From contig CAUQDN010000001.1 of assembly GCA_963517285.1 (NCBI GenBank), forward strand, positions 108,205-172,204: a stretch of DNA of 64,000 nt, given 5' to 3'. Positions 1 to 64,000 of this stretch are shown one piece after another. This stretch comes from an uncultured Candidatus Saccharibacteria bacterium. GTDB taxonomy: Bacteria; Patescibacteriota; Saccharimonadia; Saccharimonadales; Saccharimonadaceae. Numbering within the stretch: position 1 is the first letter of the stretch; each line of letters begins with the position of its first letter. The translations under genes were made by a program, and so were the position numbers. The notes under the pieces were generated by a model. It was not told where the DNA came from. It saw nothing but the letters and a program-made list of their open reading frames with translations, and did not search any database.

Positions 1-868
1 AGTTATGTGAACCAGTAATGGCCGTTTTAGTACCATCTTTCATGGTAAAAATCATAAATTTTGCATGCAAATAACGAGGTCGAGTGTAGAGTGTTTTAAG
101 GCCAGTGAAAAATTGGTTGAAACGAATTGCAAAGCGATTAAGGCCATCGGCTTGAAGTGGGCGATTAAAGTAGATGGTGGTATTTTTCTCTCGTAAAAAG
201 GCTGCGAGCTTTCCGCTCGGGCAATACTGTGACACAAAGGTGATATGCTCTGCTTTATCGGCGAGGTCGAGTACACGGTTGTAGATAATTGATTGTCCAA
301 CAATACCGCCGTCAAAGAGCGCCTTTATGTCGCCATGCTCGTACGTACTACTGTAATAATTGAACGATTGGCGCTCTGCTTTTTGAATACGTATTTGTTC
401 TTCGACGATTCGATCAGCAAGCTTACTATCGACAAGATAAAACATGTAATCGGCATTATGAACACCTTCTTCGTAAAGATTAACGCCACCGAAAGTATAA
501 ACTTTATCATCAACAATGGCCCATTTGCTATGAGTGCGTCCATGAAAAAGAGTAATGCGGCCACGGCCCAACCAGTGAAAGTGCACACCGGCTTTTTTAA
601 GATTTTTCACCATCTTGTTGGTGGCTCGAGTACCGTGACTGTAGTAACGAAATGGTAGGAACCCACCGGCAACTTCACCGTAGGTAAAGATATCGGCTGC
701 AACGACCACTTCAACGCCTCGTTCAGCTGCGCGTATGAGCGCCTCAACGAGTGGGCGAGTGGCATCGTGCTCGGCGATAACCATCGAAGTTAAGTAGACA
801 CGAGTCTGCGCGTCGTCGACTGCCTTGGCTGCTTCGCGCACGTATTGAGTTGAAGTAATAAGTTTCAC
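1..868 (-). CDS. Phospholipase D-family (cardiolipin synthase-like) protein, runs off the left edge; not in ORF track
   Basis: Manual translation from GTG 868 is open to base 1: MKLITSTQY...ALIRAAERGVEV...RTHSKWAIVDDKVYTFGGVN (HKD motif 1)...YLHAKFMIFTMKDGTKTAITGSHN (HxK...GSxN motif 2). Confidence 0.85.
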   Translation of the reverse strand, partial: MKLITSTQYVREAAKAVDDAQTRVYLTSMVIAEHDATRPLVEALIRAAERGVEVVVAADIFTYGEVAGGFLPFRYYSHGTRATNKMVKNLKKAGVHFHWLGRGRITLFHGRTHSKWAIVDDKVYTFGGVNLYEEGVHNADYMFYLVDSKLADRIVEEQIRIQKAERQSFNYYSSTYEHGDIKALFDGGIVGQSIIYNRVLDLADKAEHITFVSQYCPSGKLAAFLREKNTTIYFNRPLQADGLNRFAIRFNQFFTGLKTLYTRPRYLHAKFMIFTMKDGTKTAITGSHN

Positions 869-935
869 TAGGGTTATTATATACGTGATTCTGAAAAACT
901 GCTAAAATTGAACAAGTAGAAACAAAGGAGAACTT

Positions 936-1463
936 ATGGCATACGCTGAAGTAACACCTGGCGATATTGAAGATGGCGCAGTAAATGTCATCATTGAAAT
1001 CCGAAAAGGTGAACGTAATAAATACGAATTTGATAAAGAAACCGGTCGTCTTTTCCTTGACCGTGTAAACGGTACTTTCCTGGGCTACCCAGCAGACTAT
1101 GGATATATTCCTGGTACGCTTTGTGAAGACGGTGACCCACTCGACGCATTGCTAATTATCGATGAGTCAGTTCCGCACGGAACCGTTGTACCATCACGTC
1201 CAGTTGGTGTGCTTTACTTCGAAGACGATGGTGAAATGGATGAAAAGCTTATTGTTGTTCCGGTTGATGACATCAGCAAAGACCACATCAAAGAGCTCGA
1301 CGACCTCGGTGCTGCGTTTAAGAAGAATGTTGAACACTTCTACAATCACTACAAGGATTGGAAGAAGGACTGGAATGGTGTTGATGGCAAGCTCCACGGC
1401 TGGGGTGACGCTGCCGCCGCTATGCAAGTTGTTCACGACTCAATCGCGCGGGCTGCAAAGTAA
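936..1463 (+). CDS. ppa: Inorganic pyrophosphatase, family I
   Basis: KYEFDK, YGYIPGT, DGDPLDAL, DEKLI motifs; AAGGAG SD. Confidence 0.95.
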   Translation: MAYAEVTPGDIEDGAVNVIIEIRKGERNKYEFDKETGRLFLDRVNGTFLGYPADYGYIPGTLCEDGDPLDALLIIDESVPHGTVVPSRPVGVLYFEDDGEMDEKLIVVPVDDISKDHIKELDDLGAAFKKNVEHFYNHYKDWKKDWNGVDGKLHGWGDAAAAMQVVHDSIARAAK

Positions 1464-1479
1464 GTACTATAGCCTGCGG

Positions 1480-1504
1480 AAAACGCCTCGTTATGAGGCG
1501 TTTT
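1480..1504. terminator. Bidirectional intrinsic terminator between convergent ppa and rel
   Basis: AAAACGCCTC-gttat-GAGGCGTTTT. Confidence 0.75.
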
Positions 1505-3053
1505 CATTTTCTGCGGGTTGTTTTTTCTTCTTGCGCGTCTTTTCTCGTATGATGCCGGCTGCGTGACTGATACTTTCAATCGCGCCATTTTTACGCAGCT
1601 GGGCACGAAGCTTGGCGCGGGCGTGGGTTGTGCTGACGAGTTCGAGCCAGGTTTGTTTTGGCACGGCAGATTTACGTGTCATAACTTCCACGACGTCACC
1701 GTTTTGTAGCGGCTTGTCGAACGCATGGATCGCACCATTTACACGGAATCCATAGGCGTGCTTACCGATGTCGCTGTGGACTAAATAAGCAAAGTCGAGC
1801 GGAAAGGCGCCTTCAGGGAGATTATAGATGTCACCTTTAGGTGAATACACGAAGATACGATTACCGAATAGGTCGATAGATAGTTGTGATTCTGGAATAT
1901 CTTCACCGCTTCGGAGTTTTGTGGCAATCTCTTGGAGTTGAGTAATCCATTGCATGTGGCTTGGAAGGACTGAACTTTTCCGGCCCTTCATATAGTCTTT
2001 CGAACTCTTTTGTTCGTGATAATGGAAGCTAGCGGCAAGACCACGTTCGGCGTATTCATGCATTTCGTAAGTGCGAATTTGGAACTCGACGATTTGCTTA
2101 GCCGGGGTAATCACGGTCGTGTGAAGGCTTTGGTATCCGTTCGGTTTTGGTACGGCAATGTAATCCTTAATACGGGTAATCATCGGTTGATACATAGAGT
2201 GCAAGATACCGAGCACGCGATAACAATCTTCTTTCGATTCAACGATGACACGGAGCGCCATAAGGTCGTAAATGTCATCGATAGTGCGAGTACCCTTGCT
2301 AAGTTTTTTGTGCAAACTGTAAATACTTTTGACGCGGCCGTTAATTTCGTGGGGTATATGTTGCTTTGTGAGCTCACGATTCACTTCTTCACGAACAATA
2401 CCAAGCTTACGGGTACTTTTTCCGAGTCGCTTTTTCATTTGATTCTTCAGATGTTTGAATTCGTCTGGGTCGAGGTAACTAAAAGCAATTTCTTCGATTT
2501 GCATACGAATACGACCCATACCGAGTCGATCGGCCATTGGTGCGAATACCTCAAGGCTTTCACGGGCAATTTTCTTTTGCTTCTCGCGGGTCATGTGCTG
2601 CAAGGTTTCAAGGTTGTGAAGGCGGTCAGCAAGTTTAATAATAATGACGCGTACGTCTTGGCCAATAGCAATCAAAAGTTTTGAGAGATTGTCTTTTGTT
2701 TGGGGCAAATATTCAGTCAGGTCCTGCATTCCGGCGCGGGCTTGAGAGACTTTAGTGACTCCATCAACTAGGAAGGCGACATCTTTACCGAAAGTGGCCT
2801 CAATTGTTTCAAGGGTCATCTCGGTGTCTTCGACGGTATCGTGAAGAATACCAGCAAGAACGGTGTCGATATCCATGCCCCATTCCACGAGCGTGGTAGC
2901 GACGGCTAACGGGTGAATAATGTAGGGTTCGCCACTTTTTCGCTTTTGACCCTTATGGGATTCGGTTGCAACATTGATGGCATGCTCGAGTTCAAGGAGT
3001 TCATTTTCCTCGTAATAGAGCTTGGCTTGCTTTAGTAATTCGCCTTTTGTCAT
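1491..3053 (-). CDS. rel: RelA/SpoT (p)ppGpp synthetase/hydrolase (HD+SYNTH+TGS, no ACT domain)
   Basis: RKSGEPYIIHP, LHDTVED, KLADRLHN, GYQSLHT, EFQIRT, TGS (PLDFAY.VHSDIG); start placed at ATG 3053 (MTKGELL), 6 nt after TATACT. Confidence 0.93.
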   Translation of the reverse strand: MTKGELLKQAKLYYEENELLELEHAINVATESHKGQKRKSGEPYIIHPLAVATTLVEWGMDIDTVLAGILHDTVEDTEMTLETIEATFGKDVAFLVDGVTKVSQARAGMQDLTEYLPQTKDNLSKLLIAIGQDVRVIIIKLADRLHNLETLQHMTREKQKKIARESLEVFAPMADRLGMGRIRMQIEEIAFSYLDPDEFKHLKNQMKKRLGKSTRKLGIVREEVNRELTKQHIPHEINGRVKSIYSLHKKLSKGTRTIDDIYDLMALRVIVESKEDCYRVLGILHSMYQPMITRIKDYIAVPKPNGYQSLHTTVITPAKQIVEFQIRTYEMHEYAERGLAASFHYHEQKSSKDYMKGRKSSVLPSHMQWITQLQEIATKLRSGEDIPESQLSIDLFGNRIFVYSPKGDIYNLPEGAFPLDFAYLVHSDIGKHAYGFRVNGAIHAFDKPLQNGDVVEVMTRKSAVPKQTWLELVSTTHARAKLRAQLRKNGAIESISHAAGIIREKTRKKKKQPAENENAS

Positions 3054-3149
3054 TTCTATAGTATACAAAGATTGCTAAGGATGGGGTAGATGGTTATAAT
3101 GACGCGTAGATAAGCAGAAGCTTTATTTATAAGGAGGGTAGGGGTTCCT

Positions 3150-4163
3150 ATGTCAAAAACGAAAATTGGTATTAACGGATTTGGCCGTATTGGCCGTAAT
3201 GCGTTTAAGTTAGCATTCGACCGCGACGATCTTGAGGTTGTTGCTGTGAACGACTTAACAGATACCAAGACACTCGCATACTTGCTCAAGCACGACAGTA
3301 ACTACGGTACATACAAGCACGAAGTTTCATACGACGACACCGGTATTATTGTTAATGGACAGCACATCCAAGTGACTGCCGAAAAAGACCCGGCAGCACT
3401 GCCATGGGGAAGTCTTGGTGTTGAGCTCGTTATCGAATCAACCGGTCGCTTTACAGATAAAGAATCTGCTGAACTTCACATTGCGGCCGGTGCAAAGCGC
3501 GTCATCATCAGTGGTCCATCAAAGAGTGACGGTGTCGACACAATCGTACTTGGCGCTAATGAAGACAAGATCGAAAGCGCGAGCCACGTTATTAGCAACG
3601 CAAGCTGTACTACAAACTCACTCGGTGTTGTTATGGCGGTACTTGACGCTGAATTTGGTGTTGAGAAGTCACTTCTTACAACTGTTCACAGCTACACTGC
3701 AAGCCAAGTGGTACAAGATGCTCCAGCTAAAGACCTTCGCGAAGGTCGTAATGCGGCTGAAAACATCGTTCCTACGACAACTGGAGCTGCAATTGCAGTT
3801 ACAAAGACGTTGCCACAACTTGAAGGCAAGTTCGACGGTCTGAGTATCCGTGTTCCAACCCCAGTAGTTTCAATCAGTGACGTTACGGTACTGCTCGAAC
3901 GCGATGTTACAGTTGAGGAAATTAACGCCGCATTTAAGAAAGCTGCTTCAGAGCCATACTACCAAGGTATTCTTGGAGTCAGTGAAGAGCCGCTTGTAAG
4001 CCGTGACTACATTGGTAACAGTCACTCAGGCGTAGTTGACCTTCTTCTTACAAAAGTCGTTGGCGGTAATCTTGCGAAGGTTATGGTTTGGTACGACAAC
4101 GAATGGGGTTACTCAAACCGTCTCGTTGAGCTGGTAGCTGACGTTGCAAAGACCTTGCGTTAA
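3150..4163 (+). CDS. gap: Glyceraldehyde-3-phosphate dehydrogenase, type I
   Basis: GINGFGRIGR, SNASCTTN, WYDNEWGYSNR. Confidence 0.97.
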   Translation: MSKTKIGINGFGRIGRNAFKLAFDRDDLEVVAVNDLTDTKTLAYLLKHDSNYGTYKHEVSYDDTGIIVNGQHIQVTAEKDPAALPWGSLGVELVIESTGRFTDKESAELHIAAGAKRVIISGPSKSDGVDTIVLGANEDKIESASHVISNASCTTNSLGVVMAVLDAEFGVEKSLLTTVHSYTASQVVQDAPAKDLREGRNAAENIVPTTTGAAIAVTKTLPQLEGKFDGLSIRVPTPVVSISDVTVLLERDVTVEEINAAFKKAASEPYYQGILGVSEEPLVSRDYIGNSHSGVVDLLLTKVVGGNLAKVMVWYDNEWGYSNRLVELVADVAKTLR

Positions 4164-4193
4164 TAGGGGTAAAGTGCTTATACTTGGAGTAAT

Positions 4194-4649
4194 ATGAAGA
4201 TATATTTGGGTGCGGATCATCAGGGGTTTCATTTAAAAGAAGAGATATTTGCGTATCTTGCTAAGCACGGCTACGAGGTTGAAGATGTAGGCGGAAAGGT
4301 ACTAGATCCCTCTGATGATTTCCCAATCTTCGCTCAGGCGGTCGCCTTAAAGGTGCTTGGTAGTACCGAAAAAGATCCGCGCGGCATTCTTGTGTGTGGG
4401 GGCGGTCAAGGGGTAGCTATGGCTGCTAATCGCTTCCGCGGTATCCGCGCCAGCGTTATCTGGGATGCTTATGAAGCAAAGATGACCCGATACGATAACG
4501 ACAGTAACGTACTTTGTTTGCCAGCTCGAGTTGTTGGTGACAACGATGCTGAGTGGAAGGGTATTCTTGAAACCTGGCTTAATACTGAGTTTGCTAATGC
4601 AGTTCGCTTCAAAAGGCGAAATGCAGAACTTGATGAGCTTGCGTCATGA
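4194..4649 (+). CDS. rpiB: Ribose-5-phosphate isomerase B
   Basis: GADHQGF, CGGGQG...AAN, NDSNVLCL motifs of RpiB/LacAB. Confidence 0.9.
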   Translation: MKIYLGADHQGFHLKEEIFAYLAKHGYEVEDVGGKVLDPSDDFPIFAQAVALKVLGSTEKDPRGILVCGGGQGVAMAANRFRGIRASVIWDAYEAKMTRYDNDSNVLCLPARVVGDNDAEWKGILETWLNTEFANAVRFKRRNAELDELAS

Positions 4650-5290
4650 GCCAAATCGTTCCAACCATGATGGCGGAAACGCCCGAACAACTCCAAGAAG
4701 CTACGGTGAAAATTCAACCGTTCGCCCGTCGTGTCCATATCGATATCAGTGACGGTGAATTTGCGCCAACATTTTTGCTAAATGAATCGCAACTTACTTG
4801 GCCACAGGGCTGGGAGGTTGATATTCACGCGATGGTATCGCGCCCTTCAGAACATATCGCTCAACTCGTGCAGCTCAAGCCGAATCTTGTCATCTTGCAC
4901 GCCGAAGCCCAAGAAGATATCGTCCCTCATTTGCAGGCATTGAAACAAGCCGGTATTAGGGCTGGGGTGGCGCTCCTGAAAACGACAGTGCCAGCTACGG
5001 TTGCGGGGGCGATTCAAGAGGCAGATCACGTCATGATCTTCTCGGGTGATCTCGGGAAGTTCGGTGGCACAGCGAGTATGATGCAGCTCGAGAAGATTCG
5101 TCTCATCAAAAAGATTAAGCCAGATGTAGAAATTGGCTGGGATGGCGGCGTGAATATTGAAAATGCCTACACCCTTACTCAGGGTAATGTCGACGTTCTC
5201 AATGTTGGGGGAGCGATTTCAAACTCTGAAAATCCAGCTGAAACGTATAACGAACTTGTTAAAGAAATTAATAAACACGGAGTAATTTAG
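4646..5290 (+). CDS. rpe: Ribulose-phosphate 3-epimerase
   Basis: HIDISDGEF, DIHAMV, WDGGVN; operon context. Confidence 0.88.
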   Translation: MSQIVPTMMAETPEQLQEATVKIQPFARRVHIDISDGEFAPTFLLNESQLTWPQGWEVDIHAMVSRPSEHIAQLVQLKPNLVILHAEAQEDIVPHLQALKQAGIRAGVALLKTTVPATVAGAIQEADHVMIFSGDLGKFGGTASMMQLEKIRLIKKIKPDVEIGWDGGVNIENAYTLTQGNVDVLNVGGAISNSENPAETYNELVKEINKHGVI

Positions 5291-6154
5291 GTGGGTACAT
5301 TAACGATTCCGCAAATCGAGCAAAAGGCGAATGCGATTCGTCAAGATATTATTACGATGCTTGAAGCGGCGAAGAGCGGTCACAGTGCAGGGCCATTAGG
5401 GCTCGCAGATATTTTTGCGGCGCTCTATTTTGAAATTCTTAACATTCGCCCTGAAGAGCCGGAGTGGCCTGAGCGTGATGTCTTTTTCCTCAGTAACGGG
5501 CACTGTGTGCCAGTTCAATACGCTGCGATGGCTGAAGCTGGATACTTCAGCAAAACCGAACTCACCACGCTTCGTAAGCTAGGCACCCGTTTACAGGGGC
5601 ATCCTGAACGTGAAAAGCTCCCGGGCCTTGAAAATACAAGCGGTCCTTTAGGAAGTGGTTTATCTCAAGCTGCTGGATATGCGTACAGCCTTCAATACAT
5701 CGATGAAAACCCGCACCGCTTTGTCTATGTAATGATGGGTGACGGCGAGCTTAATGAAGGAAATATCTGGGAAGCGGCCATGTTCGCCGGCAAGAATAAA
5801 CTTTCTCAGCTCGTGGCCTTTATTGACCGCAACAATATTCAAATCGACGGCACTACCGAGAATGTTATGCCACTTGAAGATCTTCGCGGGAAATGGGAGT
5901 CATTTGGCTGGCATGTGCTTGAAATCGATGGACACAATGTTCAAAGTGTTATCGACGCTGCAAGTGAAGCCCGTGCAATCACTAATAAGCCAACAGTGAT
6001 TATTGCACACACAATTCCCGGTAAGGGCGTCGATTTCATGGAATATAACTACAAGTGGCACGGTATTCCACCAAACGCCGACCAAGCAAAAGAGGCGCTG
6101 GAAGACCTCCGAACATTGGGTGGAAAAATTACGCACGAAGGAGCAGGTGTATGA
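5291..6154 (+). CDS. Transketolase, N-terminal (TPP-binding) subunit
   Basis: SGH, LSNGH, LQGHP, GDGELNEGNIWEA motifs. Confidence 0.93.
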   Translation: MGTLTIPQIEQKANAIRQDIITMLEAAKSGHSAGPLGLADIFAALYFEILNIRPEEPEWPERDVFFLSNGHCVPVQYAAMAEAGYFSKTELTTLRKLGTRLQGHPEREKLPGLENTSGPLGSGLSQAAGYAYSLQYIDENPHRFVYVMMGDGELNEGNIWEAAMFAGKNKLSQLVAFIDRNNIQIDGTTENVMPLEDLRGKWESFGWHVLEIDGHNVQSVIDAASEARAITNKPTVIIAHTIPGKGVDFMEYNYKWHGIPPNADQAKEALEDLRTLGGKITHEGAGV

Positions 6155-7140
6155 CATATCCTCTAAATCCATTGGTTTACAACAAAGAGGTTGAAGTCGA
6201 ACCAATCCGAGCTGGCTTCGGCCGCGGTTTGAAAGCGGCCGGTGAGGCGAATGAAAACATTGTTGCGCTCTGTGCCGACTTAACTGAAAGTACCCAAATG
6301 CACTTATTCCGTGACGCCTTTCCAAAGCGCTTCATAGAAATTGGTATCGCCGAGCAAAACCTCGTTACAGTTGCTAGTGGTCTGGCGCGAGCAGGAAAGA
6401 TTCCCTTTACCAGCAGTTACGCTGCCTTTAGCCCTGGACGAAACTGGGAACAAATTAAAACTACCGCTGCGTTGAATAATCAACCCGTGAAGATCGTAGG
6501 ATCTCATGCTGGAGTCAGCGTAGGCCCTGACGGTGCGACTCACCAAATGCTTGAAGATATTGCCCTTATGCGCGTGATGCCAAATATGGTTGTCGTAGCG
6601 CCTGGTGATAGCATTGAAGCTGAAAAGGCTACCCTTGCAATTGCGACTAACGGTAAACCAACCTATCTTCGCTTAGCTCGAGAAAAGACGCCTATTTTTA
6701 GTACTGCTGAGGCACCGTTTGAACTTGGTAAAGCCTATGTACTCAAAGAAGGTACCGACGTATCACTCTTCGGTACGGGGAGTATGACGTATCACTTATT
6801 GATTGCTGCAAAAATCCTCGAGACTAAGGGTGTGAACGCAGAAGTGGTCCACGTTCCAACGATTAAGCCGCTTGATCACGAAACTTTGCTCGCTAGCGCT
6901 CGTAAAACCGGTCGCGTTGTGACCGCTGAAGAAGCGCAAGCAGCCGGCGGTTTTGGTAGTGCGGTCGTCGAATTCCTAAGTGGTGTCTTACCAATGCCAG
7001 TAAAACGAATTGGCATGGAAGACCGCTACGGAGAATCAGGTGAACCAAATGAACTCATGGAGTTCTTTGGACTTTCCGGTGAAAAGGTAGCCGAAAAGGT
7101 CGAAGCATTCATTAATGAAATGCCTCGATATCACCAATAA
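6151..7140 (+). CDS. Transketolase, C-terminal subunit
   Basis: GIAEQN, GPDGATHQ, PTIKPLD; ATG 6151 overlaps the upstream TGA (ATGA). Confidence 0.93.
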   Translation: MTYPLNPLVYNKEVEVEPIRAGFGRGLKAAGEANENIVALCADLTESTQMHLFRDAFPKRFIEIGIAEQNLVTVASGLARAGKIPFTSSYAAFSPGRNWEQIKTTAALNNQPVKIVGSHAGVSVGPDGATHQMLEDIALMRVMPNMVVVAPGDSIEAEKATLAIATNGKPTYLRLAREKTPIFSTAEAPFELGKAYVLKEGTDVSLFGTGSMTYHLLIAAKILETKGVNAEVVHVPTIKPLDHETLLASARKTGRVVTAEEAQAAGGFGSAVVEFLSGVLPMPVKRIGMEDRYGESGEPNELMEFFGLSGEKVAEKVEAFINEMPRYHQ

Positions 7141-7215
7141 TTAAGCATTACAACAGTATTGCCATAAGTGGTATACTAGTCGATAAGAACAAACTATCTA
7201 GGGGGCATTTATTCC

Positions 7216-8127
7216 ATGAGTCTAACCATAGCTCAAATACGCGATAACACGCTTCGTGCGCGTCATCTTATGCAACGAAGTCGTCAACAACACTTTGCGG
7301 TTGGCGCATTCAATATCGATAACCAAGAAACATTGATTGCAATTGCACGAGCTGCCCAAAAGTTAAACGCACCTGTTCTTGTCGAAGTCAGCCAGGGTGA
7401 AGTTGAAGCTATGGGTATCGAAAATGTCCGCGACCTCGTTGATAACTACAAAGAAGAATACGGCATTGAAATGTACCTTAACCTCGACCACAGCCCAAGT
7501 GTCGAGGCGTGTAAAAAGGCGATTGATGTTGGATACGAGTTTATTCACATCGATATCTCACAAGCAAATCACGATGCCTCTGAAGAAGAAATTATCGCTA
7601 AAACCAAAGAAGTGGTTGAGTACGCTAAATTTACTGGAGCCTTGGTAGAAAGTGAACCACACTACTTTGGTGGAAGCAGTAACGTCCACACCGAAGCAAT
7701 TGATTATGAAGAAATTAAGAAAACATTCTCGACCCCTGAGGGTGCCAAATCCTTCATTGATGCTACCGGTATCGATACGTTCGCTGCAGCCGTAGGAAAC
7801 CTCCATGGTAAATACCCAGTACCAAAAGAACTCGACCTCGAACTCCTGGGCCGTATTCGTGATGCGATTGATTGTCAAATTAGCCTGCACGGCGGTTCGG
7901 GTACGCCACTTCACTTCTTTGAAGAAGCTGCAAAAATCGGTGTTAGTAAGATTAATATCAACAGCGACATGCGTTACGCCTTCCGCACCGCGCTTGAGCA
8001 AGAACTGAAAGCCCACCCAGATGAATTTGCTGTCGTTAAATTACTCGATAAAGTAAAAGACGCCGTACAAGCAGTTGTTGAGGAAAAGATTCAAGCCTTC
8101 GGAAGTGCTGGAAAGGCAGTCATCTAA
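7216..8127 (+). CDS. fba: Class II fructose-bisphosphate aldolase
   Basis: AVGAFN, LDHS, GNLHGKY, LHGGSG, KININ. Confidence 0.92.
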   Translation: MSLTIAQIRDNTLRARHLMQRSRQQHFAVGAFNIDNQETLIAIARAAQKLNAPVLVEVSQGEVEAMGIENVRDLVDNYKEEYGIEMYLNLDHSPSVEACKKAIDVGYEFIHIDISQANHDASEEEIIAKTKEVVEYAKFTGALVESEPHYFGGSSNVHTEAIDYEEIKKTFSTPEGAKSFIDATGIDTFAAAVGNLHGKYPVPKELDLELLGRIRDAIDCQISLHGGSGTPLHFFEEAAKIGVSKININSDMRYAFRTALEQELKAHPDEFAVVKLLDKVKDAVQAVVEEKIQAFGSAGKAVI

Positions 8128-8131
8128 GGAA

Positions 8132-9100
8132 ATGTCGCACGCTCCTACAATTGTAACTATCGGTAAGGCTACCCAGGACGTCTTCCTAAAAAGTACGAAA
8201 GCCTTTGCTCAACTTGAACACAAAGGTGTGAAGTACGAACAGCTCCCTGTTGGTCAAAAACTCGATCTCGATGAAGTAATTTTCTCAACCGGTGGTAATG
8301 TCACCAACGCCGCAGTTACATTTGCGCGCCAAGGTCTGCACAGTAAATATTCTTGGTGTATTGGGGACGATGCGCCGAGCGAGACGATTTTACAAAGCCT
8401 TGATAAAGAAGGGGTAGATACTTCGCATGTGTATCAAAGCGAGCACTTCAAAGCGAGTTACTCGGTTATTTTGATGCTTGCCGGTGGTGAACGAACCATC
8501 CTTAATTACAAAGGGACAATGCCGACTGCACATGACCGTCAGCTTGATCTATCGGTGATTGACGAAGGTGATTGGCTTTATATTTCATCACTTGGTGACA
8601 TGGATTTGTTGGAGCGTATTATTTCGAGAGCCGCTAAACATGGCGTCAAGGTGATGCTTAACCCAGCTGGTGTTGAACTGCAAAATACTGAAAAGCTAAA
8701 AGGTCTTTTAGAAGATGTCGAAGTTTTGACAGTAAATAAAGAAGAAGCACAAATGATTGTGCATGGCGAGACAATCGAAGAACTTGCTCGACACGCTCAT
8801 CATTATTGTCCGGTCGTCATCGTATCTGATGGCCCAAACGGAGCGGTTGCTACTGACGGCAAGACCGTTATTGCTGCCGGTATGTACGAAGATGTTCCTG
8901 TTGTTGACCGTACCGGTGGAGGCGACGCTTTTGGTTCAGGCTTCCTGAGTCAATATGCACAGGGTAAGTCGCTGCGTGAATCAGTTATTTTCGCGAGCGC
9001 CAATTCAACATCAGTTGTTCAGTATATTGGAGCGAAAGAAGGAATTTTACATAAAGGCGTGATATTGCACGATATGCCGCTGACAGAGAAGGAGTATTAA
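8132..9100 (+). CDS. PfkB/ribokinase-family carbohydrate kinase
   Basis: GGNVTNAAV, NKEEA, DRTGGGDAFGSGF signature; start moved to ATG 8132 after AAGGA. Confidence 0.9.
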   Translation: MSHAPTIVTIGKATQDVFLKSTKAFAQLEHKGVKYEQLPVGQKLDLDEVIFSTGGNVTNAAVTFARQGLHSKYSWCIGDDAPSETILQSLDKEGVDTSHVYQSEHFKASYSVILMLAGGERTILNYKGTMPTAHDRQLDLSVIDEGDWLYISSLGDMDLLERIISRAAKHGVKVMLNPAGVELQNTEKLKGLLEDVEVLTVNKEEAQMIVHGETIEELARHAHHYCPVVIVSDGPNGAVATDGKTVIAAGMYEDVPVVDRTGGGDAFGSGFLSQYAQGKSLRESVIFASANSTSVVQYIGAKEGILHKGVILHDMPLTEKEY

Positions 9101-9101
9101 T

Positions 9102-11054
9102 ATGGCGAAATTTTTAAGCGACTTACTTGATGCCGAAGAGCCAATTTTTACTCAGGCGATTCGTCAACTTGAAGAGGTAAGCGGACGTCACGGTGCTGAT
9201 GTTAAGCTTATTGGTGATATTACGGCGATGGCGCACGAAAACTTACGCGAGCTCGGGTTGAACCCAGCTGCTTCAACTGGTGAAGAGGTGTACTACGCAC
9301 TGCTTGGCCGAGTCGAAAGCGATATTAAGCGACTTGTTCGAATTATTGGTGCCGATGAATCTCGTTCAGAAGAGGTGCAGTATCTTGTACCATTCATGAT
9401 CGATGCCGCAAATAAGGTTAAATTCAACCGTAAAGTTTTCGTACTGAAGCGCGATAAGGCGAAGGACCTCCTTCGTCAGATGCCGCCTGTCCAGCTTATG
9501 AAGAAGCTTGGATACGACGACGTCGAAGCTATGTTTGCCGGTGAAGATTTCGATGAAGTGTATACCGCACTCCGTTTCTCTGAAGGTCCAGAATGGCTCA
9601 CAAAATACGACGAACTCTTCAAGCAAATTACCCCAGATGATTACGAAGAGCGTGATCTGCGTATTATTCAGATGGATCACGATAAGTATGTCGACCTTGC
9701 CGCTCACTTCGTCCAGAAGAAGCTTCACAATGTGACACACACGAAAGAAATGGGTACGATCGTTGTTGTCCCGATGCACGTACGTAAAATGCGTGGGCTT
9801 GCACTTAAGACGTTGCCGCTGCTGCTGCACTACATGAATGAGGTAAAGCTTTACTCGACATTCTTCAAGCTAAAAAGCAAACAGCCTCACTTCGGTAAAA
9901 CGGTGGTTGAAACCCTTATTGCTGACCCAGGTACTGGTAGTCAGCTGGTAGGAAAGCGCGTTCATTGGCGTGTTATTCAACGATATCTCGGTAAGCACAA
10001 GGAAGACTCGATTGATAAAGTTGCCTTTGAGCCACACGTACAGCCAGAAGACCTTCACTGGCGCCGTGCGGAAGACCTCTTGTTTGAAATTGACCCAGAA
10101 CTTAAATTCTGGAAAGACCGTGATTATGTTGGGCTCAATTACGATGGCTTCCCAGTCGCCTTCAACTTGTTTGATGTTAGTTTTGCTTACTCAAATAAAG
10201 AGCCGTATGCTGGTCGTTATGCTTACCATTTCCGTGAAAGCCTTTGGAACGAAATCTTCGTCCGTTACATGGGATTCAAGAATCTAGCAGATCAAGTATT
10301 AGCTCAGCTCGATAACGATATGATTGCACCAGAAAAACTTCCTGTCGTAAAGACGCAGAAAAAAATTTCTAAAATACGTAAAGACCATACCAATAAAAAC
10401 CTTCAAGTTCGTGAGCGATTGATTGCTGCGGCCGAAGGGCGTCTTGATACGGTTGTTGACGAATTTGAACAAGTGTTCGACATTCTTTCTCAACATGAAA
10501 AGACAGTGACGATTTTTGGTTCAGCGCGTAAGCCTCAAGACGACTCTATTACTGAAGGCGCCTATACCTTAGCGGCTCGTTTAGCTAATGAGGGTTATGC
10601 GGTCGTTACTGGCGGTGGTCATGGGGTAATGGAAGCGGCAAACCGCGGTGCATACGATGCTGGTGGTGCTTCAATTGGACTAAATATCTTGTTGCCACGA
10701 GAGCAGTCACTCAATAACTACACGACCCAGAACTTTCAGTTCAACCACTTCTTTGGCCGTAAGGTAGCGATGACGCTCGATTCAAGCGCATTCATTTACT
10801 ACCCAGGTGGATTTGGTACGTTCGATGAACTATTCGAAATTTTGGCACTTATGCAGACCGGTAAGATTGAACATGCACCAGTGATTTTGGTTGGAAGTGA
10901 CTTCTGGCGACCATGGGATGCGGCAATTCGCGAGACAATGCTTGATAAATATCACACCATTACATACGAAGAAACTGAGCTGTATCGAATTTACGACGAT
11001 TATGACGAGATTGTTGAATATATCAACGAAGAGTATCGAAAATCTAATCGTTAA
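9102..11054 (+). CDS. Fusion protein: about 430-aa uncharacterised N-terminal domain plus C-terminal LOG-family phosphoribohydrolase domain
   Basis: C-terminus VTIFGSAR, TGGGHGVMEAANRGA, PGGFGTFDELFE (PGGxGTxxE). Confidence 0.85.
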   Translation: MAKFLSDLLDAEEPIFTQAIRQLEEVSGRHGADVKLIGDITAMAHENLRELGLNPAASTGEEVYYALLGRVESDIKRLVRIIGADESRSEEVQYLVPFMIDAANKVKFNRKVFVLKRDKAKDLLRQMPPVQLMKKLGYDDVEAMFAGEDFDEVYTALRFSEGPEWLTKYDELFKQITPDDYEERDLRIIQMDHDKYVDLAAHFVQKKLHNVTHTKEMGTIVVVPMHVRKMRGLALKTLPLLLHYMNEVKLYSTFFKLKSKQPHFGKTVVETLIADPGTGSQLVGKRVHWRVIQRYLGKHKEDSIDKVAFEPHVQPEDLHWRRAEDLLFEIDPELKFWKDRDYVGLNYDGFPVAFNLFDVSFAYSNKEPYAGRYAYHFRESLWNEIFVRYMGFKNLADQVLAQLDNDMIAPEKLPVVKTQKKISKIRKDHTNKNLQVRERLIAAAEGRLDTVVDEFEQVFDILSQHEKTVTIFGSARKPQDDSITEGAYTLAARLANEGYAVVTGGGHGVMEAANRGAYDAGGASIGLNILLPREQSLNNYTTQNFQFNHFFGRKVAMTLDSSAFIYYPGGFGTFDELFEILALMQTGKIEHAPVILVGSDFWRPWDAAIRETMLDKYHTITYEETELYRIYDDYDEIVEYINEEYRKSNR

Positions 11055-11118
11055 ACAAAACTTTACAACCCGTTCCTTGGGGATTATGCTTGAAAGTAAC
11101 TAACTCAGTGAGGTTGAG

Positions 11119-11724
11119 ATGGCACGAAAGATAAGCAGACGAACAATAGTAATAGTATCAGCTGTATTACTCGTGCTGGTTGCCCTAATTGGTACCATCG
11201 CCGTCATCCGGGCAACACAACCTAACGAAAAAGACCCTTACAAGACAACGGAAACGAGCTCAAAACAAGAAACTTCCGTAGAAGCAGCAGACGAAAAGGA
11301 AACGGTTTCAGAAAATTCGACTAAAAAGCCAACGAGTGATCAGCCGTCAGCCGAGTCGGCACTCGATCCTGCGACCGTTGGAACAATAGAAGTAGCGCCA
11401 CTTTCTCTTACAGTGTCGTATGTAAAGGGCGTCGGTGGATTTGAATACGAAGTGCTTCGTACACCAGGCGGTACTCAGTACGTTGAGTTCAGTAGTGCCG
11501 AACTGGCTGGAACGAAATGTACCGACGATACCGGTGTGTTTGTTTCAATTCTAGTTGGCCCAAAAGAGAGTGAAGCGTCAACACTTGCAAAAACCGTTAC
11601 AGTAGACGGCACGAAATACGGTCTCTCTCTCGCAGGCACGAACTGTACCAGCGATGCCAGTAAGTTGCAAAGCTATCAAAAATCGTTTAGTGATGCTTTT
11701 GGTCTGCTAAAGAAAACAAACTAG
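11119..11724 (+). CDS. Hypothetical membrane-anchored/secreted protein
   Basis: N-terminal basic + hydrophobic helix, Ser/Thr/Glu linker, small domain with two Cys. Confidence 0.75.
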   Translation: MARKISRRTIVIVSAVLLVLVALIGTIAVIRATQPNEKDPYKTTETSSKQETSVEAADEKETVSENSTKKPTSDQPSAESALDPATVGTIEVAPLSLTVSYVKGVGGFEYEVLRTPGGTQYVEFSSAELAGTKCTDDTGVFVSILVGPKESEASTLAKTVTVDGTKYGLSLAGTNCTSDASKLQSYQKSFSDAFGLLKKTN

Positions 11725-11739
11725 AGTATACTAATAAGG

Positions 11740-13710
11740 ATGAAGCAACGTTTTGTCCTCTCTTCGGCATATAAACCAACGGGCGATCAACCGACCGCCA
11801 TTGCTCAACTTGTTGAAGGGCTTGAGAGGGGCGAGCGTGAACAAACCCTGCTCGGTGTAACTGGTTCTGGTAAGACCTTCACAATGGCGAATATTATTGA
11901 GAAGCGCCAAGCACCGACCCTTATTTTGGCGCACAACAAAACCCTCGCCGCTCAGCTCTATAGTGAGTTTAAGGCGTTTTTCCCGGACAATGAGGTGCAC
12001 TATTTCGTTAGTTACTTCGATTACTATCAGCCTGAAGCCTATATTGCCAGTAGCGATACCTACATCGAAAAAGACAGTAAGATTAATGATGAAATCGATA
12101 GGCTGCGTCACGCCGCAACAACTGCGCTCTTAACACGCCGCGACACTATTATTGTTGCGAGTGTGAGCTGTATCTACGGTATTGGCTCCCCTGATGACTA
12201 CTCTGAAATGTCGATTACGGTAAAAAAAGGTGAGCGACGCCAGCAAGATAAATTTGTTCGCTTGCTGACTGATATCCAGTATCAACGAAATGACATCGAC
12301 TTCCACCGTGGTACTTTCCGTGTGAAGGGTGATATTGTCGATGTTTTCCCAGCCGGAAGCGACGTTGCATATCGTATTGAATTCTTTGGTGATGAAATTG
12401 AGCGCATTACGCGAATTGACCCACTGACAGGTGAGATTTTAGGCGAGCCTGCTGAAGTAAGCATTTTCCCAAGCAGTCACTACGTAACTCCAAAGCAAAA
12501 ACTCGAGCGAGCTATCGAAGGTATTAAGCAAGAGTTTGAAGAACGAATGGATTACTTCGAGAAACACGAGCAGCTCCTTGAGGCGCAGCGCCTAGCGCAG
12601 CGTACGAAGTACGATATTGAAATGCTGGAAGAAACCGGCTTCGTAAAAGGTATTGAGAACTATAGCCGATACCTTACTAACCGCGAGCCAGGTGAGCAGC
12701 CTGCAACCTTGCTCGACTATTTCCCAGATGACTTCCTTTTATTCGTCGATGAAAGCCACATGACACTGCCGCAGGTGCGCGGTATGTATAACGGTGACCG
12801 CGCACGAAAAGAAGTGCTTGTTGAGCACGGTTTCCGTTTGCCAAGTGCGCTCGACAACCGTCCGCTTACATTCGATGAGTTTAACCGACACCTCCATCAG
12901 GCCGTCTATGTTTCAGCAACGCCAGCTGAATACGAACTTTCACACAGTCCCGAGCCGGCACAGCAAATTATTCGCCCAACTGGTCTTATCGACCCCGAAC
13001 TCATCATCCGCCCAACAGAAGGACAGATCGACGACCTTATTGCTGAAATTCGTGACCGAGTCGCGAAGCAGCAGCGTGTGCTCGTAACCACTTTGACAAA
13101 GCGTATGGCAGAAGATCTCTCGACGTATTTGCAGGAGCTTGACATTAAAACGGCATATATTCACAGCGAGGTCGATACGCTCGAGCGCAGTGATATTCTG
13201 CGTGACCTTCGTTCTGGAGTTTACGATGTACTTGTTGGTATTAACCTTCTTCGTGAAGGGCTTGACCTTCCGGAGGTAAGTTTGGTGGCAATTATTGATG
13301 CCGATAAAGAAGGCTTCCTTCGTAGTGCCAGTGCACTCATTCAGATTATTGGTCGTGCAGCTCGGCACGTTGAAGGTAAGGTGCTTATGTATGCCGATTC
13401 AATTACTCGATCAATGCAACAAGCAATCGACGAAACAGACCGACGCCGTACGATTCAGCGAGCGTATAACGAAGAGCATGGCATTACTCCAACGAGCGTA
13501 GCAAAAGCCATTGACGAGGGCCTGCGTGCGATTATTCCGAAAAAGGATGACGAAAAACCGAAGCTTGATCTTAAAAAGATTCCAAAAGATGAGTATGCCG
13601 CTCTTATTAAAGATCTGTCTGCACAAATGGATCTGGCGAGCGCGAACCTTGAATTTGAAAAAGCTGCCGAGCTTCGCGATGTTATTGCCGATATTCGCGC
13701 CAAAATGTAG
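11740..13710 (+). CDS. uvrB: Excinuclease ABC subunit B
   Basis: [27 protein letters not shown]-terminal UVR domain. Confidence 0.98.
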
Positions 13711-13774
13711 CACGTGTATTTAAGCGAAGCTCTCTCTTATCATCGCAACGTCTTTGCGGTATAATCAAGAAAGT

Positions 13775-14065
13775 ATGACGACAATCTCAATTAATGATGT
13801 GCACCATCTTGCACAGCTAAGTAGTTTACAGCTTGATGATAACGAAGCGGAATCGCTTCGCAGTGACCTTGAAGGCATCCTTGGATATATTGAACAACTT
13901 TCAGAGCTCGATACCACTGGCGTGGAGCCAACCTATCAGGTGACCGACCTGCAAAACGTCTGGCGTGAAGACCAAGTCGATGATTACGGCTTGGGTCGCG
14001 AAGCATTGTTGGCGCTTGCTCCAGCGGCAGATGATAATCAAATTAAAGTTCCAAAGGTATTGTAA
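13775..14065 (+). CDS. gatC: Asp/Glu-tRNA amidotransferase subunit C
   Basis: VHHLAQLS.L, ELDTTGVEPT, KVPKVL; precedes gatA. Confidence 0.9.
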   Translation: MTTISINDVHHLAQLSSLQLDDNEAESLRSDLEGILGYIEQLSELDTTGVEPTYQVTDLQNVWREDQVDDYGLGREALLALAPAADDNQIKVPKVL

Positions 14066-14067
14066 GT

Positions 14068-15438
14068 ATGAGTCGAATTGATGATTTTCGTGGTGTATCG
14101 GCTCGCGAGAATGTTGAAAACGCCCTTAAAAAAGCTCGTGAAAACGAAGCATTTCATGCCCTTCTTTCGCTGAGCGAAGCACGTGCACTTGATCGTGCAG
14201 CTAAAGTTGACGCCGGTGAAATTACCGGTCGCCTTGCTGGTATTCCGTTTATCGCAAAAGACAACTTTTTAACACTTGGTAGCACAACGACTGCAGCCAG
14301 TAAAATGCTTGAAAATTTTGAAGCACCGCTTCAAGCTACAGCAATTGAAAAGCTCGAAGCCGAAGGTGCAATTTGTATTGGTAAAGCTAACCTTGACGCG
14401 TTTGCTCATGGTGGTAGTACAGAAAACTCGGCGTTTGGTTCGACTAAAAATGCTCACGACCAAGAGCGTGTAGCTGGTGGTAGTAGTGGCGGTTCGGCTG
14501 TCGCAGTAGCACTTGATATAGTACCTTTTGCGCTTGGTACAGATACCGGTGGCTCAATTCGTCAGCCGGCTAGCTTTAATGGCGTTGTTGGAGTTAAACC
14601 AACTTATGGAACGGTGAGCCGTTACGGTGTCGTGGCTATGGCGAGCAGTACCGACACAATCGGCGTATTAAGTGCGACGGTTGAAGATGCTGAACTTGTT
14701 ATGGATATTTTAAGCGGTCAAGACCGTAAAGATATGACCACACTCCCGGACTTCTTTGCACCAAGTGAAGTAACCGAACCAAAACGTATCGGTGTTATTA
14801 AAGAATTCATGACTGAAGATGTTGACCCAGAAGTTCGTGCCCGTGTGAGTGAATATATTGAATCAATGAAGGCAAAGGGTCACACGATTGAAGAGGTTAG
14901 CCTGCCAACTGTGAAGTATGCACTTGCCGTGTATTACATCGTTGTGCCTGCTGAAGTGAGTAGTAACCTTGGTCGTTACGACGGTGTTCGGTATGGAGCT
15001 CGCGCGGATGAGGCAAAAACGCTTGGTGAAGTATACGGTCTTTCTCGTGACCAAGGATTCGTACCAGAAAACAAGCGTCGCATCATGATCGGAAGTTACG
15101 TACTTTCAAGCGGTTTCTTTGATGCATATTATCTACAGGCGCAAAAAGCCCGCACGCTACTCATTAATGATTTCAACAAAGTGTTTGAATCATATGATGC
15201 TATCGTTGGGCCGGTCGTGCCAACTCCAGCCTTTAAACTAGGTGAGAACACCGCAGATCCAGTAAAGATGTACCTCGCCGACATTATGACGGTTCCAGCC
15301 AGTCTTGCGGGACTTCCAGCACTTTCCGTTCCGGCCGGCACTACAGAAGCTGGTTTGCCGGTTGGCGTGCAGCTCATTGGTCCTCGTAAATCCGACGCAT
15401 TACTGCTTGGACTTGCTAAGCAAGGAGAGGCGGCATAA
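14068..15438 (+). CDS. gatA: Asp/Glu-tRNA amidotransferase subunit A
   Basis: GGSSGGSA, GTDTGGSIRQPA, KRRIMIGSYVLSSG. Confidence 0.96.
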   Translation: MSRIDDFRGVSARENVENALKKARENEAFHALLSLSEARALDRAAKVDAGEITGRLAGIPFIAKDNFLTLGSTTTAASKMLENFEAPLQATAIEKLEAEGAICIGKANLDAFAHGGSTENSAFGSTKNAHDQERVAGGSSGGSAVAVALDIVPFALGTDTGGSIRQPASFNGVVGVKPTYGTVSRYGVVAMASSTDTIGVLSATVEDAELVMDILSGQDRKDMTTLPDFFAPSEVTEPKRIGVIKEFMTEDVDPEVRARVSEYIESMKAKGHTIEEVSLPTVKYALAVYYIVVPAEVSSNLGRYDGVRYGARADEAKTLGEVYGLSRDQGFVPENKRRIMIGSYVLSSGFFDAYYLQAQKARTLLINDFNKVFESYDAIVGPVVPTPAFKLGENTADPVKMYLADIMTVPASLAGLPALSVPAGTTEAGLPVGVQLIGPRKSDALLLGLAKQGEAA

Positions 15439-15863
15439 TGGATAATTCACTCGGTATCATCTTCTTCTTTTCTGCGATCCTGATTTTCGGTGGATTATTG
15501 TTCGTTATCATTTCAATGACCAAAAACAGTCCTAAAGCACTCGATCAAACCAAGTACCGTAGCCGTTGGCTCGCGATTGAAACGCGTTTGAAGCGAGACG
15601 ACGAGAACACATACACCGTTTGTATTTTTGATGCCGACAAGCTGCTTGATCAAGCTCTTCGCGATCGTGGTTTCTCAGGAAAAACGATGGGTGAGCGTAT
15701 GAAACAATGCCAAGGCAAATGGACGAATGGCAATGGAGTGTGGGCTGCTCACAAGTTGCGCAATAAGCTCGCCCACGAGACCGACGCGAAAGTTGATTAC
15801 ACACGTACAAAACAGGCCCTTGTTTCATATAAGCAAGGTTTGAAAGATTTGGGAGCAATCTAA
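15438..15863 (+). CDS. Membrane-anchored protein with HEPN-like RxxxxH motif
   Basis: N-terminal TM helix; DADKLLDQAL...HKLRNKLAHE; TAATG overlaps with both gatA and gatB. Confidence 0.7.
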   Translation: MDNSLGIIFFFSAILIFGGLLFVIISMTKNSPKALDQTKYRSRWLAIETRLKRDDENTYTVCIFDADKLLDQALRDRGFSGKTMGERMKQCQGKWTNGNGVWAAHKLRNKLAHETDAKVDYTRTKQALVSYKQGLKDLGAI

Positions 15864-17317
15864 TGGCAACAGCTGAAGTATTAGACCAGTATGAAATGAC
15901 AATCGGTATCGAATGTCACGTCCAGCTTGCAACGACAAGCAAACTTTTTAGTGGTGCCGACAACGATGCTCGCGATAAAGACCCTAACAGTGCTATTAAC
16001 CCAATCGACTTTGGACTCCCAGGCATGCTTCCGGTTCTCAACCGTCGCGCCGTTGAACTTGCCGTTAAAGCAGGTAAGGCGCTTAATGCTGAAATTGCCG
16101 AAGTGAGCCGATTCGATCGAAAACACTACTTCTACCCAGACCTTCCAAAGGGCTATCAGATTAGTCAGATGTATCAGCCAATCATCCTTGCAGGGTTTGT
16201 TGACGCCCCATTAGAAAATGGCGAAACTGTACGGGTTCGTATTCACCATGCTCACATCGAAGAGGATGCAGGTAAATTGACGCACCACGGTACTTACAGT
16301 CTCGTCGACCTTAACCGTGCCGGTACTCCGCTTATTGAAATTGTTTCCGAACCGGACATTCACTCAGCGGCTGGCGCTAAAGCCTATGCGACTGAATTGC
16401 ATCGCCTCATGACTTATGCAGGTGTGACGCTCGGTAATTTGTATCACGGAAACATGCGCTTCGACGTAAACATTTCAGTTGCAAAAAAAGGTGCGACCGA
16501 ACTTGGTACCCGTGCTGAAGTAAAGAACCTTAACTCATTTAAGAGTGTTGAGCGTGCAGCGCAGTATGAATTTGAGCGGCAAATCGATCTTATTGAAAAG
16601 GGAGAAAAGGTTGTTCAAGAAACCAGAGGCTGGGACGACACTTCAGGCAAAACCAGTTCGCAGCGTAGTAAAGAAGATGCACAGGATTATCGCTACATGC
16701 CAGACCCTGACATTCCACCTATCGTGCTGACAAAAGCTGAAATTGATGCGCTCCAAGCTGATGTACCAGCCCTTCCGGCTACCTATCGTACAGCATGGGC
16801 ATCAATGGGACTCGATCGTTCGGTGGTCGAGGCGCTTATCGCCACGCAAAGCTATGCAGTGCTAATTTCTCAAATACAAGAAGAGGCAGGCGATGAAGCG
16901 GCGCGTCGCGTGGCGCACTGGTTCGCAAGCGCTGTGAATAGCGGCAATGAAGAAGAGGCGATTATTGCAAGTAACTTCGCGCCTGAAGGGTATATTGAGC
17001 TTTCAGAAATGGTAAGTAAAAATGAACTTTCGAGCACTGCTGCAAAGGAAGTGTTCCAAGAACTCCTGACGAGCGAGAAAACTCCTCGTGAAATCGCTGA
17101 GTCAAAGAACCTGCTACAGGTAAGCGACGAAGGTGCAATGCAAGCAATTGTCGATGAAGTACTTGCTGACCCTGCGAGCGCTAAGTCTGTCGAAGACATT
17201 AAAGCGGGCCAGGAAAAAGCGATTGGCTTCTTGGTTGGCCAGGTAATGAAAAAGTCACAGGGCAAAGCTAACCCAGCCATGGCGCAACAACTCATTCGTT
17301 CTAAACTTGGTTTGTAA
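15863..17317 (+). CDS. gatB: Asp/Glu-tRNA amidotransferase subunit B
   Basis: IGIECHVQL, FDRKHYFYPDLPKGYQISQ, DYRYMPDPD. Confidence 0.97.
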   Translation: MATAEVLDQYEMTIGIECHVQLATTSKLFSGADNDARDKDPNSAINPIDFGLPGMLPVLNRRAVELAVKAGKALNAEIAEVSRFDRKHYFYPDLPKGYQISQMYQPIILAGFVDAPLENGETVRVRIHHAHIEEDAGKLTHHGTYSLVDLNRAGTPLIEIVSEPDIHSAAGAKAYATELHRLMTYAGVTLGNLYHGNMRFDVNISVAKKGATELGTRAEVKNLNSFKSVERAAQYEFERQIDLIEKGEKVVQETRGWDDTSGKTSSQRSKEDAQDYRYMPDPDIPPIVLTKAEIDALQADVPALPATYRTAWASMGLDRSVVEALIATQSYAVLISQIQEEAGDEAARRVAHWFASAVNSGNEEEAIIASNFAPEGYIELSEMVSKNELSSTAAKEVFQELLTSEKTPREIAESKNLLQVSDEGAMQAIVDEVLADPASAKSVEDIKAGQEKAIGFLVGQVMKKSQGKANPAMAQQLIRSKLGL

Positions 17318-17410
17318 AAAGCAACTTCACACCGAACTTGCTTATCGCGCAAGCTTAAGCGTATAATACAGTTAAATACAAAAATAATACTTAGTAATTA
17401 GGAGTCCAAT

Positions 17411-17662
17411 ATGGATCAAGCTGCTGAAATTTTGGTGATCATCGTATCCAGTGTTCTGTTTATTTTCCTGGTTGTCGGTATCGTACTTGGTATCTATCTT
17501 ATTAAACTAACTGCCGAAATTCGTCGCTTAGCAAAATCTGCTCAAGACACTGTATCTCAAATTGAGAGCGCAGTAGTTGGAGTGAGCCGCGTGACGTCAC
17601 CACTGTTCGTTGCGCAAATGGTGAATCGGTATATTAAAAAATTTACGAAAGGTAAAAAGTAA
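17411..17662 (+). CDS. Small membrane protein (DUF948/YtxG-like)
   Basis: TM helix then coiled coil; directly upstream of a YtxH-like gene. Confidence 0.6.
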   Translation: MDQAAEILVIIVSSVLFIFLVVGIVLGIYLIKLTAEIRRLAKSAQDTVSQIESAVVGVSRVTSPLFVAQMVNRYIKKFTKGKK

Positions 17663-18051
17663 TGTCAAAGAGTAAGTTCGCACTTGGTGCCGTTGTTGTT
17701 GCAGTGACCGGATTTGTTGCAGGTATTTTAACCGCTCCAAAGAGTGGTAAGGATACGCGTGACGAACTCAAAAATAAAGCCCTTAAGGCAAAAGATGATG
17801 TTACTGAAGAAGCCGAGAAGGCTAAAGAGTTGGTGACCGAGAAGGCAGAAGAAGTAAAGCAAAAAGCCGAAAAGACGGTCAAAGAAGTCCGAGCGAAAGC
17901 TGAAGACGTTGTTGAAGATGTGATCGACCAAGCTAATGACCTTAAGTCTCGCGCCGAGCAAGCTGTTGCTGGTGCGAAAAACGGTGCTGCTAAAAAACCA
18001 GCTGCTAAGTCTACTGCTAAGAAGCCTGCTGCTAAAACTGCGAAAAAATAG
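17662..18051 (+). CDS. YtxH-domain protein with Lys/Ala/Pro-rich tail
   Basis: GFVAGILTAPKSGKDTR signature; tail AKKPAAKSTAKKPAAKTAKK. Confidence 0.85.
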   Translation: MSKSKFALGAVVVAVTGFVAGILTAPKSGKDTRDELKNKALKAKDDVTEEAEKAKELVTEKAEEVKQKAEKTVKEVRAKAEDVVEDVIDQANDLKSRAEQAVAGAKNGAAKKPAAKSTAKKPAAKTAKK

Positions 18052-18054
18052 TTC

Positions 18055-18336
18055 ATGGTCAAGAAGCTTGTTCATAAAGTAAAAAAAGATAACGAAGCGG
18101 GCGCTCGCCGAGCTATTTTAGAAGATTTATTCTACGATTTTCATAGCTCACGTCGCCAAGTGTATCTTATGAATTTCTTCCGAGGCATGTTCTTTGGTTT
18201 TGGAAGCGTGATTGGCGGTACGCTCGTTATTGCGCTCGTTGTATGGATACTATCGTGGCTTGCCGACATCCCTGGTGGAGTCGGTGACTTCATCCAATAC
18301 GTCGTTGATATTGTCGAAAACACCCAAAACCAATAA
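18055..18336 (+). CDS. Small membrane protein (DUF5665-like)
   Basis: NFFRGMFFGFGSVIGGT hydrophobic motif. Confidence 0.65.
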   Translation: MVKKLVHKVKKDNEAGARRAILEDLFYDFHSSRRQVYLMNFFRGMFFGFGSVIGGTLVIALVVWILSWLADIPGGVGDFIQYVVDIVENTQNQ

Positions 18337-18396
18337 TAAAATTAACATTAATTACTACAGACGTAGCAGCTCTTTTTCGCTATACTAGAGAAAGCA

Positions 18397-21300
18397 ATGG
18401 GGGTTGAAGTTTCATCTACACCAGTAACGGGGACTGCCTTAAAGACATCCCAGTACGTCCACTTACACAACCATACTCACCACAGTCTTCTCGATGGTCT
18501 CTCTAAGATTCCGAAGCTCATCGAAAAGGTTCAAGAAATGGGTATGGAAGCTGTGGCGATTACCGACCATGGTACGATGTCGGGCGTTCTTGATTTTTAT
18601 AAAGCGGCAAATTCCGCTGGCGTGAAGCCAATCTTAGGTATGGAAGCATATGTCGCTGCTCGTAGTCGCCACGACCGTGACCCACAAAAAGACAAAGCCC
18701 GATATCACTTAATCATCCTGGCGATGAATAACACAGGGTACCAAAACCTGATGAAGTTGAGTACAACCGCAAATCTTGAGGGTATGTACTATAAGCCGCG
18801 CATCGACCGTGAGCTCCTCGAAAAGTATAACGAAGGGCTGATCATTCTTTCTGGTTGTGCAAGTAGTGAACTGGGCGAGAATCTTCGTGTTGATAATTAT
18901 GAAGAGGCTAAAAACGTTGCGAAATGGTACAAAAGGGTCTTTGGTGATCGTTATTATCTTGAGCTTCAAGACCATGGTCACCCTGAATCAAAAACAGCGT
19001 GGGATGTTCAAATTAAAATCAACGGCTATCTCGAAAAGCTCTCTGAAGATCTCAATATCCCGGTGGTTGTAACGAGCGATGGTCACTATCTTTCACACGA
19101 CGACCAAGATACTCATGAAATTCTTCTTTGTGTTGGAACGGGTTCATACCTAAGCGATGAAAAACGTATGTCGCTTAAAGACTTCGAACTGCACGTGACT
19201 GACCCGGAAGAGATTATTGAGCGATGGGGTAAAACCCGACCTGACGCGGTTGCAAATACTAAAATAATTGCTGATCGCTGTAATGTTGAGATTGAACTTG
19301 GGAAGATCTTGATTCCAACCTTCCCAACTCCAGAAGGTCACAACGAAAAGACGTATCTCGACGAACTGGTCTTTCAAGGGCTTGCCTGGCGCTATGCTGG
19401 AGTTGAGTTTGAAAAAGCAGAGAAAATGACGATTGAAGAAGCTCGAAAGATTTTGCCTCAAGATGTTCTCGATCGTACTGATTATGAGCTTGGTGTCATT
19501 GACCGTATGGGCTTCAATGGGTACTTCTTGATTGTCCAAGATTTTATTAACTGGGGTAAAAACCAGGGGATTATTTTCGGACCCGGTCGTGGTAGTGCGG
19601 CCGGTTCAATCGTCTCCTATGCGATTCGTATTACCGAGCTCGATCCGCTTAAGTACGACCTGCTCTTTGAGCGTTTCTTGAACCCAGATCGTATTAGCAT
19701 GCCTGACGTTGATATTGACATCCAAGATACTCGCCGTAATGAGGTGATTCAGTACTGTACTGATAAATACGGAGCTGAACGTGTAGCGAATATCGTAACA
19801 TTCGGTACGATGGCTGCCCGTGCGGCGGTGCGTGACGTTGCTCGTGTGCTTCAAGTGCCATATGGTGAAAGCGACCGCCTTGCGAAGCTTGTACCGCAAC
19901 CGGTGCAGGGTCGTCACATTCCACTTGTTAAAAGCGTAGTTGAAGATGCTGATCTAAAACATGAGTATGAGACCAACCAGACCGCTAAAACCGTCTTTGA
20001 CTTTGCGATGCGTCTTGAAGGTACAATCCGAAGCCACGGTGTGCACGCCGCTGGTGTCGTGATTGCGCCGGATGAAATTGTGAAGTTTGTACCAATTGAA
20101 ATGTCTCAAAAAGGTGTGCCGGCAACACAATTCCCAATGGGTCAAGTTGAAGAGCTCGGCCTCCTTAAAATGGACTTCTTGGGGCTCTCTAACCTCACGA
20201 TTATTAATAATGCACTTCGTATTATTAAGAAAGTTCATAACAACGATATTGATCTCGCTAAGATTCCGCTCGACGACGAAGAGACATTTGCGCTCTTCCA
20301 ACGCGGTGATACCACTGGTGTGTTCCAGCTTGAATCTGCTGGTATGAAACGGTACCTTCGTGAACTGAAACCAACGGTGTTTGAAGATATTGTCGCGATG
20401 GTGGCTTTGTATCGTCCTGGTCCGATGCAGTTTATCGACGACTTCATTAAGCGCAAACATGGTGAAAAAGAAATTACCTACATGCACCCGAAGATGGAAA
20501 ACTCTCTAGAGAATACGTACGGAGTGCTCGTCTACCAGGAGCAGGTCATGCAGATTTCGCGTGAACTTTCCGGGTTTACCGGTGGTGAGGCCGATACCCT
20601 TCGTAAGGCGATCGGTAAGAAGAATATTGAAATGATGGGTAAGATGAAGACGAAGTTCGTTGATGGTGCAGTGGAGCTTTCTGGTGCCAAACGCAGCGAT
20701 ATGGAAGTGTTCTGGAAGCAGCTTGAAGACTTTGCCGCGTACTGTTTCAACAAGTCCCACGCCGCTTGTTACGGTTTGATCGCTTACTGGACGGCATATC
20801 TTAAAGCACACTACCCAGAAGCGTTTATGGCGGCACTGATGACGAGTGACGCCGATGACACCGAGCGGCTTGCAATTGAAATTACTGAGTGTAAGCACAT
20901 GGGTATTAAGGTGCTGTCTCCCGATGTGAACGAGTCATTCGTTGAGTTCGCGGTCGTACCTGGCAAGAAAGAGATTCGTTTTGGTATGGCGGCGGTGAAG
21001 GGTGTTGGTGTGGGCGTAGTTGAAGAGATCCTTCGCGCTCGTAAAGATGGGAAATTTGCTGGAATTGAAGATTTTGCTAAGCGTGTATCAACTCAAAAGG
21101 TAAACAAAAAGGCCTGGGATTCACTTATTAAAACCGGTGCCTTCGATAAAATGGCCGATCGTTCTGACTTGCTCTTCAATCTGGAAACAATCCAAGGCTT
21201 TGCATCGAAGATTCAAAAAGAAGCCTTAAGTGGCCAGACTGACTTGTTTGGCGGTATGTCGAATATGGCGACGATTCAGCCAACGATTGCACTGGCACCG

Positions 21301-22125
21301 TCACCGGTTAAGCATACTGATAAAGAACGCCTTACCTGGGAGCGTGAACTGCTGGGGCTTTATATTAGTGCCCATCCACTCGATAATTACGACGCTTACT
21401 TTAGCGAGCAAACCGTTCCAGTAGCTGAGATGACTCAAGATATCGATGGAAAATCATTAACAATTGGTGGGTTGGTGTCGGCGGTTCGAAGTATCGTGAC
21501 GAAAAGTGGCACAAAAATGGCCTTTGTAAAACTTGAGGATAAGACAGGTGAAGCTGAGGTAATTGTATTTCCTAATTTGTATGAGCAGGTAGGTGCAAAA
21601 CTCGTGCAAGATGCCGTTATTCGAGCAACTGGTAAGGTATCAGCGCGTGATCGTGACGGCAACCTTACGAGCGATGTAAAGCTGATTGCTGATGAGATTC
21701 AAGTCGTTGATGACGATGAACTCCGTACGTACGAATCAAACGGCCGAAAAATGGTGAAACCAAAAGGTGGACCACTCAAAGCGGTTCGAACGCCTCGTAA
21801 GTCAACCGGCAATTGGTCGGGAGGCAATGGCGGGGGTGCAAAAAGTGCCTCAGCAGCGACCTCGGTACCTCGTGAAATGGGTCCACCTCCTGTGGCCGAG
21901 GTACTTAAAAAAGTATTTGTACACGTTAAGAATCCCGACGATCAAGATGCACTGATGAAGATCCGTAATGAATGTAGTGCGTTCCCTGGACTTAGCGACA
22001 TGGTGCTCGTATTAGGCCCTGAAAAGCAATCGGCTATTAAAATGCCGTTTCGTGTTGATGGAAGTGATGAACTTGTTGGCCGGCTCGTTAAGATCTTAGG
22101 CGAAGACGCTGTTGCTCTAAAGTAA
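18397..22125 (+). CDS. dnaE: DNA polymerase III alpha subunit
   Basis: PHP (HLHNHT.HSLLDG), GPGRGSAAGS, MPDVDID, FNKSHA, OB fold. Confidence 0.97.
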   Translation: MGVEVSSTPVTGTALKTSQYVHLHNHTHHSLLDGLSKIPKLIEKVQEMGMEAVAITDHGTMSGVLDFYKAANSAGVKPILGMEAYVAARSRHDRDPQKDKARYHLIILAMNNTGYQNLMKLSTTANLEGMYYKPRIDRELLEKYNEGLIILSGCASSELGENLRVDNYEEAKNVAKWYKRVFGDRYYLELQDHGHPESKTAWDVQIKINGYLEKLSEDLNIPVVVTSDGHYLSHDDQDTHEILLCVGTGSYLSDEKRMSLKDFELHVTDPEEIIERWGKTRPDAVANTKIIADRCNVEIELGKILIPTFPTPEGHNEKTYLDELVFQGLAWRYAGVEFEKAEKMTIEEARKILPQDVLDRTDYELGVIDRMGFNGYFLIVQDFINWGKNQGIIFGPGRGSAAGSIVSYAIRITELDPLKYDLLFERFLNPDRISMPDVDIDIQDTRRNEVIQYCTDKYGAERVANIVTFGTMAARAAVRDVARVLQVPYGESDRLAKLVPQPVQGRHIPLVKSVVEDADLKHEYETNQTAKTVFDFAMRLEGTIRSHGVHAAGVVIAPDEIVKFVPIEMSQKGVPATQFPMGQVEELGLLKMDFLGLSNLTIINNALRIIKKVHNNDIDLAKIPLDDEETFALFQRGDTTGVFQLESAGMKRYLRELKPTVFEDIVAMVALYRPGPMQFIDDFIKRKHGEKEITYMHPKMENSLENTYGVLVYQEQVMQISRELSGFTGGEADTLRKAIGKKNIEMMGKMKTKFVDGAVELSGAKRSDMEVFWKQLEDFAAYCFNKSHAACYGLIAYWTAYLKAHYPEAFMAALMTSDADDTERLAIEITECKHMGIKVLSPDVNESFVEFAVVPGKKEIRFGMAAVKGVGVGVVEEILRARKDGKFAGIEDFAKRVSTQKVNKKAWDSLIKTGAFDKMADRSDLLFNLETIQGFASKIQKEALSGQTDLFGGMSNMATIQPTIALAPSPVKHTDKERLTWERELLGLYISAHPLDNYDAYFSEQTVPVAEMTQDIDGKSLTIGGLVSAVRSIVTKSGTKMAFVKLEDKTGEAEVIVFPNLYEQVGAKLVQDAVIRATGKVSARDRDGNLTSDVKLIADEIQVVDDDELRTYESNGRKMVKPKGGPLKAVRTPRKSTGNWSGGNGGGAKSASAATSVPREMGPPPVAEVLKKVFVHVKNPDDQDALMKIRNECSAFPGLSDMVLVLGPEKQSAIKMPFRVDGSDELVGRLVKILGEDAVALK

Positions 22126-22605
22126 ACTCAGTTGATAGAGCGCGATTCCAGTCGCAACTGAAACGTTAAACGACTCTTTTTTACCAACCATTGGGATCTC
22201 AATTATATCTTCGCATTGGATAAGCAGCTCTTCTGGGATGCCGTGGACTTCTTCGCCCAGTATAAGGGCGATCTTTTCGGGGGAGTGGTAGTCGGGGAGT
22301 TGTACGCTGGTTGCGGCTTGCTCAAGCCCAACAATGCGGAATCCATCACGTTTTAAGCCCGATACATCAGGAGTTTCTTGATATTCGAATGGAACAATTC
22401 CCTCCGCCCCGAGCGCCGTCTTATGAATTTGCGAGGTTAACTTCTGCGCAATATGAGGAAGGCGAGTGTCGGGTGTAGTAACGGGGTAAGGAGTGTAGCC
22501 GCTCAGTATAATTTTCTTTATTCCGAACCCTTCGGCGGTTCGAAAAATAGCCCCTACGTTATGAGTTGAACGAATGTTGTGGGCGATTACGATAATTTCG
22601 GGCAT
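22117..22605 (-). CDS. TrmH/SpoU-family RNA methyltransferase
   Basis: HNIRSTHNVGAIFRTA, LGEEVHGI, ESFNVSVA; start placed at ATG 22605. Confidence 0.9.
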   Translation of the reverse strand: MPEIIVIAHNIRSTHNVGAIFRTAEGFGIKKIILSGYTPYPVTTPDTRLPHIAQKLTSQIHKTALGAEGIVPFEYQETPDVSGLKRDGFRIVGLEQAATSVQLPDYHSPEKIALILGEEVHGIPEELLIQCEDIIEIPMVGKKESFNVSVATGIALYQLSLL

Positions 22606-22658
22606 ATGGGTAAGTATACCACTATAAAATGCTAACGTTTTTTGGTACGATAAGGCGT

Positions 22659-24281
22659 ATGAATGAAGACAGAGTCCAGCAGCAAGCTCGCGTAGCCGAT
22701 GAAGAGAGTACTCAGCGCCGAGCTGCCATCTTAGGACTCCCATATCTTGACCTACGCCCTCTTGAAAAAGAGCTGCCACTCGTAGACGATATTCTGACGA
22801 TCGATATGATGCATAAAAATCGTATTGTGCCACTTATGGGTGGAAGCGATTCGACGCCGTGGCAATTTGGTATTACCACTCAAACACCTCAATCGCTTTT
22901 AAAAGAATTAAGCGACCAATACACTGCTCGCGCCCAAAACACCACATTCTATCTTATTAGTCAGGGCGGCTACAGGGCGCTTATGGAGCGTTACGACCCA
23001 CCGGTAAAGCCAATCTATGACGATATCCGCATCGCCCACGAAGGTGATAGTGATACGATTAACCAGGTAAGTGAAACGCTTAATAGTGTAGGTAGTGACG
23101 AGGTCTTCAATTACATCATTACTCAGGCCGACAAGCTTGGCGCGAGCGACATCCACATTGAGAATCAGCGTAATGATATTAGAGTGCGTATGAGGATCGA
23201 TGGTGCGCTCCACCCGGTTGCCACACTCGACCAAGATCGTTACCGTGTGATTTTAAGTACGGTCGCTTCAAGGGCTAACCTTTCGACCGCTTCGAATGAG
23301 CCGCAATCTGGACATATGCAGCAGGAAATTGGTCAGGGTGATGATCGCCACATCCTGAATATGCGTATTGAGATGGTGCCAACCATGTATGGTCAAGATT
23401 CTGTAATTCGTTTGTTTAATTACGATGAATCAATGCTTAACCTCGACAGGCTTCATATTGGTGATGCCGAGCGTCAAGAGATTAACGAGGTCGTCAGCCA
23501 CCCTCGCGGGATGGTACTTATGGTGGGTCCAACCGGATCAGGTAAATCGACAACGCTCTATAGTATGATCAATGCACTTAATACGCCCGATCGTAAAATT
23601 ATCACCCTTGAAGACCCAATCGAATTTAGTGTTCCGGGTATTTCCCAGGTCCCAGTCGATACGACGGGCGGACAAAGTTTTGCTGATCACCTTCGTTCAG
23701 TCCTTCGTCTTGACCCTGATGTTGTGATGGTGGGTGAGGTGCGTGATGCTGATACTGCTAAGACGGCAATCCAGGCCTCTATTACAGGTCACCTCGTGCT
23801 TTCAACCTTCCACGCCACAGATACGGCAGCTGCATTTAGCCGTATGATCGACCTTATTGGTGTAAACCCAATTTTCAGTAGTGCAATTCGCCTGGTTATC
23901 GCACAGCGTCTGGTGCGTCGTCTCGATGACAATACCAAGCAAGCGTACGAACCAGATGAAGCGACAAAGCGCTGGATTCGTGATGTTCTTAAAGATTTGC
24001 CTGAACACGTTGAAAAACCGGACCTAGAAAACATTACGCTTTATCGGCCGGTTGTAAGCGAAAGCTCACCATTTGGTTATAGTGGCCGTACGGTTATTAT
24101 GGAACAACTGGTGGTAACTGAAGAAATTCAGAAGTTCTTACGTGGCGAAGTGGCCGACGTGCACGCCGAAGTGATTGCAAAAACCGCCCGACAGAATGGC
24201 ATGGTTACACTACTCGAACGCGGTGTGCTAGCTGCTTTGAACGGCGAAACTACTATTGAAGAGGTAAACAGGGTAATATAA
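22659..24281 (+). CDS. GspE/PilB-family type IV pilus assembly ATPase
   Basis: ASDIHIE, GPTGSGKST, TLEDPIE, LRLDPDVVMVGEVRD, TGHLVLSTFH. Confidence 0.93.
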   Translation: MNEDRVQQQARVADEESTQRRAAILGLPYLDLRPLEKELPLVDDILTIDMMHKNRIVPLMGGSDSTPWQFGITTQTPQSLLKELSDQYTARAQNTTFYLISQGGYRALMERYDPPVKPIYDDIRIAHEGDSDTINQVSETLNSVGSDEVFNYIITQADKLGASDIHIENQRNDIRVRMRIDGALHPVATLDQDRYRVILSTVASRANLSTASNEPQSGHMQQEIGQGDDRHILNMRIEMVPTMYGQDSVIRLFNYDESMLNLDRLHIGDAERQEINEVVSHPRGMVLMVGPTGSGKSTTLYSMINALNTPDRKIITLEDPIEFSVPGISQVPVDTTGGQSFADHLRSVLRLDPDVVMVGEVRDADTAKTAIQASITGHLVLSTFHATDTAAAFSRMIDLIGVNPIFSSAIRLVIAQRLVRRLDDNTKQAYEPDEATKRWIRDVLKDLPEHVEKPDLENITLYRPVVSESSPFGYSGRTVIMEQLVVTEEIQKFLRGEVADVHAEVIAKTARQNGMVTLLERGVLAALNGETTIEEVNRVI

Positions 24282-24285
24282 AAGA

Positions 24286-25371
24286 ATGAAGACACGCATT
24301 GGTATCTTATTCGGTGGGAAGTCGGCTGAACATGAGGTGTCGATTCAGTCTGCGGCGAACGTCGTCAATGCGCTCGATAAAGAGCAGTTTGAGCCGGTCC
24401 TTATCTTTATTGATCAAAGCGGGGTGTGGCACTACGTTCCAAGCATTGAATCTGTGCTCGCCTCTGAACACGAGACGTCGAGTGAAGCGGATGATCGTTT
24501 GATTATTTCACTTGGAAGCACTTCCGAGCCAGCCGATAGCAACAACGACATCTTGCAACGTGTTGACGTTATTTTTCCAGTCTTGCACGGACCAATGGGT
24601 GAAGACGGTAGCATTCAAGGTATGTTTGAGCTTCTCGGCGTACCGTATGTTGGATCGGGTATTCTGGGCTCGGCGGTCGGTATGGATAAAGAGGTGATGA
24701 AGCGACTCCTTAGGGATGCGAATATCTCTATTGCTCAATTTAAAGTAGTAACAAAGGATGATCTAGATACGCTGAATGAAGATGAAATTGTTGGTGAGCT
24801 TGGTTTACCGCTTTTTGTAAAGCCTGCCAATATGGGGTCATCAGTTGGGGTGAGTAAAGTCGATGAAGGTACCGGACTTACTGCGGCGGTACATGAGGCG
24901 CTTAAGTTTGATACGAAAGTTCTTATCGAAGAGGCAATAACCGGTAGTGAGATTGAGTGTGCCGTGCTTGGCAACACCCATCCAGAGGCCTCGGCGATTG
25001 GCCGGATCGCACCACGCCCAGGTGATTTTTATAGCTACGAGGCAAAATACATTGATGAAGACGGTGCGGTACTTGAAATCCCGGCTCAAATCTCTGAAGA
25101 AGCTCAAAGGAACGCTCAAGCTGTTGCACTAAAGACGTACAAGACACTTGGATGCGAGGGGATGACACGTGTTGATATGTTCCTTAGAGACGACGACTCT
25201 ATCGTGGTCAATGAAGTAAATACTATTCCTGGGTTTACTAAAATTAGTATGTATCCAAAGTTGTGGGATGTTTCAGGTTTGGGCTATACGGAGCTTATTA
25301 CGCGTCTGATTGAACTTGCAATCGAGCGGTTCGAGACTCGTCGACAGTTGCAAACTTCACGAAAAAGTTGA
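24286..25371 (+). CDS. ddl: D-alanine--D-alanine ligase
   Basis: FGGKSAEHEVS, HGPMGEDG, GSSVG, YSYEAKY, NEVNTIPG. Confidence 0.96.
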   Translation: MKTRIGILFGGKSAEHEVSIQSAANVVNALDKEQFEPVLIFIDQSGVWHYVPSIESVLASEHETSSEADDRLIISLGSTSEPADSNNDILQRVDVIFPVLHGPMGEDGSIQGMFELLGVPYVGSGILGSAVGMDKEVMKRLLRDANISIAQFKVVTKDDLDTLNEDEIVGELGLPLFVKPANMGSSVGVSKVDEGTGLTAAVHEALKFDTKVLIEEAITGSEIECAVLGNTHPEASAIGRIAPRPGDFYSYEAKYIDEDGAVLEIPAQISEEAQRNAQAVALKTYKTLGCEGMTRVDMFLRDDDSIVVNEVNTIPGFTKISMYPKLWDVSGLGYTELITRLIELAIERFETRRQLQTSRKS

Positions 25372-25452
25372 CATCTTATAAAAACATCCCTTTACCACTT
25401 CCAAAAACAGCCAAGAACTGTTATAATTAACGACTGATTGTACATAGTAATA

Positions 25453-25519
25453 ACCGAGGTCCGATAGTTGGAGCCGCAGTCGTACACCTGCGTGGCTAAC
25501 TCTCTAAAGACATTTCGGT
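25453..25519 (+). promoter_or_regulatory. Candidate structured 5' leader of rplS
   Basis: Nested stems ACCGAG/TTCGGT, AGTT/AACT, AGCC/GGCT, GCAG/CTGC downstream of TGtTATAAT (-10 at 25422-25427). Confidence 0.5.
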
Positions 25520-25539
25520 AAAACATGAGGTTTAATAAA

Positions 25540-26064
25540 ATGAGTTTTGCACTAATTCAAAAAGTGAACGACGAACAGCGTAAGGCTGCTGTTGTTGATG
25601 TGAAGAGTGGTGACACGGTTCGTGTTCACCAGAAAATTAAAGAAGGTAACAAAGAGCGTATTCAGGTATTCGAAGGTGTGGTAATCCGCGTTGACCGTGC
25701 TAAGTCACACACTGCTCGTATTACTGTTCGTAAGATTGCTAGTGGTGTTGGTGTTGAGAAGAGTTTCCTTCTTCATAGCCCACTTGTAGAAAAGATCGAG
25801 ATTACTCGTCGTTCTAAGGTTCGTCGTAACTACCTCTCATTCCTTCGTAACCGAAGCGGTAAGAGCGCTCGTCTTAAGGGTGTTAACTTCGACCGTGAAG
25901 GTGTGAATAACGTTCACGATGCACACGCAGAAGCTGAAGAAGCTCGTCTTAAAGAAGAGGCTAAGGCTGCTGCCGAGGCTAAGGCTGCTGAAAAGGCTGC
26001 CGAAGAAGCTGACCTTGCTGCTAAGCAAGCTGAAGTTGAAGCTCGTCACTCAGAAGACAAGTAG
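25540..26064 (+). CDS. rplS: 50S ribosomal protein L19 with Ala/Glu/Lys-rich C-terminal extension
   Basis: GDTVRVH.KIKEGNKERIQVFEGVVI, TVRKIASGVGVEK. Confidence 0.96.
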   Translation: MSFALIQKVNDEQRKAAVVDVKSGDTVRVHQKIKEGNKERIQVFEGVVIRVDRAKSHTARITVRKIASGVGVEKSFLLHSPLVEKIEITRRSKVRRNYLSFLRNRSGKSARLKGVNFDREGVNNVHDAHAEAEEARLKEEAKAAAEAKAAEKAAEEADLAAKQAEVEARHSEDK

Positions 26065-26084
26065 TATTCTGCTTTATTCTCTTG

Positions 26085-26110
26085 AACCTCGCACACGTTG
26101 CGAGGTTTTC
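26085..26110 (+). terminator. Intrinsic terminator after rplS
   Basis: AACCTCGCA-cacgt-TGCGAGGTT followed by T-rich tract. Confidence 0.7.
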
Positions 26111-26159
26111 GTTTGTTAAATTAATCGTCTGTTTATAATTACCCTTTATACTGATATAT

Positions 26160-27098
26160 ATGATTTTGGGAATTGATGAAGTCGGGCGTGGTCCATGGGC
26201 AGGGCCGTTGGTCGTTGGGGCGGTGGTACTGCCTGAACAACACACCTTAGAAGGCCTGACTGATAGTAAGAAACTTTCAGCCAAGAAGCGTGCCGAACTC
26301 GATATGGCTATCCGCGAACAGGCTGTTGGGTGGGGGTTAGGGTGGGTGCATGCTGAAGAACTCGATACTCTAGGGTTATCAGCGGCTTTGAGGCTCGCCA
26401 CGATTCGTGCGGTCGAAGCAGTCAATGTGCCATATCATGAAATTATTATTGACGGTACGATCAATTTCTTAAAGGAAACAACGAAAGGTCGGTACGTTAA
26501 AACTATGCCAAAGGCAGACTTATTAGTTCCGGCGGTGTCGGCGGCTTCCATCATAGCTAAGGTTGCTCGAGACACATACATGCAAAAACAAGACGAGCTG
26601 TTTCCTGGGTATGGGTTTGGGGCTCATGTTGGCTATGGCACTGCTAAGCATCAGCAAGCTTTACTTGAGAAGGGTGTTACACGTCTTCATCGTAAATCGT
26701 TTGCGCCAATCGCTAAATTATTAAATCAGTCTCAAACTGTTCCCAAGGTGCTAACTCGGCAGGGCGCCACAAAAGAGATGGGTGATAACGCAGAGACACT
26801 TGTTGCGAATTGGTTGGTAAGTCGGGGGTATGAAATTCTTGAAAGAAACTGGAAAACGAAATGGTGCGAAATAGATATAATCGCTATTAAACAGGCAGTG
26901 CGTTATTACGTAGAAGTAAAGTACCGCTCATCTTCAAGTCATGGCGGTGGAGTTGCGGCAATCACAGCTAAAAAACTTCAACAAATGAAGTTTGCAGCTG
27001 AACTGTATGAAGGTCGGTATCCATCAACGGGTGATATTATAATCGCCGCCGTGACAGTTGATGCTAAACAAAATATTGAACTAATCGAGGTTACGTAG
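26160..27098 (+). CDS. rnhB: RNase HII fused to a C-terminal YraN (UPF0102) nuclease-like domain
   Basis: GIDEVGRG, DSKKL, AASIIAKVARD, HRKSF; then G...E..A...L...GY.ILERNW...EIDII...VEVKYR. Confidence 0.92.
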   Translation: MILGIDEVGRGPWAGPLVVGAVVLPEQHTLEGLTDSKKLSAKKRAELDMAIREQAVGWGLGWVHAEELDTLGLSAALRLATIRAVEAVNVPYHEIIIDGTINFLKETTKGRYVKTMPKADLLVPAVSAASIIAKVARDTYMQKQDELFPGYGFGAHVGYGTAKHQQALLEKGVTRLHRKSFAPIAKLLNQSQTVPKVLTRQGATKEMGDNAETLVANWLVSRGYEILERNWKTKWCEIDIIAIKQAVRYYVEVKYRSSSSHGGGVAAITAKKLQQMKFAAELYEGRYPSTGDIIIAAVTVDAKQNIELIEVT

Positions 27099-29603
27099 CG
27101 CTTCTCGAACCGCTGGACCGTCGGTCTCAAGAAGACTAACAATGCCTTCAAGCTCTGTGTAGCCGATCTTAATATTACGAGCTAATGCAACTTCCGCTTC
27201 AAGTGGGGTAAAGAATGTTTTGAATTCATCTTTCTGCTTACTGGTCACAAGTGAGCTTGCGATGTAGCGAGGAAGCATATCGTAGTGCGAATCGCCCTTA
27301 AAGGTTTTAGCAATCCAGTCCCAATTGTCACGGGTCCATTGCCATGTCATTTCGCGACCGTAGCGGTTACGAAGTAGCCAGACAAACCAGTGAATGAAAT
27401 CTTGAGCCCTGATGAATGAAGTATCTTTAAGCAATCCGATTAATTTCTCAATAACAGCAGGGTTCTTCGTTGAAGTCAGAGCGGATGCAATATCGTCACG
27501 AAGCTCACTGTTGATTTCTTTTGGATAGGCGGCAAGAAGCGTCTCGACAACATTCTCTGCTGTTTCGTGGCGAACGGTGTAGGCCATGATGGTTGTACGA
27601 AGCTCAGGGTCGAGCGTATCGAGTGAGCCGGCTGCGTAGCGACGTTTCGCTTCTTCAATTGAAGCGGGGAGCTCAGAGTAGAGTGACAAGCTAATAATCG
27701 TGCTTCGTAGCTTCGTATCATTTTCATCTTCACCCGCTTGTGAGTCCCAACCGAGACGGTTGTACTGCATAGTGATCACTTCGCCAACAAGTGCTTTAAG
27801 CTTCTTTTCGGCAATTTCATCGTCTTCAATAAACCGCTTCAATTCATTAATAGCAAGCGCGACAATACTCCACACCGATTCGTTTGTTTCATTTTTGAAG
27901 TAGTGAAGTAATGGAATGATTGCGGCTGTTGATTGCAAACCGGCTTTTGCTAAGAGAACCTGTTCATGAAGGAAGTTGAGCTTATCGACGGATGACAACG
28001 TGTCGATATTTTGAATAATATCCGCCAACAACGCATCACTATAATGAGTAATATAGTGTGCAGTGCCACCATTATTCAGTCTAAACGGCTGACTATCGTT
28101 ATATTCAAAGGAAAGTTCTTTGCCTTGGAGGGTTTCTGGGATTTGAGCCGAAACGCCATGGAGCGGCACAGGCCATGATCGGTTTTGGTCTTTATGTGGG
28201 CCAATAAAGAACTGCTTTTGAGAAAGCGTAATGGTTGAACCATTTTTATCGGCGGAAATTACTGGAAAACCAGGTTGGGTCATCCAGGCGCTCATGAACC
28301 CTGAAATATCCTTACCAGAAGTGGCGGCAAGCTCTTGCCACAGGTCGTCAGCCCCAGTATTGGTGTATTTGTGCTTCTCAAAATAACGCTTAAGGCCTTG
28401 CTTCATTGCCTCGTCGCCAACGTAAGCTTGAAGCATCCGTAGAAGCCGTCCACCTTTCGCGTATACAATCGATGGGTCGAAAATAGTGCTAATTTCATCG
28501 GGGTGATTTACGTCGACTTGAATTGATTGTACGCCATCAAGGCTGTCGCGACGCAGCGCACTAATAACGTCGGCGGTGGCGAAGTCGAGCCATACACTCC
28601 AAGACGGTTCGAGAGTATCGATAGCAACGTATTCCATCATGTCAGCAAAACTTTCGTTCAGCCAAAGATCGTTCCACCACTTCATTGTTACAAGGTTGCC
28701 AAACCATTGGTGGCTTAATTCATGGGCAATCACCGTTGCAACGTAATGCTTAGTTGAAAGGGTTGTGGTTTTTGGATCAACTAACAAGGCGATTTCACGG
28801 TAGGTAATAAGTCCCCAGTTTTCCATCGCGCCGGCTGAAAAGTCCGGAAGTGCAACGTGGTCCGACTTTGGAAGCGGGTAAGGAACGCCAAAATAGTCGT
28901 TAAAGAAGTCGATTGTACGCGTTGCAATACCAAGCGCAAAATCGAGGTTAGATGCATCGTGGGCTTTGGTTGACCAAATAGAAACTTCGACGCCACTCTT
29001 TGATTGTGCGGTTTTCTTTTGCAAATCACCGGCCACCCATGCTACTAAGTAGCTACTCATGCGTGGAGTTGTTTCAAAACGAGTAATGAGTTGATCGTTT
29101 TCTTCCGTTTGCGAAGCGACCGGCATGTTACCGAGGACGGTAATGTCTTTTTCGGTAGTTAGTGTGACATCAAACGTAGCCTTTGCTTCTGGTTCATCAA
29201 TACACGGGAACGCACGACGAGCGTAGTGGCTTTCAAATTGAGTGGCTAAAAGTTCTTCTTTTGTACCGTCAACCTCAAAGTAGCAGGGGTATATGCCGTT
29301 CATGTCATCGGTAATAGTGCCCGTGAAGCCAACAACGACAACATGCTTACCCTCGACAATATCAGAGTGGCTAATCACGAGCTCGTCATTTGGTCCATCG
29401 GCAAAGGTAGCTTCCTTGCCGTCGAAAGTGACAGAAGAGATTATTAGGTCTTTGCTATGAAGACGAATTTCTTTAGTAGCCTCAGTAACTGCTCCGTGAA
29501 TTGTTACAGTCCCTTCAAAGGTTCGCTCGGTTCGGTGAAGCGTAATAGATAGATCATAATGTTCTGGTACAAATAAAGTGACGAGTCGAGATACAGATTC
29601 CAT
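27081..29603 (-). CDS. pepN: M1-family alanyl aminopeptidase
   Basis: GAMENWG, HELSHQWFGNLVT...WLNES. Confidence 0.95.
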   Translation of the reverse strand: MESVSRLVTLFVPEHYDLSITLHRTERTFEGTVTIHGAVTEATKEIRLHSKDLIISSVTFDGKEATFADGPNDELVISHSDIVEGKHVVVVGFTGTITDDMNGIYPCYFEVDGTKEELLATQFESHYARRAFPCIDEPEAKATFDVTLTTEKDITVLGNMPVASQTEENDQLITRFETTPRMSSYLVAWVAGDLQKKTAQSKSGVEVSIWSTKAHDASNLDFALGIATRTIDFFNDYFGVPYPLPKSDHVALPDFSAGAMENWGLITYREIALLVDPKTTTLSTKHYVATVIAHELSHQWFGNLVTMKWWNDLWLNESFADMMEYVAIDTLEPSWSVWLDFATADVISALRRDSLDGVQSIQVDVNHPDEISTIFDPSIVYAKGGRLLRMLQAYVGDEAMKQGLKRYFEKHKYTNTGADDLWQELAATSGKDISGFMSAWMTQPGFPVISADKNGSTITLSQKQFFIGPHKDQNRSWPVPLHGVSAQIPETLQGKELSFEYNDSQPFRLNNGGTAHYITHYSDALLADIIQNIDTLSSVDKLNFLHEQVLLAKAGLQSTAAIIPLLHYFKNETNESVWSIVALAINELKRFIEDDEIAEKKLKALVGEVITMQYNRLGWDSQAGEDENDTKLRSTIISLSLYSELPASIEEAKRRYAAGSLDTLDPELRTTIMAYTVRHETAENVVETLLAAYPKEINSELRDDIASALTSTKNPAVIEKLIGLLKDTSFIRAQDFIHWFVWLLRNRYGREMTWQWTRDNWDWIAKTFKGDSHYDMLPRYIASSLVTSKQKDEFKTFFTPLEAEVALARNIKIGYTELEGIVSLLETDGPAVREALRNLD

Positions 29604-29648
29604 ATCTATATTGTAGCAAAGTTAAGGATTGGCTGGCATAGTAGAGCT

Positions 29649-30353
29649 ATGAGAAGAAGACGCGCAGTCGTGGTTTTTATCCTCAGTACAATCGGACTGA
29701 TTCTTTTAGGTGGTGCATTCCCCTCAATGATACGAGAGAGTTTACCGGTTCATGAGCAGCAATGGAATCAAAATGCGCCTAACGAGCAGGTGGCCGGGCT
29801 TTCCGATGCACTCGAAGGCTTAAATAGGCTAGAAATAAAAGGGCGAGCACCAAAGACTGGTTATGAACGATCGCAGTTTGGCGATGGCTGGGCGAAGGTA
29901 AACGGCTGTACGACCCGCGAAATTATTCTCTATCGTGACTTGACTAATACGGTGCTCGACGGTGCATGTAAAATTATCTCCGGGACCCTGCTCGACCCTT
30001 ATACTGGTGAAAAGATTGAGTTTTCAAAAGAAAGAAGTAGCGAAGTGCAAATTGATCATGTTATTGCATTGTCCGATGCGTGGCAAAAAGGCGCTCAGCT
30101 TCTTTCTGATGAGCGCAGAGTACAGCTAGCGAACGACCCGCTCGAGCTCATTGCAGTTTCAGGGGCAGAGAATCAGGCGAAAAGCGATGGTGATGCGGCA
30201 ACATGGCTCCCTAAAAATAAGTCCTTTCGATGCGAGTACATAGCACGACAAATTGCTGTTAAATTGAAGTACTCGTTATGGGTGACTCAAGCAGAGTATG
30301 ATGCGATGAAAAGTGTCCTAAATAATTGTCCTGGTCAAACACTTGTGCAATAA
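29649..30353 (+). CDS. Secreted HNH-type nuclease (DUF1524-like)
   Basis: Signal/TM helix; GYERSQFG, DPYTG, QIDHVIALSDAW, ANDP.EL..V....N..K.D. Confidence 0.85.
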   Translation: MRRRRAVVVFILSTIGLILLGGAFPSMIRESLPVHEQQWNQNAPNEQVAGLSDALEGLNRLEIKGRAPKTGYERSQFGDGWAKVNGCTTREIILYRDLTNTVLDGACKIISGTLLDPYTGEKIEFSKERSSEVQIDHVIALSDAWQKGAQLLSDERRVQLANDPLELIAVSGAENQAKSDGDAATWLPKNKSFRCEYIARQIAVKLKYSLWVTQAEYDAMKSVLNNCPGQTLVQ

Positions 30354-30403
30354 GAAGAATAAAAGTAGTGCATTAATAGTGGTTATGTTAAAATTTAAAC
30401 ACT

Positions 30404-31738
30404 ATGAAGCGCATCGAACGTTCTTATCATGTGCACTCTGGCTTTACTATTGTTGAGCTACTCGTAATAATCGTGATTATTGCCATCTTGGCAACCCTGT
30501 CTATTGTTGGATATAACAACGTGCGTACCTCTGCGATACGTGAAACACTTCGGTCTGACGTACAAGAAGCGGCTTCGCAACTCGAAAAAGAACGGCAAAA
30601 GATCGGTTCGTATCCAGCGAATTCTGCCACGGTCAATTCAGGAAAAGGCCTTATAGCCAGTGCGGGCAACAATATCGAGTACATTAAAATTTCAGACAAA
30701 GCTTACTGTGTCATGGTATCTTCAGACGATAATGCTATCGAACCTGTCTATCAGGTGAGCGGCAATACTAAAGTACAAAATGGTCCGTGCCCCGTGACGG
30801 TAGCTAATACGGGTAACGTCAAGAACTTTGTTGGCAGCACGTCGGCTGGGTTTGCAAATGGTACGGGAACTGCCGCTCAGTTTAATACAGAACTCGGCAG
30901 TATTGCAGTCGACGATACGGGTACGATTTACGTAGCCGATAAACTAAACAATCGAATTCGTAGCGTCACAAAAGAGGGCGTTGTGAGTACCTTTGCTGGT
31001 TCTGGCGTGGCGGGAAACGCAGATGGTACAGGTACGGCTGCGCAGTTTAATGGCCCTTGTGGCATAGCGGTTGATGGTAAGGGATTTGTTTATGTAAGCG
31101 ACACGAACTCAAGTCGTATTCGTAAGATTACTCCAAAGGGTGTAGTAACGACATTAGCGGGTGGAACATCTTCGGGGTATGCTGAAGGACAGGGTACGAC
31201 GGCTCGATTCTCCTCTCCGTGCGGATTAGTGGCCGAAAGTAGCGGCGTTCTCTATGTCGCCGACTCTAACAATAACCGTATTCGTAAAATTACTACCTCG
31301 GGTATTGTAAGTACTATTGCTGGATCAAGCACTTCTGGGACGACAGATGCTACCGGCGCTTCTGCACAGTTCAATTATCCATTTGGTATAGCCCGTGATA
31401 ATAGCGGCGTTCTGTATGTGACCGATAGAAATAGTAATCGCATTCGCAAAATATCGACTTCAGTGGCGGTAACAACAATTGCGAGCACCGGATTTAATAG
31501 CCCACGGGGTATTGCCGTTAATGCACTCGGTGTAGTGTACGTCGCAGATGCTGGTAATAATCAGGTAAAAACCATCTCGTCGACAGGTACGGTAACTGTG
31601 TTGGCTGGCTCAGGGTCGGCTGGTGCGGCAGAAGGTGTGGGTACAGCGGCTCAGTTTAATACTCCAAGCGGCGTTACAGTTGATCGTAATGGCGTCGTCT
31701 ACGCGACGAGCTCTAGTATGATTCGCAAGGTTGAATAA
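30404..31738 (+). CDS. Type IV pilin-like protein with NHL-repeat beta-propeller
   Basis: G|FTIVELLVIIVIIAILA prepilin motif; about 6 repeats of A.F..P.GIAVD..G.LYVAD..N.RIRKI. Confidence 0.9.
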   Translation: MKRIERSYHVHSGFTIVELLVIIVIIAILATLSIVGYNNVRTSAIRETLRSDVQEAASQLEKERQKIGSYPANSATVNSGKGLIASAGNNIEYIKISDKAYCVMVSSDDNAIEPVYQVSGNTKVQNGPCPVTVANTGNVKNFVGSTSAGFANGTGTAAQFNTELGSIAVDDTGTIYVADKLNNRIRSVTKEGVVSTFAGSGVAGNADGTGTAAQFNGPCGIAVDGKGFVYVSDTNSSRIRKITPKGVVTTLAGGTSSGYAEGQGTTARFSSPCGLVAESSGVLYVADSNNNRIRKITTSGIVSTIAGSSTSGTTDATGASAQFNYPFGIARDNSGVLYVTDRNSNRIRKISTSVAVTTIASTGFNSPRGIAVNALGVVYVADAGNNQVKTISSTGTVTVLAGSGSAGAAEGVGTAAQFNTPSGVTVDRNGVVYATSSSMIRKVE

Positions 31739-31771
31739 ACGCTAAATATTGTGTGCGTCTTTACTGCGTGG

Positions 31772-31814
31772 TATAATAACGACAGTACATTCCGGCCAGC
31801 AGGTCGGATTTTTT
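31772..31814 (+). promoter_or_regulatory. nusA promoter (-10 TATAAT) followed by a terminator-like attenuator hairpin in the leader
   Basis: TGgTATAAT (-10 at 31772-31777); TCCGGCC-agca-GGTCGGA-TTTTTT at 31791-31814, before ATG 31853. Confidence 0.6.
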
Positions 31815-31852
31815 ACTAGAAAAGCCCAATTAATGATGAAAGGATTATAAAA

Positions 31853-32992
31853 ATGGATGAACTAAATCTCAAGCAACTCACTCTTGCCGTTCGTACTATT
31901 GCCGATGAGAAGAACCTCCCCGAAGAGGCGGTACTTTCTGTCATTGAGCAAGCTATCGCTGCTGCTTGGCGCCGCGACAATGGGGAGCGCGACCAAGAAG
32001 TTCGTGCAGAACTTAATACCGCTGACGGAACAGCAACAGTCTATGTTGCGCGTGAAGTTGTTGAAGTAGTAGGAAGCGATGCACACGAAATCAGCCTCGA
32101 AGATGCTCGCAAAGTGAAAGCAGACGCTGAACTCGGTGATCTTATCGAAGAAAAGCACGAAGTAAGTAGCTTTGGCCGCGTGGCCGCACAAACTGCTAAA
32201 CAGGTTGTGCTACAACGCCTCCGTGAAGCAGAGCGTGAGGTTGTCCTAGCTGAATACGAAGACAAGATTGGTACAGTTGTTACTGGTACGGTACAGCGTG
32301 TCGAGCCACGTGTCGTTCGTGTTGAAATCGGTAAGGCTGCCGGAATTATCCCTCAAAGCGAACAAATTCAAGGTGAGTTCTATAACGTCGGAAGCCGTAT
32401 CAAGGTATTTATTAAGGATATCGAACGCGAAAACCGTGGCCCACAGCTTATCTTGAGTCGTGGTAACGAAGCCTTTGTGGAATATCTCTTCCGCCAAGAG
32501 GTACCAGAGCTTGAAACCGGTGCTGTAGAGATTAAGGCAATTGCTCGTGAAGCTGGTCGCCGTACAAAGCTTGCAGTTCTCAGCGCTGTTCCGGGTGTTG
32601 ATCCAGTTGGTACGTTTGTTGGTGGTCATGGTACTCGTGTCCAGGCTGTGATGAACGAAATTGGTGATCAAGAAAAAATCGACATCGTTACCTACGATAC
32701 GGATGTTGAGCAATTTATAAAGAACGCGCTCAGCCCAGCAGAAGTTGTAAAGGTAGAGATTAACGAAGCGGACAAGCGTGCGAAGGTATTCGTAAGCGAA
32801 GATCAACAATCGATCGCAATTGGCCGTGGTGGTCAAAACGTTCGTTTGGCGAGCCGCCTTACTGGGTACGAGCTCGATATCGAGCAAGCAACCGCTGAAA
32901 CTGCTCCTAAGCCAGCCGAAAAGCCTAAGAAGAACATTGAAGATAGTCTTCTTAACGCAGTTGAAGAAGCAACCGAAGAAACTTCAAACTAG
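31853..32992 (+). CDS. nusA: Transcription termination/antitermination factor NusA
   Basis: FGRVAAQTAKQV, S1 and KH domains, AREAG.RTK, AIGRGGQNVRLAS. Confidence 0.97.
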   Translation: MDELNLKQLTLAVRTIADEKNLPEEAVLSVIEQAIAAAWRRDNGERDQEVRAELNTADGTATVYVAREVVEVVGSDAHEISLEDARKVKADAELGDLIEEKHEVSSFGRVAAQTAKQVVLQRLREAEREVVLAEYEDKIGTVVTGTVQRVEPRVVRVEIGKAAGIIPQSEQIQGEFYNVGSRIKVFIKDIERENRGPQLILSRGNEAFVEYLFRQEVPELETGAVEIKAIAREAGRRTKLAVLSAVPGVDPVGTFVGGHGTRVQAVMNEIGDQEKIDIVTYDTDVEQFIKNALSPAEVVKVEINEADKRAKVFVSEDQQSIAIGRGGQNVRLASRLTGYELDIEQATAETAPKPAEKPKKNIEDSLLNAVEEATEETSN

Positions 32993-33012
32993 TTTCTAAG
33001 AAAAAATATAAA

Positions 33013-33039
33013 TTAGCACTCTATTGCATGGAGTGCTAA
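33013..33039. promoter_or_regulatory. CIRCE operator (HrcA site) overlapping the clpC promoter
   Basis: Exact TTAGCACTC-N9-GAGTGCTAA; TTGCAT within the spacer and TGcTATACT (-10 at 33046-33051). Confidence 0.93.
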
Positions 33040-33118
33040 TTTTGCTATACTAGGTATATGGATAGGTAAGAGAAATTGTCTCTTGCGCTTCACCCGTTGG
33101 AGGATAGATAATAGATAT

Positions 33119-35599
33119 ATGTCTGATGATTTTGCTGAATTCATTTCACACTTGACCGACAACGCTCGGACAAGTCTTCATCACGCAACACTTATTGCTC
33201 AAGGCTACGGCAGTTCATACGTAGGTACAGAGCACCTACTCTTAGGTGTTATGGCACAAGGTGCTTCTGTAGGGGCAAAAATACTTGCTGATGCTGGCGT
33301 CACGCTTGATAAAGCGCAGGCAGCGCTGAGTGCTGTACCAATTACCGGTAACTTTACTGCTGGTATTATGACGAAAAGCCTAAGCGAGACGGCTAAGTTA
33401 ACATTAAAAATGAGTTGGGACGTCGCTCAAGAATTTCGCCAAGATTACCTTGGTACTGAGCACATTCTCTATAGTATCTTGTCGCAAAAGAATGCCCGCG
33501 CGACAGTACTACTCCGTGATATGAATGTTGATATCCCAGAAATTCTTTCAGAACTGGAAGACTATCTTGATCGCAATAGTGACGGTAATTCTGGTATGAC
33601 AGAAGAAATGCAAAACCCAACCAAGCCAACCCGCGAGCGTGGCATGCTCGGTGTGTTTGGTGTTGACCTTACGGCAAAAGCGAAAGCCGGCAAGCTTGAC
33701 CCAGTTATCGGCCGCAAAGAACAGGAAGAACGGCTTGTTACTATTCTTAGTCGTCGTACAAAAAATAACCCTGTGCTGATTGGTGAACCTGGTGTTGGTA
33801 AGACGGCGATCGTAGAAGGTTTAGCGCAACGCATCGCGAGTGAAGATGTTCCTGAGCACCTACTTGATAAGCGTATTGTCCAACTCGATCTTGCGGGTAT
33901 GATTGCCGGTACGAAGTATCGTGGTGAATTTGAAGAGCGCCTAAAGAAGGTAGTTAGTGAGCTGCAAGAACAAAAGAACGTCATTGTCTTTATCGACGAG
34001 CTTCACTTGCTTGTCGGCGCTGGTGCAGCTGAAGGAGCCCTCGATGCCGCTAATATGCTTAAACCTGCACTTGCTCGTGGTGAAATGCGCCTTATCGGTG
34101 CAACGACACTTGAAGAATACCGAAAGCACATCGAAAAAGACACCGCCCTTGAACGCCGCCTCCAGTCTATTATTGTGCCAGAGCCAAAAGTAAAGGACAC
34201 AATTGCCATTCTTAAGGGCTTAAAGCCATATTACGAAAAGCACCACGGTGTTGCGATTAGTGACGAAGTCATTGAAGACGCTGTCTACATGGCAGATAGG
34301 TATGTAAGCGAACGTTTCATGCCCGACAAGGCCATTGACGTTATTGACGAAGCAGCTGCCCGGGTACGGGTTAAGACGGGTCACAAGCCAAGCAAGGTGC
34401 GTGATTATGTTAAGCAGCTGAAAAACCTCAATGAAAAAATGGAAGAAGCTGTTGCGGCAGAAGAGTACGAACGCGCTGCGTTATATAAAACACGCATCAG
34501 CCAGTTGAATGAAAAGCTTGAAGAATCTCGCGAAGAATACGAGAAAAAGACCCCGGTTCAGTTGACCGACGATGATATTGCCCAGGCAATTGCTCAAATG
34601 ACAGGTATTCCTGTGAAGCGTGTTCAAAAATCAGAAGCTCGAATGCTTCGTACGCTCGAGAAACACCTCGGTAAATACGTGATTGGTCAAGAAGAGGCGG
34701 TCGAGAAGGTGGCGCGTGCAATCCGTCGAAGCCGAAGTGGAGTAGCAAGCAATAAGCGTCCAATTGGTTCGTTTGTGTTTATGGGTCCAACTGGTGTTGG
34801 TAAGACCGAGCTCGCTCGAGTGCTAGCGCGCGAAGTCTTTGGAAGTGACGATGCGCTCATCAAAATCGACATGAGTGAGTTTAGTGAGCGTCACAACACC
34901 AGTCGATTACTTGGTGCACCCGCTGGGTATGTTGGGTATGAGGACGGTGGTCAACTGACCGATAAGATCCGTCGGCAGCCATATAGCGTTGTGCTCTTTG
35001 ATGAAATAGAGAAGGCCAATAGCGAAGTATTTAACTTACTCCTCCAACTGCTTGAAGATGGTAAAATTACCGACGCCAAGGGTCGTTCGGTTGACTTCAC
35101 CAACACAATCATCATTCTTACAAGTAACCTTGGCGCTGAACAAATGCAAAAAGAATCAAGTCTTGGGTTTAAGGCTATTACGCGAAAAGACGAAAAGCAG
35201 CTTGAGGAGGCGCACGCCGAAAACGCAGCAGCTGCTATGCAGGCGCTCCAGCGGATGATGCGCCCAGAGCTCATTAACCGTTTTGACGCAATTGTAACCT
35301 TCCGGGCACTGACGCGTAAGCAAGTCAGTAAGATTTTCTACACTCTACTCGATGAACTGCAAGAACGTTTGGTACGAAAGGGGATCCACCTTGTCGTTGC
35401 AAGCTCTGCAAAACGCCTTATTATAAATGAGGGATACGATGAAAAGTATGGCGCTCGTCCACTACGCCGAGCGATGCAGGATTTACTCGAGCATGAAATT
35501 GCCGACGGCATCTTAAGCGGCGAATACGAAAAAGGAACAGTGCTGAAGGCGACCGCCCAAAAAGGAAAAATTCACCTAAATGTCGAACACGAGAACTAA
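33119..35599 (+). CDS. clpC: ATP-dependent Clp protease ATPase subunit ClpC
   Basis: Clp N repeats (GTEHLLL), [11 protein letters not shown]-type M domain, GPTGVGKT; start placed at ATG 33119. Confidence 0.93.
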
Positions 35600-36581
35600 C
35601 CGAACCGGCTCAATCGTAGCGTTCATTCTAAGTGGACTACTGCTTGCGATTGCGTCGGCTCTGTTCTTGAACCGTCAAGCGGTGCTCGATCGACTTACGG
35701 TATGGTCGTTCGAGCCGTCTTCGGCAGTTGCTTCGATTGAGAAAAACGTTAACTTTACCGATAAAGGTAAATTCATTTTCTATGCAACAAAACCCTCTCT
35801 AGAAAAGCAGGATGATTTTAATAAAAAATGTCCACGACAAGAGGCAGGAAATCCAATCTTGGGTTGTTACACTGCAACCGACCAAATTTATATTTACGAT
35901 CTAACAAACGAGCAACTTGCTGGTATGGAAGAAGTAACTGCCGCACATGAAATGCTGCACGCGGCATGGTTTCGTACCAGTAAAGAAGACCAAGAAAAGT
36001 TAAAAATAGAACTTGAAGCAGCATACGAAAAATTGAACGATGATGAGCTCACTAAGAGGATGGCGTATTATCAACGGACTGAGCCCGGGGAGTATATCAA
36101 CGAGCTTCACTCAATTTTAGGAACAGAAATTGCGTCTCTCGGTGAGCCCCTCGAATCATACTATGCGCAGTTCTTTGATCGGGCGACGGTATTAAAGCTG
36201 CACGGCCAATATAATGATTTGTATAAAACACTGTATACGCGTGCCGATGACCTTTATGCGAAACTCGAGTCGTTATCATCTTCAATTCAAACTCGCATGA
36301 AAGAGTACGAAGCAGCCGTGAATCAGTATAGTGCTGATGTTGACTCGTTTAATAACCGTGCCGATAACGGTGGATTTACAACAATGAATCAGTTTTATAA
36401 TGAACGCGCCAGTCTTATTGCACGGTCAAACACGCTTGAATCTGCTCGGCAATCAATTAATACCGATATCAACACCTACAACGCTTACTATGCAGAGTAT
36501 GAAGATATCGCAAAACAAATAGAAATTCTAAATAAGAGTATCGACAGCTTCAATCAAATTGATGAAGCGCCGTCGGTATAG
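35580..36581 (+). CDS. Membrane-anchored putative zinc metallopeptidase with C-terminal coiled coil
   Basis: N-terminal TM; VTAAHEMLHAAW (HExxH) and downstream NELHS; heptad-rich C-terminus. Confidence 0.65.
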   Translation: MSNTRTNRTGSIVAFILSGLLLAIASALFLNRQAVLDRLTVWSFEPSSAVASIEKNVNFTDKGKFIFYATKPSLEKQDDFNKKCPRQEAGNPILGCYTATDQIYIYDLTNEQLAGMEEVTAAHEMLHAAWFRTSKEDQEKLKIELEAAYEKLNDDELTKRMAYYQRTEPGEYINELHSILGTEIASLGEPLESYYAQFFDRATVLKLHGQYNDLYKTLYTRADDLYAKLESLSSSIQTRMKEYEAAVNQYSADVDSFNNRADNGGFTTMNQFYNERASLIARSNTLESARQSINTDINTYNAYYAEYEDIAKQIEILNKSIDSFNQIDEAPSV

Positions 36582-36604
36582 CGAATGGTATACTTAAAAG
36601 AGAT

Positions 36605-37960
36605 ATGGCGAAGTTAAAGACGCAGTTTATATGCCAGCAATGCGGCACATCTTACAGCAAGTGGATGGGACGATGTGAGAATTGTGGGGAATGGAATACT
36701 CTTGTTGAGCAAGAGGCGGTTTCGACTGCTCAATCGTCAGTAGCTAAAGCCGGTCAGAGTGGTAAAAAACTAGCCGTCCAGCCGATTAAGTCTGCTAAAG
36801 CAGACAAAGGCGCTGCTCGCATTACGAGCGGGATTGATGATCTTGATGTTGTACTTGGCGGTGGTATGGTTCCGGGGTCTGTCACACTTTTGGCGGGTCA
36901 GCCGGGTATTGGTAAGAGTACCTTACTTTTGCAACTTGCAGCTAACGTAGCAAAGGGCGAGTCGGTACTTTATATCAGCGGTGAAGAGTCCGCACATCAA
37001 GTTGCGCTGCGAGCATCACGGCTTGGTGCTAATAATTCAGAAAAGCTTGATTTTGCGGCATCAACCAGCGCTAATGACATCGCCGCTACTATCGCAGACG
37101 GAAGCTATTCATTGGTGATTGTTGACTCAATTCAAACTATGTCAGTTGACGAGATGACAAGCGCACCTGGGACGGTGAGCCAAATTACCAATAGTAGTAA
37201 CGTACTGATTAGAGCTGCTAAATCTGCCGGCTCGGCCGTTATTTTAGTTGGTCATGTTACGAAAGAAGGAAGTATTGCTGGCCCTAAGGTACTCGAACAC
37301 TTAGTTGACGTGGTGCTTCAATTTGAGGGTGACCGTTATGGTGGATTTAAAGTGGTGCGTGCGGCAAAAAACCGCTTTGGTTCTACGAGTGAGGCGGCGA
37401 TCTTTGAGATGTACGAGCAAGGTCTGCGTGTCGTTGAAAATCCATCAGCTGCACTGCTTGCTGAGCGTCAATCGGCGGACGGTTCGGTTGTATTAGCGAC
37501 ACTTGAAGGGACAAGGCCGCTACTCGTCGAAATCCAAGCCCTTGTTAATCCAACTAGTTTCGGGTATCCTAAGCGTACTGCAAGCGGGTTTGATTTAAAC
37601 CGTCTCAACCTACTCATTGCTGTGCTCGAACGACGCACAAAATTGAATTTATCAGACAAAGACATTTACATAAATGTCGTTGGCGGGTTGAAACTTGTAG
37701 ACCAGGCGGCTGACCTCGCGATTTGTATGGCTATCGCCAGTGCTGCAGCTGGTAAACGTATCGATGACGAAACGGTTGTGTTTGGCGAGGTGGGGCTTGG
37801 CGGAGAGATTCGTTCGGTCATTGGTATGGAGAAGCGTATCGCAGAAGCGAAAAAGCTCGGTTTTAAACGAGCAGTCGCTCCTAAGCAGCTACAAAAAAAT
37901 GAATTTATCACGCCGGTAGGTGACGTGCGCGCTGCACTCATCGACTACCTCCGGCAATAA
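36605..37960 (+). CDS. radA: DNA repair protein RadA/Sms
   Basis: C4 zinc finger, GQPGIGKST, KNRFG, Lon-like C-terminus. Confidence 0.97.
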   Translation: MAKLKTQFICQQCGTSYSKWMGRCENCGEWNTLVEQEAVSTAQSSVAKAGQSGKKLAVQPIKSAKADKGAARITSGIDDLDVVLGGGMVPGSVTLLAGQPGIGKSTLLLQLAANVAKGESVLYISGEESAHQVALRASRLGANNSEKLDFAASTSANDIAATIADGSYSLVIVDSIQTMSVDEMTSAPGTVSQITNSSNVLIRAAKSAGSAVILVGHVTKEGSIAGPKVLEHLVDVVLQFEGDRYGGFKVVRAAKNRFGSTSEAAIFEMYEQGLRVVENPSAALLAERQSADGSVVLATLEGTRPLLVEIQALVNPTSFGYPKRTASGFDLNRLNLLIAVLERRTKLNLSDKDIYINVVGGLKLVDQAADLAICMAIASAAAGKRIDDETVVFGEVGLGGEIRSVIGMEKRIAEAKKLGFKRAVAPKQLQKNEFITPVGDVRAALIDYLRQ

Positions 37961-37967
37961 GGAGAAT

Positions 37968-38876
37968 ATGGAAAATCTAATCATTATTGTTCTGCTCGTC
38001 ATTGCAGCAGAAACAACGTACCTATCGGTGCACCTACTTAAAAAAGATCGTAAAACTGCGCTGGCACCTGTTTTTGTCGATACGTCAGTGCTTATTGACG
38101 GGCGCATTATTGCAATTGCTGAATCCGGCTTTTTAACCCGTCCGCTTTATATCCCACGAAGCGTTGTAGGTGAACTTCAATTTCTAGCTGATAATGCTGA
38201 TTCTGAAAAGCGTACCCGTGCACGTCATGGACTTGATATTATCAACCAGCTTCAATCAATCCCATTAATTAAGACAGTTATCTTTCCTGATGGCGTAAAA
38301 GCCGACGAAGGGGTCGACAACCGCCTTCTGACGCTTGCAAAGAAGCATAGTGGCGCACTGTGTACGATTGATTACAACCTCAACAAAGTTGCGGTAGTAG
38401 AGGGGATTGAAGTTCTTAACGTAAATGAACTAGCCAAGTCACTCCGCATGGCGTACCTTCCTGGTGAGCGTGGATTGATCGAATTAACCCAAAAAGGTAA
38501 TGATCAGCACCAAGCGGTTGGTCACCTTGAAGACGGAACCATGGTCGTAGTTGAGCATGCGTACAAACAAATCGGCAGTATTGTCGAAGTAGAATTTATT
38601 AGAAGCTTACAGACCGCTGCGGGTAAGATGATGTTCGCTAAGCTTACCCAATCTCAGCCGAAACATAAGACTCAAACCCCAATCGGTAAGAAAAACCAAC
38701 CGAAGGTTAAGGGCACCGCACCGGTAGTGCAAAAGGTCGAAAAGCCAGCTACACCCCAAAAAGCGACGCCTCCTAAAAGTAAGAAGTCGGCACCTAATCA
38801 AACCAATCAAAACCGTCGCACCAACCGTCGGCCTCGCAGCGCAGAAGACAATCTCGTAGAACTAGCGAACAAGTAA
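37968..38876 (+). CDS. PIN/TRAM-domain protein (YacL-like) with basic low-complexity tail
   Basis: VDTSVLIDGRI, T.DYNLNKVA, GHLEDGTMVVVE, LQTAAGKMMFA; AAGGAG SD. Confidence 0.88.
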   Translation: MENLIIIVLLVIAAETTYLSVHLLKKDRKTALAPVFVDTSVLIDGRIIAIAESGFLTRPLYIPRSVVGELQFLADNADSEKRTRARHGLDIINQLQSIPLIKTVIFPDGVKADEGVDNRLLTLAKKHSGALCTIDYNLNKVAVVEGIEVLNVNELAKSLRMAYLPGERGLIELTQKGNDQHQAVGHLEDGTMVVVEHAYKQIGSIVEVEFIRSLQTAAGKMMFAKLTQSQPKHKTQTPIGKKNQPKVKGTAPVVQKVEKPATPQKATPPKSKKSAPNQTNQNRRTNRRPRSAEDNLVELANK

Positions 38877-38890
38877 ATTTGTATATATGA

Positions 38891-38916
38891 AAATAGCACC
38901 CAGCTGGGTGCTATTT
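38891..38916. terminator. Bidirectional terminator
   Basis: Perfect palindrome AAATAGCACCCAGCTGGGTGCTATTT between convergent genes. Confidence 0.75.
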
Positions 38917-38932
38917 ATTTTTACTAACGAGA

Positions 38933-41533
38933 TTAGCCTGACGCTGATGCGGTATAGAAGCCCTGGTCGGTTACCGTGATATTGAACTTACCTTGGGGGT
39001 TATCTGGACCATTATACGTAGCACGGTACTGGTTACCGCCTTGAGGGGTTACGGTAACGGAAGTGCCATTTACGGTCACATTGACAGCTGACGGGTCTAG
39101 GTCGAAGGTCCCTTTAGTAACAGTAAAGGTTACACTATTGCCGTTTACGTTAACGCCTGTAATGTTTGGTCGGGCGTCGTCACACTTGTGGCGATCATCC
39201 TCTTCATTCGCGTTGTAGCCTTCAGGAACGTTTGCGTACGAATCCTTCTTCGTTACCGGATCGGTAGTCTTGAGGACATCTAGGACGGTCTTAGCGCCTT
39301 CTGGGGTACAAGAGTTCGCTTTCTTACGAGATACTTTGTCGAATGTAAGTTTGAAGTTAGCTTGGCCTTGTGTCTTGCTCCACCATGATGGATATACTTC
39401 TTTACCAACGCGTTGGATACCATTTGGCTGTGTGAACCATTGGTTAGCGGTATATTTACCATCACCAGCGTAAATGTCGTGAGCGGCTTTCATGGTACTT
39501 GCGACAATTGGACTACCGAGTGACGAAGTACCCTTCTTAAGAATGGTGGTATCCGGGTTACCGAGCCAAACACCCATAGTTAGTACTGGACTGTAACTCA
39601 TCATCCAAAGGTCTTTCGCGTTTCCACCCTTGTCAGATGTACCGGTCTTAGTTGCAGTCTTCACGCCTGGAATGTTTTTAGCAGCGAAATTACCGAGAGA
39701 AGCGCTAGCTGCGGAATCGCTCAGAATGTCGGCGACAATGTAAGCAGATTGTTGGTCGATGATTTGTTTGCCTTCGCTATCTGCCCATTTCTTAAGCACT
39801 TCACCGGCGCTGTTCTTAACTTCAAGAACGCTTGCTTGATCTTTGTATACACCCATGCGTGCAAGTGAGGCGTAAGCGTTCACGAGGTCGATCTGTTTCA
39901 CGCCACATCCACCAATGGCTGACGCAAGGCCGGCTTGCTTATCGGCACCAACGGTACAGTAGCTCGTTGCACCCATTGAGTGAACTTCTTTAAGCGTATC
40001 TTCTACACCCGCAATGTACATAGCCTTTACTGCAGGGACGTTACGAGAAGTGGCGAGGCTTGTACGGATAGAAACAGAGCCACGGTACGTACGGTCGGCG
40101 TTTTGGAGCTTTGCGCCGTAGATTGAGTCGATAGGTTCGTCAACAAGGATACTACCACTTCCGTAGTTTTGTTGGCCTTCTGGTTTTTGTTGGAATAGCT
40201 GTGCGTAGACAAGGCTCTTGATGGTTGAACCTGGTTGAATGTAAGCGGTTGCGGCATTGTCTTGACCAAAGCCTTCATAGTTAAAGTCGCGACTACCCAC
40301 CATGGCAACAATTTGTCCGGTTTGGGTATCTTCGACTGTCGCAGCACCGTTACTGAAGCCGGCGTCGGCTGGTACGTAAGAATCAAACATGCTTGCCATC
40401 GATTTTTCAAGTTCAGTCTGGATGCGAAGGTCAAGGCTTGTTTTAACAGTGAGACCGCCTCGGCCAACGGTCGCCTTGCCAAGCTCTTGCTCAAGCTCTG
40501 AGCGAACCATCAGTACGAAATGAGGTGCCTTAATGTTTTCATATTGGTTCACTTGAGGCTGCAGACTATCAAGGATAGGTACTTTGACTGCCTCGTCATA
40601 CTCCTGCTGATTAATATACCCAACCTCTTTCATTGACGTCAGAACTTTGTGCTGGCGAGCAATAAGGGCTTCGTGACCACCTACGTTATAGGGGTCGTAA
40701 AGACTAGGATTGTTAGGAATCGCTGCAAGAAGGGCTGCTTCAGCAAGAGAAAGGTCTTTTGCTGACTTACCAAAGTAGGTTTGAGCACCTGACTCGGCAC
40801 CATTGCGGCGACCACCGTATGGCGATTCGTTAAGGTACAGTGTTAGAATTTGATCTTTGTCGTACATGCGCTCAATTTCAATAGCGAGAATGAGCTCTTT
40901 AATCTTACGAGGGATACCACCGAAGCCACGATCACCCGCTTCATCGGCGAAGAATACTTGTTTGACGAGCTGTTGGGTCAAGGTTGAACCACCCTGTACG
41001 TCACCACCGGTGAAGTTATTAATGGCAGCACGAGTGGTACCAGTAAGACTTACACCGCTGTGACTAAAGAAGTCGCGGTCCTCAATAGCTACGGTTGCCT
41101 TTTTTAGGTTTTCATTAAGGTTTTCGCTTTTAACAACCAACTTATAGTCGCCGTCACCCTTGTCTTCCCAGAGCAGTTCGCCATTACGATCGAGGTATTT
41201 AGTAACAGTACTCTGAACGCGCTTATCGATTTCGCCTGGACGAATTTGGTCAAGGTCTTTACGGAAGTACGCGAATAATCCACCTACAAAGAGTGCGAGC
41301 AAAAGAACTGCGACACCGGTAATTTTGAGCGCCATAATACCACCCCGCTTACTAAACCAGTATGCCCATAGGCGTTTTGGGTGCATACGGTAAATAAATC
41401 GCTTTACCGGGTGCTTAGGAAGGGTGGCAAGATACTCAGCACGACGTCGTGCCTCTGCGTCCTTCTTAACTTTGCGCTTTTGCGACAAATTCGAATACAA
41501 ACTAATCTTGCGGTCTGGTTTTTTGTTACTCAC
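38933..41533 (-). CDS. Class A penicillin-binding protein (transglycosylase/transpeptidase)
   Basis: EDRDFFSH.G, GGSTLTQQLVK, RKIKE, STIK (SxxK), SRN, KTG. Confidence 0.93.
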   Translation of the reverse strand: MSNKKPDRKISLYSNLSQKRKVKKDAEARRRAEYLATLPKHPVKRFIYRMHPKRLWAYWFSKRGGIMALKITGVAVLLLALFVGGLFAYFRKDLDQIRPGEIDKRVQSTVTKYLDRNGELLWEDKGDGDYKLVVKSENLNENLKKATVAIEDRDFFSHSGVSLTGTTRAAINNFTGGDVQGGSTLTQQLVKQVFFADEAGDRGFGGIPRKIKELILAIEIERMYDKDQILTLYLNESPYGGRRNGAESGAQTYFGKSAKDLSLAEAALLAAIPNNPSLYDPYNVGGHEALIARQHKVLTSMKEVGYINQQEYDEAVKVPILDSLQPQVNQYENIKAPHFVLMVRSELEQELGKATVGRGGLTVKTSLDLRIQTELEKSMASMFDSYVPADAGFSNGAATVEDTQTGQIVAMVGSRDFNYEGFGQDNAATAYIQPGSTIKSLVYAQLFQQKPEGQQNYGSGSILVDEPIDSIYGAKLQNADRTYRGSVSIRTSLATSRNVPAVKAMYIAGVEDTLKEVHSMGATSYCTVGADKQAGLASAIGGCGVKQIDLVNAYASLARMGVYKDQASVLEVKNSAGEVLKKWADSEGKQIIDQQSAYIVADILSDSAASASLGNFAAKNIPGVKTATKTGTSDKGGNAKDLWMMSYSPVLTMGVWLGNPDTTILKKGTSSLGSPIVASTMKAAHDIYAGDGKYTANQWFTQPNGIQRVGKEVYPSWWSKTQGQANFKLTFDKVSRKKANSCTPEGAKTVLDVLKTTDPVTKKDSYANVPEGYNANEEDDRHKCDDARPNITGVNVNGNSVTFTVTKGTFDLDPSAVNVTVNGTSVTVTPQGGNQYRATYNGPDNPQGKFNITVTDQGFYTASASG

Positions 41534-41622
41534 CTTAACTCAATTCTCATAAGCAATTTACTGTTCCCATTATATCACTCATTTTCAATGTGCAAGTTGT
41601 ATTTGTACGCTAAAATAATAGT

Positions 41623-43653
41623 ATGAATCTTTCGACGTCACTCGAAAAAATAAAAGGAGTGGGTGAGAAAACTGCTGAACAATTTGGGGCGGCAGGTCTT
41701 TTTTCTGTGGGCGACTTAATTACCTTTTTACCACGAGCGTATGAAGATTATTCGCATGTAACACGTATCGCTGACATTAAACCTGGCAAAGTAACAGTTA
41801 AAGCTCGCTGTGAAAAAGTTGAGACTCGACCAGTGCGCCGTGGCATGAAAGTGACTACTGCTACCTTGGTTGATGATTCCGGTAAAATCCAAGCCGTATG
41901 GTTTAACCAGCCGTACCGTTCCGCTCAGTTAGCGGGTGGTGCTGAGTATTTCTTTTCAGGTGAATTCGAATACAGCTACAATCGCTATCAGTTGACGAAC
42001 CCAAGTGCTGAAAAGGGAAGTGATCTTCCGGTTGAGGCCGATAAAGTAGTACCTATCTATCGCTCTATATCGGGTTTGAAAACGGCACTTGTACGTAAAA
42101 TATTAGCCGAACTTCGTCCGCTCGTGACGATGCTCCCCGAAACATTACCAGCGAGCGTAGTGAAAGACGAGAAATTACTCAGTCGCAGTGATGCTATTGC
42201 TGGCATGCATTTCCCCGAGACACATGAACAAGCCGACGCAGCGCGTGAGCGGCTCGCGTTTGAAGAGTTATTCCAGCTTCTCCTTGCAAGTCAATTAAAT
42301 AAGCAGGAAAACGCTAAGCTTGAAGGTTGGCATATTCCGTTTAATCAACAGGTTGTGAAAGAATTTGTAGCCGGGTTGCCCTTTGCGCTGACAAACGCTC
42401 AGCGAATCGCTGCCTGGGATATTTTTAAAGATTTTGAAAACTCTGTGCCAATGAACCGTCTTTTACAAGGAGATGTTGGTGCGGGTAAAACAGTCGTTGC
42501 CGGTATAGCGGCGCGTCAAGCGGCGCATGAGGGCTATCAAACGGCAGTAATGGCGCCAACTGAAATCTTGGCTAGTCAACATGCTGAAACGCTCAGTCGC
42601 TTACTTGAACCCTTTGGCGTAAAGGTTGGGTTGCTTACGGGAAGTGTGAAAGGTAAGGCACGGCAAGCACTCTATAAAGCGATCCACGACGGTGATGTTG
42701 ATGTGGTTGTTGGTACGCATGCGCTTATCCAATCGACAGTTACATTTCATAAGCTCGGGTTTGTGGTTATTGATGAACAGCACCGTTTTGGCGTCGCTCA
42801 GCGTCAAGAGCTATTAAAGAAGTCTGCAAAGATGCCACACCTACTCGCTATGACTGCGACGCCTATTCCGCGAAGCTTGGCTTTGACGGTGTATGGCGAG
42901 CTCGACATCTCCATTCTTAACGAAAAGCCAGCCAATCGAAAAGATATTATTACTAAAATTTGGTCACCAAATAGCCGCGCGCAGTTATACGAACTTATTG
43001 ACGAGCAGGTGCAACAAGGCCGCCAGGCGTATGTGATATGTAATCTCATCGATAGCAACCCCTCGAATGACCTAAAGAGCGTTCAAGCAGAATATAAACG
43101 ATTGCAAAACTCTGTCTTCAAACATCGTAAAATTGGCTTACTTCACGGTAAGCTCGCGCCTGATGAAAAAGATGCAGTGATGAAAGAATTTTCAGCGGGT
43201 ACGATAGATATCTTGGTCAGTACAACAGTTGTTGAGGTGGGTGTAGATGTGCCGAATGCAACAATTATGCTGATTGAAGATGGTGATCGTTTTGGACTAG
43301 CTCAGCTCCACCAGCTTCGTGGAAGGGTGGGGCGAAGTGAGCACCAAAGCTATTGTTATATTGTGCCAAGCGATTCGAAAAAGCCCTCACAACGCTTAAA
43401 AGAAATCGAAAAAAGCAACGACGGGTTTTATCTAGCGGAAGTTGATCTTAAACTCCGAGGCCCGGGTGAGATTTATGGACGAGCCCAGCACGGATCGCTT
43501 AATTTACAGGTTGCGACGCTTGGAGACACGAAACTTATCGCCAGGGCTCAAGCGGCAGCCAAACGGTTCGTTGCTTCAAAGGAAAATCTGCTACACTATA
43601 CAGAGTTAGCACGCCAAGTTGAAACCTATCAACGGTTGACCACTTTAAACTAA
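41623..43653 (+). CDS. recG: ATP-dependent DNA helicase RecG
   Basis: QGDVGAGKT, DEQHRFG, QLHQLRGRVGR, RGPGE. Confidence 0.97.
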   Translation: MNLSTSLEKIKGVGEKTAEQFGAAGLFSVGDLITFLPRAYEDYSHVTRIADIKPGKVTVKARCEKVETRPVRRGMKVTTATLVDDSGKIQAVWFNQPYRSAQLAGGAEYFFSGEFEYSYNRYQLTNPSAEKGSDLPVEADKVVPIYRSISGLKTALVRKILAELRPLVTMLPETLPASVVKDEKLLSRSDAIAGMHFPETHEQADAARERLAFEELFQLLLASQLNKQENAKLEGWHIPFNQQVVKEFVAGLPFALTNAQRIAAWDIFKDFENSVPMNRLLQGDVGAGKTVVAGIAARQAAHEGYQTAVMAPTEILASQHAETLSRLLEPFGVKVGLLTGSVKGKARQALYKAIHDGDVDVVVGTHALIQSTVTFHKLGFVVIDEQHRFGVAQRQELLKKSAKMPHLLAMTATPIPRSLALTVYGELDISILNEKPANRKDIITKIWSPNSRAQLYELIDEQVQQGRQAYVICNLIDSNPSNDLKSVQAEYKRLQNSVFKHRKIGLLHGKLAPDEKDAVMKEFSAGTIDILVSTTVVEVGVDVPNATIMLIEDGDRFGLAQLHQLRGRVGRSEHQSYCYIVPSDSKKPSQRLKEIEKSNDGFYLAEVDLKLRGPGEIYGRAQHGSLNLQVATLGDTKLIARAQAAAKRFVASKENLLHYTELARQVETYQRLTTLN

Positions 43654-43659
43654 AACACT

Positions 43660-44466
43660 ATGTATTCAGGAACAACATTTCATCACCAGTCAGGTAACGT
43701 TATGGGCGCTCACCAGCGCATTGACCGCGTTGCTAAACGTCATCTGGTTCATCGTATCGGTCACTCGATGTTTTTCCCATCTATTAAGACAATCCTTCAT
43801 TTTGAAGGGAAAAATGGCCCAGATGGTATTAAAAGTAAAAGCCCGTCTCAAGATGAGCCCTGGCACTACATTAACCCTGAAGCGGGACGAGATGACCCGT
43901 TAATTGGCCTTATCACCGATCATATGTATAACCTTCACGAAGCGATCCAGAAGGAAGATGAAGTACGGGCTGGTTTTGAGGCGGCTTGGTTAGCTCATGC
44001 TATTGTTGACGGCTTAACGCCGGCTCACCACTTTCCATTTGCTGAAAAGATTGAAGAATTGTGGGGCAAACCCCATACCGAACGAAAGACGACAAAAGAT
44101 AAAATTATGATTACTGGCCACAGCCACCGTGATACGCTCTCTAAAAACTGGCAGTATTGGGGTGCTCGTGGGGTCTTTACGGCGCACTTTATGTACGAGT
44201 GGGGAGTGTCAAGCTCGATGGCAGTCGGTTCATTTAAAGACATTGGTCTTAGTGATAAAGATTTTGAACGGATTGAAAAGGAAGGCTATGTACCCTACTT
44301 CCTTGAGTCGGTTAAGGCCGCCGATGATCTCGGCACCTATCAAGAGTTTATGAAAACGGGTTGGTCGGCATATCTTGCTCGCGTCACTCGTAATGACCTT
44401 GCGCCACTTATTATGAAAAATGTCTGTTTAGCTTGGTACGCAGCAACAAAGGGTATTGTCAAATAA
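43660..44466 (+). CDS. Hypothetical protein, probable zinc-dependent phospholipase C/P1-nuclease superfamily
   Basis: Spaced ligand pattern: AHQRI, GPD, WHY, AHAIVDGLTPAHH, AHFMYE. Confidence 0.55.
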   Translation: MYSGTTFHHQSGNVMGAHQRIDRVAKRHLVHRIGHSMFFPSIKTILHFEGKNGPDGIKSKSPSQDEPWHYINPEAGRDDPLIGLITDHMYNLHEAIQKEDEVRAGFEAAWLAHAIVDGLTPAHHFPFAEKIEELWGKPHTERKTTKDKIMITGHSHRDTLSKNWQYWGARGVFTAHFMYEWGVSSSMAVGSFKDIGLSDKDFERIEKEGYVPYFLESVKAADDLGTYQEFMKTGWSAYLARVTRNDLAPLIMKNVCLAWYAATKGIVK

Positions 44467-45008
44467 TGAACATTCGTCTTATCTCAGGCCAATTCGGTGG
44501 ACGAATTCTTGAAGGTTCGGGAACGAATAGAACTCATCCAATGAGCGAGCGGATTCGCAGTTCTTTATTTAACATTATCGGTTCGGAGATTGAAGGAGCT
44601 GAAGTACTGGATGCATTTGCTGGCAGCGGTTCGCTTGGGCTCGAATCGATTAGTCGGGGTGCTAAGCATGCGACATTTATTGAACGTGATCGTGTAGCGC
44701 AAAACGTCATAACAAATAACTTCAAGACACTTGGCTTAGAAAAAAATGTGAAATTAATTAAAGCGCCGGTTGCAAGCTGGCTAGAGACAACTGAACAGAG
44801 GTTTGACATCATCTTTGCAGACCCTCCATTTCACGATCCGCAGTTATCCACAGCGATGAAATTAATTAGGCTATTGAAACCCAATGGGCTTATGGTATTA
44901 TCGTATCTAGGTAGAGGTGAGGTTCCCACCGATTTAGGAGTTGTTGTGGTGGACAATCGTAGATACGGAGATGCGGTGCTAAGCTTTTACCGAAAAGAGA
45001 ACGTCTAG
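44466..45008 (+). CDS. rsmD: 16S rRNA m2G966 methyltransferase RsmD
   Basis: IRSSLFN, LDAFAGSGSLGLE.ISRGA, FADPPF, YGD. Confidence 0.9.
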   Translation: MNIRLISGQFGGRILEGSGTNRTHPMSERIRSSLFNIIGSEIEGAEVLDAFAGSGSLGLESISRGAKHATFIERDRVAQNVITNNFKTLGLEKNVKLIKAPVASWLETTEQRFDIIFADPPFHDPQLSTAMKLIRLLKPNGLMVLSYLGRGEVPTDLGVVVVDNRRYGDAVLSFYRKENV

Positions 45009-45021
45009 GCGTTCTCTTTTC
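44992..45021 (+). terminator. Terminator hairpin at the rsmD end
   Basis: GAAAAGAGAACG-tctagg-CGTTCTCTTTTC. Confidence 0.65.
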
Positions 45022-45035
45022 TTTATTACGTCAAT

Positions 45036-45063
45036 AAAAAACGGCCCTGAGACGGGTCGTTTT
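45036..45063 (-). terminator. Terminator downstream of tRNA-Leu(TAG)
   Basis: AAAACGGCCC-tgagac-GGGTCGTTTT flanked by A/T runs. Confidence 0.6.
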
Positions 45064-45073
45064 ACATTCAATT

Positions 45074-45158
45074 TGGTGCGGATGAAAGGACTTGAACCTT
45101 CACGCCTTGCGGCACTAGCTCCTAAGGCTAGCGTGTCTACCAATTCCACCACATCCGC
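45074..45158 (-). tRNA. tRNA-Leu (anticodon TAG)
   Basis: GCGGATG acceptor, D-loop TGGTAG, CTAGC-CTTAGGA-GCTAG anticodon arm, long variable arm, GGTTCAAGTCC, encoded CCA. Confidence 0.95.
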
Positions 45159-45288
45159 ATGTAGCTAGAACTTAAAGAATTATAGCAGAGATTGTAGCAA
45201 AAATCACCCCTTAATTTATGCCAAATTATCCTTAAACTCAGTCCCGCTTGTGCTATTATATAAGCAAGCAGAAAAAGGATGAGGGGAA

Positions 45289-46890
45289 ATGAATAAGATT
45301 GCCGTGTATTTGAATCAGCACCTTCTCGGTGAGGTAACAAGTGCTAAGTCGCTTCGAAAACTGTACGCAACCGACGGAAGCGTATTAACTATCGATCCAG
45401 AAATCATTGCCTTTCCTCGGGTTACAAACGACATTCGTAAGATCGCTCGTTTTACCTGGCAGCTTGCCGAAAAAGGCCATAAGGTCGGTATGACCGTCCG
45501 CGGCTTTGGTGGTGACGCTACCGGAGCTTCAATCGGTAAGGGTATTATTATTGACACCTCAAAACAGCTCAATACAATTATCGAAGTTGCAGTAAAAGAC
45601 AAACTTATTCACGTCCAACCTGGCGTGTCTCTGTCTCAAGTAGAAGAAGCGCTTCGTTGGCAGGGCCTGACGGTTCCTGGTGCGTTTCATCGTGGCATGC
45701 GCCGTATTTCAGTTGGCGCGGCGATTGCTAACGACAGCCTTGGCGTAAATGGCAGTGTTTCGGATTCCATTAAGCGCCTCGAAGTCGTGCTTGCTAATGG
45801 TGACGTTATTGAAACGGGCCGTATGAGCAAGCGTGATATTAGTAAAAAGCTCGGGCTTCAAACGTTTGAAGGTGAAATTTACCGCAAACTCGAAGGCCTT
45901 CTTGAGGATAATGAAGAACTTATTAAAAAAATTGCCGCCGATACAGTACGTGACAATACTGGATATAAGCGCATCGCCGAGGTCAAGGAAAAAGATGGTT
46001 CGTTTGACCTTACACCTCTCTTTATCGGCAGCCAAGGGACCCTCGGCATTATTTCAGAAGCTGTTCTTAAAGCCGACTTTCTGTCTTTAAATGAAATTCA
46101 CGCCGTCATTACCACCGACTCGGTGCATGCGGCGCGCGACCTGAGTGAGCAAATCGTTGAATTGCAGCCAGCCGAGCTTACGGTTATCGACGGTGAACTA
46201 CTTCGTCGGGCGGCGGCTAATGGTTCGCAGTTCCCAATTGTTGGTGCGGTTGAGCAGCTCGGTGCTGTTACGTACGTTCGATTTAACGACTTTAACGAAC
46301 GTCATCAGCAGAAAAAGCTTAAAAAGCTTCACAAACTCCTTTCGAAAGAAAAGGTTGGCTTCGTTGATTCGACGAACCGTGAACCCGAAGATTTCCGTTC
46401 AATTACCGTCATCAGCCAAATCCTTCAACTCGGTGCTAACGACGGTGCGGTGGCTATTCCGATCATTAATGGCGCTTCAGTTCCAAGCAATCGCTGCGAA
46501 GAATTCGAGACGGCCCTTAAAGAACTGGCCGCAAAGCACCATATCGAGCTCCCTACCGAGTTTAATGTACTGACCTGTACTTATACGGTCTATCCGCTTT
46601 TGAAACTTGACTCAGTGAGCGACAAACAGAAGCTCTTTAAGCTCCTTACCGACTATGCAGTATTAATCGATCGTTGTGGCGGCGCCTTTACGGCAGACGG
46701 AGCAGAAGGCCGTGTAAAAGCGAATGCTGCGTGGGCGGTACTCGACGAAGATCATGCTAAGCTTTACGAGCAAGTTCGAGCTATCTTCGACCCATTCGGA
46801 ACACTCAACCCAGGTGTCAAGCAGCCAGGCGAGCTCCGTACGCTTGTAGCGTCTCTCCGCTCAAGCTACGACAGTGCAAGTGTGCTATAA
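45289..46890 (+). CDS. FAD-binding oxidoreductase (GlcD/D-lactate dehydrogenase-like, divergent)
   Basis: YATDGS, VRGFGG, VQPGV, LFIGSQGTLGII, FDPFGTLNPG. Confidence 0.8.
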   Translation: MNKIAVYLNQHLLGEVTSAKSLRKLYATDGSVLTIDPEIIAFPRVTNDIRKIARFTWQLAEKGHKVGMTVRGFGGDATGASIGKGIIIDTSKQLNTIIEVAVKDKLIHVQPGVSLSQVEEALRWQGLTVPGAFHRGMRRISVGAAIANDSLGVNGSVSDSIKRLEVVLANGDVIETGRMSKRDISKKLGLQTFEGEIYRKLEGLLEDNEELIKKIAADTVRDNTGYKRIAEVKEKDGSFDLTPLFIGSQGTLGIISEAVLKADFLSLNEIHAVITTDSVHAARDLSEQIVELQPAELTVIDGELLRRAAANGSQFPIVGAVEQLGAVTYVRFNDFNERHQQKKLKKLHKLLSKEKVGFVDSTNREPEDFRSITVISQILQLGANDGAVAIPIINGASVPSNRCEEFETALKELAAKHHIELPTEFNVLTCTYTVYPLLKLDSVSDKQKLFKLLTDYAVLIDRCGGAFTADGAEGRVKANAAWAVLDEDHAKLYEQVRAIFDPFGTLNPGVKQPGELRTLVASLRSSYDSASVL

Positions 46891-46928
46891 TTTCACATTG
46901 TAAGCTTCGGTCGAGCCGAGGCGCATAC

Positions 46929-47015
46929 GCGGATATGGCGAAATTGGTAGACGCGCTAGCTTCAGGTGCTAGTGTCAGCAATGACATGGAGGTTCAAGTC
47001 CTCTTATCCGCACCA
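46929..47015 (+). tRNA. tRNA-Leu (anticodon CAG)
   Basis: GCGGATA acceptor, CTAGC-TTCAGGT-GCTAG anticodon arm, long variable arm, GGTTCAAGTCC, encoded CCA. Confidence 0.95.
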
Positions 47016-47026
47016 ATGAGATGATT

Positions 47027-47056
47027 AAAATCAGGTAACTATAGTACCTGATTTTT
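47027..47056. terminator. Bidirectional terminator between tRNA-Leu(CAG) and the pilin gene
   Basis: AAAATCAGGTA-actatag-TACCTGATTTTT. Confidence 0.7.
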
Positions 47057-47060
47057 TATA

Positions 47061-48089
47061 TTAATTTACGAATGTTTTTAATTCGAAGTCATCAAACCGA
47101 AGTGACCCAGGTGTACCAGATACTACACCATTGCGTAGACCATAATAATTTCCAGCTGGTCGATCAGAAGCCGAGTCGGTGTATTGGAATAGTTGAGTAC
47201 CGTTTCGGAGGACGGTTACGCGTGTGGCGCCAGATAGGGTTTCAGTTCTTAAGGTTACTAAGTCGCCATTTGCTACAGTTCCGTTGCTACTCTCTCCTAA
47301 AGGATCGTTAGCCGACCCATAAAGCCATAGATGTCCATTCTCGCCACTTACCTCTACTACGTAGAATTTTGTAGTATTTTCAGCTCGAGCAATCAAGCCT
47401 GGGTAGTGACCATTGACCATACCAGAGAAACGTGCAGAAACCTCGGTAGCGGGTTCGGTAGCTGCGATGGCGACAAGATTACCATCGCCATTTGTTGAAG
47501 CGTACGCTTGATTACTTGAGATGCCCCATGTTCCATTTAAGCTTGTCCATGCTTGTCCTGTTTGCGCCGATCCAATATTATTAGTCGAGTTTGATCGGTT
47601 GAAGTTGTCTGATACGAGAACTACGGGTTGAGGGATTACTGGAGGAGTGTAGCCGGGTTGTTCACCGGTACCACTTGGGTCTGCATTACCGTCACCGATA
47701 ACCGTACCAACAATATGCGCCCCAGGACAATTTCCTTCCTTTAATCCAGCGACACTGTCAAAGTAATACTTAACCGAGGGAGAGCCAGCATAGGCGCCAT
47801 TAATACAGTATGAAGATCCACTTGCAGGTGTAGCAAGACTGAGGCCTACTTTAGGGCTGGTTTTGACTGTGCTCGGGAAACCTGTAACGGAAGCTGAATT
47901 ACTTCGATTAATTTCTACTGCGATCGCAGTAGCAGCTGAGCGTAGGTCACTTTGAACCGAAGCCGAAATGGCACTTTTTTGGACACCATTGTAAGAGACA
48001 ATAATGATAGAGGCGAGAATTGCAATTACAACTACTACAACGAGTAGTTCGACGATAGTGAAGGCTCGACTATTTCGTAATGTTTGCAT
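47061..48089 (-). CDS. Type IV pilin-like protein with Pro-rich linker and C-terminal beta-sandwich (lectin-like) domain
   Basis: A|FTIVELLVVVVVIAILA, YC...C pilin disulfide, PGYTPPVIPQP linker, SDNFNR...W...GTW...FDDF. Confidence 0.85.
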   Translation of the reverse strand: MQTLRNSRAFTIVELLVVVVVIAILASIIIVSYNGVQKSAISASVQSDLRSAATAIAVEINRSNSASVTGFPSTVKTSPKVGLSLATPASGSSYCINGAYAGSPSVKYYFDSVAGLKEGNCPGAHIVGTVIGDGNADPSGTGEQPGYTPPVIPQPVVLVSDNFNRSNSTNNIGSAQTGQAWTSLNGTWGISSNQAYASTNGDGNLVAIAATEPATEVSARFSGMVNGHYPGLIARAENTTKFYVVEVSGENGHLWLYGSANDPLGESSNGTVANGDLVTLRTETLSGATRVTVLRNGTQLFQYTDSASDRPAGNYYGLRNGVVSGTPGSLRFDDFELKTFVN

Positions 48090-48168
48090 AAGCGTTTTCT
48101 GAAGTATACCACTATGTATAAAACACTGGCAATTATTTTTTTATAAGGTTTTCCACTACACTATAACT

Positions 48169-48774
48169 ATGAACCAAACAGGCTATCCACCCCACCCAGA
48201 ACCTTGGCCCAATGATGACAAATATGACCGCGAACTTTTAAAGAATGGTGATTCGCGTAATGTACTCGATAAATACCGTTACTGGAAGGTTGAAGCAATT
48301 AAAAATGACCTCGACGCGCTGCGTCTACCGTTAGAGATTGCTGTCGAAAATGTGAGTCGTGACTTTAATATGGGCACGATTATCCGCACTGCCAATGCAC
48401 TTAATGTTAATAAAGTACATATTATTGGGCGCCGCCAGTGGAACAAGCGGGGAGCGATGGTAACTGATGTATATATGAATATTGAGTATCACGCGTCCGT
48501 AGAGGTTTTTGCGGCTGCTATGGAGCAGGCTGGGCGGCATATTTTAGCGATTGACATTATTCCAGGCGCAGTACCACTCACACAGGCGGAGCTGCCCGCT
48601 AAGAGTGTCTTGGTGTTCGGGTCAGAAAAAGATGGGGTCAGCGAACAATTACAAAAGGTATCTGAAGAAATTATTCATATTGAGCAGTTCGGTTCGACAC
48701 GCTCGGTCAATGTGGGTGTGGCTGCGGGTATTGTCATGTATGAGTGGGTTCGAAGGAATATATTGACCCCCTAA
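48169..48774 (+). CDS. TrmH/SpoU-family RNA methyltransferase (second copy)
   Basis: DFNMGTIIRTANA, FGSEKDG, RSVNVGVAAGI. Confidence 0.9.
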   Translation: MNQTGYPPHPEPWPNDDKYDRELLKNGDSRNVLDKYRYWKVEAIKNDLDALRLPLEIAVENVSRDFNMGTIIRTANALNVNKVHIIGRRQWNKRGAMVTDVYMNIEYHASVEVFAAAMEQAGRHILAIDIIPGAVPLTQAELPAKSVLVFGSEKDGVSEQLQKVSEEIIHIEQFGSTRSVNVGVAAGIVMYEWVRRNILTP

Positions 48775-48797
48775 TTTACGCGTGTCATACTAGTACT

Positions 48798-49415
48798 ATG
48801 ACAGAGCTATTCGGTCGAACTAGTGCGGGCAGGGTGCACGTCTTGCGCCAGTCTTTCCGGCCGAGTCAACTACTTAAAGAATTAATTGAAAAACACGCGG
48901 GTCCATCTATTGGGCCCGATTTTATACTTCATTCAACAAAGCAGGTGCTGGTTGATAGTGTCGAATATTCAAGAGGCGAGTATCGAGAGCAAGACAAGCT
49001 GGTTCGGGAAGCTTTGAAAGAAATTGGCCGTGAACCATTAGTGATTGGAAATGCGACAATTCGGCTAGCCGGAATCAAACAGCCAATATCTGAAGATCGG
49101 GTTGTCACTATCCCAAAGAAATTAAGAGTCAACCTTTTCCCAGTGGACGATAGCCGGCTTGAACATTTAGCATCTCTTTTAGATATATATCCATCAGTTG
49201 GCCCGTCGGTGCCGCCGCCGCACCACTTATATATTGACTTACCCCTCACCCATATTCCAACGAGAGCTGAGATAGAACAGAGGGATCTTGAAATCAATCA
49301 AGATATGCAAAATAGGTCGAATCCACGACTTTTAGCAGCAACCGTGCTGCACGTCATGGCCTCGGAGTGGCCTCGAAATCTACGAACGCCGTCTTCAACT
49401 GAAGCTGCTTCGTAG
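48798..49415 (+). CDS. Hypothetical protein
   Basis: Open frame; ATG 48798 lies 6 nt after a CATACT -10-like box. Confidence 0.6.
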   Translation: MTELFGRTSAGRVHVLRQSFRPSQLLKELIEKHAGPSIGPDFILHSTKQVLVDSVEYSRGEYREQDKLVREALKEIGREPLVIGNATIRLAGIKQPISEDRVVTIPKKLRVNLFPVDDSRLEHLASLLDIYPSVGPSVPPPHHLYIDLPLTHIPTRAEIEQRDLEINQDMQNRSNPRLLAATVLHVMASEWPRNLRTPSSTEAAS

Positions 49416-49471
49416 TATTTTTCATCTTAATTACTTGTTTGTACCCCTTAACCATGCGAGAATAGGGACAT

Positions 49472-50764
49472 ATGACAGCACTATCATCACAGCCGTATAA
49501 AGGCACGCGCGACTACTATCCTGAAGATAAGCGAGTACAAAATTATATTTTTGAAACCTGGAAGCGGGTTGTTGAGCGTTTCGGCTATGAAGAATACGGT
49601 GCGCCAATTCTTGAAAACCTGGAGATTTACGCGGCAAAAAGTGGCCAAGAACTCGTAAATGAACAAACGTACACCTTCACTGACCGTGGCGGTCGCACTG
49701 TTGCAATTCGCCCAGAGATGACTCCATCAATCAGCCGTATGGTTGCCGCGCGTCGTCAGGAATTAGCATACCCAGCACGGCTCTTCTCGATTGCTAACTT
49801 TATGCGATACGAGCGCCCACAACGTGGCCGTGAGCGTGAGTTTTGGCAGCTTAACGTCGATGTATTTGGCGTCGATGCAATTTCAGCAGATGTCGAAATT
49901 ATTACTATCGCGGATTCTATCTTGAAAGAATTTGGCGCCCAAGCTGGTGATTATATTATTCGTGTTAATAATCGTAAATTCATTCACTATATGATGGCTG
50001 AGTATCTTGGCCTCGATATTACTGCTGCTCAGCAGATGACAAAGCTCTTCGACCGTCGCGGAAAAATTACCGAGCAAGACTTTGACGAACAAGCGCTCCT
50101 TATTTTAGGTGACACCCAAACCGAAGATTTGACAAAGATAAAGCAAATTCTTGACGCAAAAGATATTGCATCGCTTCCTGAAGGGCTGCAACACGCGTCA
50201 GCACTTGATGAGATCAAGGCGGTCTTCGATGGACTTAAATCAGCAGGCGTTGACGGCGCAGTCTTTGATGCAACTCTGATGCGCGGCCTCGATTACTATA
50301 CCGGTACCGTCTTTGAAGTATTTGATACTCATCCAGATAATAACCGTTCGCTCTTTGGGGGTGGTCGCTACGATGGTCTCGTTGGCCTTTTTGGAGCCGA
50401 GCCTATTAGCGCTGTTGGTATGGCTCCAGGTAACACCATGATTGAAAACTTCCTAGACGTTCACGGGCTGCTTCCTGCCAATGCGTCGAAAACTGATGTT
50501 TATGTCGTTGTTATTAATGAGGCACTTGACGGCGCACTTAAGGTAGCTGCCCAGCTGCGCCATGCCGGCTTTAATGTAGAAATCGATATTACGGGACGAA
50601 AACTCGATAAGCAAATTAAGACAGCGGTAAAAAAGAATATCCCATACCTCTTATTTGTAGGTCCTCAAGACGTCGAGACGGGTGAGTACTCACTGAAGAA
50701 TGTTGAGTCTGAAACCGAGGCGAAGCTTACGGTTGAACAAATCGCCGAAAAGCTCCAAGGCTAG
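49472..50764 (+). CDS. hisS: Histidine--tRNA ligase
   Basis: RPEMT, RYERPQRGR.REF.Q, RGLDYYTG, GGGRYD. Confidence 0.97.
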   Translation: MTALSSQPYKGTRDYYPEDKRVQNYIFETWKRVVERFGYEEYGAPILENLEIYAAKSGQELVNEQTYTFTDRGGRTVAIRPEMTPSISRMVAARRQELAYPARLFSIANFMRYERPQRGREREFWQLNVDVFGVDAISADVEIITIADSILKEFGAQAGDYIIRVNNRKFIHYMMAEYLGLDITAAQQMTKLFDRRGKITEQDFDEQALLILGDTQTEDLTKIKQILDAKDIASLPEGLQHASALDEIKAVFDGLKSAGVDGAVFDATLMRGLDYYTGTVFEVFDTHPDNNRSLFGGGRYDGLVGLFGAEPISAVGMAPGNTMIENFLDVHGLLPANASKTDVYVVVINEALDGALKVAAQLRHAGFNVEIDITGRKLDKQIKTAVKKNIPYLLFVGPQDVETGEYSLKNVESETEAKLTVEQIAEKLQG

Positions 50765-50812
50765 TCGTCGGATTTGTCAGTTACTTTCACCTCTGTTATA
50801 CTAGAAAGTAAT

Positions 50813-52117
50813 ATGAAGACGACTGTAAAAAACCTATCCGAGACCAAAGTTGAAGTAACTATTACGCTTGATGCAAAAGAACTTTCTGACGCTGAGCAAG
50901 TTGCTGTAACGAAGCTAAGTAAAACTGTTAAAGTTCCTGGCTTTCGTGAAGGCAAAGTACCTGCAAGCGTCGCTGCAAAGCACGTAAACCCACAAGCACT
51001 TCAAGAACAACTTCTTGACGATGCTATTAGTAAGGCAATTGCCGAAGCTTTCTTATCTGAAAAAATTCAAGCACTCGACCGTCCAGCTGTTGATGTAAAG
51101 AAATATGTTCCTAGTGAACTCCTTGAGTTCGTCGCTGAGGTTGAAGTGCTACCTCCAGTAACCCTTGGTGACTACAAGAAGCTTACGAAGAAAGCTGAAA
51201 AAGTATCAGTAACCGATGAAGAAGTAACCGACGTGATTGAGCGCATGCGCCAAGGCTTCGCTGAAAAGAAAGATGTTGAACGTGCCGCAAAAGATGGTGA
51301 TGAAACGGTAATCGACTTTGTTGGCAAGAAAGACGATGTTCCATTCGATGGCGGTACTGGTACTGACTACACCTTAAAACTTGGTTCAAACCAATTTATT
51401 CCTGGATTTGAAGAGGGTATTGTTGGTCATAAAGCAGGTGAGACATTTGATCTAACCCTCACATTCCCTGACGATTACCACGCCAAAGACCTTGCAGGCC
51501 AAGAAGTTGTCTTCACAACTACTCTAAAGAAGGTAATTGAGCTGGTCCTTCCTGAAGCGGGCGACGAACTCGCTAAAAAAGCCGGCACTTTTGAAACGCT
51601 TGATGAACTTAAAGAAGACATCAAACGTGAAATTACGACTCAAAAAGAAAACGAAGCAGCTAATAAACTTAAAGACGATCTTATTGAAGAGCTGATTGAA
51701 AAGAGCACCGTTCCAGCACCTGAGGTGCTCGTAGCTGACCAAATGCGTTCAATTGAGCAAGACTTCGCTCAAAACCTTATGTACCGTGGTCTCGATCTCC
51801 ACACGTACCTTGAAGCAAACAACTTTAAAGACGAAGATGACTGGCGCGAAAAGGAAGTCAAGCCTGCTGCAACTCGCCGTACTCAAGCCGGTCTTGTTCT
51901 TAATGAACTTACCAAAGCTGAAAACATTACCGCAACCGACGCTGAAATTGACGAACACGTAGAAGTTCACAAGCGCCAGTATGTGAACAACCCAGAAGTA
52001 CTGAAGCAATTTGAAACACCAGAAGTTCGCCGTGACATTGCGAACCACTACGTTACCGAAAAGGCAATCGAACGCCTTGTTGAACTTAACGGTGGTAAAG
52101 TAACTCCTCACAACTAA
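50813..52117 (+). CDS. tig: Trigger factor
   Basis: [14 protein letters not shown] domain (FIPGFEEG); start placed at ATG 50813. Confidence 0.95.
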
Positions 52118-52135
52118 TCAAGCGATATGACAAAA

Positions 52136-52162
52136 TTAGCACTCCCTTGACGAGAGTGCTAA
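52136..52162. promoter_or_regulatory. CIRCE operator (HrcA site) overlapping the clpP promoter
   Basis: Exact TTAGCACTC-N9-GAGTGCTAA; TTGACG within the spacer, TACAAT at 52171-52176. Confidence 0.93.
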
Positions 52163-52200
52163 TTTTTATGTACAATAAAAGACATAAAGAGGTATATGGT

Positions 52201-52797
52201 ATGAGTAATCCTAAAAACTATTTGGTTCCGACAGTTATTGAAAAGTCGCATGACGGTGAACGTGCATTTGATATTTATTCACGTCTATTAAAAGATCGCA
52301 TTATTTTCTTAGGTGAAGAGGTGAATGAGCACACCGCTAATATTGTGATTGCGCAGTTGCTTTACCTTGCGTATGAAGACCCAAAGAAAGATATTAAGCT
52401 ATATATCAACAGCCCGGGCGGTAGTGTTTATGATGGGCTTGGCATTTACGACACTATTCAATTTATTCAACCCGACGTACAAACAATCGGCATTGGACTA
52501 CAGGCAAGTATGGGGGCATTCCTGCTCTCAAGCGGCACAAAAGGAAAGCGCTTCGCACTACCAAACAGCCGTATTATGATTCACCAGCCATCAAGCGGTA
52601 CGCAAGGTAAGATTAGTGACCAAGAAATTACGCTGCGTGAAGGCCTGTTCCTTAAGCAAAAGCTGAATGAAATTCTTGCTAAAAACACCGGACAGAAGCT
52701 GAGTAAAATTGAAAAAGACGCTGACCGCGATTTCTGGATGAGTGCTAAAGAAGCCAAAGACTATGGCTTGATCGATGAAATCATTGAAAAATCGTAA
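52201..52797 (+). CDS. clpP: ATP-dependent Clp protease proteolytic subunit
   Basis: [33 protein letters not shown]. Confidence 0.97.
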
Positions 52798-52811
52798 AAA
52801 AGTTGTATAGT
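52784..52811 (+). promoter_or_regulatory. Sigma70-type promoter for the high-GC cassette
   Basis: TTGAAA (52784-52789), 16-nt spacer, TATAGT (52806-52811); the -35 lies inside the clpP 3' end. Confidence 0.6.
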
Positions 52812-52861
52812 TTAACAAGGTCGTCTTGACCCTAGTAGCATCATTCATGCAAGGGGGAATC

Positions 52862-53188
52862 ATGCAGTACGGCGGATTTGTTTGGGCGTTTGTCATCCTC
52901 TCTGTGATGTTGTTCCTGGCCGCGAACTTCAGCTTCGCGAACAAGGACGAGGTCGATCACGGCCTCGTGCCGTCACGTCGGAACGAGTACTGGGCGCTGT
53001 TCTTCTTCCTGATGGCGCTGAGTGTGCCTCTCATGGTGATCGAGCTCTACACGGGCGTCTCCATCCTGCAGTACCTGACGTGGTGGTCCACTCTGACGTG
53101 GATCTCGGGCGTATCGCTGCTCTTCTGGATGAACCGCCTGGCTATCACCTTCGTGGTGAAGGCGAGCGACAGCTTCGTTCACGAGTAG
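52862..53188 (+). CDS. Small 3-TM membrane protein with strongly atypical high-GC3 codon usage
   Basis: AAGGGGGAATC-ATG SD; 94 of 108 codons end in G/C (hand count); three hydrophobic segments. Confidence 0.8.
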   Translation: MQYGGFVWAFVILSVMLFLAANFSFANKDEVDHGLVPSRRNEYWALFFFLMALSVPLMVIELYTGVSILQYLTWWSTLTWISGVSLLFWMNRLAITFVVKASDSFVHE

Positions 53189-53252
53189 GTGACCTTCTGC
53201 GTGTGACAGAATAAGACGGGGTGGAATTGATTTTCCGAACCGTCATCACACA

Positions 53253-53303
53253 GCTTTCATTACCTGAGCGGGTAATCTGATGAGTCCAAAAGGACGAAAA
53301 GGC
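53253..53303 (+). ncRNA. Hammerhead ribozyme, type III
   Basis: GCUUUC^ AUUACC-UGAGCG-GGUAAU CUGAUGA GUCC-AAAA-GGAC GAAA AGGC: complete core, stems I, II, III; predicted cleavage after C53258 (UUC triplet). Confidence 0.92.
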
Positions 53304-53334
53304 GAAAATAGTTGAAAAACACCTATAATATCTC

Positions 53335-53363
53335 TTGATTTATTGGGATAAAAGTCGCATAAT
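53335..53363 (+). promoter_or_regulatory. Putative rpoB promoter
   Basis: TTGATT-17 nt-CATAAT. Confidence 0.55.
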
Positions 53364-53531
53364 GGCTACTAAGAAGTAGTGTAGCCCTGGTTATCTATGC
53401 CGTTAAATTGGTGGGATATATCGTTGAAGAGGATGTGGCAGTCCCACTTCAACCCAGAGGTTAAGGGAATCTTCGGCGCCAAAGAAACCCCCAATATCAA
53501 ACCCCATAATTAACTGCGAGGTCCATTATTT

Positions 53532-56500
53532 ATGGCAAGTACTAAAAGTACGAACACTAAGCGTGTGTTTTTCACTAGTGACGACACAGCGCTTTCACTA
53601 CCAAACTTAATTCAACATCAACGCGATAGCTGGAAAGAATTTGTCGAGACTGGTCTCGGTGAAATCTTTGCAGAACTCAATCCAATCGATGACTACACCG
53701 GCCAAAAGCTGGCGCTTCGTTTTGGTAAGTACGCGTTTCAGGAGCCAAAAGTTTCAGAAGTTTTCGCAAAAGAAAACAATGTGACTTTTGATGCTCCGCT
53801 TCATGCTATCGTTGAGCTTACCAACAAGGTAACCGGCGAAGTAAAAGAGCAGGAAATCTACCTTGGTGACTACCCATGGATGACCGACCGCGGTACATTC
53901 ATCATTAACGGTACTGAGCGTGTGGTTGTTTCTCAACTTATCCGTTCTGCTGGTGTATTCTTCACCGCCGACCGTGCAGCAAGTCGTAGCTACTACGGTG
54001 CGAAGCTTATTCCGGGCCGTGGCGCATGGCTCGAGTTTGAGACTGCTTCAAACGGTGCTATCTACGTTAAAATCGACCGTCGTCGTAAACTGCCTGTAAC
54101 GACACTTTTCCGCGCACTCGGTTACAACAAGACCTCAGAAATTAAAGACCTCTTTGCTGACATCGACACCGGTGAAGTAAAGTATCTCGACGCAACTCTT
54201 GAAAAAGACCCAGCTCGTGGCACTAATGAAGCTCTTATTGAAGTCTATCGCCGTCTCCGTCCAGGTGACCTCGCAACCGTTGATAACGCGCGTTCGATGA
54301 TCGAGCGTATGTTCTTCGACTTCAAGCGCTTCGACTACAGCCGTGTTGGCCGTTACAAGCTTAACCAACGTCTTGGTCTTGAAGTAGCTAACACTACTGA
54401 AAACCGCGTATTCCAAGTTTCTGACCTTATTGCTATCGTTCGCGAAGTGATCCGTCTTAACAACACTCAAGAAGAACCAGACGACATCGACGCACTTTCA
54501 AACCGTCGCGTCAAGCTCGTTGGTGAACTTGTAGCTCGTCAGTTCCGCGTTGGTATGCTCCGTATGCAACGTAACGCTATGGACCGTATGAGCATGAGCG
54601 ACCTTGAAACTGTGAGCCCATCTCAACTCATTAACGCTCGCCCAGTAGTTGCTGCAGTTCGTGAATTCTTCGCAAGCTCACAACTTTCACAACTTATGGA
54701 TGAGACTAACCCAATGGCAGAACTTGCTCACAAGCGTCGCCTTTCATCAATGGGTCCTGGTGGTCTTTCTCGTGAACGCGCCGGCTTCGACGTGCGTGAC
54801 GCCCACCCAACTCATTACGGTCGTCTTTGTGCCGTAGAAACTCCAGAAGGTGCGAACATTGGTCTTGTGCTTAACCTTGCGTCATATGCTCGTATTAACG
54901 AGTACGGATTCATCGAGACTCCATACCTCAAGGTTGAAAACGGTAAGGTGACTGACGAAGTTATCTACCTCGATGCTTCACAAGAAGCTCTCGAAGTGAT
55001 TGCTGACGCCGGCGTTGAACTTAATGAAGACGGTACTTTCAAAGAAGAGCGTGTATCTGCTCGTAACGGTCTGCTCCCAGAGCAAGTTGACGTTGCTGAA
55101 GTTACCCTCATGGACGCAGCCCACAAGCAAATCCTTGGTGCAACTGCCGCCCTCGTGCCATTCGTAGAGAAGAACCGTGTTGACCGTTCATTGATGGCCG
55201 CAAGCATGCAGAAGCAAGCTGTGCCTCTTCTTCAGCCTCAATCTCCAACTGTTGGTACTGGTATTGAAGAGGAAATCGCTCGTAACACCAGCCAGCTCGT
55301 CGTTGCTGAAGGTGACGGTGAGGTTATTCGCGCCGACGGTAATGCAGTTGAAGTGAAGTACAAAGAAGGTGTGAAGACCTACGAACCAGTTCACTTTGTT
55401 AAGTCAAACGATGACCGTTCAATCAACCAAAAAGTTTGTGTTGTTCGTGGTCAAAAGGTTAAGGCTGGCGACATTCTTATTGAAGGTGCTTCAGTTGCTG
55501 ACGGTGAAATCGCCCTAGGTAAGGACCTTCTCGTAGCTTTCATGCCATGGAACGGGTACAACATGGATGACGCGATCGTGCTTTCACGCAAACTCGTTGA
55601 AGACGACACACTTACAAGCGTAAACATCAAGGACTACACAGTTGAAGTTCGTGAAACTAAGCTTGGTCCAGAAATCGTCACTCGTGACATCCCGAACGTT
55701 TCAGAAGAGTCACTTCGTCACCTCGACGAAAATGGTATCGTTCAACTTGGTTCAGAAGTTAAGGCTGGCGACGTGCTCGTTGGTAAGATTACTCCAAAGG
55801 GTGAGCAAGAGCTCAGCTCTGAGGAACGTCTGCTTCGTGCAATCTTCGGTGAAAAGGCTAAGGATGTTCGTGACACCTCACAACGTATGAACAATGCTGG
55901 TGGTGGTAAGGTAGTTGGCGTTAAGATCTTTAGCCGTGAAAACGGTCACGAACTTAAGGCTGGTGTCCTTATGCAAATTCAAATCTTCGTTGCTCAATTC
56001 CGTAAGATCTCAGTAGGTGACAAGCTTGCTGGTCGTCACGGTAACAAGGGTGTTGTGGCTCGTATTCTCCCTGCAGAAGACATGCCATTCCTCGAAGACG
56101 GTACTCCAGTTGACGTGGTGCTTAACCCACTCGGTGTGCCAAGCCGTATGAACATTGGTCAGCTCTTTGAGACTCACCTTGGTATGGCAGCTCGCGCACT
56201 TGGTTACAAGGTTGCGACCCCTCCATTTAACGGTATTCCAGACGCAGTGATCTCTGACGAGCTTGAAAAAGCTGGCTTTGCTCGCGATGGTAAGAGTCAA
56301 CTCTTCGATGGCCGTACTGGAGAACCATTTGAAGAACGAACTACTGTTGGTGTGATGCACATGCTTAAGCTTCACCACATGGTTTCTGACAAGATTCACG
56401 CCCGTTCAACTGGTCCTTACACTATGGTGACCCAACAGCCACTCGGTGGTAAGGCACAAAACGGTGGTCAGCGCTTCGGTGAGATGGAGGTGTGGGCACT

Positions 56501-56894
56501 TGAAGCATATGGCGCTGCTGCAACACTTCAAGAAATGCTTACTATTAAGTCTGACGACGTGTACGGTCGTGCTAAAGCGTACGAATCAATCATTAAGGAC
56601 GAACCAATTGTCGGTCCAAAACTTCCTGAGTCATTCAATGTCCTCGTAAAGGAACTTCAAGGTCTCGGTCTTCGTGTTGACCTAATGGACGAATCAGAAG
56701 ATGCGATTGTCGACGCTGAACATGTCATTGGTAGTGTTATCAACGGCCAGCCAGTCGCTGCGTCTGAGGTAGACCTTGGTGATGAAGTAGAAACAATTCT
56801 CGATGAAGCCGATGCTGAAATGGACGATCTTGATAAAGACGGTCTAAGTATCCAAGATATCGATGAAGTAGAAGAAATTAAGGAGGAGGCGTAA
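53532..56894 (+). CDS. rpoB: RNA polymerase beta subunit
   Basis: FIINGTERVVVSQL, GDKLAGRHGNKG, GGQRFGEMEVWALE. Confidence 0.99.
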   Translation: MASTKSTNTKRVFFTSDDTALSLPNLIQHQRDSWKEFVETGLGEIFAELNPIDDYTGQKLALRFGKYAFQEPKVSEVFAKENNVTFDAPLHAIVELTNKVTGEVKEQEIYLGDYPWMTDRGTFIINGTERVVVSQLIRSAGVFFTADRAASRSYYGAKLIPGRGAWLEFETASNGAIYVKIDRRRKLPVTTLFRALGYNKTSEIKDLFADIDTGEVKYLDATLEKDPARGTNEALIEVYRRLRPGDLATVDNARSMIERMFFDFKRFDYSRVGRYKLNQRLGLEVANTTENRVFQVSDLIAIVREVIRLNNTQEEPDDIDALSNRRVKLVGELVARQFRVGMLRMQRNAMDRMSMSDLETVSPSQLINARPVVAAVREFFASSQLSQLMDETNPMAELAHKRRLSSMGPGGLSRERAGFDVRDAHPTHYGRLCAVETPEGANIGLVLNLASYARINEYGFIETPYLKVENGKVTDEVIYLDASQEALEVIADAGVELNEDGTFKEERVSARNGLLPEQVDVAEVTLMDAAHKQILGATAALVPFVEKNRVDRSLMAASMQKQAVPLLQPQSPTVGTGIEEEIARNTSQLVVAEGDGEVIRADGNAVEVKYKEGVKTYEPVHFVKSNDDRSINQKVCVVRGQKVKAGDILIEGASVADGEIALGKDLLVAFMPWNGYNMDDAIVLSRKLVEDDTLTSVNIKDYTVEVRETKLGPEIVTRDIPNVSEESLRHLDENGIVQLGSEVKAGDVLVGKITPKGEQELSSEERLLRAIFGEKAKDVRDTSQRMNNAGGGKVVGVKIFSRENGHELKAGVLMQIQIFVAQFRKISVGDKLAGRHGNKGVVARILPAEDMPFLEDGTPVDVVLNPLGVPSRMNIGQLFETHLGMAARALGYKVATPPFNGIPDAVISDELEKAGFARDGKSQLFDGRTGEPFEERTTVGVMHMLKLHHMVSDKIHARSTGPYTMVTQQPLGGKAQNGGQRFGEMEVWALEAYGAAATLQEMLTIKSDDVYGRAKAYESIIKDEPIVGPKLPESFNVLVKELQGLGLRVDLMDESEDAIVDAEHVIGSVINGQPVAASEVDLGDEVETILDEADAEMDDLDKDGLSIQDIDEVEEIKEEA

Positions 56895-56896
56895 AC

Positions 56897-59800
56897 ATGT
56901 CGCGCGTTGTTCAAACTCAAAACAATGGCATCGCTGACTTTGACGCTATCCGTCTTAGTGTCGCGAGTCCAGAGGATATACTTAAATGGAGCTACGGAGA
57001 AGTTACTAAGCCTGAAACTATTAACTATCGTACCCAAAAACCTGAACGCGATGGTCTTTTCTGTGAACGAATCTTCGGTCCAGTAAAGGACATCAACCCA
57101 CACGACTCAAAGCTCAAGGGAGTTCGCTCTCGTGAAGCAGCTGTCGATAAGAATGGTGACCTCGTTACGAAGTCTATCGTTCGTCGTGAGCGCATGGGTC
57201 ACATTAGCCTTGCTGCACCAGTTGCTCACATCTGGTTCATGCGTGGTACACCGAGCGCAATGTCGTTGCTCCTTGGTATTACCGTTCGTAACCTCGAACG
57301 CATTGCTTACTTTGCTACCTACGTAGTATTGAAGGCTGATGAAGAAACTCGCGACAAGTTCCTCGCTGACCTTGAAGCTGAAACCGAAGCTGGCCGTATG
57401 GCTATCAAGATGCGTTTCGAAAAAGAAGCTGAAGCTGAAACTGCCGACGTAAAGGCGCTTGCGGAAGCTCAAACTCGTGAACTTAACGACCTCGACGAGG
57501 CATACACCCTTAAGAAGTCGCAACTTGAAAGCCTTACTCGTAACTCACTCATGAGTGAAGTTGACTACCGTAACCTTCCAGAGGAATACCAAGACCTCAT
57601 CGAAGTTGGTATGGGTGGCCAAGCACTCAAGGCACTTCTTGATAACATCGACCTTGAAACCCTTATTGCTGAACTTACCGAAGAAGCAGAAGGTGCTAAG
57701 GGTCAACGTGAAAAGAAGATTCTCAAGCGTCTTAAGGTACTTGAAGGTATGCAAGCCGCTGGCATCAAGCCAAGCAGCCTTACGTTGACGGTTCTTCCAG
57801 TGATTCCTCCGGACCTACGTCCAATGGTGCAACTTACTGGTGGTCGTTTCGCAACTTCAGACCTCAACGACCTTTACCGTCGTGTGATTAACCGTAACAA
57901 CCGTCTTAAAAAGCTTATCGAGCTTAACGCTCCTGAAGTAATCCGCCGTAACGAAATGCGTATGCTTCAAGAAGCTGTTGATGCGTTGGTTGACAACTCA
58001 GCTGCTCGCGGTGGCCGTGCTGTAAACGCGACTGGTGGACGCCGCCGTCTTAAGTCGATCTCTGACATGCTTAAGGGTAAGCAAGGTCGTTTCCGTCAAA
58101 ACCTTCTTGGTAAGCGTGTAGACTACTCTGGTCGTTCTGTGATCGTGGTTGGTCCAAAGCTTAAGATCAACGAGTGTGGTCTTCCAAAGCAAATGGCTCT
58201 TGAGCTCTTTAAGCCTTTCGTTATTAGTTGGCTTATCCGTAACGAGTACGCTCACAACATCCGTTCAGCAACTCGTCTTATCGAGGCTGGTGAAGCAGTA
58301 GTATGGGATGCACTTGATGCAGTGATTGAAGGTAAGTACGTTCTCTTGAACCGTGCTCCATCACTTCACCGTCTTTCAATTCAAGCTTTCCAACCTCGCC
58401 TCGTTGAAGGTAAGGCTATCCAACTTCACCCACTCGTAGCAAACGGATTCAACGCCGACTACGACGGTGACCAGATGGCAGTTCACCTTCCACTCTCACG
58501 TCAAGCGCAAGAAGAAGCTCGTACACTCATGAGTGCGACAGCTAACCTTCTTAAGCCAGCCGATGGTGCACCGGTACTTTCAATCGGTCAGGACGTGGTG
58601 CTTGGTAACTACTACCTTACTTACAATAAGCCGAGCGCAGCGAGTGATGTTGTAAAGCCATTTAGCTCAGTTTATGAAGCTGAAATGGCATACGACAACA
58701 AGGTAATTCAACTTCAAACCCCAATCCGTGTATTCGCGAAGGGTGAAGTTCGTAATACAACTCTTGGACGTGTATTCTTCAACGAAATTCTTCCAGAAGA
58801 CTTTCCATTTGACGACAACGTACAAAGCAAGAAGCAACTCAAGAAGGTCTTGAGCCAAATCTTCAACCAGTACGGTGCTGAAATGACTGCACAAACTGCT
58901 GACCGCATGAAGGGTCTCGCATTCCGTTTCGCAACTGTATCAGCTGTATCAACCGGTAAAGATGACTACATTCAATTCGCAGAAACTGACGAATTCATCG
59001 CTGAAGGTGACGCAAAGGTAGCTCTGATTTCTGAACAATATGACCAAGGTCTTATTACAGAAGAGGAGCGCTACAACCTTACCGTTGCTACGTGGCGTGG
59101 TGTGGTTCGTCAAACTACCGAGTTCCTTCAAACTAAGTTGAAGGACATGGATACCAGCGTGTCTGTGATGGTTAACTCTGGAGCTCGTGGTGATATCTCG
59201 AACGTCCAGCTTGCAAGCGCCATGATTGGTATCATGGTTGACGCAACGAACCGTGAGATTGAGCTTCCGATTCGTTCAAGCTACAAGAAGGGTCTTTCAA
59301 GCCTTGAGCAATTCGTGGCTACCCGTGGTTCACGTAAGGGTCTTATCGACACCGCGCTGAAGACTGCCGACTCAGGTTACCTTACTCGTCGTCTCGTAGA
59401 CGTGTCGCAAGACGTGTTTACTGTTGAAGACATGGAAGGTGACGATGATGGATTCACTATCTACCGTAACGAAACTGAATTAACAATGATCGACTTTGGT
59501 AACCGTCTTTATGGACGGTACGCTGCAGAAGACATTGCGGGTCACGTAAAGCGTAACGAGCTTATTACTCGTGAAATCGCCAACGCGATTGAAGCTGATA
59601 ACGAAATCACCGAAGCGAAGATTCAATCAGTTCTTTCAACGAAGAACCTTCGCGGTGTGCCTCGCCGAAGCTACGGTATCGATATGTCTACTAACCAACT
59701 CGTTGCAGACGCTCAGCCAGTAGGTGTGATCGCCGCACAGTCAGTTGGTGAGCCTGGTACGCAGCTTACCCTCCGTACCTTCCACGCATCTGGTGTGGCT

Positions 59801-60751
59801 GAAAGCGACATTACCCAGGGTCTCCCTCGTGTGGAAGAACTCTTCGAAGCACGTTCTCCAAAGGGTCAAGCATACGTTACTGAAGTAACTGGTGTGGTTG
59901 AAGCTTGGGAAGACGGCAAGAAGTACATCGTTCAAGTAACTCCAGAAGCTGGTCATGTTGAACGTATCGCCCTTGAAGGCCGTACTGCAAACGTTAAGAA
60001 CGGCGCTAACGTAAAGGCTGGTGATGTTCTTGCGACTGGTGAGAGCGAAAGCAAGCCAATCGTTTCACCATTTGATGGTGTGGTTGAAATCACCGACGAA
60101 TTCGTTGTACTTGCAGCAAACGCTGGTGCACCTGTTCGTTACGAAGTACCTGGTAACAACCAACTTCTCGTTAAGAGCGGTGACGTTGTTGAAGCAGGTG
60201 ACCGTCTTACCGGTGGATCACTCAACCTTCACGACCTCATGCGCCTTAAAGGTGTTGAAGCAACACAACGTTACATCATTAACGAAGTGCTCCGCATCTA
60301 CGCTGCGCAAGGTCAAGACGTTGCCGACAAGCACCTCGAGATCATCGTTCGCCAAATGTTCAGCCGTGTTCAGGTTGAAGATCCAGGGGATGGTGACTTC
60401 GTAACCGGCGACATCGTATCTCGTGCCGCAGTGGTTGAAGCTAACGACGAGCTTGTGGCTGAAGGTAAAGATCCAATCGCTTACACACAACTGCTCCTTG
60501 GTATTACAAAGGTATCAATCTGGTCTGACAGCTGGCTTTCAGCCGCATCATTCCAAGACACTACCCGCGTTCTTATCAATGCAGCCGTAAGTGGACGCAG
60601 CGACAACCTTCACGGTCTTAAGGAAAATGTGATCATCGGTCGCAAGATTCCTGTCGGTACCGGTGTGCACAGTGCAACTGCGCTCGACACACTCGAAAGC
60701 GATACTGAGATCGAAGTTGAAATCGCTGAAGATACTGACGCGATTGCCTAG
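56897..60751 (+). CDS. rpoC: RNA polymerase beta' subunit
   Basis: KPETINYRT, GKRVDYSGRS, NADYDGDQMAVH, AQSVGEPGTQLT. Confidence 0.99.
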   Translation: MSRVVQTQNNGIADFDAIRLSVASPEDILKWSYGEVTKPETINYRTQKPERDGLFCERIFGPVKDINPHDSKLKGVRSREAAVDKNGDLVTKSIVRRERMGHISLAAPVAHIWFMRGTPSAMSLLLGITVRNLERIAYFATYVVLKADEETRDKFLADLEAETEAGRMAIKMRFEKEAEAETADVKALAEAQTRELNDLDEAYTLKKSQLESLTRNSLMSEVDYRNLPEEYQDLIEVGMGGQALKALLDNIDLETLIAELTEEAEGAKGQREKKILKRLKVLEGMQAAGIKPSSLTLTVLPVIPPDLRPMVQLTGGRFATSDLNDLYRRVINRNNRLKKLIELNAPEVIRRNEMRMLQEAVDALVDNSAARGGRAVNATGGRRRLKSISDMLKGKQGRFRQNLLGKRVDYSGRSVIVVGPKLKINECGLPKQMALELFKPFVISWLIRNEYAHNIRSATRLIEAGEAVVWDALDAVIEGKYVLLNRAPSLHRLSIQAFQPRLVEGKAIQLHPLVANGFNADYDGDQMAVHLPLSRQAQEEARTLMSATANLLKPADGAPVLSIGQDVVLGNYYLTYNKPSAASDVVKPFSSVYEAEMAYDNKVIQLQTPIRVFAKGEVRNTTLGRVFFNEILPEDFPFDDNVQSKKQLKKVLSQIFNQYGAEMTAQTADRMKGLAFRFATVSAVSTGKDDYIQFAETDEFIAEGDAKVALISEQYDQGLITEEERYNLTVATWRGVVRQTTEFLQTKLKDMDTSVSVMVNSGARGDISNVQLASAMIGIMVDATNREIELPIRSSYKKGLSSLEQFVATRGSRKGLIDTALKTADSGYLTRRLVDVSQDVFTVEDMEGDDDGFTIYRNETELTMIDFGNRLYGRYAAEDIAGHVKRNELITREIANAIEADNEITEAKIQSVLSTKNLRGVPRRSYGIDMSTNQLVADAQPVGVIAAQSVGEPGTQLTLRTFHASGVAESDITQGLPRVEELFEARSPKGQAYVTEVTGVVEAWEDGKKYIVQVTPEAGHVERIALEGRTANVKNGANVKAGDVLATGESESKPIVSPFDGVVEITDEFVVLAANAGAPVRYEVPGNNQLLVKSGDVVEAGDRLTGGSLNLHDLMRLKGVEATQRYIINEVLRIYAAQGQDVADKHLEIIVRQMFSRVQVEDPGDGDFVTGDIVSRAAVVEANDELVAEGKDPIAYTQLLLGITKVSIWSDSWLSAASFQDTTRVLINAAVSGRSDNLHGLKENVIIGRKIPVGTGVHSATALDTLESDTEIEVEIAEDTDAIA

Positions 60752-60761
60752 GTAACCTAGC

Positions 60762-60802
60762 GCACATAAAAAGCACCTCATAACGGGGTGCTTTTTATGT
60801 GC
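60762..60802 (+). terminator. Intrinsic terminator after rpoC
   Basis: GCACATAAAAAGCACCTC-ataac-GGGGTGCTTTTTATGTGC. Confidence 0.85.
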
Positions 60803-60846
60803 CTATGCTTGCGATGAAAGGGAGGGGAGGGGTATAGTTTATTGAT

Positions 60847-61479
60847 ATGGAAAATAACGAGCCTCTCTCTTTTGTTAAGCCGTTTGAACCGCAACAAGTT
60901 CAGCTTCTTGAGCATGAGAAAAAGGAGTCCGCAGAGCTATTTGTAATGCTCTTCGATAGCCTCGGTGCGAAATATAAAGCACACACCCGTACGGTTGAAG
61001 ATGATACGCAATTAGGGAAGGTGGCAACCTTTGAGACGCCGCTTGTTATTCCTTTCCCGGATACTTCCTTTGTATATGCACTCATCTATGGTCACAGGGT
61101 TGGAGGTGCCATTACGAATAGAATGATTTCACTGGAAGAATATGACGCAAATCATAAACCAGTAAGAGGGTATACCTATGGGCTCACTGGTGGAGAATTT
61201 ACCCGAACGAGTAATACTGCTGAAGACATTGAAATGCAACGAGGTTATTTTAGCATGATTGATTGGCAAAATGATGCATTAGCACTTGATATGCAAGAAC
61301 ATAGTGAAGATGCCGATGAAAGAGAGCAGGCTGAAGCAATAAAAAGTCGACAAGCGCAAGATGCAATGATCGCTTCCTATGAAGAAGAGCTAGGATATGA
61401 TGGTCAAGTTCCTGATGAGAAGGAAGTATACCAGCTATCAGACCTCCTTTGGGGTGCTATTCCGTTTGTTCAACGATAA
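60847..61479 (+). CDS. Hypothetical acidic protein
   Basis: 210-aa ORF with its own -10 (TATAGT) 8 nt upstream; no recognised motif. Confidence 0.7.
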   Translation: MENNEPLSFVKPFEPQQVQLLEHEKKESAELFVMLFDSLGAKYKAHTRTVEDDTQLGKVATFETPLVIPFPDTSFVYALIYGHRVGGAITNRMISLEEYDANHKPVRGYTYGLTGGEFTRTSNTAEDIEMQRGYFSMIDWQNDALALDMQEHSEDADEREQAEAIKSRQAQDAMIASYEEELGYDGQVPDEKEVYQLSDLLWGAIPFVQR

Positions 61480-61534
61480 CAGCCGTTATCTTTACATTTT
61501 CACCTCTTTCTGCTATAGTTAATCACGAGTTTCC

Positions 61535-61634
61535 ATTCATTCTCATCGTAAGTGTGTACAAGAGCGATGAGCGAGATGAATCCGCTTCATAAGGCGTGCT
61601 GGCCTGTGAAGCAAACACTTAACTAGAAGGTGTT
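61535..61634 (+). promoter_or_regulatory. Candidate structured 5' leader of rpsL
   Basis: Three tandem hairpins downstream of TGcTATAGT (61511-61519). Confidence 0.5.
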
Positions 61635-61668
61635 ATCTAACTAAATTTAAGAGGAAGTTTATTGTTCT

Positions 61669-62082
61669 ATGCCAACAATCAATCAACTCGTGCGTAAGCC
61701 ACGCCAGACTGCGAACAAGAAGTCAAAGTCTCCAGCGCTCGGCCGTATTCACAACGCACTAAAAACTCGTTACTACGACCAAAACGCACCGCTTAAGCGT
61801 GGTGTTTGTGTTAAGGTAACAACTAAGACACCAAAGAAGCCTAACTCAGCGCTTCGTAAGGTTGCTCGTGTTCGTCTTACTAATGGTCACGAAGTATGGG
61901 CTTACATCGGCGGTGAAGGTCACAACCTCCAAGAACACGCCGTCGTGCTTGTTCGTGGTGGTCGTGTGCCAGACCTTCCGGGTGTTCGTTACCACATCGT
62001 TCGTGGTGCTCTCGACCTCCAAGGTGTCGCTAAGCGCGCACAGGGTCGTTCTAAGTACGGTGCAAAGAAGGAGAACAAGTAG
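61669..62082 (+). CDS. rpsL: 30S ribosomal protein S12
   Basis: [38 protein letters not shown]. Confidence 0.98.
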
Positions 62083-62084
62083 TC

Positions 62085-62564
62085 ATGCCACGTAAGAAAA
62101 CAGTCAGCCTACAGCGAATTCCTACTCCAGACCGCAAATACCAAAGCGTCATGGTACAGCGTCTTATCAACAAGTCTATGCTCGATGGTAAGAAGCTCGT
62201 TGCTGAGCGTGCAGTTTACACTGCACTTGAAGTAGCAGCTAAGAAGCTTGATAGCGAAAATCCACTTGAAGTGTTTGAAAAGGCACTCAAGAACGTATCT
62301 CCAAACTTCGAAGTTAAATCTCGTCGTGTTGGTGGTGCAAACTACCAAATCCCATTCCCAGTTGCTGGTCACCGCCAGTTGCACTACGCCTTCTCATGGC
62401 TCGTACAAAGCGCGCGTGCTCGTAAGGGAATCCCATACAGCCAACGCCTTGCCCTTGAAATCGTTGATGCATACAACGAAACCGGTGCAGCCTTCAAGAA
62501 GAAGGAAGACACCCACAAGATGGCTGAAGCCAACCGTGCATTCGCACACTTCGCTCGCGGATAA
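62085..62564 (+). CDS. rpsG: 30S ribosomal protein S7
   Basis: EVKSRRVGGANYQ, HKMAEANRAFAH. Confidence 0.98.
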   Translation: MPRKKTVSLQRIPTPDRKYQSVMVQRLINKSMLDGKKLVAERAVYTALEVAAKKLDSENPLEVFEKALKNVSPNFEVKSRRVGGANYQIPFPVAGHRQLHYAFSWLVQSARARKGIPYSQRLALEIVDAYNETGAAFKKKEDTHKMAEANRAFAHFARG

Positions 62565-62582
62565 TATATCCTCGAACATCTC

Positions 62583-62614
62583 AAAAACCACCCGTGATTT
62601 GTCGGGTGGTTTTT
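62583..62614 (+). terminator. Intrinsic terminator after rpsG
   Basis: AAAAACCACCCG-tgatttgt-CGGGTGGTTTTT. Confidence 0.85.
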
Positions 62615-62632
62615 ATTTGGTATGATGAGCTT

Positions 62633-63598
62633 ATGGAGCGGCCGGTATTTAGCGAGCAAGATGATCAGCCAGAGTTGGATGAAAATCATCCAGAACAACT
62701 GTTTGTTGCGGCGAAGGCTATGGAGCGCTGGATGCGCCGACGCGTAAAACGCCACGAACACCCGCAAGCAATGGAAGATATCGTTAATAAACTTGAACGA
62801 TACGTCACTACTGTATTTGAAGGCGAACTTCCCGACATTACCGTACAAGGTCGTGATATTAGATATCCTATTGGGCTTTCGGAGGCTGGACCGGGTGAAT
62901 ATCGTCTACAAACCGGCCCACTTCCTTTAAAAGGGGATGCGGAGCTTTACGGCGAACATGTGATAGAGGGGGTGTTTCATAGTTTTTACCGTGGTGATAG
63001 AAATGACCTTCGACTTTACATGGAGTATCCAGAAGAGCCGGTTATGACACCTGGCGGTATAATTACACCCCTTTATTCAATTGGTATGGCCACCTCAGAC
63101 GTAGCACTAACCTCTCTTAAGAAGGCAGAGGCGTTAAAAGGCCCGCAATCCTATATACAGGATCGCCTTGTTGAATATGATGAGCAAACCCTAAAAGATA
63201 TTACGCGATTATTCAATCTGCTTAATGAAAATAAAAAAGCCATCAAAATGAAGCTTATTGAAAGTTCAGTGATAATTACAGCTATCGAAAAGCGAGCGGA
63301 GCCGACCCCTCAGTTTGTAGATGCGCTTATTGAGGTCGTTTGCCTGAAGCTTGATATTACTGCCCCGCAAGACTTTCACGTTCGCCAGCAGCGAGTGCTT
63401 TACACTGATCACCAGACGACAGCCTATAAGGTTGAAGGTGAGGCATCGCATATGCATACCAGCACCCATCTTGAATTAATCGGTGGTTTTGACGATCGAA
63501 TGCTCGGGCTTCACTTTATTGATAAAGAACAACGAACCATTCAAGTTCCGGTGCGAGATATTATATATATGCAAAAATCCAAACCGAAACTGCTTTGA
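62633..63598 (+). CDS. Hypothetical protein
   Basis: Long ORF; ATG 62633 lies 6 nt after TGgTATGAT. Confidence 0.7.
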   Translation: MERPVFSEQDDQPELDENHPEQLFVAAKAMERWMRRRVKRHEHPQAMEDIVNKLERYVTTVFEGELPDITVQGRDIRYPIGLSEAGPGEYRLQTGPLPLKGDAELYGEHVIEGVFHSFYRGDRNDLRLYMEYPEEPVMTPGGIITPLYSIGMATSDVALTSLKKAEALKGPQSYIQDRLVEYDEQTLKDITRLFNLLNENKKAIKMKLIESSVIITAIEKRAEPTPQFVDALIEVVCLKLDITAPQDFHVRQQRVLYTDHQTTAYKVEGEASHMHTSTHLELIGGFDDRMLGLHFIDKEQRTIQVPVRDIIYMQKSKPKLL

Positions 63599-63631
63599 AT
63601 TAGCATGCGCCAGTAGTACTATAGTCCGTAT

Positions 63632-64000
63632 ATGGATAACATGGACCTCGAACTGGCAAACTTGCTGCGTACTGAAAAACATAAAGTGCCTTTTTATTGT
63701 GAATCTATCGAACCTGAACGTCGGCAGGTAGTAGGGGCGTTTTATGACCATCTTACGACGCTTCGTTCGATGGAGGGTGATCTGACCTTTGAAGGTTTCA
63801 TGCAGGCCGAGACGGTGCTTACTGATGAAGAGGCGAACGAGTCTCAAGAGGAAGAAGAGGCACGTCTAAATGAACTTATCCAAACTGACCTCGAGAGGTA
63901 TCCATTACTAGGTGAAGGTGAAATGAAAGTGTCTGGTGAAGGTGCTTACATGATGGACACGGAGGAAAAAGCGTTCGTTGGTGTGCTGGACTTAGGTGAG
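63632..64000 (+). CDS. Hypothetical acidic protein, runs off the right edge; not in ORF track
   Basis: Manual translation MDNMDLELANLLRTEK...LNELIQTDLERYPLLGEGEMKVSGEGAY... is open to the end; TATAGT 6 nt before ATG. Confidence 0.7.
   Translation, partial: MDNMDLELANLLRTEKHKVPFYCESIEPERRQVVGAFYDHLTTLRSMEGDLTFEGFMQAETVLTDEEANESQEEEEARLNELIQTDLERYPLLGEGEMKVSGEGAYMMDTEEKAFVGVLDLGE

What the first reader, a model, noticed from the sequence alone, without database searches (positions are those of the whole stretch)
52784..53303. Promoter + host-like-codon membrane gene + 3' hammerhead: candidate self-processing mRNA cassette
Seen in sequence: between clpP and rpoB lies a compact unit. It has (i) an AT-rich sigma70 promoter in the genome's own style (TTGAAA-16-TATAGT, predicted start near 52817); (ii) a strong SD (AAGGGGG), whereas many native genes here look leaderless; (iii) a 108-codon 3-TM ORF with 94/108 G/C-ending codons versus 7 of the first 30 in clpP; (iv) a long 3' hairpin and a complete hammerhead where a terminator would be expected. 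No integrase, transposase or target duplication is visible. Established: cultured Saccharibacteria are epibionts of high-GC Actinobacteria. Inference: the cell makes a discrete, self-trimmed RNA of about 440 nt whose translation signals suit a high-GC host, possibly an mRNA delivered to and translated in the host. Alternatives are a recent horizontal transfer, or a phage or retrozyme-like remnant.
Basis: partly seen in the sequence, partly recalled or inferred. Interest (0 to 1): 0.92.

Follow-up and report, generated by a model that had tools for sequence, protein, structure and literature searches.

The report
Hammerhead ribozyme ends GC-rich gene cassette
A small, foreign-looking membrane-protein gene wedged between clpP and rpoB of an ultra-small (Saccharibacteria-type) bacterium ends in a genuine self-cleaving hammerhead ribozyme instead of a normal terminator, a design that recurs in related bacteria, but nothing shows that its RNA is sent to the host.

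Summary
There is a promoter-like site, a strong SD, and a 108-codon 3-TM ORF with 94/108 G/C-ending codons. A long 3' hairpin without a U-tract follows, then a complete type III hammerhead (HHR) with predicted cleavage at 53258|53259.

The HHR scores below Rfam's cut-off. It nevertheless belongs to a large clade, mostly in Saccharibacteria/Patescibacteria MAGs and phage contigs, whose stems I and III covary strongly.

The 530-nt block is absent from all 40 relatives searched. It sits in a variable clpP|rpoB hotspot where congeners carry other, unrelated small GC-rich ORF cassettes that end in ordinary terminators.

The genome's only other HHR also follows a GC3-rich small membrane ORF plus a long hairpin. 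In 27 congener loci and 77 loci from other genomes, the ~500 nt upstream of the HHR is GC-enriched. The ORF itself has no detectable homologue.

Most likely this is an accessory single-gene cassette. Self-cleavage would form and hairpin-protect its mRNA 3' end and uncouple it from rpoB.

Delivery of the mRNA to the host is unsupported, though not excluded. Why GC3 stays high in these fast-evolving ORFs is unexplained.

The parts
52201..52797 (+). clpP (left flank, native composition); its last codons supply the -35 box of the cassette promoter
   Evidence: ORF list and start context. GC3 is 0.41. Conserved at 74-81% nt identity in all 24 congeners.
52784..52811 (+). Sigma-70-like promoter TTGAAA-16-TATAGT; start predicted near 52818
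   Evidence: Consensus scan, 10 of 12 positions. Analogous cassettes at the same site in congeners, and other GC3-rich genes of this genome, have similar promoters. The transcription start has not been shown.
52851..52857 (+). Shine-Dalgarno AAGGGGG, 4 nt before the ATG
   Evidence: Read directly from the sequence.
52862..53188 (+). 108-aa ORFan with three predicted hydrophobic segments and GC3 of 0.87
   Evidence: No Pfam, PHROGs or PADLOC family was found. There were 0 hits among 1.84 billion representatives, 0 in the word-indexed search and none in the phage or plasmid collections.
53199..53252 (+). Long imperfect 3' hairpin with no U-tract after it
   Evidence: MFE fold. The 80 nt before stem III fold with z = -4.1, against -0.6 for a control stretch 250 nt further up.
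53253..53303 (+). Type III hammerhead ribozyme. Stem III is 53253-57 with 53299-303. C17 is at 53258. Stem I is 53259-64 with 53271-76. The CUGAUGA core is 53277-83. Stem II is 53284-87 with 53292-95. GAAA is 53296-99.
   Evidence: RF00008 scores 31.3 bits. The custom model R1 scores 66.9 bits, but this sequence was in its training set. Clade-wide covariation supports the structure.
53258..53259 (+). Predicted self-cleavage site. The 5' product would end in a 2',3'-cyclic phosphate just after the hairpin, and the 3' product would start with a 5'-OH.
   Evidence: Inferred from the canonical hammerhead geometry (A15.1-U16.1 pair, then C17). Cleavage was not tested.
53304..53328 (+). Possible remnant of an older clpP 3' end at the right junction
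   Evidence: It resembles the clpP end of congener G003 and reads in frame as a ClpP-like C-terminus. The left-versus-right repeat is not significant (15% of shuffles score as well). Tentative.
53335..53363 (+). rpoB promoter TTGATT-17-CATAAT, followed by a leader conserved across congeners (right flank)
   Evidence: Conserved in congeners directly after their clpP or cassette.

Best explanation
This is a lineage-specific accessory gene cassette, built like a phage moron. It has its own sigma-70-type promoter, an SD, an ORFan 3-TM protein gene with strongly G/C-biased third codon positions, and a long 3' hairpin.

It is inserted in a hotspot between clpP and the rpoB promoter. In place of the U-tract of an intrinsic terminator it carries a type III hammerhead.

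Proposed mechanism:
- RNA polymerase reads through the hairpin.
- The hammerhead folds and cuts after C53258.
- This releases an mRNA of about 441 nt that ends in the hairpin and a 2',3'-cyclic phosphate, so it is protected from 3' exonucleases.
- The downstream read-through RNA, which runs into the essential rpoB leader, becomes a separate 5'-OH molecule.

The ribozyme would therefore form the 3' end and insulate the cassette from rpoB. The protein would be made and inserted into the membrane of the bacterium itself.

Shown: the anatomy, the insertion, clade-wide selection on the ribozyme fold, and the recurrent gene-hairpin-ribozyme order. Inferred: cleavage in vivo, stabilisation, insulation, and where the protein acts.
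For: Ribozyme:
- All core nucleotides, the A15.1-U16.1 pair, C17 and the type III topology are present.
- Stems I and III covary across 150 relatives.
- At the uvrD locus of 5 congeners the ribozyme is 91-95% identical while the flanks are 73-78% identical.

Position:
- The best coding-like ORF upstream runs in the same direction as the ribozyme in 58 of 74 loci. Among those with GC3 >= 0.7 it does so in 19 of 19.
- The stop-to-ribozyme distance is mostly 50-130 nt in the genus.
- The 80 nt before stem III are strongly structured in 47 of 75 loci, against 12 of 75 for the control stretch.

Stand-in for a terminator:
- Five congeners carry other small GC-rich ORFs at the same clpP|rpoB site. 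These end in a long hairpin plus a T-run and have no hammerhead there.
- Other GC3-rich genes of this genome have consensus promoters and long-stem terminators.

Processing between genes or at gene ends: in 75 loci the next gene is co-directional in 45 (21 of them within 70 nt) and convergent in 23.

Insertion: no relative's genome matches the block, and the spacer is only 14 nt in G003 and 74 nt in G006.

In print: bacterial and prophage hammerheads flank small non-conserved ORFs and cut polycistronic RNA in vitro (PMC3088659, PMC6155905; passages read).
Against: - There are no RNA data. No sequencing run holds this locus, so the promoter, cleavage and 3' end are untested.
- The Rfam score is below the family cut-off.
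- Loop 1 here departs from the clade's usual loop, though it keeps the near-invariant U and G.
- An alternative fold pairs the 3' strand of stem III with a site further upstream.
- The model does not explain why the ORFs in front of these ribozymes are GC3-rich, nor why only 2 of the dozens of GC3-rich cassettes in this genome use a ribozyme.
- rpoB has its own promoter downstream, so the need for insulation is an assumption.
Confidence: 0.6

Rival explanations
1. The cassette makes a self-trimmed mRNA whose codon usage and SD are tuned to a high-GC host. The RNA is transferred to the host cell and translated there.
For: - The two computational predictions that could have killed the idea did not. 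The ribozyme/GC3-rich-ORF association recurs, and no actinobacterial or phage homologue was found.
- GC3 stays high in positional orthologues that have diverged to 31-49% amino-acid identity, so it looks maintained rather than a fading trace of transfer.
Against: - There is no evidence of export, and I know of no mechanism for it.
- Most GC3-rich cassettes of this genome have plain terminators and no ribozyme.
- The same ribozyme clade occurs in phage contigs, where GC is not enriched upstream.
- It also occurs in 20 of 151 genomes drawn across the phylum, whose hosts are unknown.
- The SD and promoter suit the bacterium itself equally well.
Confidence: 0.03
2. The ribozyme is kept for the sake of the downstream gene. 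It trims read-through transcripts to give rpoB (elsewhere uvrD, a P-type ATPase, dnaK) a defined, structured 5'-OH leader, as the synthetic RiboJ insulator does. The upstream ORF is incidental.
For: - In the genus the ribozyme ends 14-65 nt before the start of a native gene in 11 of 27 loci.
- At the uvrD locus it is conserved together with the downstream gene while the upstream ORF diverges.
Against: - Here rpoB starts 223 nt further on, behind its own conserved promoter.
- In 23 of 75 loci, and at this genome's second copy, the next gene is convergent, so there is no downstream cistron to serve.
- Congeners express rpoB without any ribozyme.
Confidence: 0.12
3. The ribozyme is the end of a mobile or phage-derived element (a moron, or a retrozyme-like or RNA-mediated element). 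It marks the junction of inserted DNA and has no present function in the cell.
For: - The GC shift ends at the ribozyme.
- Distribution is sporadic: 0-4 copies per genome, in 24 of 40 genus genomes.
- The same core occurs in 37 phage-contig loci.
- Other genomes hold tandem arrays.
- The second copy lies about 2.2 kb downstream of a tRNA-Glu gene.
- A clpP-end remnant may be present.
Against: - No integrase, transposase or reverse transcriptase lies at either locus.
- There is only one ribozyme per locus, so no unit-length or circular RNA can form.
- No significant flanking repeat was found.
- The ribozyme fold is under purifying selection and stays in place across species.
Confidence: 0.12
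4. A recent horizontal transfer of a gene from a high-GC donor such as an actinobacterial host. It landed by chance next to a ribozyme, or brought one along.
For: - GC3 of 0.87 in a genome whose main GC3 mode is about 0.42.
- The genome also holds LPXTG-type surface proteins with GC3 of 0.94-0.97.
- The block is absent from all relatives searched.
Against: - 0 homologues among 1.84 billion representatives.
- Only the ORF is GC-rich; the 5' UTR, hairpin and ribozyme are not.
- None of the 80 titled loci that share the ribozyme core is labelled Actinomycetota.
- Orthologous cassettes keep a high GC3 across speciation.
Confidence: 0.08
5. The GC-rich stretch does not code for protein. It is a structured RNA, and the ORF is a by-product of high GC.
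For: - There is no homologue.
- High-GC DNA carries long ORFs on both strands.
Against: - The strict three-base periodicity (GC1 0.50, GC2 0.36, GC3 0.87) is in the frame that has the SD and ATG.
- The frame encodes hydrophobic segments.
- Analogous ORFs upstream of other hammerheads (not at the clpP|rpoB site) form protein families between genomes.
Confidence: 0.03

Closest known systems
Bacterial and prophage hammerhead ribozymes that flank small ORFs (Perreault et al. 2011, PMC3088659; de la Pena et al. 2017 review, PMC6155905; passages read)
   Same: A canonical hammerhead in an intergenic position next to a small, non-conserved ORF. The proposed role is cutting longer transcripts into gene-length mRNAs. 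There is a link to phage sequence.
   Different: Those reports stress type II ribozymes, integrase/prophage neighbourhoods and pairs of ribozymes. Here a single type III ribozyme sits in a core-gene spacer, always after a long hairpin. It belongs to a Patescibacteria-rich clade and is tied to GC3-rich ORFs. I found none of these points in print: 0 papers for hammerhead + Saccharibacteria, and only irrelevant ones for hammerhead + Patescibacteria or candidate phyla radiation.
Rfam RF00008 Hammerhead_3 (viroid, satellite-RNA and retrozyme type III hammerheads)
   Same: The topology, the core and a stem II of GUCC...GGAC are nearly the family consensus.
   Different: The score is below the gathering cut-off because of a 4-nt loop 2, short stems and a different loop 1. 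The ribozyme is encoded once in bacterial DNA, not as a repeat of a circular RNA replicon.
Intrinsic (Rho-independent) terminators
   Same: A stable GC-rich hairpin just after the stop codon defines and protects the mRNA 3' end. Sister cassettes at the same site use this form.
   Different: No U-tract follows the hairpin. The 3' end would be made by RNA self-cleavage after read-through, not by release of the polymerase.
Phage morons (recalled: Juhala/Hendrix 2000) and the synthetic RiboJ insulator (recalled: Lou et al. 2012)
   Same: Moron: an autonomous unit of promoter, ORF and terminator whose composition differs from its surroundings. RiboJ: a type III hammerhead plus hairpin that uncouples a transcript from its upstream context.
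   Different: The cassette is not inside a recognisable prophage. RiboJ is engineered, sits 5' of the gene it serves and has its hairpin 3' of the ribozyme. These are resemblances in how it works, not membership.
3'-UTR hammerheads of mammalian Clec2-like genes (recalled: Martick et al. 2008)
   Same: A hammerhead in the 3' UTR of a protein-coding mRNA that cuts the message downstream of the stop codon.
   Different: Those are discontinuous, remove the poly(A) tail and lower expression. Here a protective hairpin remains on the mRNA, so stabilisation is expected.

Membership tests
Hammerhead ribozyme, type III | Three helices around a junction, with the 5' and 3' ends in stem III | tested here: met
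   Alignment to RF00008 over positions 1-54. The fold shows stems I and II. Covariation supports stems I and III in 150 relatives.
Hammerhead ribozyme, type III | Conserved core CUGANGA ... GAAA, an A15.1-U16.1 pair, and a non-G nucleotide (H17) at the cleavage site | tested here: met
   Read from the sequence: 53277-83, 53296-99, A53299-T53257 and C53258.
Hammerhead ribozyme, type III | Score at or above Rfam's gathering threshold | tested here: not met
   31.3 bits against 48.5. The shortfall comes from short loops and stems, not from the core.
Hammerhead ribozyme, type III | Loop 1 - loop 2 tertiary contact needed for fast cleavage at low Mg2+ | tested here: inconclusive
   Loop 2 is AAAA by the search design. 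Loop 1 keeps the clade's near-invariant U and G but is otherwise atypical.
Hammerhead ribozyme, type III | Self-cleavage activity | not testable with these tools
   No RNA data are available. A transcription and cleavage assay is needed.
Intrinsic terminator | A GC-rich hairpin followed directly by a U-tract | tested here: not met
   The hairpin is present, but the next bases form stem III of the ribozyme. No terminator-like site was called at 53190-53330.
Retrozyme / viroid-like circular RNA unit | Two hammerheads in direct repeat flanking a unit-length RNA | tested here: not met
   There is one hammerhead at the locus. The only other one in the genome is 221 kb away.
Integrative mobile element (prophage, ICE, IS) | A recombinase or transposase gene and flanking repeats | tested here: not met
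   The block has no such ORF. None lies around the second copy. The junction repeat is not significant.
Phage moron | An autonomous promoter-ORF-terminator unit of deviant composition, inserted between genes of a prophage | tested here: inconclusive
   The unit architecture and deviant composition are met. The prophage context is not: the flanks are clpP and rpoB.

The most novel reading that the evidence does not exclude
The GC3-rich, fast-evolving small ORFs that precede hairpin-hammerhead modules in Saccharibacteria and other Patescibacteria form a dedicated class of messages aimed at the host cell. Their codon usage is kept host-like by selection.
Probability: 0.03. Interest if true: 0.95.

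Novelty: new variant of a known kind. Interest (0 to 1): 0.6.

Why it matters
Hammerheads are known in bacteria, but what they do there is still an open question. This locus and its relatives give a concrete, testable rule. In ultra-small epibiotic bacteria, a type III hammerhead directly follows a long hairpin at the end of a small accessory gene, in the place where sister cassettes have a terminator. That points to ribozyme-made, hairpin-protected mRNA 3' ends and to natural insulators.

The work also exposed something broader. These genomes are peppered with single-gene cassettes that evolve fast and are G/C-biased at third codon positions. The bias persists across speciation in genomes of about 47% GC. 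Whether the cause is selection, biased conversion or repeated import, these genes are prime candidates for host-interaction factors of organisms that are very hard to study.

Tried and rejected
- RNA evidence: the look-up of sequencing runs listed no RNA holder and only tiny shares of words.
- Identity of the 108-aa protein:
  - Pfam gave only sub-threshold hits.
  - The word-indexed homologue search gave 0 hits.
  - phmmer against 1.84 billion representatives gave 0 hits.
  - tblastn against phages gave only E 0.8.
  - blastn against plasmids gave nothing.
  - PHROGs and PADLOC gave 0 hits.
  - The protein atlas gave its best score of 0.88, below the useful range.
- Small proteins at the clpP|rpoB site of six genomes were compared all against all. 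No similarity was found (best E 0.15), so they are unrelated cargo, not one diverging gene.
- Target-site duplication: the left and right junctions align weakly, and 15% of shuffles score as well. Kept only as a tentative clpP-end remnant.
- I guessed that the conserved CTGCTTGTCAT box before many ribozymes was an antisense start codon. Alignment shows it is the 3' arm of the long hairpin.
- I guessed that the ~300-aa ORFs before the ribozyme in phage contigs were capsid genes. PHROGs named none. 8 of 31 had any hit, and 3 of those were an anti-restriction family.
- A defence-gene reading of the cargo: PADLOC hit 4 of 71 ORFs, all weakly. Pfam hit 12 of 84, in unrelated families.
- Two literature searches failed on term format and were not repeated.
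Full report
**1. What is at the coordinates**

The window is G000:C1:108205-172204 of a 914,568-bp, 4-contig genome with 46-47.5% GC. A 530-nt block lies between the clpP stop (52797) and the rpoB promoter (53335-53363). It holds the following parts:
- a promoter-like site, TTGAAA-16-TATAGT, at 52784-52811 (10 of 12 positions). That scan finds 6 such sites in 2 kb against 2.7 expected;
- the SD AAGGGGG at 52851-52857;
- an ORF at 52862-53188;
- a long hairpin at 53199-53252;
- a type III hammerhead at 53253-53303.

94 of 108 codons end in G or C, against 7 of the first 30 and 82 of 198 in clpP. GC1/GC2/GC3 are 0.50/0.36/0.87, while clpP, tig and rpoB have GC3 of 0.41, 0.35 and 0.44. This three-base periodicity, in the frame that has the SD and ATG, argues for a real coding sequence of foreign-looking composition. 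Hydropathy gives three membrane-type segments.

**2. Is the hammerhead real?**

Rfam's gathering-level scan of the whole window finds only two tRNAs. At the E-value level, RF00008 matches 53251-53305 over its full length with 31.3 bits. The cut-off is 48.5, and E is 1.4e-4 for 901 nt.

Every defining nucleotide is present: CUGAUGA, GAAA, the A15.1-U16.1 pair and C17. Stem II is GUCC/GGAC with an AAAA loop.

The 80 titled genome loci carry these labels:
- Saccharibacteria, Saccharimonadia or Saccharimonadales: 38
- other Patescibacteria lineages: 21
- unclassified: 11
- other phyla: 10
- Actinomycetota: none

I aligned 150 of the 169 distinct copies. Stems I and III pair in 94.9% of cells, against 33-44% when the partners are slid. 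There are 727 double-sided changes against 76-154. The covariation score is 0.744 against at most 0.125, and 0 of 500 shuffles reach it. Stem II is invariant by the way the set was collected. In congeners found with a covariance model it covaries too (GCUG/CAGC, GUCG/CGAC, GCCG/CGGC). The ribozyme is therefore genuine as a class. Cleavage of this copy remains untested.

**3. Insertion and hotspot**

A DNA search of 40 relatives' genomes finds clpP and the rpoB leader. It finds nothing for the block, apart from short hits to the ribozyme core at other loci.

I read the clpP-rpoB spacer in ten congeners:
- It is nearly empty in G003 (14 nt) and G006 (74 nt).
- It holds no ORF in G002.
- It holds low-GC ORFs in G020 and G004.
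- It holds different small GC-rich ORFs in G024, G023, G001, G014 and G008. Each has its own TTGAC-type promoter, an SD and a long hairpin followed by a T-run.

None of those five has a hammerhead at the site. Their small proteins are unrelated to each other and to the 108-aa protein. The site is thus a hotspot for small single-gene cassettes, and ours differs by carrying a ribozyme where the others have a U-tract.

No recombinase is present. The bases right after the ribozyme (53304-53328) resemble the clpP end of G003 and read as a ClpP-like C-terminus. The repeat is not statistically supported, however.

**4.

Yes, at three levels.

(a) Own genome. It has only one other credible hammerhead, at G000:C1:382348-382409. 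It follows a two-ORF GC-rich block of 123 aa (GC3 0.90) and 99 aa (two hydrophobic segments, GC3 0.80, SD GGAGGA) and a very stable long hairpin (z = -6.4). It abuts a convergent DUF305-CsoR-DUF4396 operon and lies about 2.2 kb downstream of a tRNA-Glu gene.

(b) Genus. Model R1 finds 35 matches in 24 of 40 genomes, with 0-4 per genome. These tallies include G052, which is flagged unpublished. Without it there are 34 matches in 23 of 39, and I did not analyse its locus.

In 27 congener loci, GC is 0.57 upstream against 0.488 downstream. 22 of 27 are positive, 13 differ by at least +0.08 and 1 by at most -0.08. The upstream ORFs are mostly 72-181 aa with GC3 of 0.65-0.97 and end 50-130 nt before the ribozyme. 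Several of these loci are orthologous, so they are not independent.

(c) Other genomes. Over 82 distinct loci, GC in 100-nt bins rises to 0.51-0.54 from -500 to -100. It is 0.44-0.47 both further upstream and downstream. 63 of 77 loci are positive, 36 by at least +0.08 and 2 by at most -0.08 (Wilcoxon p = 6e-9).

Paired within loci, the upstream ORF has GC3 of 0.60 against 0.473 for the other ORFs (n = 42, 34 positive, p = 5e-7). The viral contigs show almost no contrast (+0.005 in GC; 0.472 against 0.428 in GC3).

A caveat applies to (c). These loci were collected by identity to this window's own core, so they sample one sub-clade.

**5. Anatomy of the module**

- The best coding-like ORF upstream is co-directional in 58 of 74 loci, and in 19 of 19 with GC3 >= 0.7.
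- The 80 nt before stem III are unusually structured. Mean z is -2.67 and 47 of 75 loci fall below -2. A control stretch 250 nt further up gives -1.12 and 12 of 75.
- A sequence box conserved in many Saccharibacteria loci proved to be the 3' arm of this long hairpin.
- Downstream, the next gene is co-directional in 45 of 75 loci (median 80 nt, 21 within 70 nt). It is convergent in 23, and absent within 600 nt in 7.
- In the genus the ribozyme often ends 14-65 nt before a native start codon such as uvrD, a P-type ATPase or a pilin.

The common denominator is gene, then long hairpin, then ribozyme, whatever follows. This fits formation of the 3' end of the upstream message, with separation of cistrons as a by-product.

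**6. The cargo**

- The 108-aa protein has no detectable relative.
- Of 84 ORFs upstream of ribozymes, 12 have any Pfam hit, in unrelated families: SPFH twice, NUDIX twice, GT2, YfbU, DUF4419, DUF3605, STIV_B116-like and a few weak ones.
- 4 of 71 have a weak PADLOC hit.
- This matches the published remark that prokaryotic hammerheads flank small, non-conserved ORFs (PMC6155905; passages read).
- Some cargo forms small families shared between genomes together with the ribozyme.

**7. The GC3 puzzle**

The genome's ORFs of at least 150 aa have a main GC3 mode near 0.42 and a tail of 37 of 827 at 0.7 or more, some of them antisense shadows. These are mostly single genes wedged between core genes such as der, pth, topA and rplJL. 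They have near-consensus promoters and long-stem terminators. They include LPXTG-type surface proteins with GC3 of 0.94-0.97.

A simple recent import from a high-GC host is hard to square with four results:
- There are 0 homologues for our ORF.
- Only the ORF is GC-rich; its UTRs are not.
- None of the 80 titled loci that share the ribozyme core is labelled Actinomycetota.
- The bias persists across speciation.

The evidence for persistence is as follows. At the uvrD locus of five congeners, the flanks are 73-78% identical and the ribozyme 91-95% identical. The GC3-rich ORF of 100-132 aa between them is only 31-33% identical in protein, where similarity is detectable at all. It still has GC3 of 0.64-0.88. 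In the orthologous pair L198/L213, amino-acid identity is 49% and first codon positions are less conserved (0.59) than third positions (0.63). Both members end in G or C in 70 of 80 synonymous codon pairs.

High GC3 therefore looks maintained in a fast-evolving gene class. Selection on the RNA, biased gene conversion at recombination hotspots (recalled: Lassalle et al. 2015) and repeated replacement from a GC-rich pool all remain possible. I could not separate them.

**8. Mechanism and verdict**

Best supported (0.6): this is an accessory, moron-like cassette. Its transcript would run from near 52818 and be cut after C53258. The product would be an mRNA of about 441 nt closed by the hairpin and a cyclic phosphate. 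Read-through RNA entering the rpoB leader would become a separate 5'-OH molecule.

This is a known kind of element, a bacterial hammerhead next to a small ORF (PMC3088659; passages read). Three points are new:
- a Patescibacteria-rich type III clade, found in 20 of 151 genomes drawn across the phylum and in 24 of 40 genomes of this genus;
- a fixed hairpin-ribozyme module that stands in for a terminator;
- a strong tie to GC3-rich ORFs.

I found none of these in print. McLean et al. 2020 (PMC7427843; passages read) gives the G1 group of Saccharibacteria a GC of 47 +/- 3%, which fits this genome. The passages I read do not mention such cassettes.

The host-delivery idea survives the two computational tests its author set, but it has no positive evidence. 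I put it at about 3%.

Noticed in passing
G000:C1:394000-405500 (L218) and G000:C1:238000-257500 (L217): The genome is peppered with single GC3-rich genes (GC3 0.75-0.97) wedged between core genes (der, pth, topA, rplJ-rplL, dnaX). Several have near-consensus promoters and long-stem terminators. In all, 37 of 827 ORFs of at least 150 aa have GC3 >= 0.7.
   Followed up: partly
L197, L200, L201, L204, L206 (uvrD locus of five congeners): The hammerhead lies 14-24 nt before the uvrD start and is 91-95% identical between species, while the flanks are 73-78% identical. The GC3-rich ORF of 100-132 aa upstream is only 31-33% identical in protein. It is a positional orthologue that evolves very fast yet keeps its high GC3.
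   Followed up: partly
L039/L040, L041/L042, L047, L115, L163/L164: Tandem arrays of the same hammerhead, 390-1490 nt apart, in other MAGs and in one phage contig. Each unit holds one small ORF. Unit-length RNAs with 5'-OH and cyclic-phosphate ends could arise there.
   Followed up: no
Many Parcubacteria-type loci, e.g. L004, L007, L017, L062, L063, L085, L096: A conserved GTTCTTT-like box lies 4-10 nt after stem III of the hammerhead. It may be a U-rich terminator tail or a promoter element.
   Followed up: no
L022:1756-2166(-), L047:979-1317(+); phage contigs L151, L157, L160: Some ORFs in front of the ribozyme look like counter-defence genes. Two are STIV_B116/Csx16-like small proteins, and three phage contigs carry PHROG 7245, annotated as an anti-restriction protein.
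   Followed up: no
L002:1427-1500: In the second copy, the 5' strand of stem III can instead extend the base of the long hairpin in the MFE fold. After cleavage the mRNA 3' end could be fully paired, or the ribozyme could be switched off.
   Followed up: no
window 53364-53395: A box directly after the rpoB promoter is conserved in all congeners read. It gave no Rfam match at E <= 10 and may be an rpoB leader element.
   Followed up: no
G000:C1:268587-276503: Three large surface proteins (669-752 aa) have LPXTG-type C-terminal sorting signals and GC3 of 0.94-0.97. This is the most extreme composition in the genome.
   Followed up: no
clpP, by contrast, has an AAGAGG SD.
   Followed up: partly
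L179 (G016) and L075: A family of small, secreted, Cys-rich proteins (signal peptide, shared Y-C...C-Y-Q-V-N-G motif, GC3 0.76-0.86) precedes the hairpin-hammerhead module in two different Saccharibacteria genomes.
   Followed up: no

Follow-up and report, generated by a model that had tools for sequence, protein, structure and literature searches.

Why should one short gene in a parasitic Saccharibacterium end most of its codons in G or C when the DNA on either side does not? The gene in question, an ORF at 52862-53188 on the forward strand of the 64,000-nucleotide stretch analysed here (the window), has G+C fractions of 0.51, 0.36 and 0.87 at the first, second and third codon positions. A preliminary description had confined this bias to third positions within the ORF boundaries, and 30-nt windows bear this out, showing a drop at the ORF ends. 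Even at a GC3s of 0.54, the 99th percentile among the 603 genes shared with a congener (G024), the probability of at least 83 G/C-ending codons in 97 is 4e-11. As had been pointed out, five of the 14 A/T-ending codons (positions 5, 6, 7, 10, 14, 32, 38, 39, 54, 56, 77, 84, 94 and 106) fall within the first 14 codons (hypergeometric p 0.018). The ORF had also been called an isolated island. This holds for the window only, where the next highest of the 53 genes reaches 0.46, because 36 ORFs genome-wide reach a GC3s of at least 0.68. The flanks, previously regarded simply as AT-rich, are not mere filler: a promoter, a Shine-Dalgarno (SD) sequence, a 3' hairpin and a predicted hammerhead ribozyme are present there (Table 1).

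Table 1. Features of the high-GC3 unit and of its borders. Positions are those of the window; the names clpP and rpoB are presumed from the two sequences.
Feature	Position	Strand	Basis
clpP, native codon usage, left border of variable slot	52201..52797	+	ORF list; conserved in relatives
Sigma70-type promoter TTGAAA, 16 nt, TATAGT (10/12)	52784..52811	+	Consensus match only
5' strand of predicted 10-bp end-to-end helix (partner 53187-53196)	52817..52826	+	Folding
Strong SD, AAGGGGG	52851..52857	+	Pairing at -9.7 kcal/mol with the 16S tail of this genome
Orphan ORF, 108 aa, three predicted helices, GC3s 0.856 over 97 synonymous codons, actinobacteria-like codons	52862..53188	+	
3' strand of predicted end-to-end helix, overlapping the stop codon	53187..53196	+	
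Long interrupted 3' hairpin	53199..53254	+	Region z -2.0
Type III hammerhead ribozyme (predicted)	53251..53305	+	Rfam RF00008 and covariation
rpoB leader promoter, present too in genomes with an empty slot	53335..53363	+	
rpoB, native codon usage, right border of slot	53532..56894	+	

Transcription of the unit is predicted to start at ~52817-52818. The end-to-end helix ranks above 20 of 20 swapped controls, 7 bp of it occur in both the MFE and the centroid folds, and the long hairpin overlaps at its foot with the 5' strand of stem III in the hammerhead. Contamination was rejected as a source of the unit: the flanks are native, congeners have the same slot, and the 3' element is covered in three other metagenome runs (the lack of cover for the ORF in four metagenome runs carries no weight either way). 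A diversity-generating retroelement target is likewise not supported, given that A and T are both depleted at fourfold sites and no repeat occurs within 52700-53600. Around the unit, the same interval held only chance-level pairs of flanking repeats, and the ORF list of the window contains no integrase near the ORF. Beyond the unit itself, an inverted repeat, TTAGCACTC...GAGTGCTAA, lies before clpP at 52138-52162 and resembles a CIRCE/HrcA operator. Across the order the rpoB leader (53364-53531) is conserved: its start is invariant and its hairpins vary, and it has no Rfam match.

The slot between clpP and rpoB is variable. Among 24 congeners it holds no ORF in 7, unrelated small ORFs in 10 and other genes in 7; the ten small ORFs have, as judged by eye, a similar promoter-SD-hairpin layout, with GC3s of about 0.5-0.77. 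The occurrence of unrelated genes in 17 of the 24 would fit repeated capture, in which a naturally competent parasite takes genes from a GC-rich host, or from that host's mobile DNA, into promoter-hairpin-hammerhead slots, inherits their codons along with them and makes the products itself. A metagenome contig (run X4; window 52793-53196) may be an empty slot of this kind, as its clpP end seems to run on, through a TATAAT promoter, into the hairpin-hammerhead with the ORF absent; this is weak, resting on 26 letters on the short side. For this single orphan ORF, recent capture is possible. Long 3' hairpins were also seen in clpP-rpoB slots L001-L004, L006, L009, L014, L015 and L020, the internal loops of several having a similar motif, and L003, L004, L006 and window positions 53209-53216 have the stretch AGARUAAG in common. 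The slot hairpins with the shared motif may form a structured RNA family.

The three membrane segments attributed to the product are supported by hydropathy (residues 1-19, 44-62 and 81-99) and by a single-sequence AlphaFold model with helices at 4-31, 39-64 and 68-107 (pLDDT 83, pTM 0.45). The 108-aa protein has no homolog among 1.84 billion representatives, a point that also stands against capture; nor did we find an orthologue among 39 congeners, a close homolog in a GC-rich donor, a Pfam family below E 0.11, a PHROG family, or anything at E 0.001 with Foldseek against PDB and BFVD. The best atlas score was 0.88, which is not significant. One weak match in the 39 congeners (E 0.008) was rejected, being a native-codon membrane protein. 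A holin-, pore- or receptor-like function had been suggested. Holins are small, with 1-4 membrane helices, which is true of this protein, and an atlas score of 0.84 to a cluster with 31% Phage_holin_2 provides a lead only. Pfam, PHROG and Foldseek gave no link to any holin family, by sequence or by fold, and no endolysin or prophage lysis cassette adjoins the ORF, whose neighbours are clpP and rpoB. We regard a holin or receptor function as unsupported.

The 36 high-GC3 ORFs of this 0.91 Mb genome (G000) were collected with our own gene caller as ORFs of at least 60 codons with a GC3s of at least 0.68, so that membership depends on the very property being measured; one likely spurious ORF was dropped, leaving 35 class genes. 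Contig C3, which has a 16S-like sequence unlike that on C1/C2 and is probably a contaminant, was left out of the class statistics. Because of this definition, and because kin are not independent, the p-values given for the class are overstated. Compared with 486 core genes, the class has a GC1 of 0.60 against 0.585, a GC2 of 0.44 against 0.39 and a GC3s of 0.825 against 0.43: the bias is mostly synonymous, with GC2 and Arg/Pro slightly raised. Class genes also stop with TGA more often (21/35 against 37/486), have stronger SDs (p 1.6e-5) and fold more strongly at their 3' ends (-41 against -27 kcal/mol, p 8e-10). Their mean 5'-3' pairing is not significant (p 0.14), whereas the excess of top-ranked cases (7/35) is. 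Most (28/35) are solo units, and they lie one by one between core genes, dispersed over both large contigs. Solo status alone is without effect on GC3, the maximum among 95 solo core genes being 0.55.

Local GC-biased mutation or repair, acting on fast-evolving units without codon selection, would account for two properties of the class. The first 30 nt past the stop are GC-rich too (0.62), and the proteins diverge very fast, with pN about equal to pS at saturation. It would not account for leaders that remain at 0.41 GC, for solo core genes that stay at or below 0.55, or for a GC3 that is unequal across codon boxes (Gly 0.60, Leu 0.90; chi2 p 3e-26). Nor does it explain the 5' ramp (0.71 against 0.855 in 30 ATG-start genes, although core genes ramp too) or the depletion of both A and T, which is unlike adenine-specific retro-mutagenesis. 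We consider this explanation very improbable indeed.

The products of the class are largely unfamiliar. Only 2 of the 36 ORFs have a G024 homolog; the 34 that lack one would be expected from repeated capture. G024 has 14 class ORFs of its own. No family was found for 23 of 26 class proteins scanned against Pfam (the matches being Clp_N, PgsA-like and a weak Gam-like one), or for 25 of 29 scanned against PHROG, the latter speaking against repeated capture. Where parts of other genomes were scanned, we found 7 class outliers in G003 and 3 in G515; they were sparse in G191 and G211, and none turned up in the 200 kb scanned for G074 and the 140 kb scanned for G237, both of which nonetheless carry a VirB4-like gene. 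The PgsA-like class gene has matches in 7 of 150 order genomes, mostly other native-codon paralogs, with L194 at 0.85, and 151 genomes yielded no homolog of a G003 lipoprotein. A 712-aa class surface protein (GC3s 0.98) with a sortase-like tail has named relatives mainly in Micrococcales (39-52% identity), and descends from, or shares ancestry with, Micrococcales proteins. These actinobacterial relatives favour capture and, as they fit plain transfer, count against the export of messages; together with the tail they hint at the host group. Elsewhere in G000, L181 (C1:442822-443848) contains two tandem stand-alone Clp_N-type proteins of high GC3, which could be decoys for ClpC in an actinobacterial host. 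Two large secreted-type proteins with GC3s of 0.94 and 0.98 lie at C1:271890-276503 (the second gene in L174); the second of the two is the one with the Micrococcales relatives and the sortase-like tail.

Two origins had been proposed for the codon bias: selection on translation of the frame, or a very recent gene-only acquisition, for which GC3 should decay toward the genome average in relatives. Since the ORF has no orthologue, the decay test was applied to class members. In one slot (L343, L347, L350 and L351; neighbours seen on both sides in three genomes and on one side in L350), proteins only 15-35% identical have GC3s of 0.75, 0.88, 0.91 and 0.63, and promoter, leader, hairpin and hammerhead are conserved. 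L335 and L336, at 63% identity, stand at 0.90 and 0.94. There are exceptions such as L003, at 0.48 against 0.74 in L004; otherwise the class homologs do not decay.

A second case is provided by ThyX, which adjoins dcd-tmk in G000 and G024 and has its named nearest relatives in Saccharibacteria or Patescibacteria (best phage 36%). Among 21 loci, two of which (L251, L255) were not parsed, one clade (100/99) contains solo copies with a long hairpin and GC3s of 0.90, 0.69 and 0.64, against 0.38-0.50 in their neighbours; in the same clade coupling to dcd goes with 0.44, and a short hairpin with 0.45 against 0.34. In five further operonic copies GC3 is native or close to it, and the exceptions L257 and L261 are solo, with their own leader, at native GC3. 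Two high-GC3 copies have a fourfold-site identity of 0.44, against 0.32 for random sequences, and are thus near saturation. It follows that a lineage-specific gene switches codon style with transcript architecture. The solo thyX copies at L250, L253, L254, L257, L258, L261 and L211 have in common a hairpin in the 5' leader that starts with a GGUGGG-like motif; it is possibly a conserved regulatory or export element.

From these comparisons, the high GC3 of the class appears to be maintained rather than decaying. Selection on translation is supported at the level of the class by the synonymous skew, the codon-box differences, the 5' ramp and the persistence in diverged homologs; very recent acquisition is not supported for the class. 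Repeated capture also has to contend with the amino-acid make-up, which is native-like (Ala 8.7% and Gly 5.9%, against 12-14% and 9-13% in two actinobacterial references), and overall we judge it rather unlikely.

Class codons are nearest to those of Streptomyces (distance 0.56) and Arthrobacter (0.92), against 2.18 for the genome's own core, and an actinobacterial reference is the best fit for 29 of the 31 genes compared (of the four omitted, three are large surface-type proteins). The references hold 15-34 genes each. The hosts known for Saccharibacteria belong to the Actinobacteria. Core genes avoid the codons CCC, TCC and CGG, all of which the class uses; run on G000 at default settings, ARAGORN calls no tRNA cognate to any of the three. 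Relaxed settings give a Pro(GGG) candidate in G000, and G024 has Ser(GGA), which makes the tRNA-gap argument a soft one. In genomes where TGA encodes Gly, ORFs read by the host should stop with TGA; we found no such genome among 15 genomes, 8 suspect hammerhead loci or the further genomes listed.

The preference for codons whose tRNAs are not called by default could also mean that parasite ribosomes read the class only once host tRNAs enter, in which case host-type codons would work as a switch that responds to contact. The 16S tail of the parasite itself is also a match for the SD, and the parasite does take up host RNA, although the imported RNA is reportedly degraded for nucleotides (10.64898/2026.06.21.733656, in the part of that work consulted). 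Such attachment-gated translation would leave unexplained both why only class mRNAs have armoured ends and why lipobox proteins occur where neither Lgt nor LspA could be detected in the genome. We think it improbable.

In the unit studied here, the armoured end includes the hammerhead predicted at 53251-53305. It matches Rfam RF00008 over its full length (E 3.2e-4; 31.3 bits, below the gathering score of 48.5), with CUGAUGA at 53277, GAAA, and UUC ending at 53258; stems I and II are closed and stem III is open. The U16.1-A15.1 pair is present in 40 of 41 homologs. Across these 41, stems I and III covary, with 95.6% of cells paired and 177 double changes against 48 shuffled; stem II was fixed by the search pattern for this test and varies with pairing in model-found matches. 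A model built from the 41 copies gives the element 66.7 bits and has matches in 24 of 40 genus genomes. Judging from core and covariation, the element appears to be a new member of a known ribozyme class. The predicted cut, after C53258 (UUC), would leave an mRNA with a 2',3'-cyclic phosphate end. RtcB was not found in the genome, and home-made RNA circles are therefore unsupported.

The exact 22-base core pattern occurs at no fewer than 129 GTDB loci. Among the 80 hammerhead titles listed, 60 are from Patescibacteria, 8 from unnamed bacteria and 12 from other phyla; phage records gave no match. Where flank sufficed, a same-strand ORF ends 25-330 nt upstream in 74 of 77 sites, and its GC3 exceeds that of the neighbours in 59 of these 74 and is not raised in 15. 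For the model-found loci, upstream GC3 is greater than that of downstream genes in 19 of the 23 scorable among 30, with some frames wrongly picked. The 5'-3' helix ranks above all 25 controls in 18 of 110 units, often covering the SD, and has compensating changes in L351. A second hammerhead with an identical core lies in G000 at C1:381485-382408 (L178, L333), behind two tandem high-GC3 ORFs (0.91 and 0.80), in a unit with a 9-bp 5'-3' pairing. At L027, L029 and L344, small ThiF-like and ubiquitin-like genes of raised GC3 lie directly upstream of hammerheads. The literature searched, mostly without subscription papers, yielded no description of the class or of hammerheads in Patescibacteria.

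A separate line of evidence concerns products that carry a lipobox. Lgt was found in none of 40 genus genomes and LspA in none of 5, in searches for which 10 of 14 controls were positive. Clean lipobox class proteins have a GC3 of 0.79 in G024, 0.74 and 0.67 in G003, 0.85 in G186 (with a hammerhead) and 0.52 against 0.28 in G191; those seen in G024 and G003 are GC3-rich. Three further lipobox proteins directly precede hammerheads (L047, L064 and L099) in genomes of unstated completeness where no Lgt was found. The argument involves about nine proteins found by regular expression, which also gave several native-codon matches resembling ordinary membrane helices. It is limited to Lgt-lacking lineages, because 144 of 201 Patescibacteria genomes (a tally that includes the unpublished G335) have Lgt. 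The genome does encode three sortase-domain proteins and a CTP_transf_1 match, so payloads of that kind could work at home. In a hammerhead-bearing array, L068:1287-1600 encodes a lipoprotein-type signal ending in LTSC at low GC3, which suggests a unit tuned to an AT-rich host.

Taken together, host-like codons and a strongly folded RNA tail make these transcripts likely messages for translation inside the host cell. Expression on the host side by whatever route seems to us somewhat more probable than its opposite. For the specific route, we favour, tentatively and at slightly less than an even chance, export of class transcripts and their translation by the actinobacterial host, that is, mRNA effectors. 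The parasite's polymerase would transcribe the unit; the ribozyme cut, the 3' hairpin and the 5'-3' pairing would then give a compact RNA resisting 3' exonucleases. Cyclic-phosphate ends and hairpins are known to resist such enzymes. The RNA would cross the parasite-host junction, perhaps via a T4SS-like conduit, and host ribosomes would translate it. The VirB4-like ATPase encoded in the genome counts in favour of this reading. The three-helix product may insert in the host membrane, a site that a secreted protein could hardly reach, and its role there, at a guess, would be to loosen or remodel the membrane at the attachment site.

Delivery of DNA would explain the codons, SDs and lipoboxes equally well. 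Parasite DNA would enter the host, and the host polymerase would transcribe the units from their consensus promoters, as with T-DNA; near-consensus TTGAC..TATAAT promoters should suit the actinobacterial primary sigma too, and a VirB4-like ATPase is present. The promoters, however, resemble native ones, the units lie scattered rather than together, and no repeated border was found around the unit studied here. We regard this route as quite improbable.

RNA transfer into Patescibacteria has been reported. Katayama et al. (2026; 10.64898/2026.06.21.733656) describe, in the part of their report consulted, host-penetrating tubes and host RNA uptake, a proposed pathway including PNPase that degrades imported RNA for nucleotides, and parasite codon usage complementary to that of GC-rich hosts. 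By that account, a gene set with host codons would be ill-suited to the parasite's own translation. In the same part, RNA flow is reported only from host to parasite, and ribozymes go unmentioned in the main text.

In its general form, the export of messages would mean that each Patescibacteria genome keeps fast-turnover single-gene transcripts, recoded for the host and protected at their ends, from which the host makes membrane proteins, lipoproteins and metabolic enzymes; we put this broader statement, too, just below an even chance. If true, it would constitute a bacterium-to-bacterium mRNA effector system, and the codon usage of the class would indicate which host an uncultured Patescibacterium has. 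This bears on how Patescibacteria live off their hosts and on the roles of their many orphan genes. The class can be computed from host-type codons, an own promoter and an armoured 3' end, which names candidates, and host-side translation is directly testable in existing co-cultures. The widespread bacterial hammerhead gains a candidate job. Were the class translated in the parasite after all, it would still have to be explained why a lineage-specific gene such as thyX keeps a foreign codon usage.

Phage early or host-takeover genes are small orphans with a strong promoter and SD. The class resembles them in this, and its payloads include ThyX, Clp_N, Gam-like and SPFH proteins; unlike phage genes, it sits between core genes of a cellular genome, with no prophage context and mostly without PHROG families. 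Type IV effectors are parasite-encoded proteins, and T-DNA genes have host-type expression signals within a bordered block. With both systems the class would share products that the parasite encodes, that evolve fast and that do their work in the host. Type IV-secreted protein effectors, however, do not need host codons, and in place of the bordered block of Agrobacterium T-DNA there are scattered units with RNA-level end structures. Cross-kingdom mRNA transfer, between fungi or parasitic plants and plants, is alike in that one organism's mRNA is translated in another; in the literature searched, which covers subscription papers poorly, we found no bacterium-to-bacterium case.

At the RNA level, the closest likeness is to RF00008 and prophage hammerheads: the full core, the three stems and the covariation are shared, and the position would cut out gene-length mRNAs of inconstant identity. 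Prophage hammerheads lie beside single genes that vary (Perreault et al., 2011, PMC3088659, in the part consulted), which also fits repeated capture. Here, by contrast, the hammerheads are chromosomal and enriched in Patescibacteria, and they occur one at a time, closing solo units at the 3' end, and go together with host-type codons. What the present analysis would add is a codon style that appears maintained, host-like and linked to products that the parasite probably could not mature. The host-RNA uptake of Patescibacteria (10.64898/2026.06.21.733656), as far as the part consulted describes it, resembles the system proposed here in its RNA-passing junction and in parasite codons unlike those of the GC-rich host. 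There RNA flows from host to parasite as food, whereas here a subset of the parasite's genes has the host's codons, which implies a flow of RNA in the reverse direction.

Follow-up and report, generated by a model that had tools for sequence, protein, structure and literature searches.

Introduction

Hammerhead ribozymes of bacteria have been described near integrases and as flanks of inconstant prophage genes (Perreault et al. 2011, PMC3088659, as far as its available text goes). The same part of that paper proposes that they perhaps cut long transcripts into gene-length mRNAs, and it calls the functions of bacterial hammerheads unclear. Fast natural hammerheads share a tertiary contact between a loop I of the form UNmYN and a loop II of the form RNnA, according to the accessible sections of PMC2632901. 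Our literature search, in which subscription journals were thinly covered, found no paper on hammerheads in the bacterial group treated below; Dataset S1 of PMC3088659 may contain such sequences.

For the fate of a ribozyme product, glmS offers a comparison. According to the available parts of PMC10810187 and PMC8501993, its 3' product is broken down by RNase J1, an enzyme that acts on 5'-OH ends and can dislodge stalled polymerase. In the available part of PMC10810187, the halting of an elongating polymerase by RNase J1 is treated as not established.

The DNA studied here, referred to as the window, is a stretch of 64,000 nucleotides from an uncultured Candidatus Saccharibacteria bacterium. 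At 914,568 bases the genome is small, and it is near complete (98.95%); the source bacterium is tiny and likely host-dependent. Flanks from records labelled Saccharibacteria were matched by its genes at 11 of 29 loci (median identity 66%), compared with 1 of 29 for other Patescibacteria and 0 of 14 for other taxa, in keeping with a Saccharibacterium. Cultured Saccharibacteria mostly grow on Actinobacteria (PMC10633639, available text). Two 16S genes were seen (G000:C2:5-1480 and G000:C3:8-1517). They are 71.7% alike, and the 4-kb contig C3 is probably a stray.

A type III hammerhead motif

The motif occupies 53253..53303 on the + strand, with a predicted cut between C53258 and A53259. The 5' strand of stem III (GCUU, 53253-56) runs into the cleavage triplet UUC (53256-58). 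Stem I (AUUACC, 53259-64, with GGUAAU, 53271-76; loop UGAGCG) is followed by the core CUGAUGA (53277-83), stem II (GUCC, 53284-87, with GGAC, 53292-95; loop AAAA), the core GAAA (53296-99) and the 3' strand of stem III (AGGC, 53300-03), all on the + strand. A three-way junction with the core elements CUGANGA, GAAA and NUH is present; loops close stems I and II and stem III is open, which is the type III topology.

A first-pass annotation of the sequence had listed these stems and core elements, and each base was read out where it had been placed. Stem III needed redrawing: GCUUU/AAGGC with one G-U had been given, of which four pairs remain (U-A, U-G, C-G, G-C), including the U-G, the fifth being the core U16.1/A15.1 opposition. 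The annotated type III hammerhead with a loop I-loop II contact is supported by the topology and by the sequence fit of UGAGCG to UNmYN and AAAA to RNnA, the motifs in the accessible sections of PMC2632901. Nothing on the UUC triplet was found in the available part of PMC1636495.

The minimum free energy fold of the motif in isolation is the hammerhead, with a stability that is unremarkable against shuffles (z -0.87 to -1.20). The Infernal search proposed in the annotation, with the Rfam model Hammerhead_3 (RF00008), gave a match at 53251-53305 in which the whole model was aligned (E 1.4e-4, 901 nt searched). Its score of 31.3 bits is below the gathering score of 48.5, so a gathering-threshold scan of the whole window misses the motif, and we class it by structure as a type III hammerhead, not as a curated member of RF00008. 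No other Rfam ribozyme or RNA family appeared near the site at E <=10. A rule scan for the core plus stems returned two matches in the 914-kb genome, with stems summing to 16 bp in both, against two matches in total at the loosest setting, and none at 14 bp or more, in 12 order-4 Markov copies of the genome. We conclude that 53253..53303 is a genuine type III hammerhead motif, ordinary as a ribozyme, for which self-cleavage is predicted from the sequence.

The second hammerhead of the genome (L073, G000:C1:382350-382408, +; listed as C1:382378) has the same 23-nt core and stem II and lies 221 kb away, 83 nt 3' of a two-gene high-GC unit. A further candidate, a string resembling the core at about 442.8 kb of contig C1, behind the Clp_N genes, was rejected, as the covariance model of the family (R1, below) gave no match there at E <=1.

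The clpP-rpoB slot

The motif is bordered on the left by clpP (52147..52797, +) and on the right by a gene that we take, from reading its translation, to be rpoB (53532..56894, +). The first-pass annotation had spoken of a core-genome intergenic region. The location between housekeeping genes holds, but the gap contains a GC-rich orphan ORF and varies among relatives.

The orphan unit starts with a sigma70-type promoter-like site, TTGAAA-16 nt-TATAGT (52784..52811, +; a 10/12 consensus match only). It overlaps the clpP stop, with a start predicted near 52817, and a weaker promoter-like site lies at 52812-52841. A Shine-Dalgarno (SD)-like tract (52851..52858, +; anti-SD duplex -10.0 kcal/mol) precedes the ATG at 52862. 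The ORF (52862..53188, +; alternative starts 52826 and 52847) encodes 108 aa with a GC3 of 0.87; the 452 long genes of the genome have a median of 0.44. Its hydrophobic stretches suggest a small membrane protein. No homologue of the protein was found among 1.84 billion representatives or in a second search, no Pfam family matched at the cut-off, and Atlas matches at 0.87-0.88, under 0.9, are leads only.

A hairpin fills the 3' UTR (53199..53254, +), composed of an inner stem-loop (53215-53244, -14.1 kcal/mol) and an outer helix reaching to 53254. The inner hairpin is followed by a single T in 8 nt, that is, the U tract of an intrinsic terminator is absent, and the terminator scan gave no terminator-like site at this hairpin. 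The predicted cut falls 70 nt 3' of the orphan stop, and this copy belongs to the subtype with a long hairpin running up to the cut. The promoter-like site of rpoB (53335..53363, +) follows downstream of the ribozyme, an arrangement also visible in relatives; lying 5' of this site, the hammerhead is outside the 5' UTR location of the glmS type.

Across 18 genus loci, 46 columns of the rpoB leader itself (53369-53531, +) are invariant, arranged around variable hairpins. The leader had no Rfam match at E <=10 and is a candidate for a new cis-regulatory RNA; the consensus fold on the alignment is poor. Elsewhere in the window, two tRNA genes have long variable arms (45077-45158, -, and 46929-47012, +).

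For the comparison of the slot 20 loci were available. One is this genome and one is without rpoB, leaving 18 relatives (L003 comes from the unpublished genome G030). No hammerhead core was found in the clpP-rpoB gap of any of the 18. The gap measures 188-1193 nt in the 16 relatives holding both genes and is near-empty in three. It often holds unrelated orphans, several of which, judged by eye, have hairpin-plus-U-tract ends (L006, L008, L011, L015). Because the content differs among relatives, we regard the gap as a variable slot and not as conserved core sequence. A search of 52700-53600 for target-site duplications or terminal repeats of a mobile element found only short, chance-level repeats, and no integrase or prophage genes were apparent by eye in 46000-64000 (the Pfam scan covered five proteins of the window).

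Contigs from four metagenome runs of two studies hold the same 3' module behind different upstream sequence; such runs provide contigs, in which transcript ends are not visible, and a search for RNA runs containing the stretch listed none. In one contig, of 746 nt, the clpP end is linked to the module by 409 other letters, replacing 393. Contig variants within 53253-53303 affect the loop positions 53267, 53269, 53270 and 53288, two further ones keep pairing (C53263T, giving U-G, and G53301A, turning U-G into U-A), and none of those listed falls in the core. In contigs of two runs (X5 and X9; 53221-53358), the start of the 3' hairpin is kept and the hammerhead is skipped before the rpoB promoter. 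With a short side of 26 nt and the letters between not known, this junction hints only weakly at replacement of the ribozyme.

Distribution and covariation of the family

A pattern search of the genus yielded 30 loci, 22 with full type III hammerheads. When these and the second copy of the genome were aligned (23 copies), 94.7% of the cells were paired, compared with 25-48% in slid controls, and two-sided changes occurred in 14 of 15 pairs; the core is invariant among the 23 by construction, as the search pattern demanded it. With the covariance model R1, the family was detected in 24 of 40 genus genomes and in 20 of 151 genomes sampled across the phylum. In the Saccharibacteria-like order, it was present in 57 of 151 genomes, representing 50 of 120 genera, with as many as 14 copies. 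The genus and order tallies take in the unpublished genomes G030 and G072.

A strict pattern of the subtype, run over named genomes, returned 128 stretches from 9 of 64 collection parts. Among the first matches listed (80 of 128), 29 carried the label Saccharibacteria and 29 that of other Patescibacteria, eight were unlabelled and 14 came under other taxa. Some records with the subtype are labelled Nanoarchaeia, Bdellovibrionales or uncultured Gammaproteobacteria (L189, L135, L126, L174, L184, L200), for which binning errors are possible. The same subtype was present in 121 stored viral stretches. In the 62 units of the family described below, loop I begins with U in 47 and fits UNmYN in 33, and loop II ends in A in 60. 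The family escapes the Rfam cut-off. In Patescibacteria, it is the mark of a class of transcripts that are rich in GC and highly folded.

Position at the ends of orphan genes

The retrieved loci contained 63 distinct hammerheads; one from an unpublished genome was dropped, leaving 62 units. GC was higher upstream than downstream of the hammerhead in 60 of the 62. In 46 of 62 units, as opposed to 6 of 62 in the mirror control, a same-strand ORF of at least 90 aa and a GC3 of at least 0.62 had its end no more than 300 nt ahead of the cut. The median stop-to-cut distance across the family was 95 nt. The downstream gene was on the same strand in 33 of 63 loci, convergent in 23 and not called in seven. 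Altogether the 62 units carry 51 cargo families and face 47 different downstream contexts, and one cargo family keeps its hammerhead in four different contexts. An independent set of named Saccharibacteria (23 copies with enough flank) behaved similarly: a same-strand ORF ended upstream in 20 of 23 versus 5 of 23, and a high-GC3 ORF in 13 versus one. The GC step, the upstream ORF ends and the varied downstream genes indicate that the ribozyme belongs to the upstream gene.

In four loci (L054, L056, L074, L090), members of one cargo family (29-75% identical) are followed by hammerheads of a subtype with a 5-bp stem I and then by four different downstream genes. This pattern suggests movement of the whole unit.

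These positions bear on an explanation of the ribozyme as an insulator of rpoBC, kept here to cut read-through from tig, clpP and the orphan off the rpoB leader. In metagenome contigs the module again precedes the rpoB promoter with a different insert on its 5' side (409 versus 393 letters), so it is resident at the slot in one lineage, and the leader, highly conserved over 18 loci, could be disturbed by read-through. On the other hand, none of the 18 relatives has a hammerhead in the slot, three of them being almost gapless, and at family level a downstream gene that is convergent in 23 of 63 loci and the 47 contexts in 62 units do not fit a service to rpoB. We judge an insulating role unlikely. 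The first-pass annotation had proposed that cleavage uncouples read-through of clpP and the ORF from rpoBC. Such a separation would follow if the motif cleaves; the role itself probably lies with the orphan upstream, as the family is tied to that side and the promoter-like site of rpoB lies after the ribozyme.

The viral copies raise the question of a phage passenger, a hammerhead that arrived in a phage-type cassette and is neutral or decaying here. Besides its presence in 121 viral stretches, the subtype sits after gene ends there too (an ORF ended upstream in 47 of 62 viral copies, against six in the control), hammerheads flank variable prophage genes in the available text of PMC3088659, and stem III of the copy at 53253..53303 is short and includes a G-U pair. 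A decaying passenger agrees poorly, however, with contig variants that preserve core and pairing while the upstream sequence turns over, or with a family that covaries and spans 50 of 120 genera; moreover, only 4 of the 62 viral copies have high-GC3 cargo. We consider this origin improbable.

Gene ends and RNA decay

Of the 62 hammerhead units, 42 had a 3' hairpin at least as stable as -10 kcal/mol. This hairpin was followed by a U tract (at least 5 U in the next 8 nt) in 2 of 42, compared with 17 of 49 high-GC units of the genome (Fisher p 5e-4). In a separate scan, a terminator-like site lay within 100 nt of the stop in 4 of 62 hammerhead units and in 13 of 49 high-GC units (p 0.007). Both p values overstate the difference because the compared sets are kin, from different genomes, and the high-GC set (54 called) includes a few false ORFs. 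A missing U tract is not peculiar to hammerhead units, since 32 of 49 high-GC units also have none directly after the hairpin. Counting against a replacement of terminators, a terminator-like site follows the hammerhead within 200 nt in 13 of 62 cases.

The genome encodes RNase J and PNPase; Rho, RNase E/G and RNase R/II were not found in it, nor was Rho found in any of 40 genomes of the genus (a tally that includes the unpublished G030). A 2',3'-cyclic phosphate at a 3' end would slow PNPase.

We propose that the hammerhead, placed behind a GC-rich orphan with a promoter-like site of its own, probably cuts the transcript after C53258 and so forms a 3' end that replaces the hairpin-plus-U-tract terminator. 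The unit anatomy on which this proposal is built (promoter-like site and SD, then the orphan ORF, a hairpin that has no U tract, and the hammerhead) was found here and recurs across the order. RNA polymerase would read through the 3' hairpin, after which the ribozyme would fold and cut behind C53258. The upstream mRNA, of about 440 nt, would retain the hairpin and end in a 2',3'-cyclic phosphate. With RNase J present and no detectable Rho, RNase J would break down the 5'-OH fragment left downstream and might thereby release the polymerase in torpedo fashion. rpoB would be made from its own promoter, its shielding from read-through being a side effect.

That ribozyme and RNase J together constitute a natural, Rho-free way of ending genes is a tentative extension, and we hold it to be doubtful. 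The family keeps to one place, behind orphan genes that change fast, and takes turns there with ordinary terminators. If the proposed formation of 3' ends holds, a self-cleaving RNA would be a natural gene-end signal in bacteria.

Folding in the transcript and fate of the mRNA

Equilibrium folding gave stem III a probability of 0.79 in the isolated motif. The value was 0.06-0.27 when the 3' UTR was included and 0.0 for the whole mRNA, in which stem I also dropped to 0.19. Stem III is predicted to be weak in context because G53253 and C53254 are drawn into the upstream hairpin. The median in-context probability of stem III in the family was 0.05 (below 0.3 in 41 of 62 units), so the copy at 53253..53303 is no outlier. 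The folding model leaves out the hammerhead core and the tertiary contacts, and the low values may perhaps reflect a limit of the model; they give no support to the ribozyme either.

Pairing between leaders and tails pointed to another possible use of the cut, the maturation of a closed mRNA, in which an exact 3' tail would pair with the 5' leader and hide the ribosome site, protect the ends or mark the molecule for delivery to a host. A promoter could be assigned in 44 of 62 hammerhead units, and in 22 of these the own 5' leader was among the best 10% of partners for the 3' tail. The usual form is a 5' hairpin, then often a helix of 10-14 bp ending about 9 nt before the cut. By group, fold-back units numbered 5 of 11 in named Saccharibacteria, 1 of 8 in other Patescibacteria, 0 of 6 in other taxa and 3 of 30 among viral units (30 of the 33 were tested). 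It was also seen in 11 of 35 non-hammerhead high-GC units of the genome, compared with 5 of 32 core genes drawn from 95, a difference that was not significant. For the copy at 53253..53303, fold-back was rejected: 31 of 43 foreign leaders pair as well as its own, or 23-39 of 43 with another start. The whole-mRNA fold does pair 52818-52823 with 53190-53195 at about 0.85, and foreign leaders do likewise. The half of the hammerhead units with a favoured own leader, the share among named Saccharibacteria and the other high-GC units speak for a closed mRNA; its rarity outside Saccharibacteria and the unspecific pairing at this locus speak against it. Overall, we rate such maturation as rather unlikely.

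In the leaders of six loci (L062, L068, L081, L084, L099, L109), inspection by eye showed a recurrent short stretch of the form purine-AC-pyrimidine, with the 5' hairpin on one side and the closing helix on the other. It adjoins the place where the cut 3' end would lie.

The 16S gene on contig C2 has an intact anti-SD. SD sites preceded 41% of 441 scored core genes versus 13% at internal ATGs, and 62% of 50 scored high-GC genes versus 23% at internal ATGs. A reading in which the high-GC genes are readable by host ribosomes only was rejected on these grounds: with an intact anti-SD and SD sites in use by core genes, nothing forces high-GC mRNAs onto host ribosomes, and this weakens the delivery version of the closed mRNA as well.

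The high-GC genes form a scattered set of about 50 ORFs of high GC3, mostly orphan-looking, each with a promoter-like site, an SD and a long 3' hairpin. Their cargo includes a stand-alone C-terminal domain of the RNA polymerase alpha subunit (L392, G000:C1:378750-379001) and three tandem Clp_N-domain proteins (L393, G000:C1:442822-444654), which could be decoys for polymerase or protease partners.

It is improbable, in our estimate, that the GC-rich orphan mRNAs are a separate class built to last outside their maker and passed to a high-GC host for translation. Under this reading, the 5' hairpin, closing helix, host-like GC3, 3' hairpin and cyclic-phosphate end would all serve the delivered molecule, and RNase J would end transcription behind the cut. 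If true, mRNA would be delivered between bacteria as an effector.

Pairing of 5' and 3' ends would also bring them together for circularisation, as expected of a retrozyme- or viroid-like element whose hammerheads release the unit, and some relatives (L092, L099) have hammerheads about 600-700 nt apart. The present unit, however, has a single hammerhead, the second genomic copy is 221 kb off and no direct repeat with two hammerheads was seen. In L092 and L099, every tandem unit has its promoter-like site, from which triphosphate 5' ends would be expected. Circularisation by RtcB was rejected, as RtcB was not found in the genome. An element of this kind is highly improbable here. The preferred reading of the cut remains the formation of an mRNA 3' end.

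Comparison with known systems

With the type III hammerheads of viroids and satellite RNAs (RF00008), the motif shares the core, the topology, the UNmYN loop I and the RNnA loop II. It differs in being a chromosomal single copy behind a protein gene, in its UUC triplet and in an Rfam score under the cut-off, and the rolling-circle context is absent.

Like the bacterial hammerheads in the available text of PMC3088659, it stands next to a small, inconstant gene. The clusters of that text differ from the present arrangement of one hammerhead, on the 3' side only of a promoter-bearing unit between housekeeping genes; there is one at the unit, and the two in the genome are 221 kb apart. Cargo rich in GC3, a long hairpin before the cut and a helix closing 5' and 3' ends in half of the family also set it apart from what that text describes.

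As with glmS and RNase J1, the predicted self-cleavage would provide a 5'-OH entry for the RNase J of the genome (PMC10810187 and PMC8501993, accessible parts). glmS is ligand-dependent, is located in the 5' UTR and destroys the coding part of its mRNA, whereas a cut behind the coding part would preserve it here.

Intrinsic terminators have the same position and the same preceding GC-rich hairpin, and the two alternate in the slot among relatives. The difference would lie in an end made by RNA catalysis after read-through and carrying a cyclic phosphate, with release of the polymerase requiring another step.

Type I toxin mRNAs (hok, aapA) are controlled by 5'-3' fold-back, and 22 of 44 family units resemble them in having a 3' tail that pairs with the leader. 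They differ in that the cargo here is diverse (51 families in 62 units) and fold-back is unsupported for the copy at 53253..53303. Compared with these systems, what is out of the ordinary is the likely role of the hammerhead, the forming of 3' ends on orphan genes rich in GC, in an entire order of tiny bacteria.
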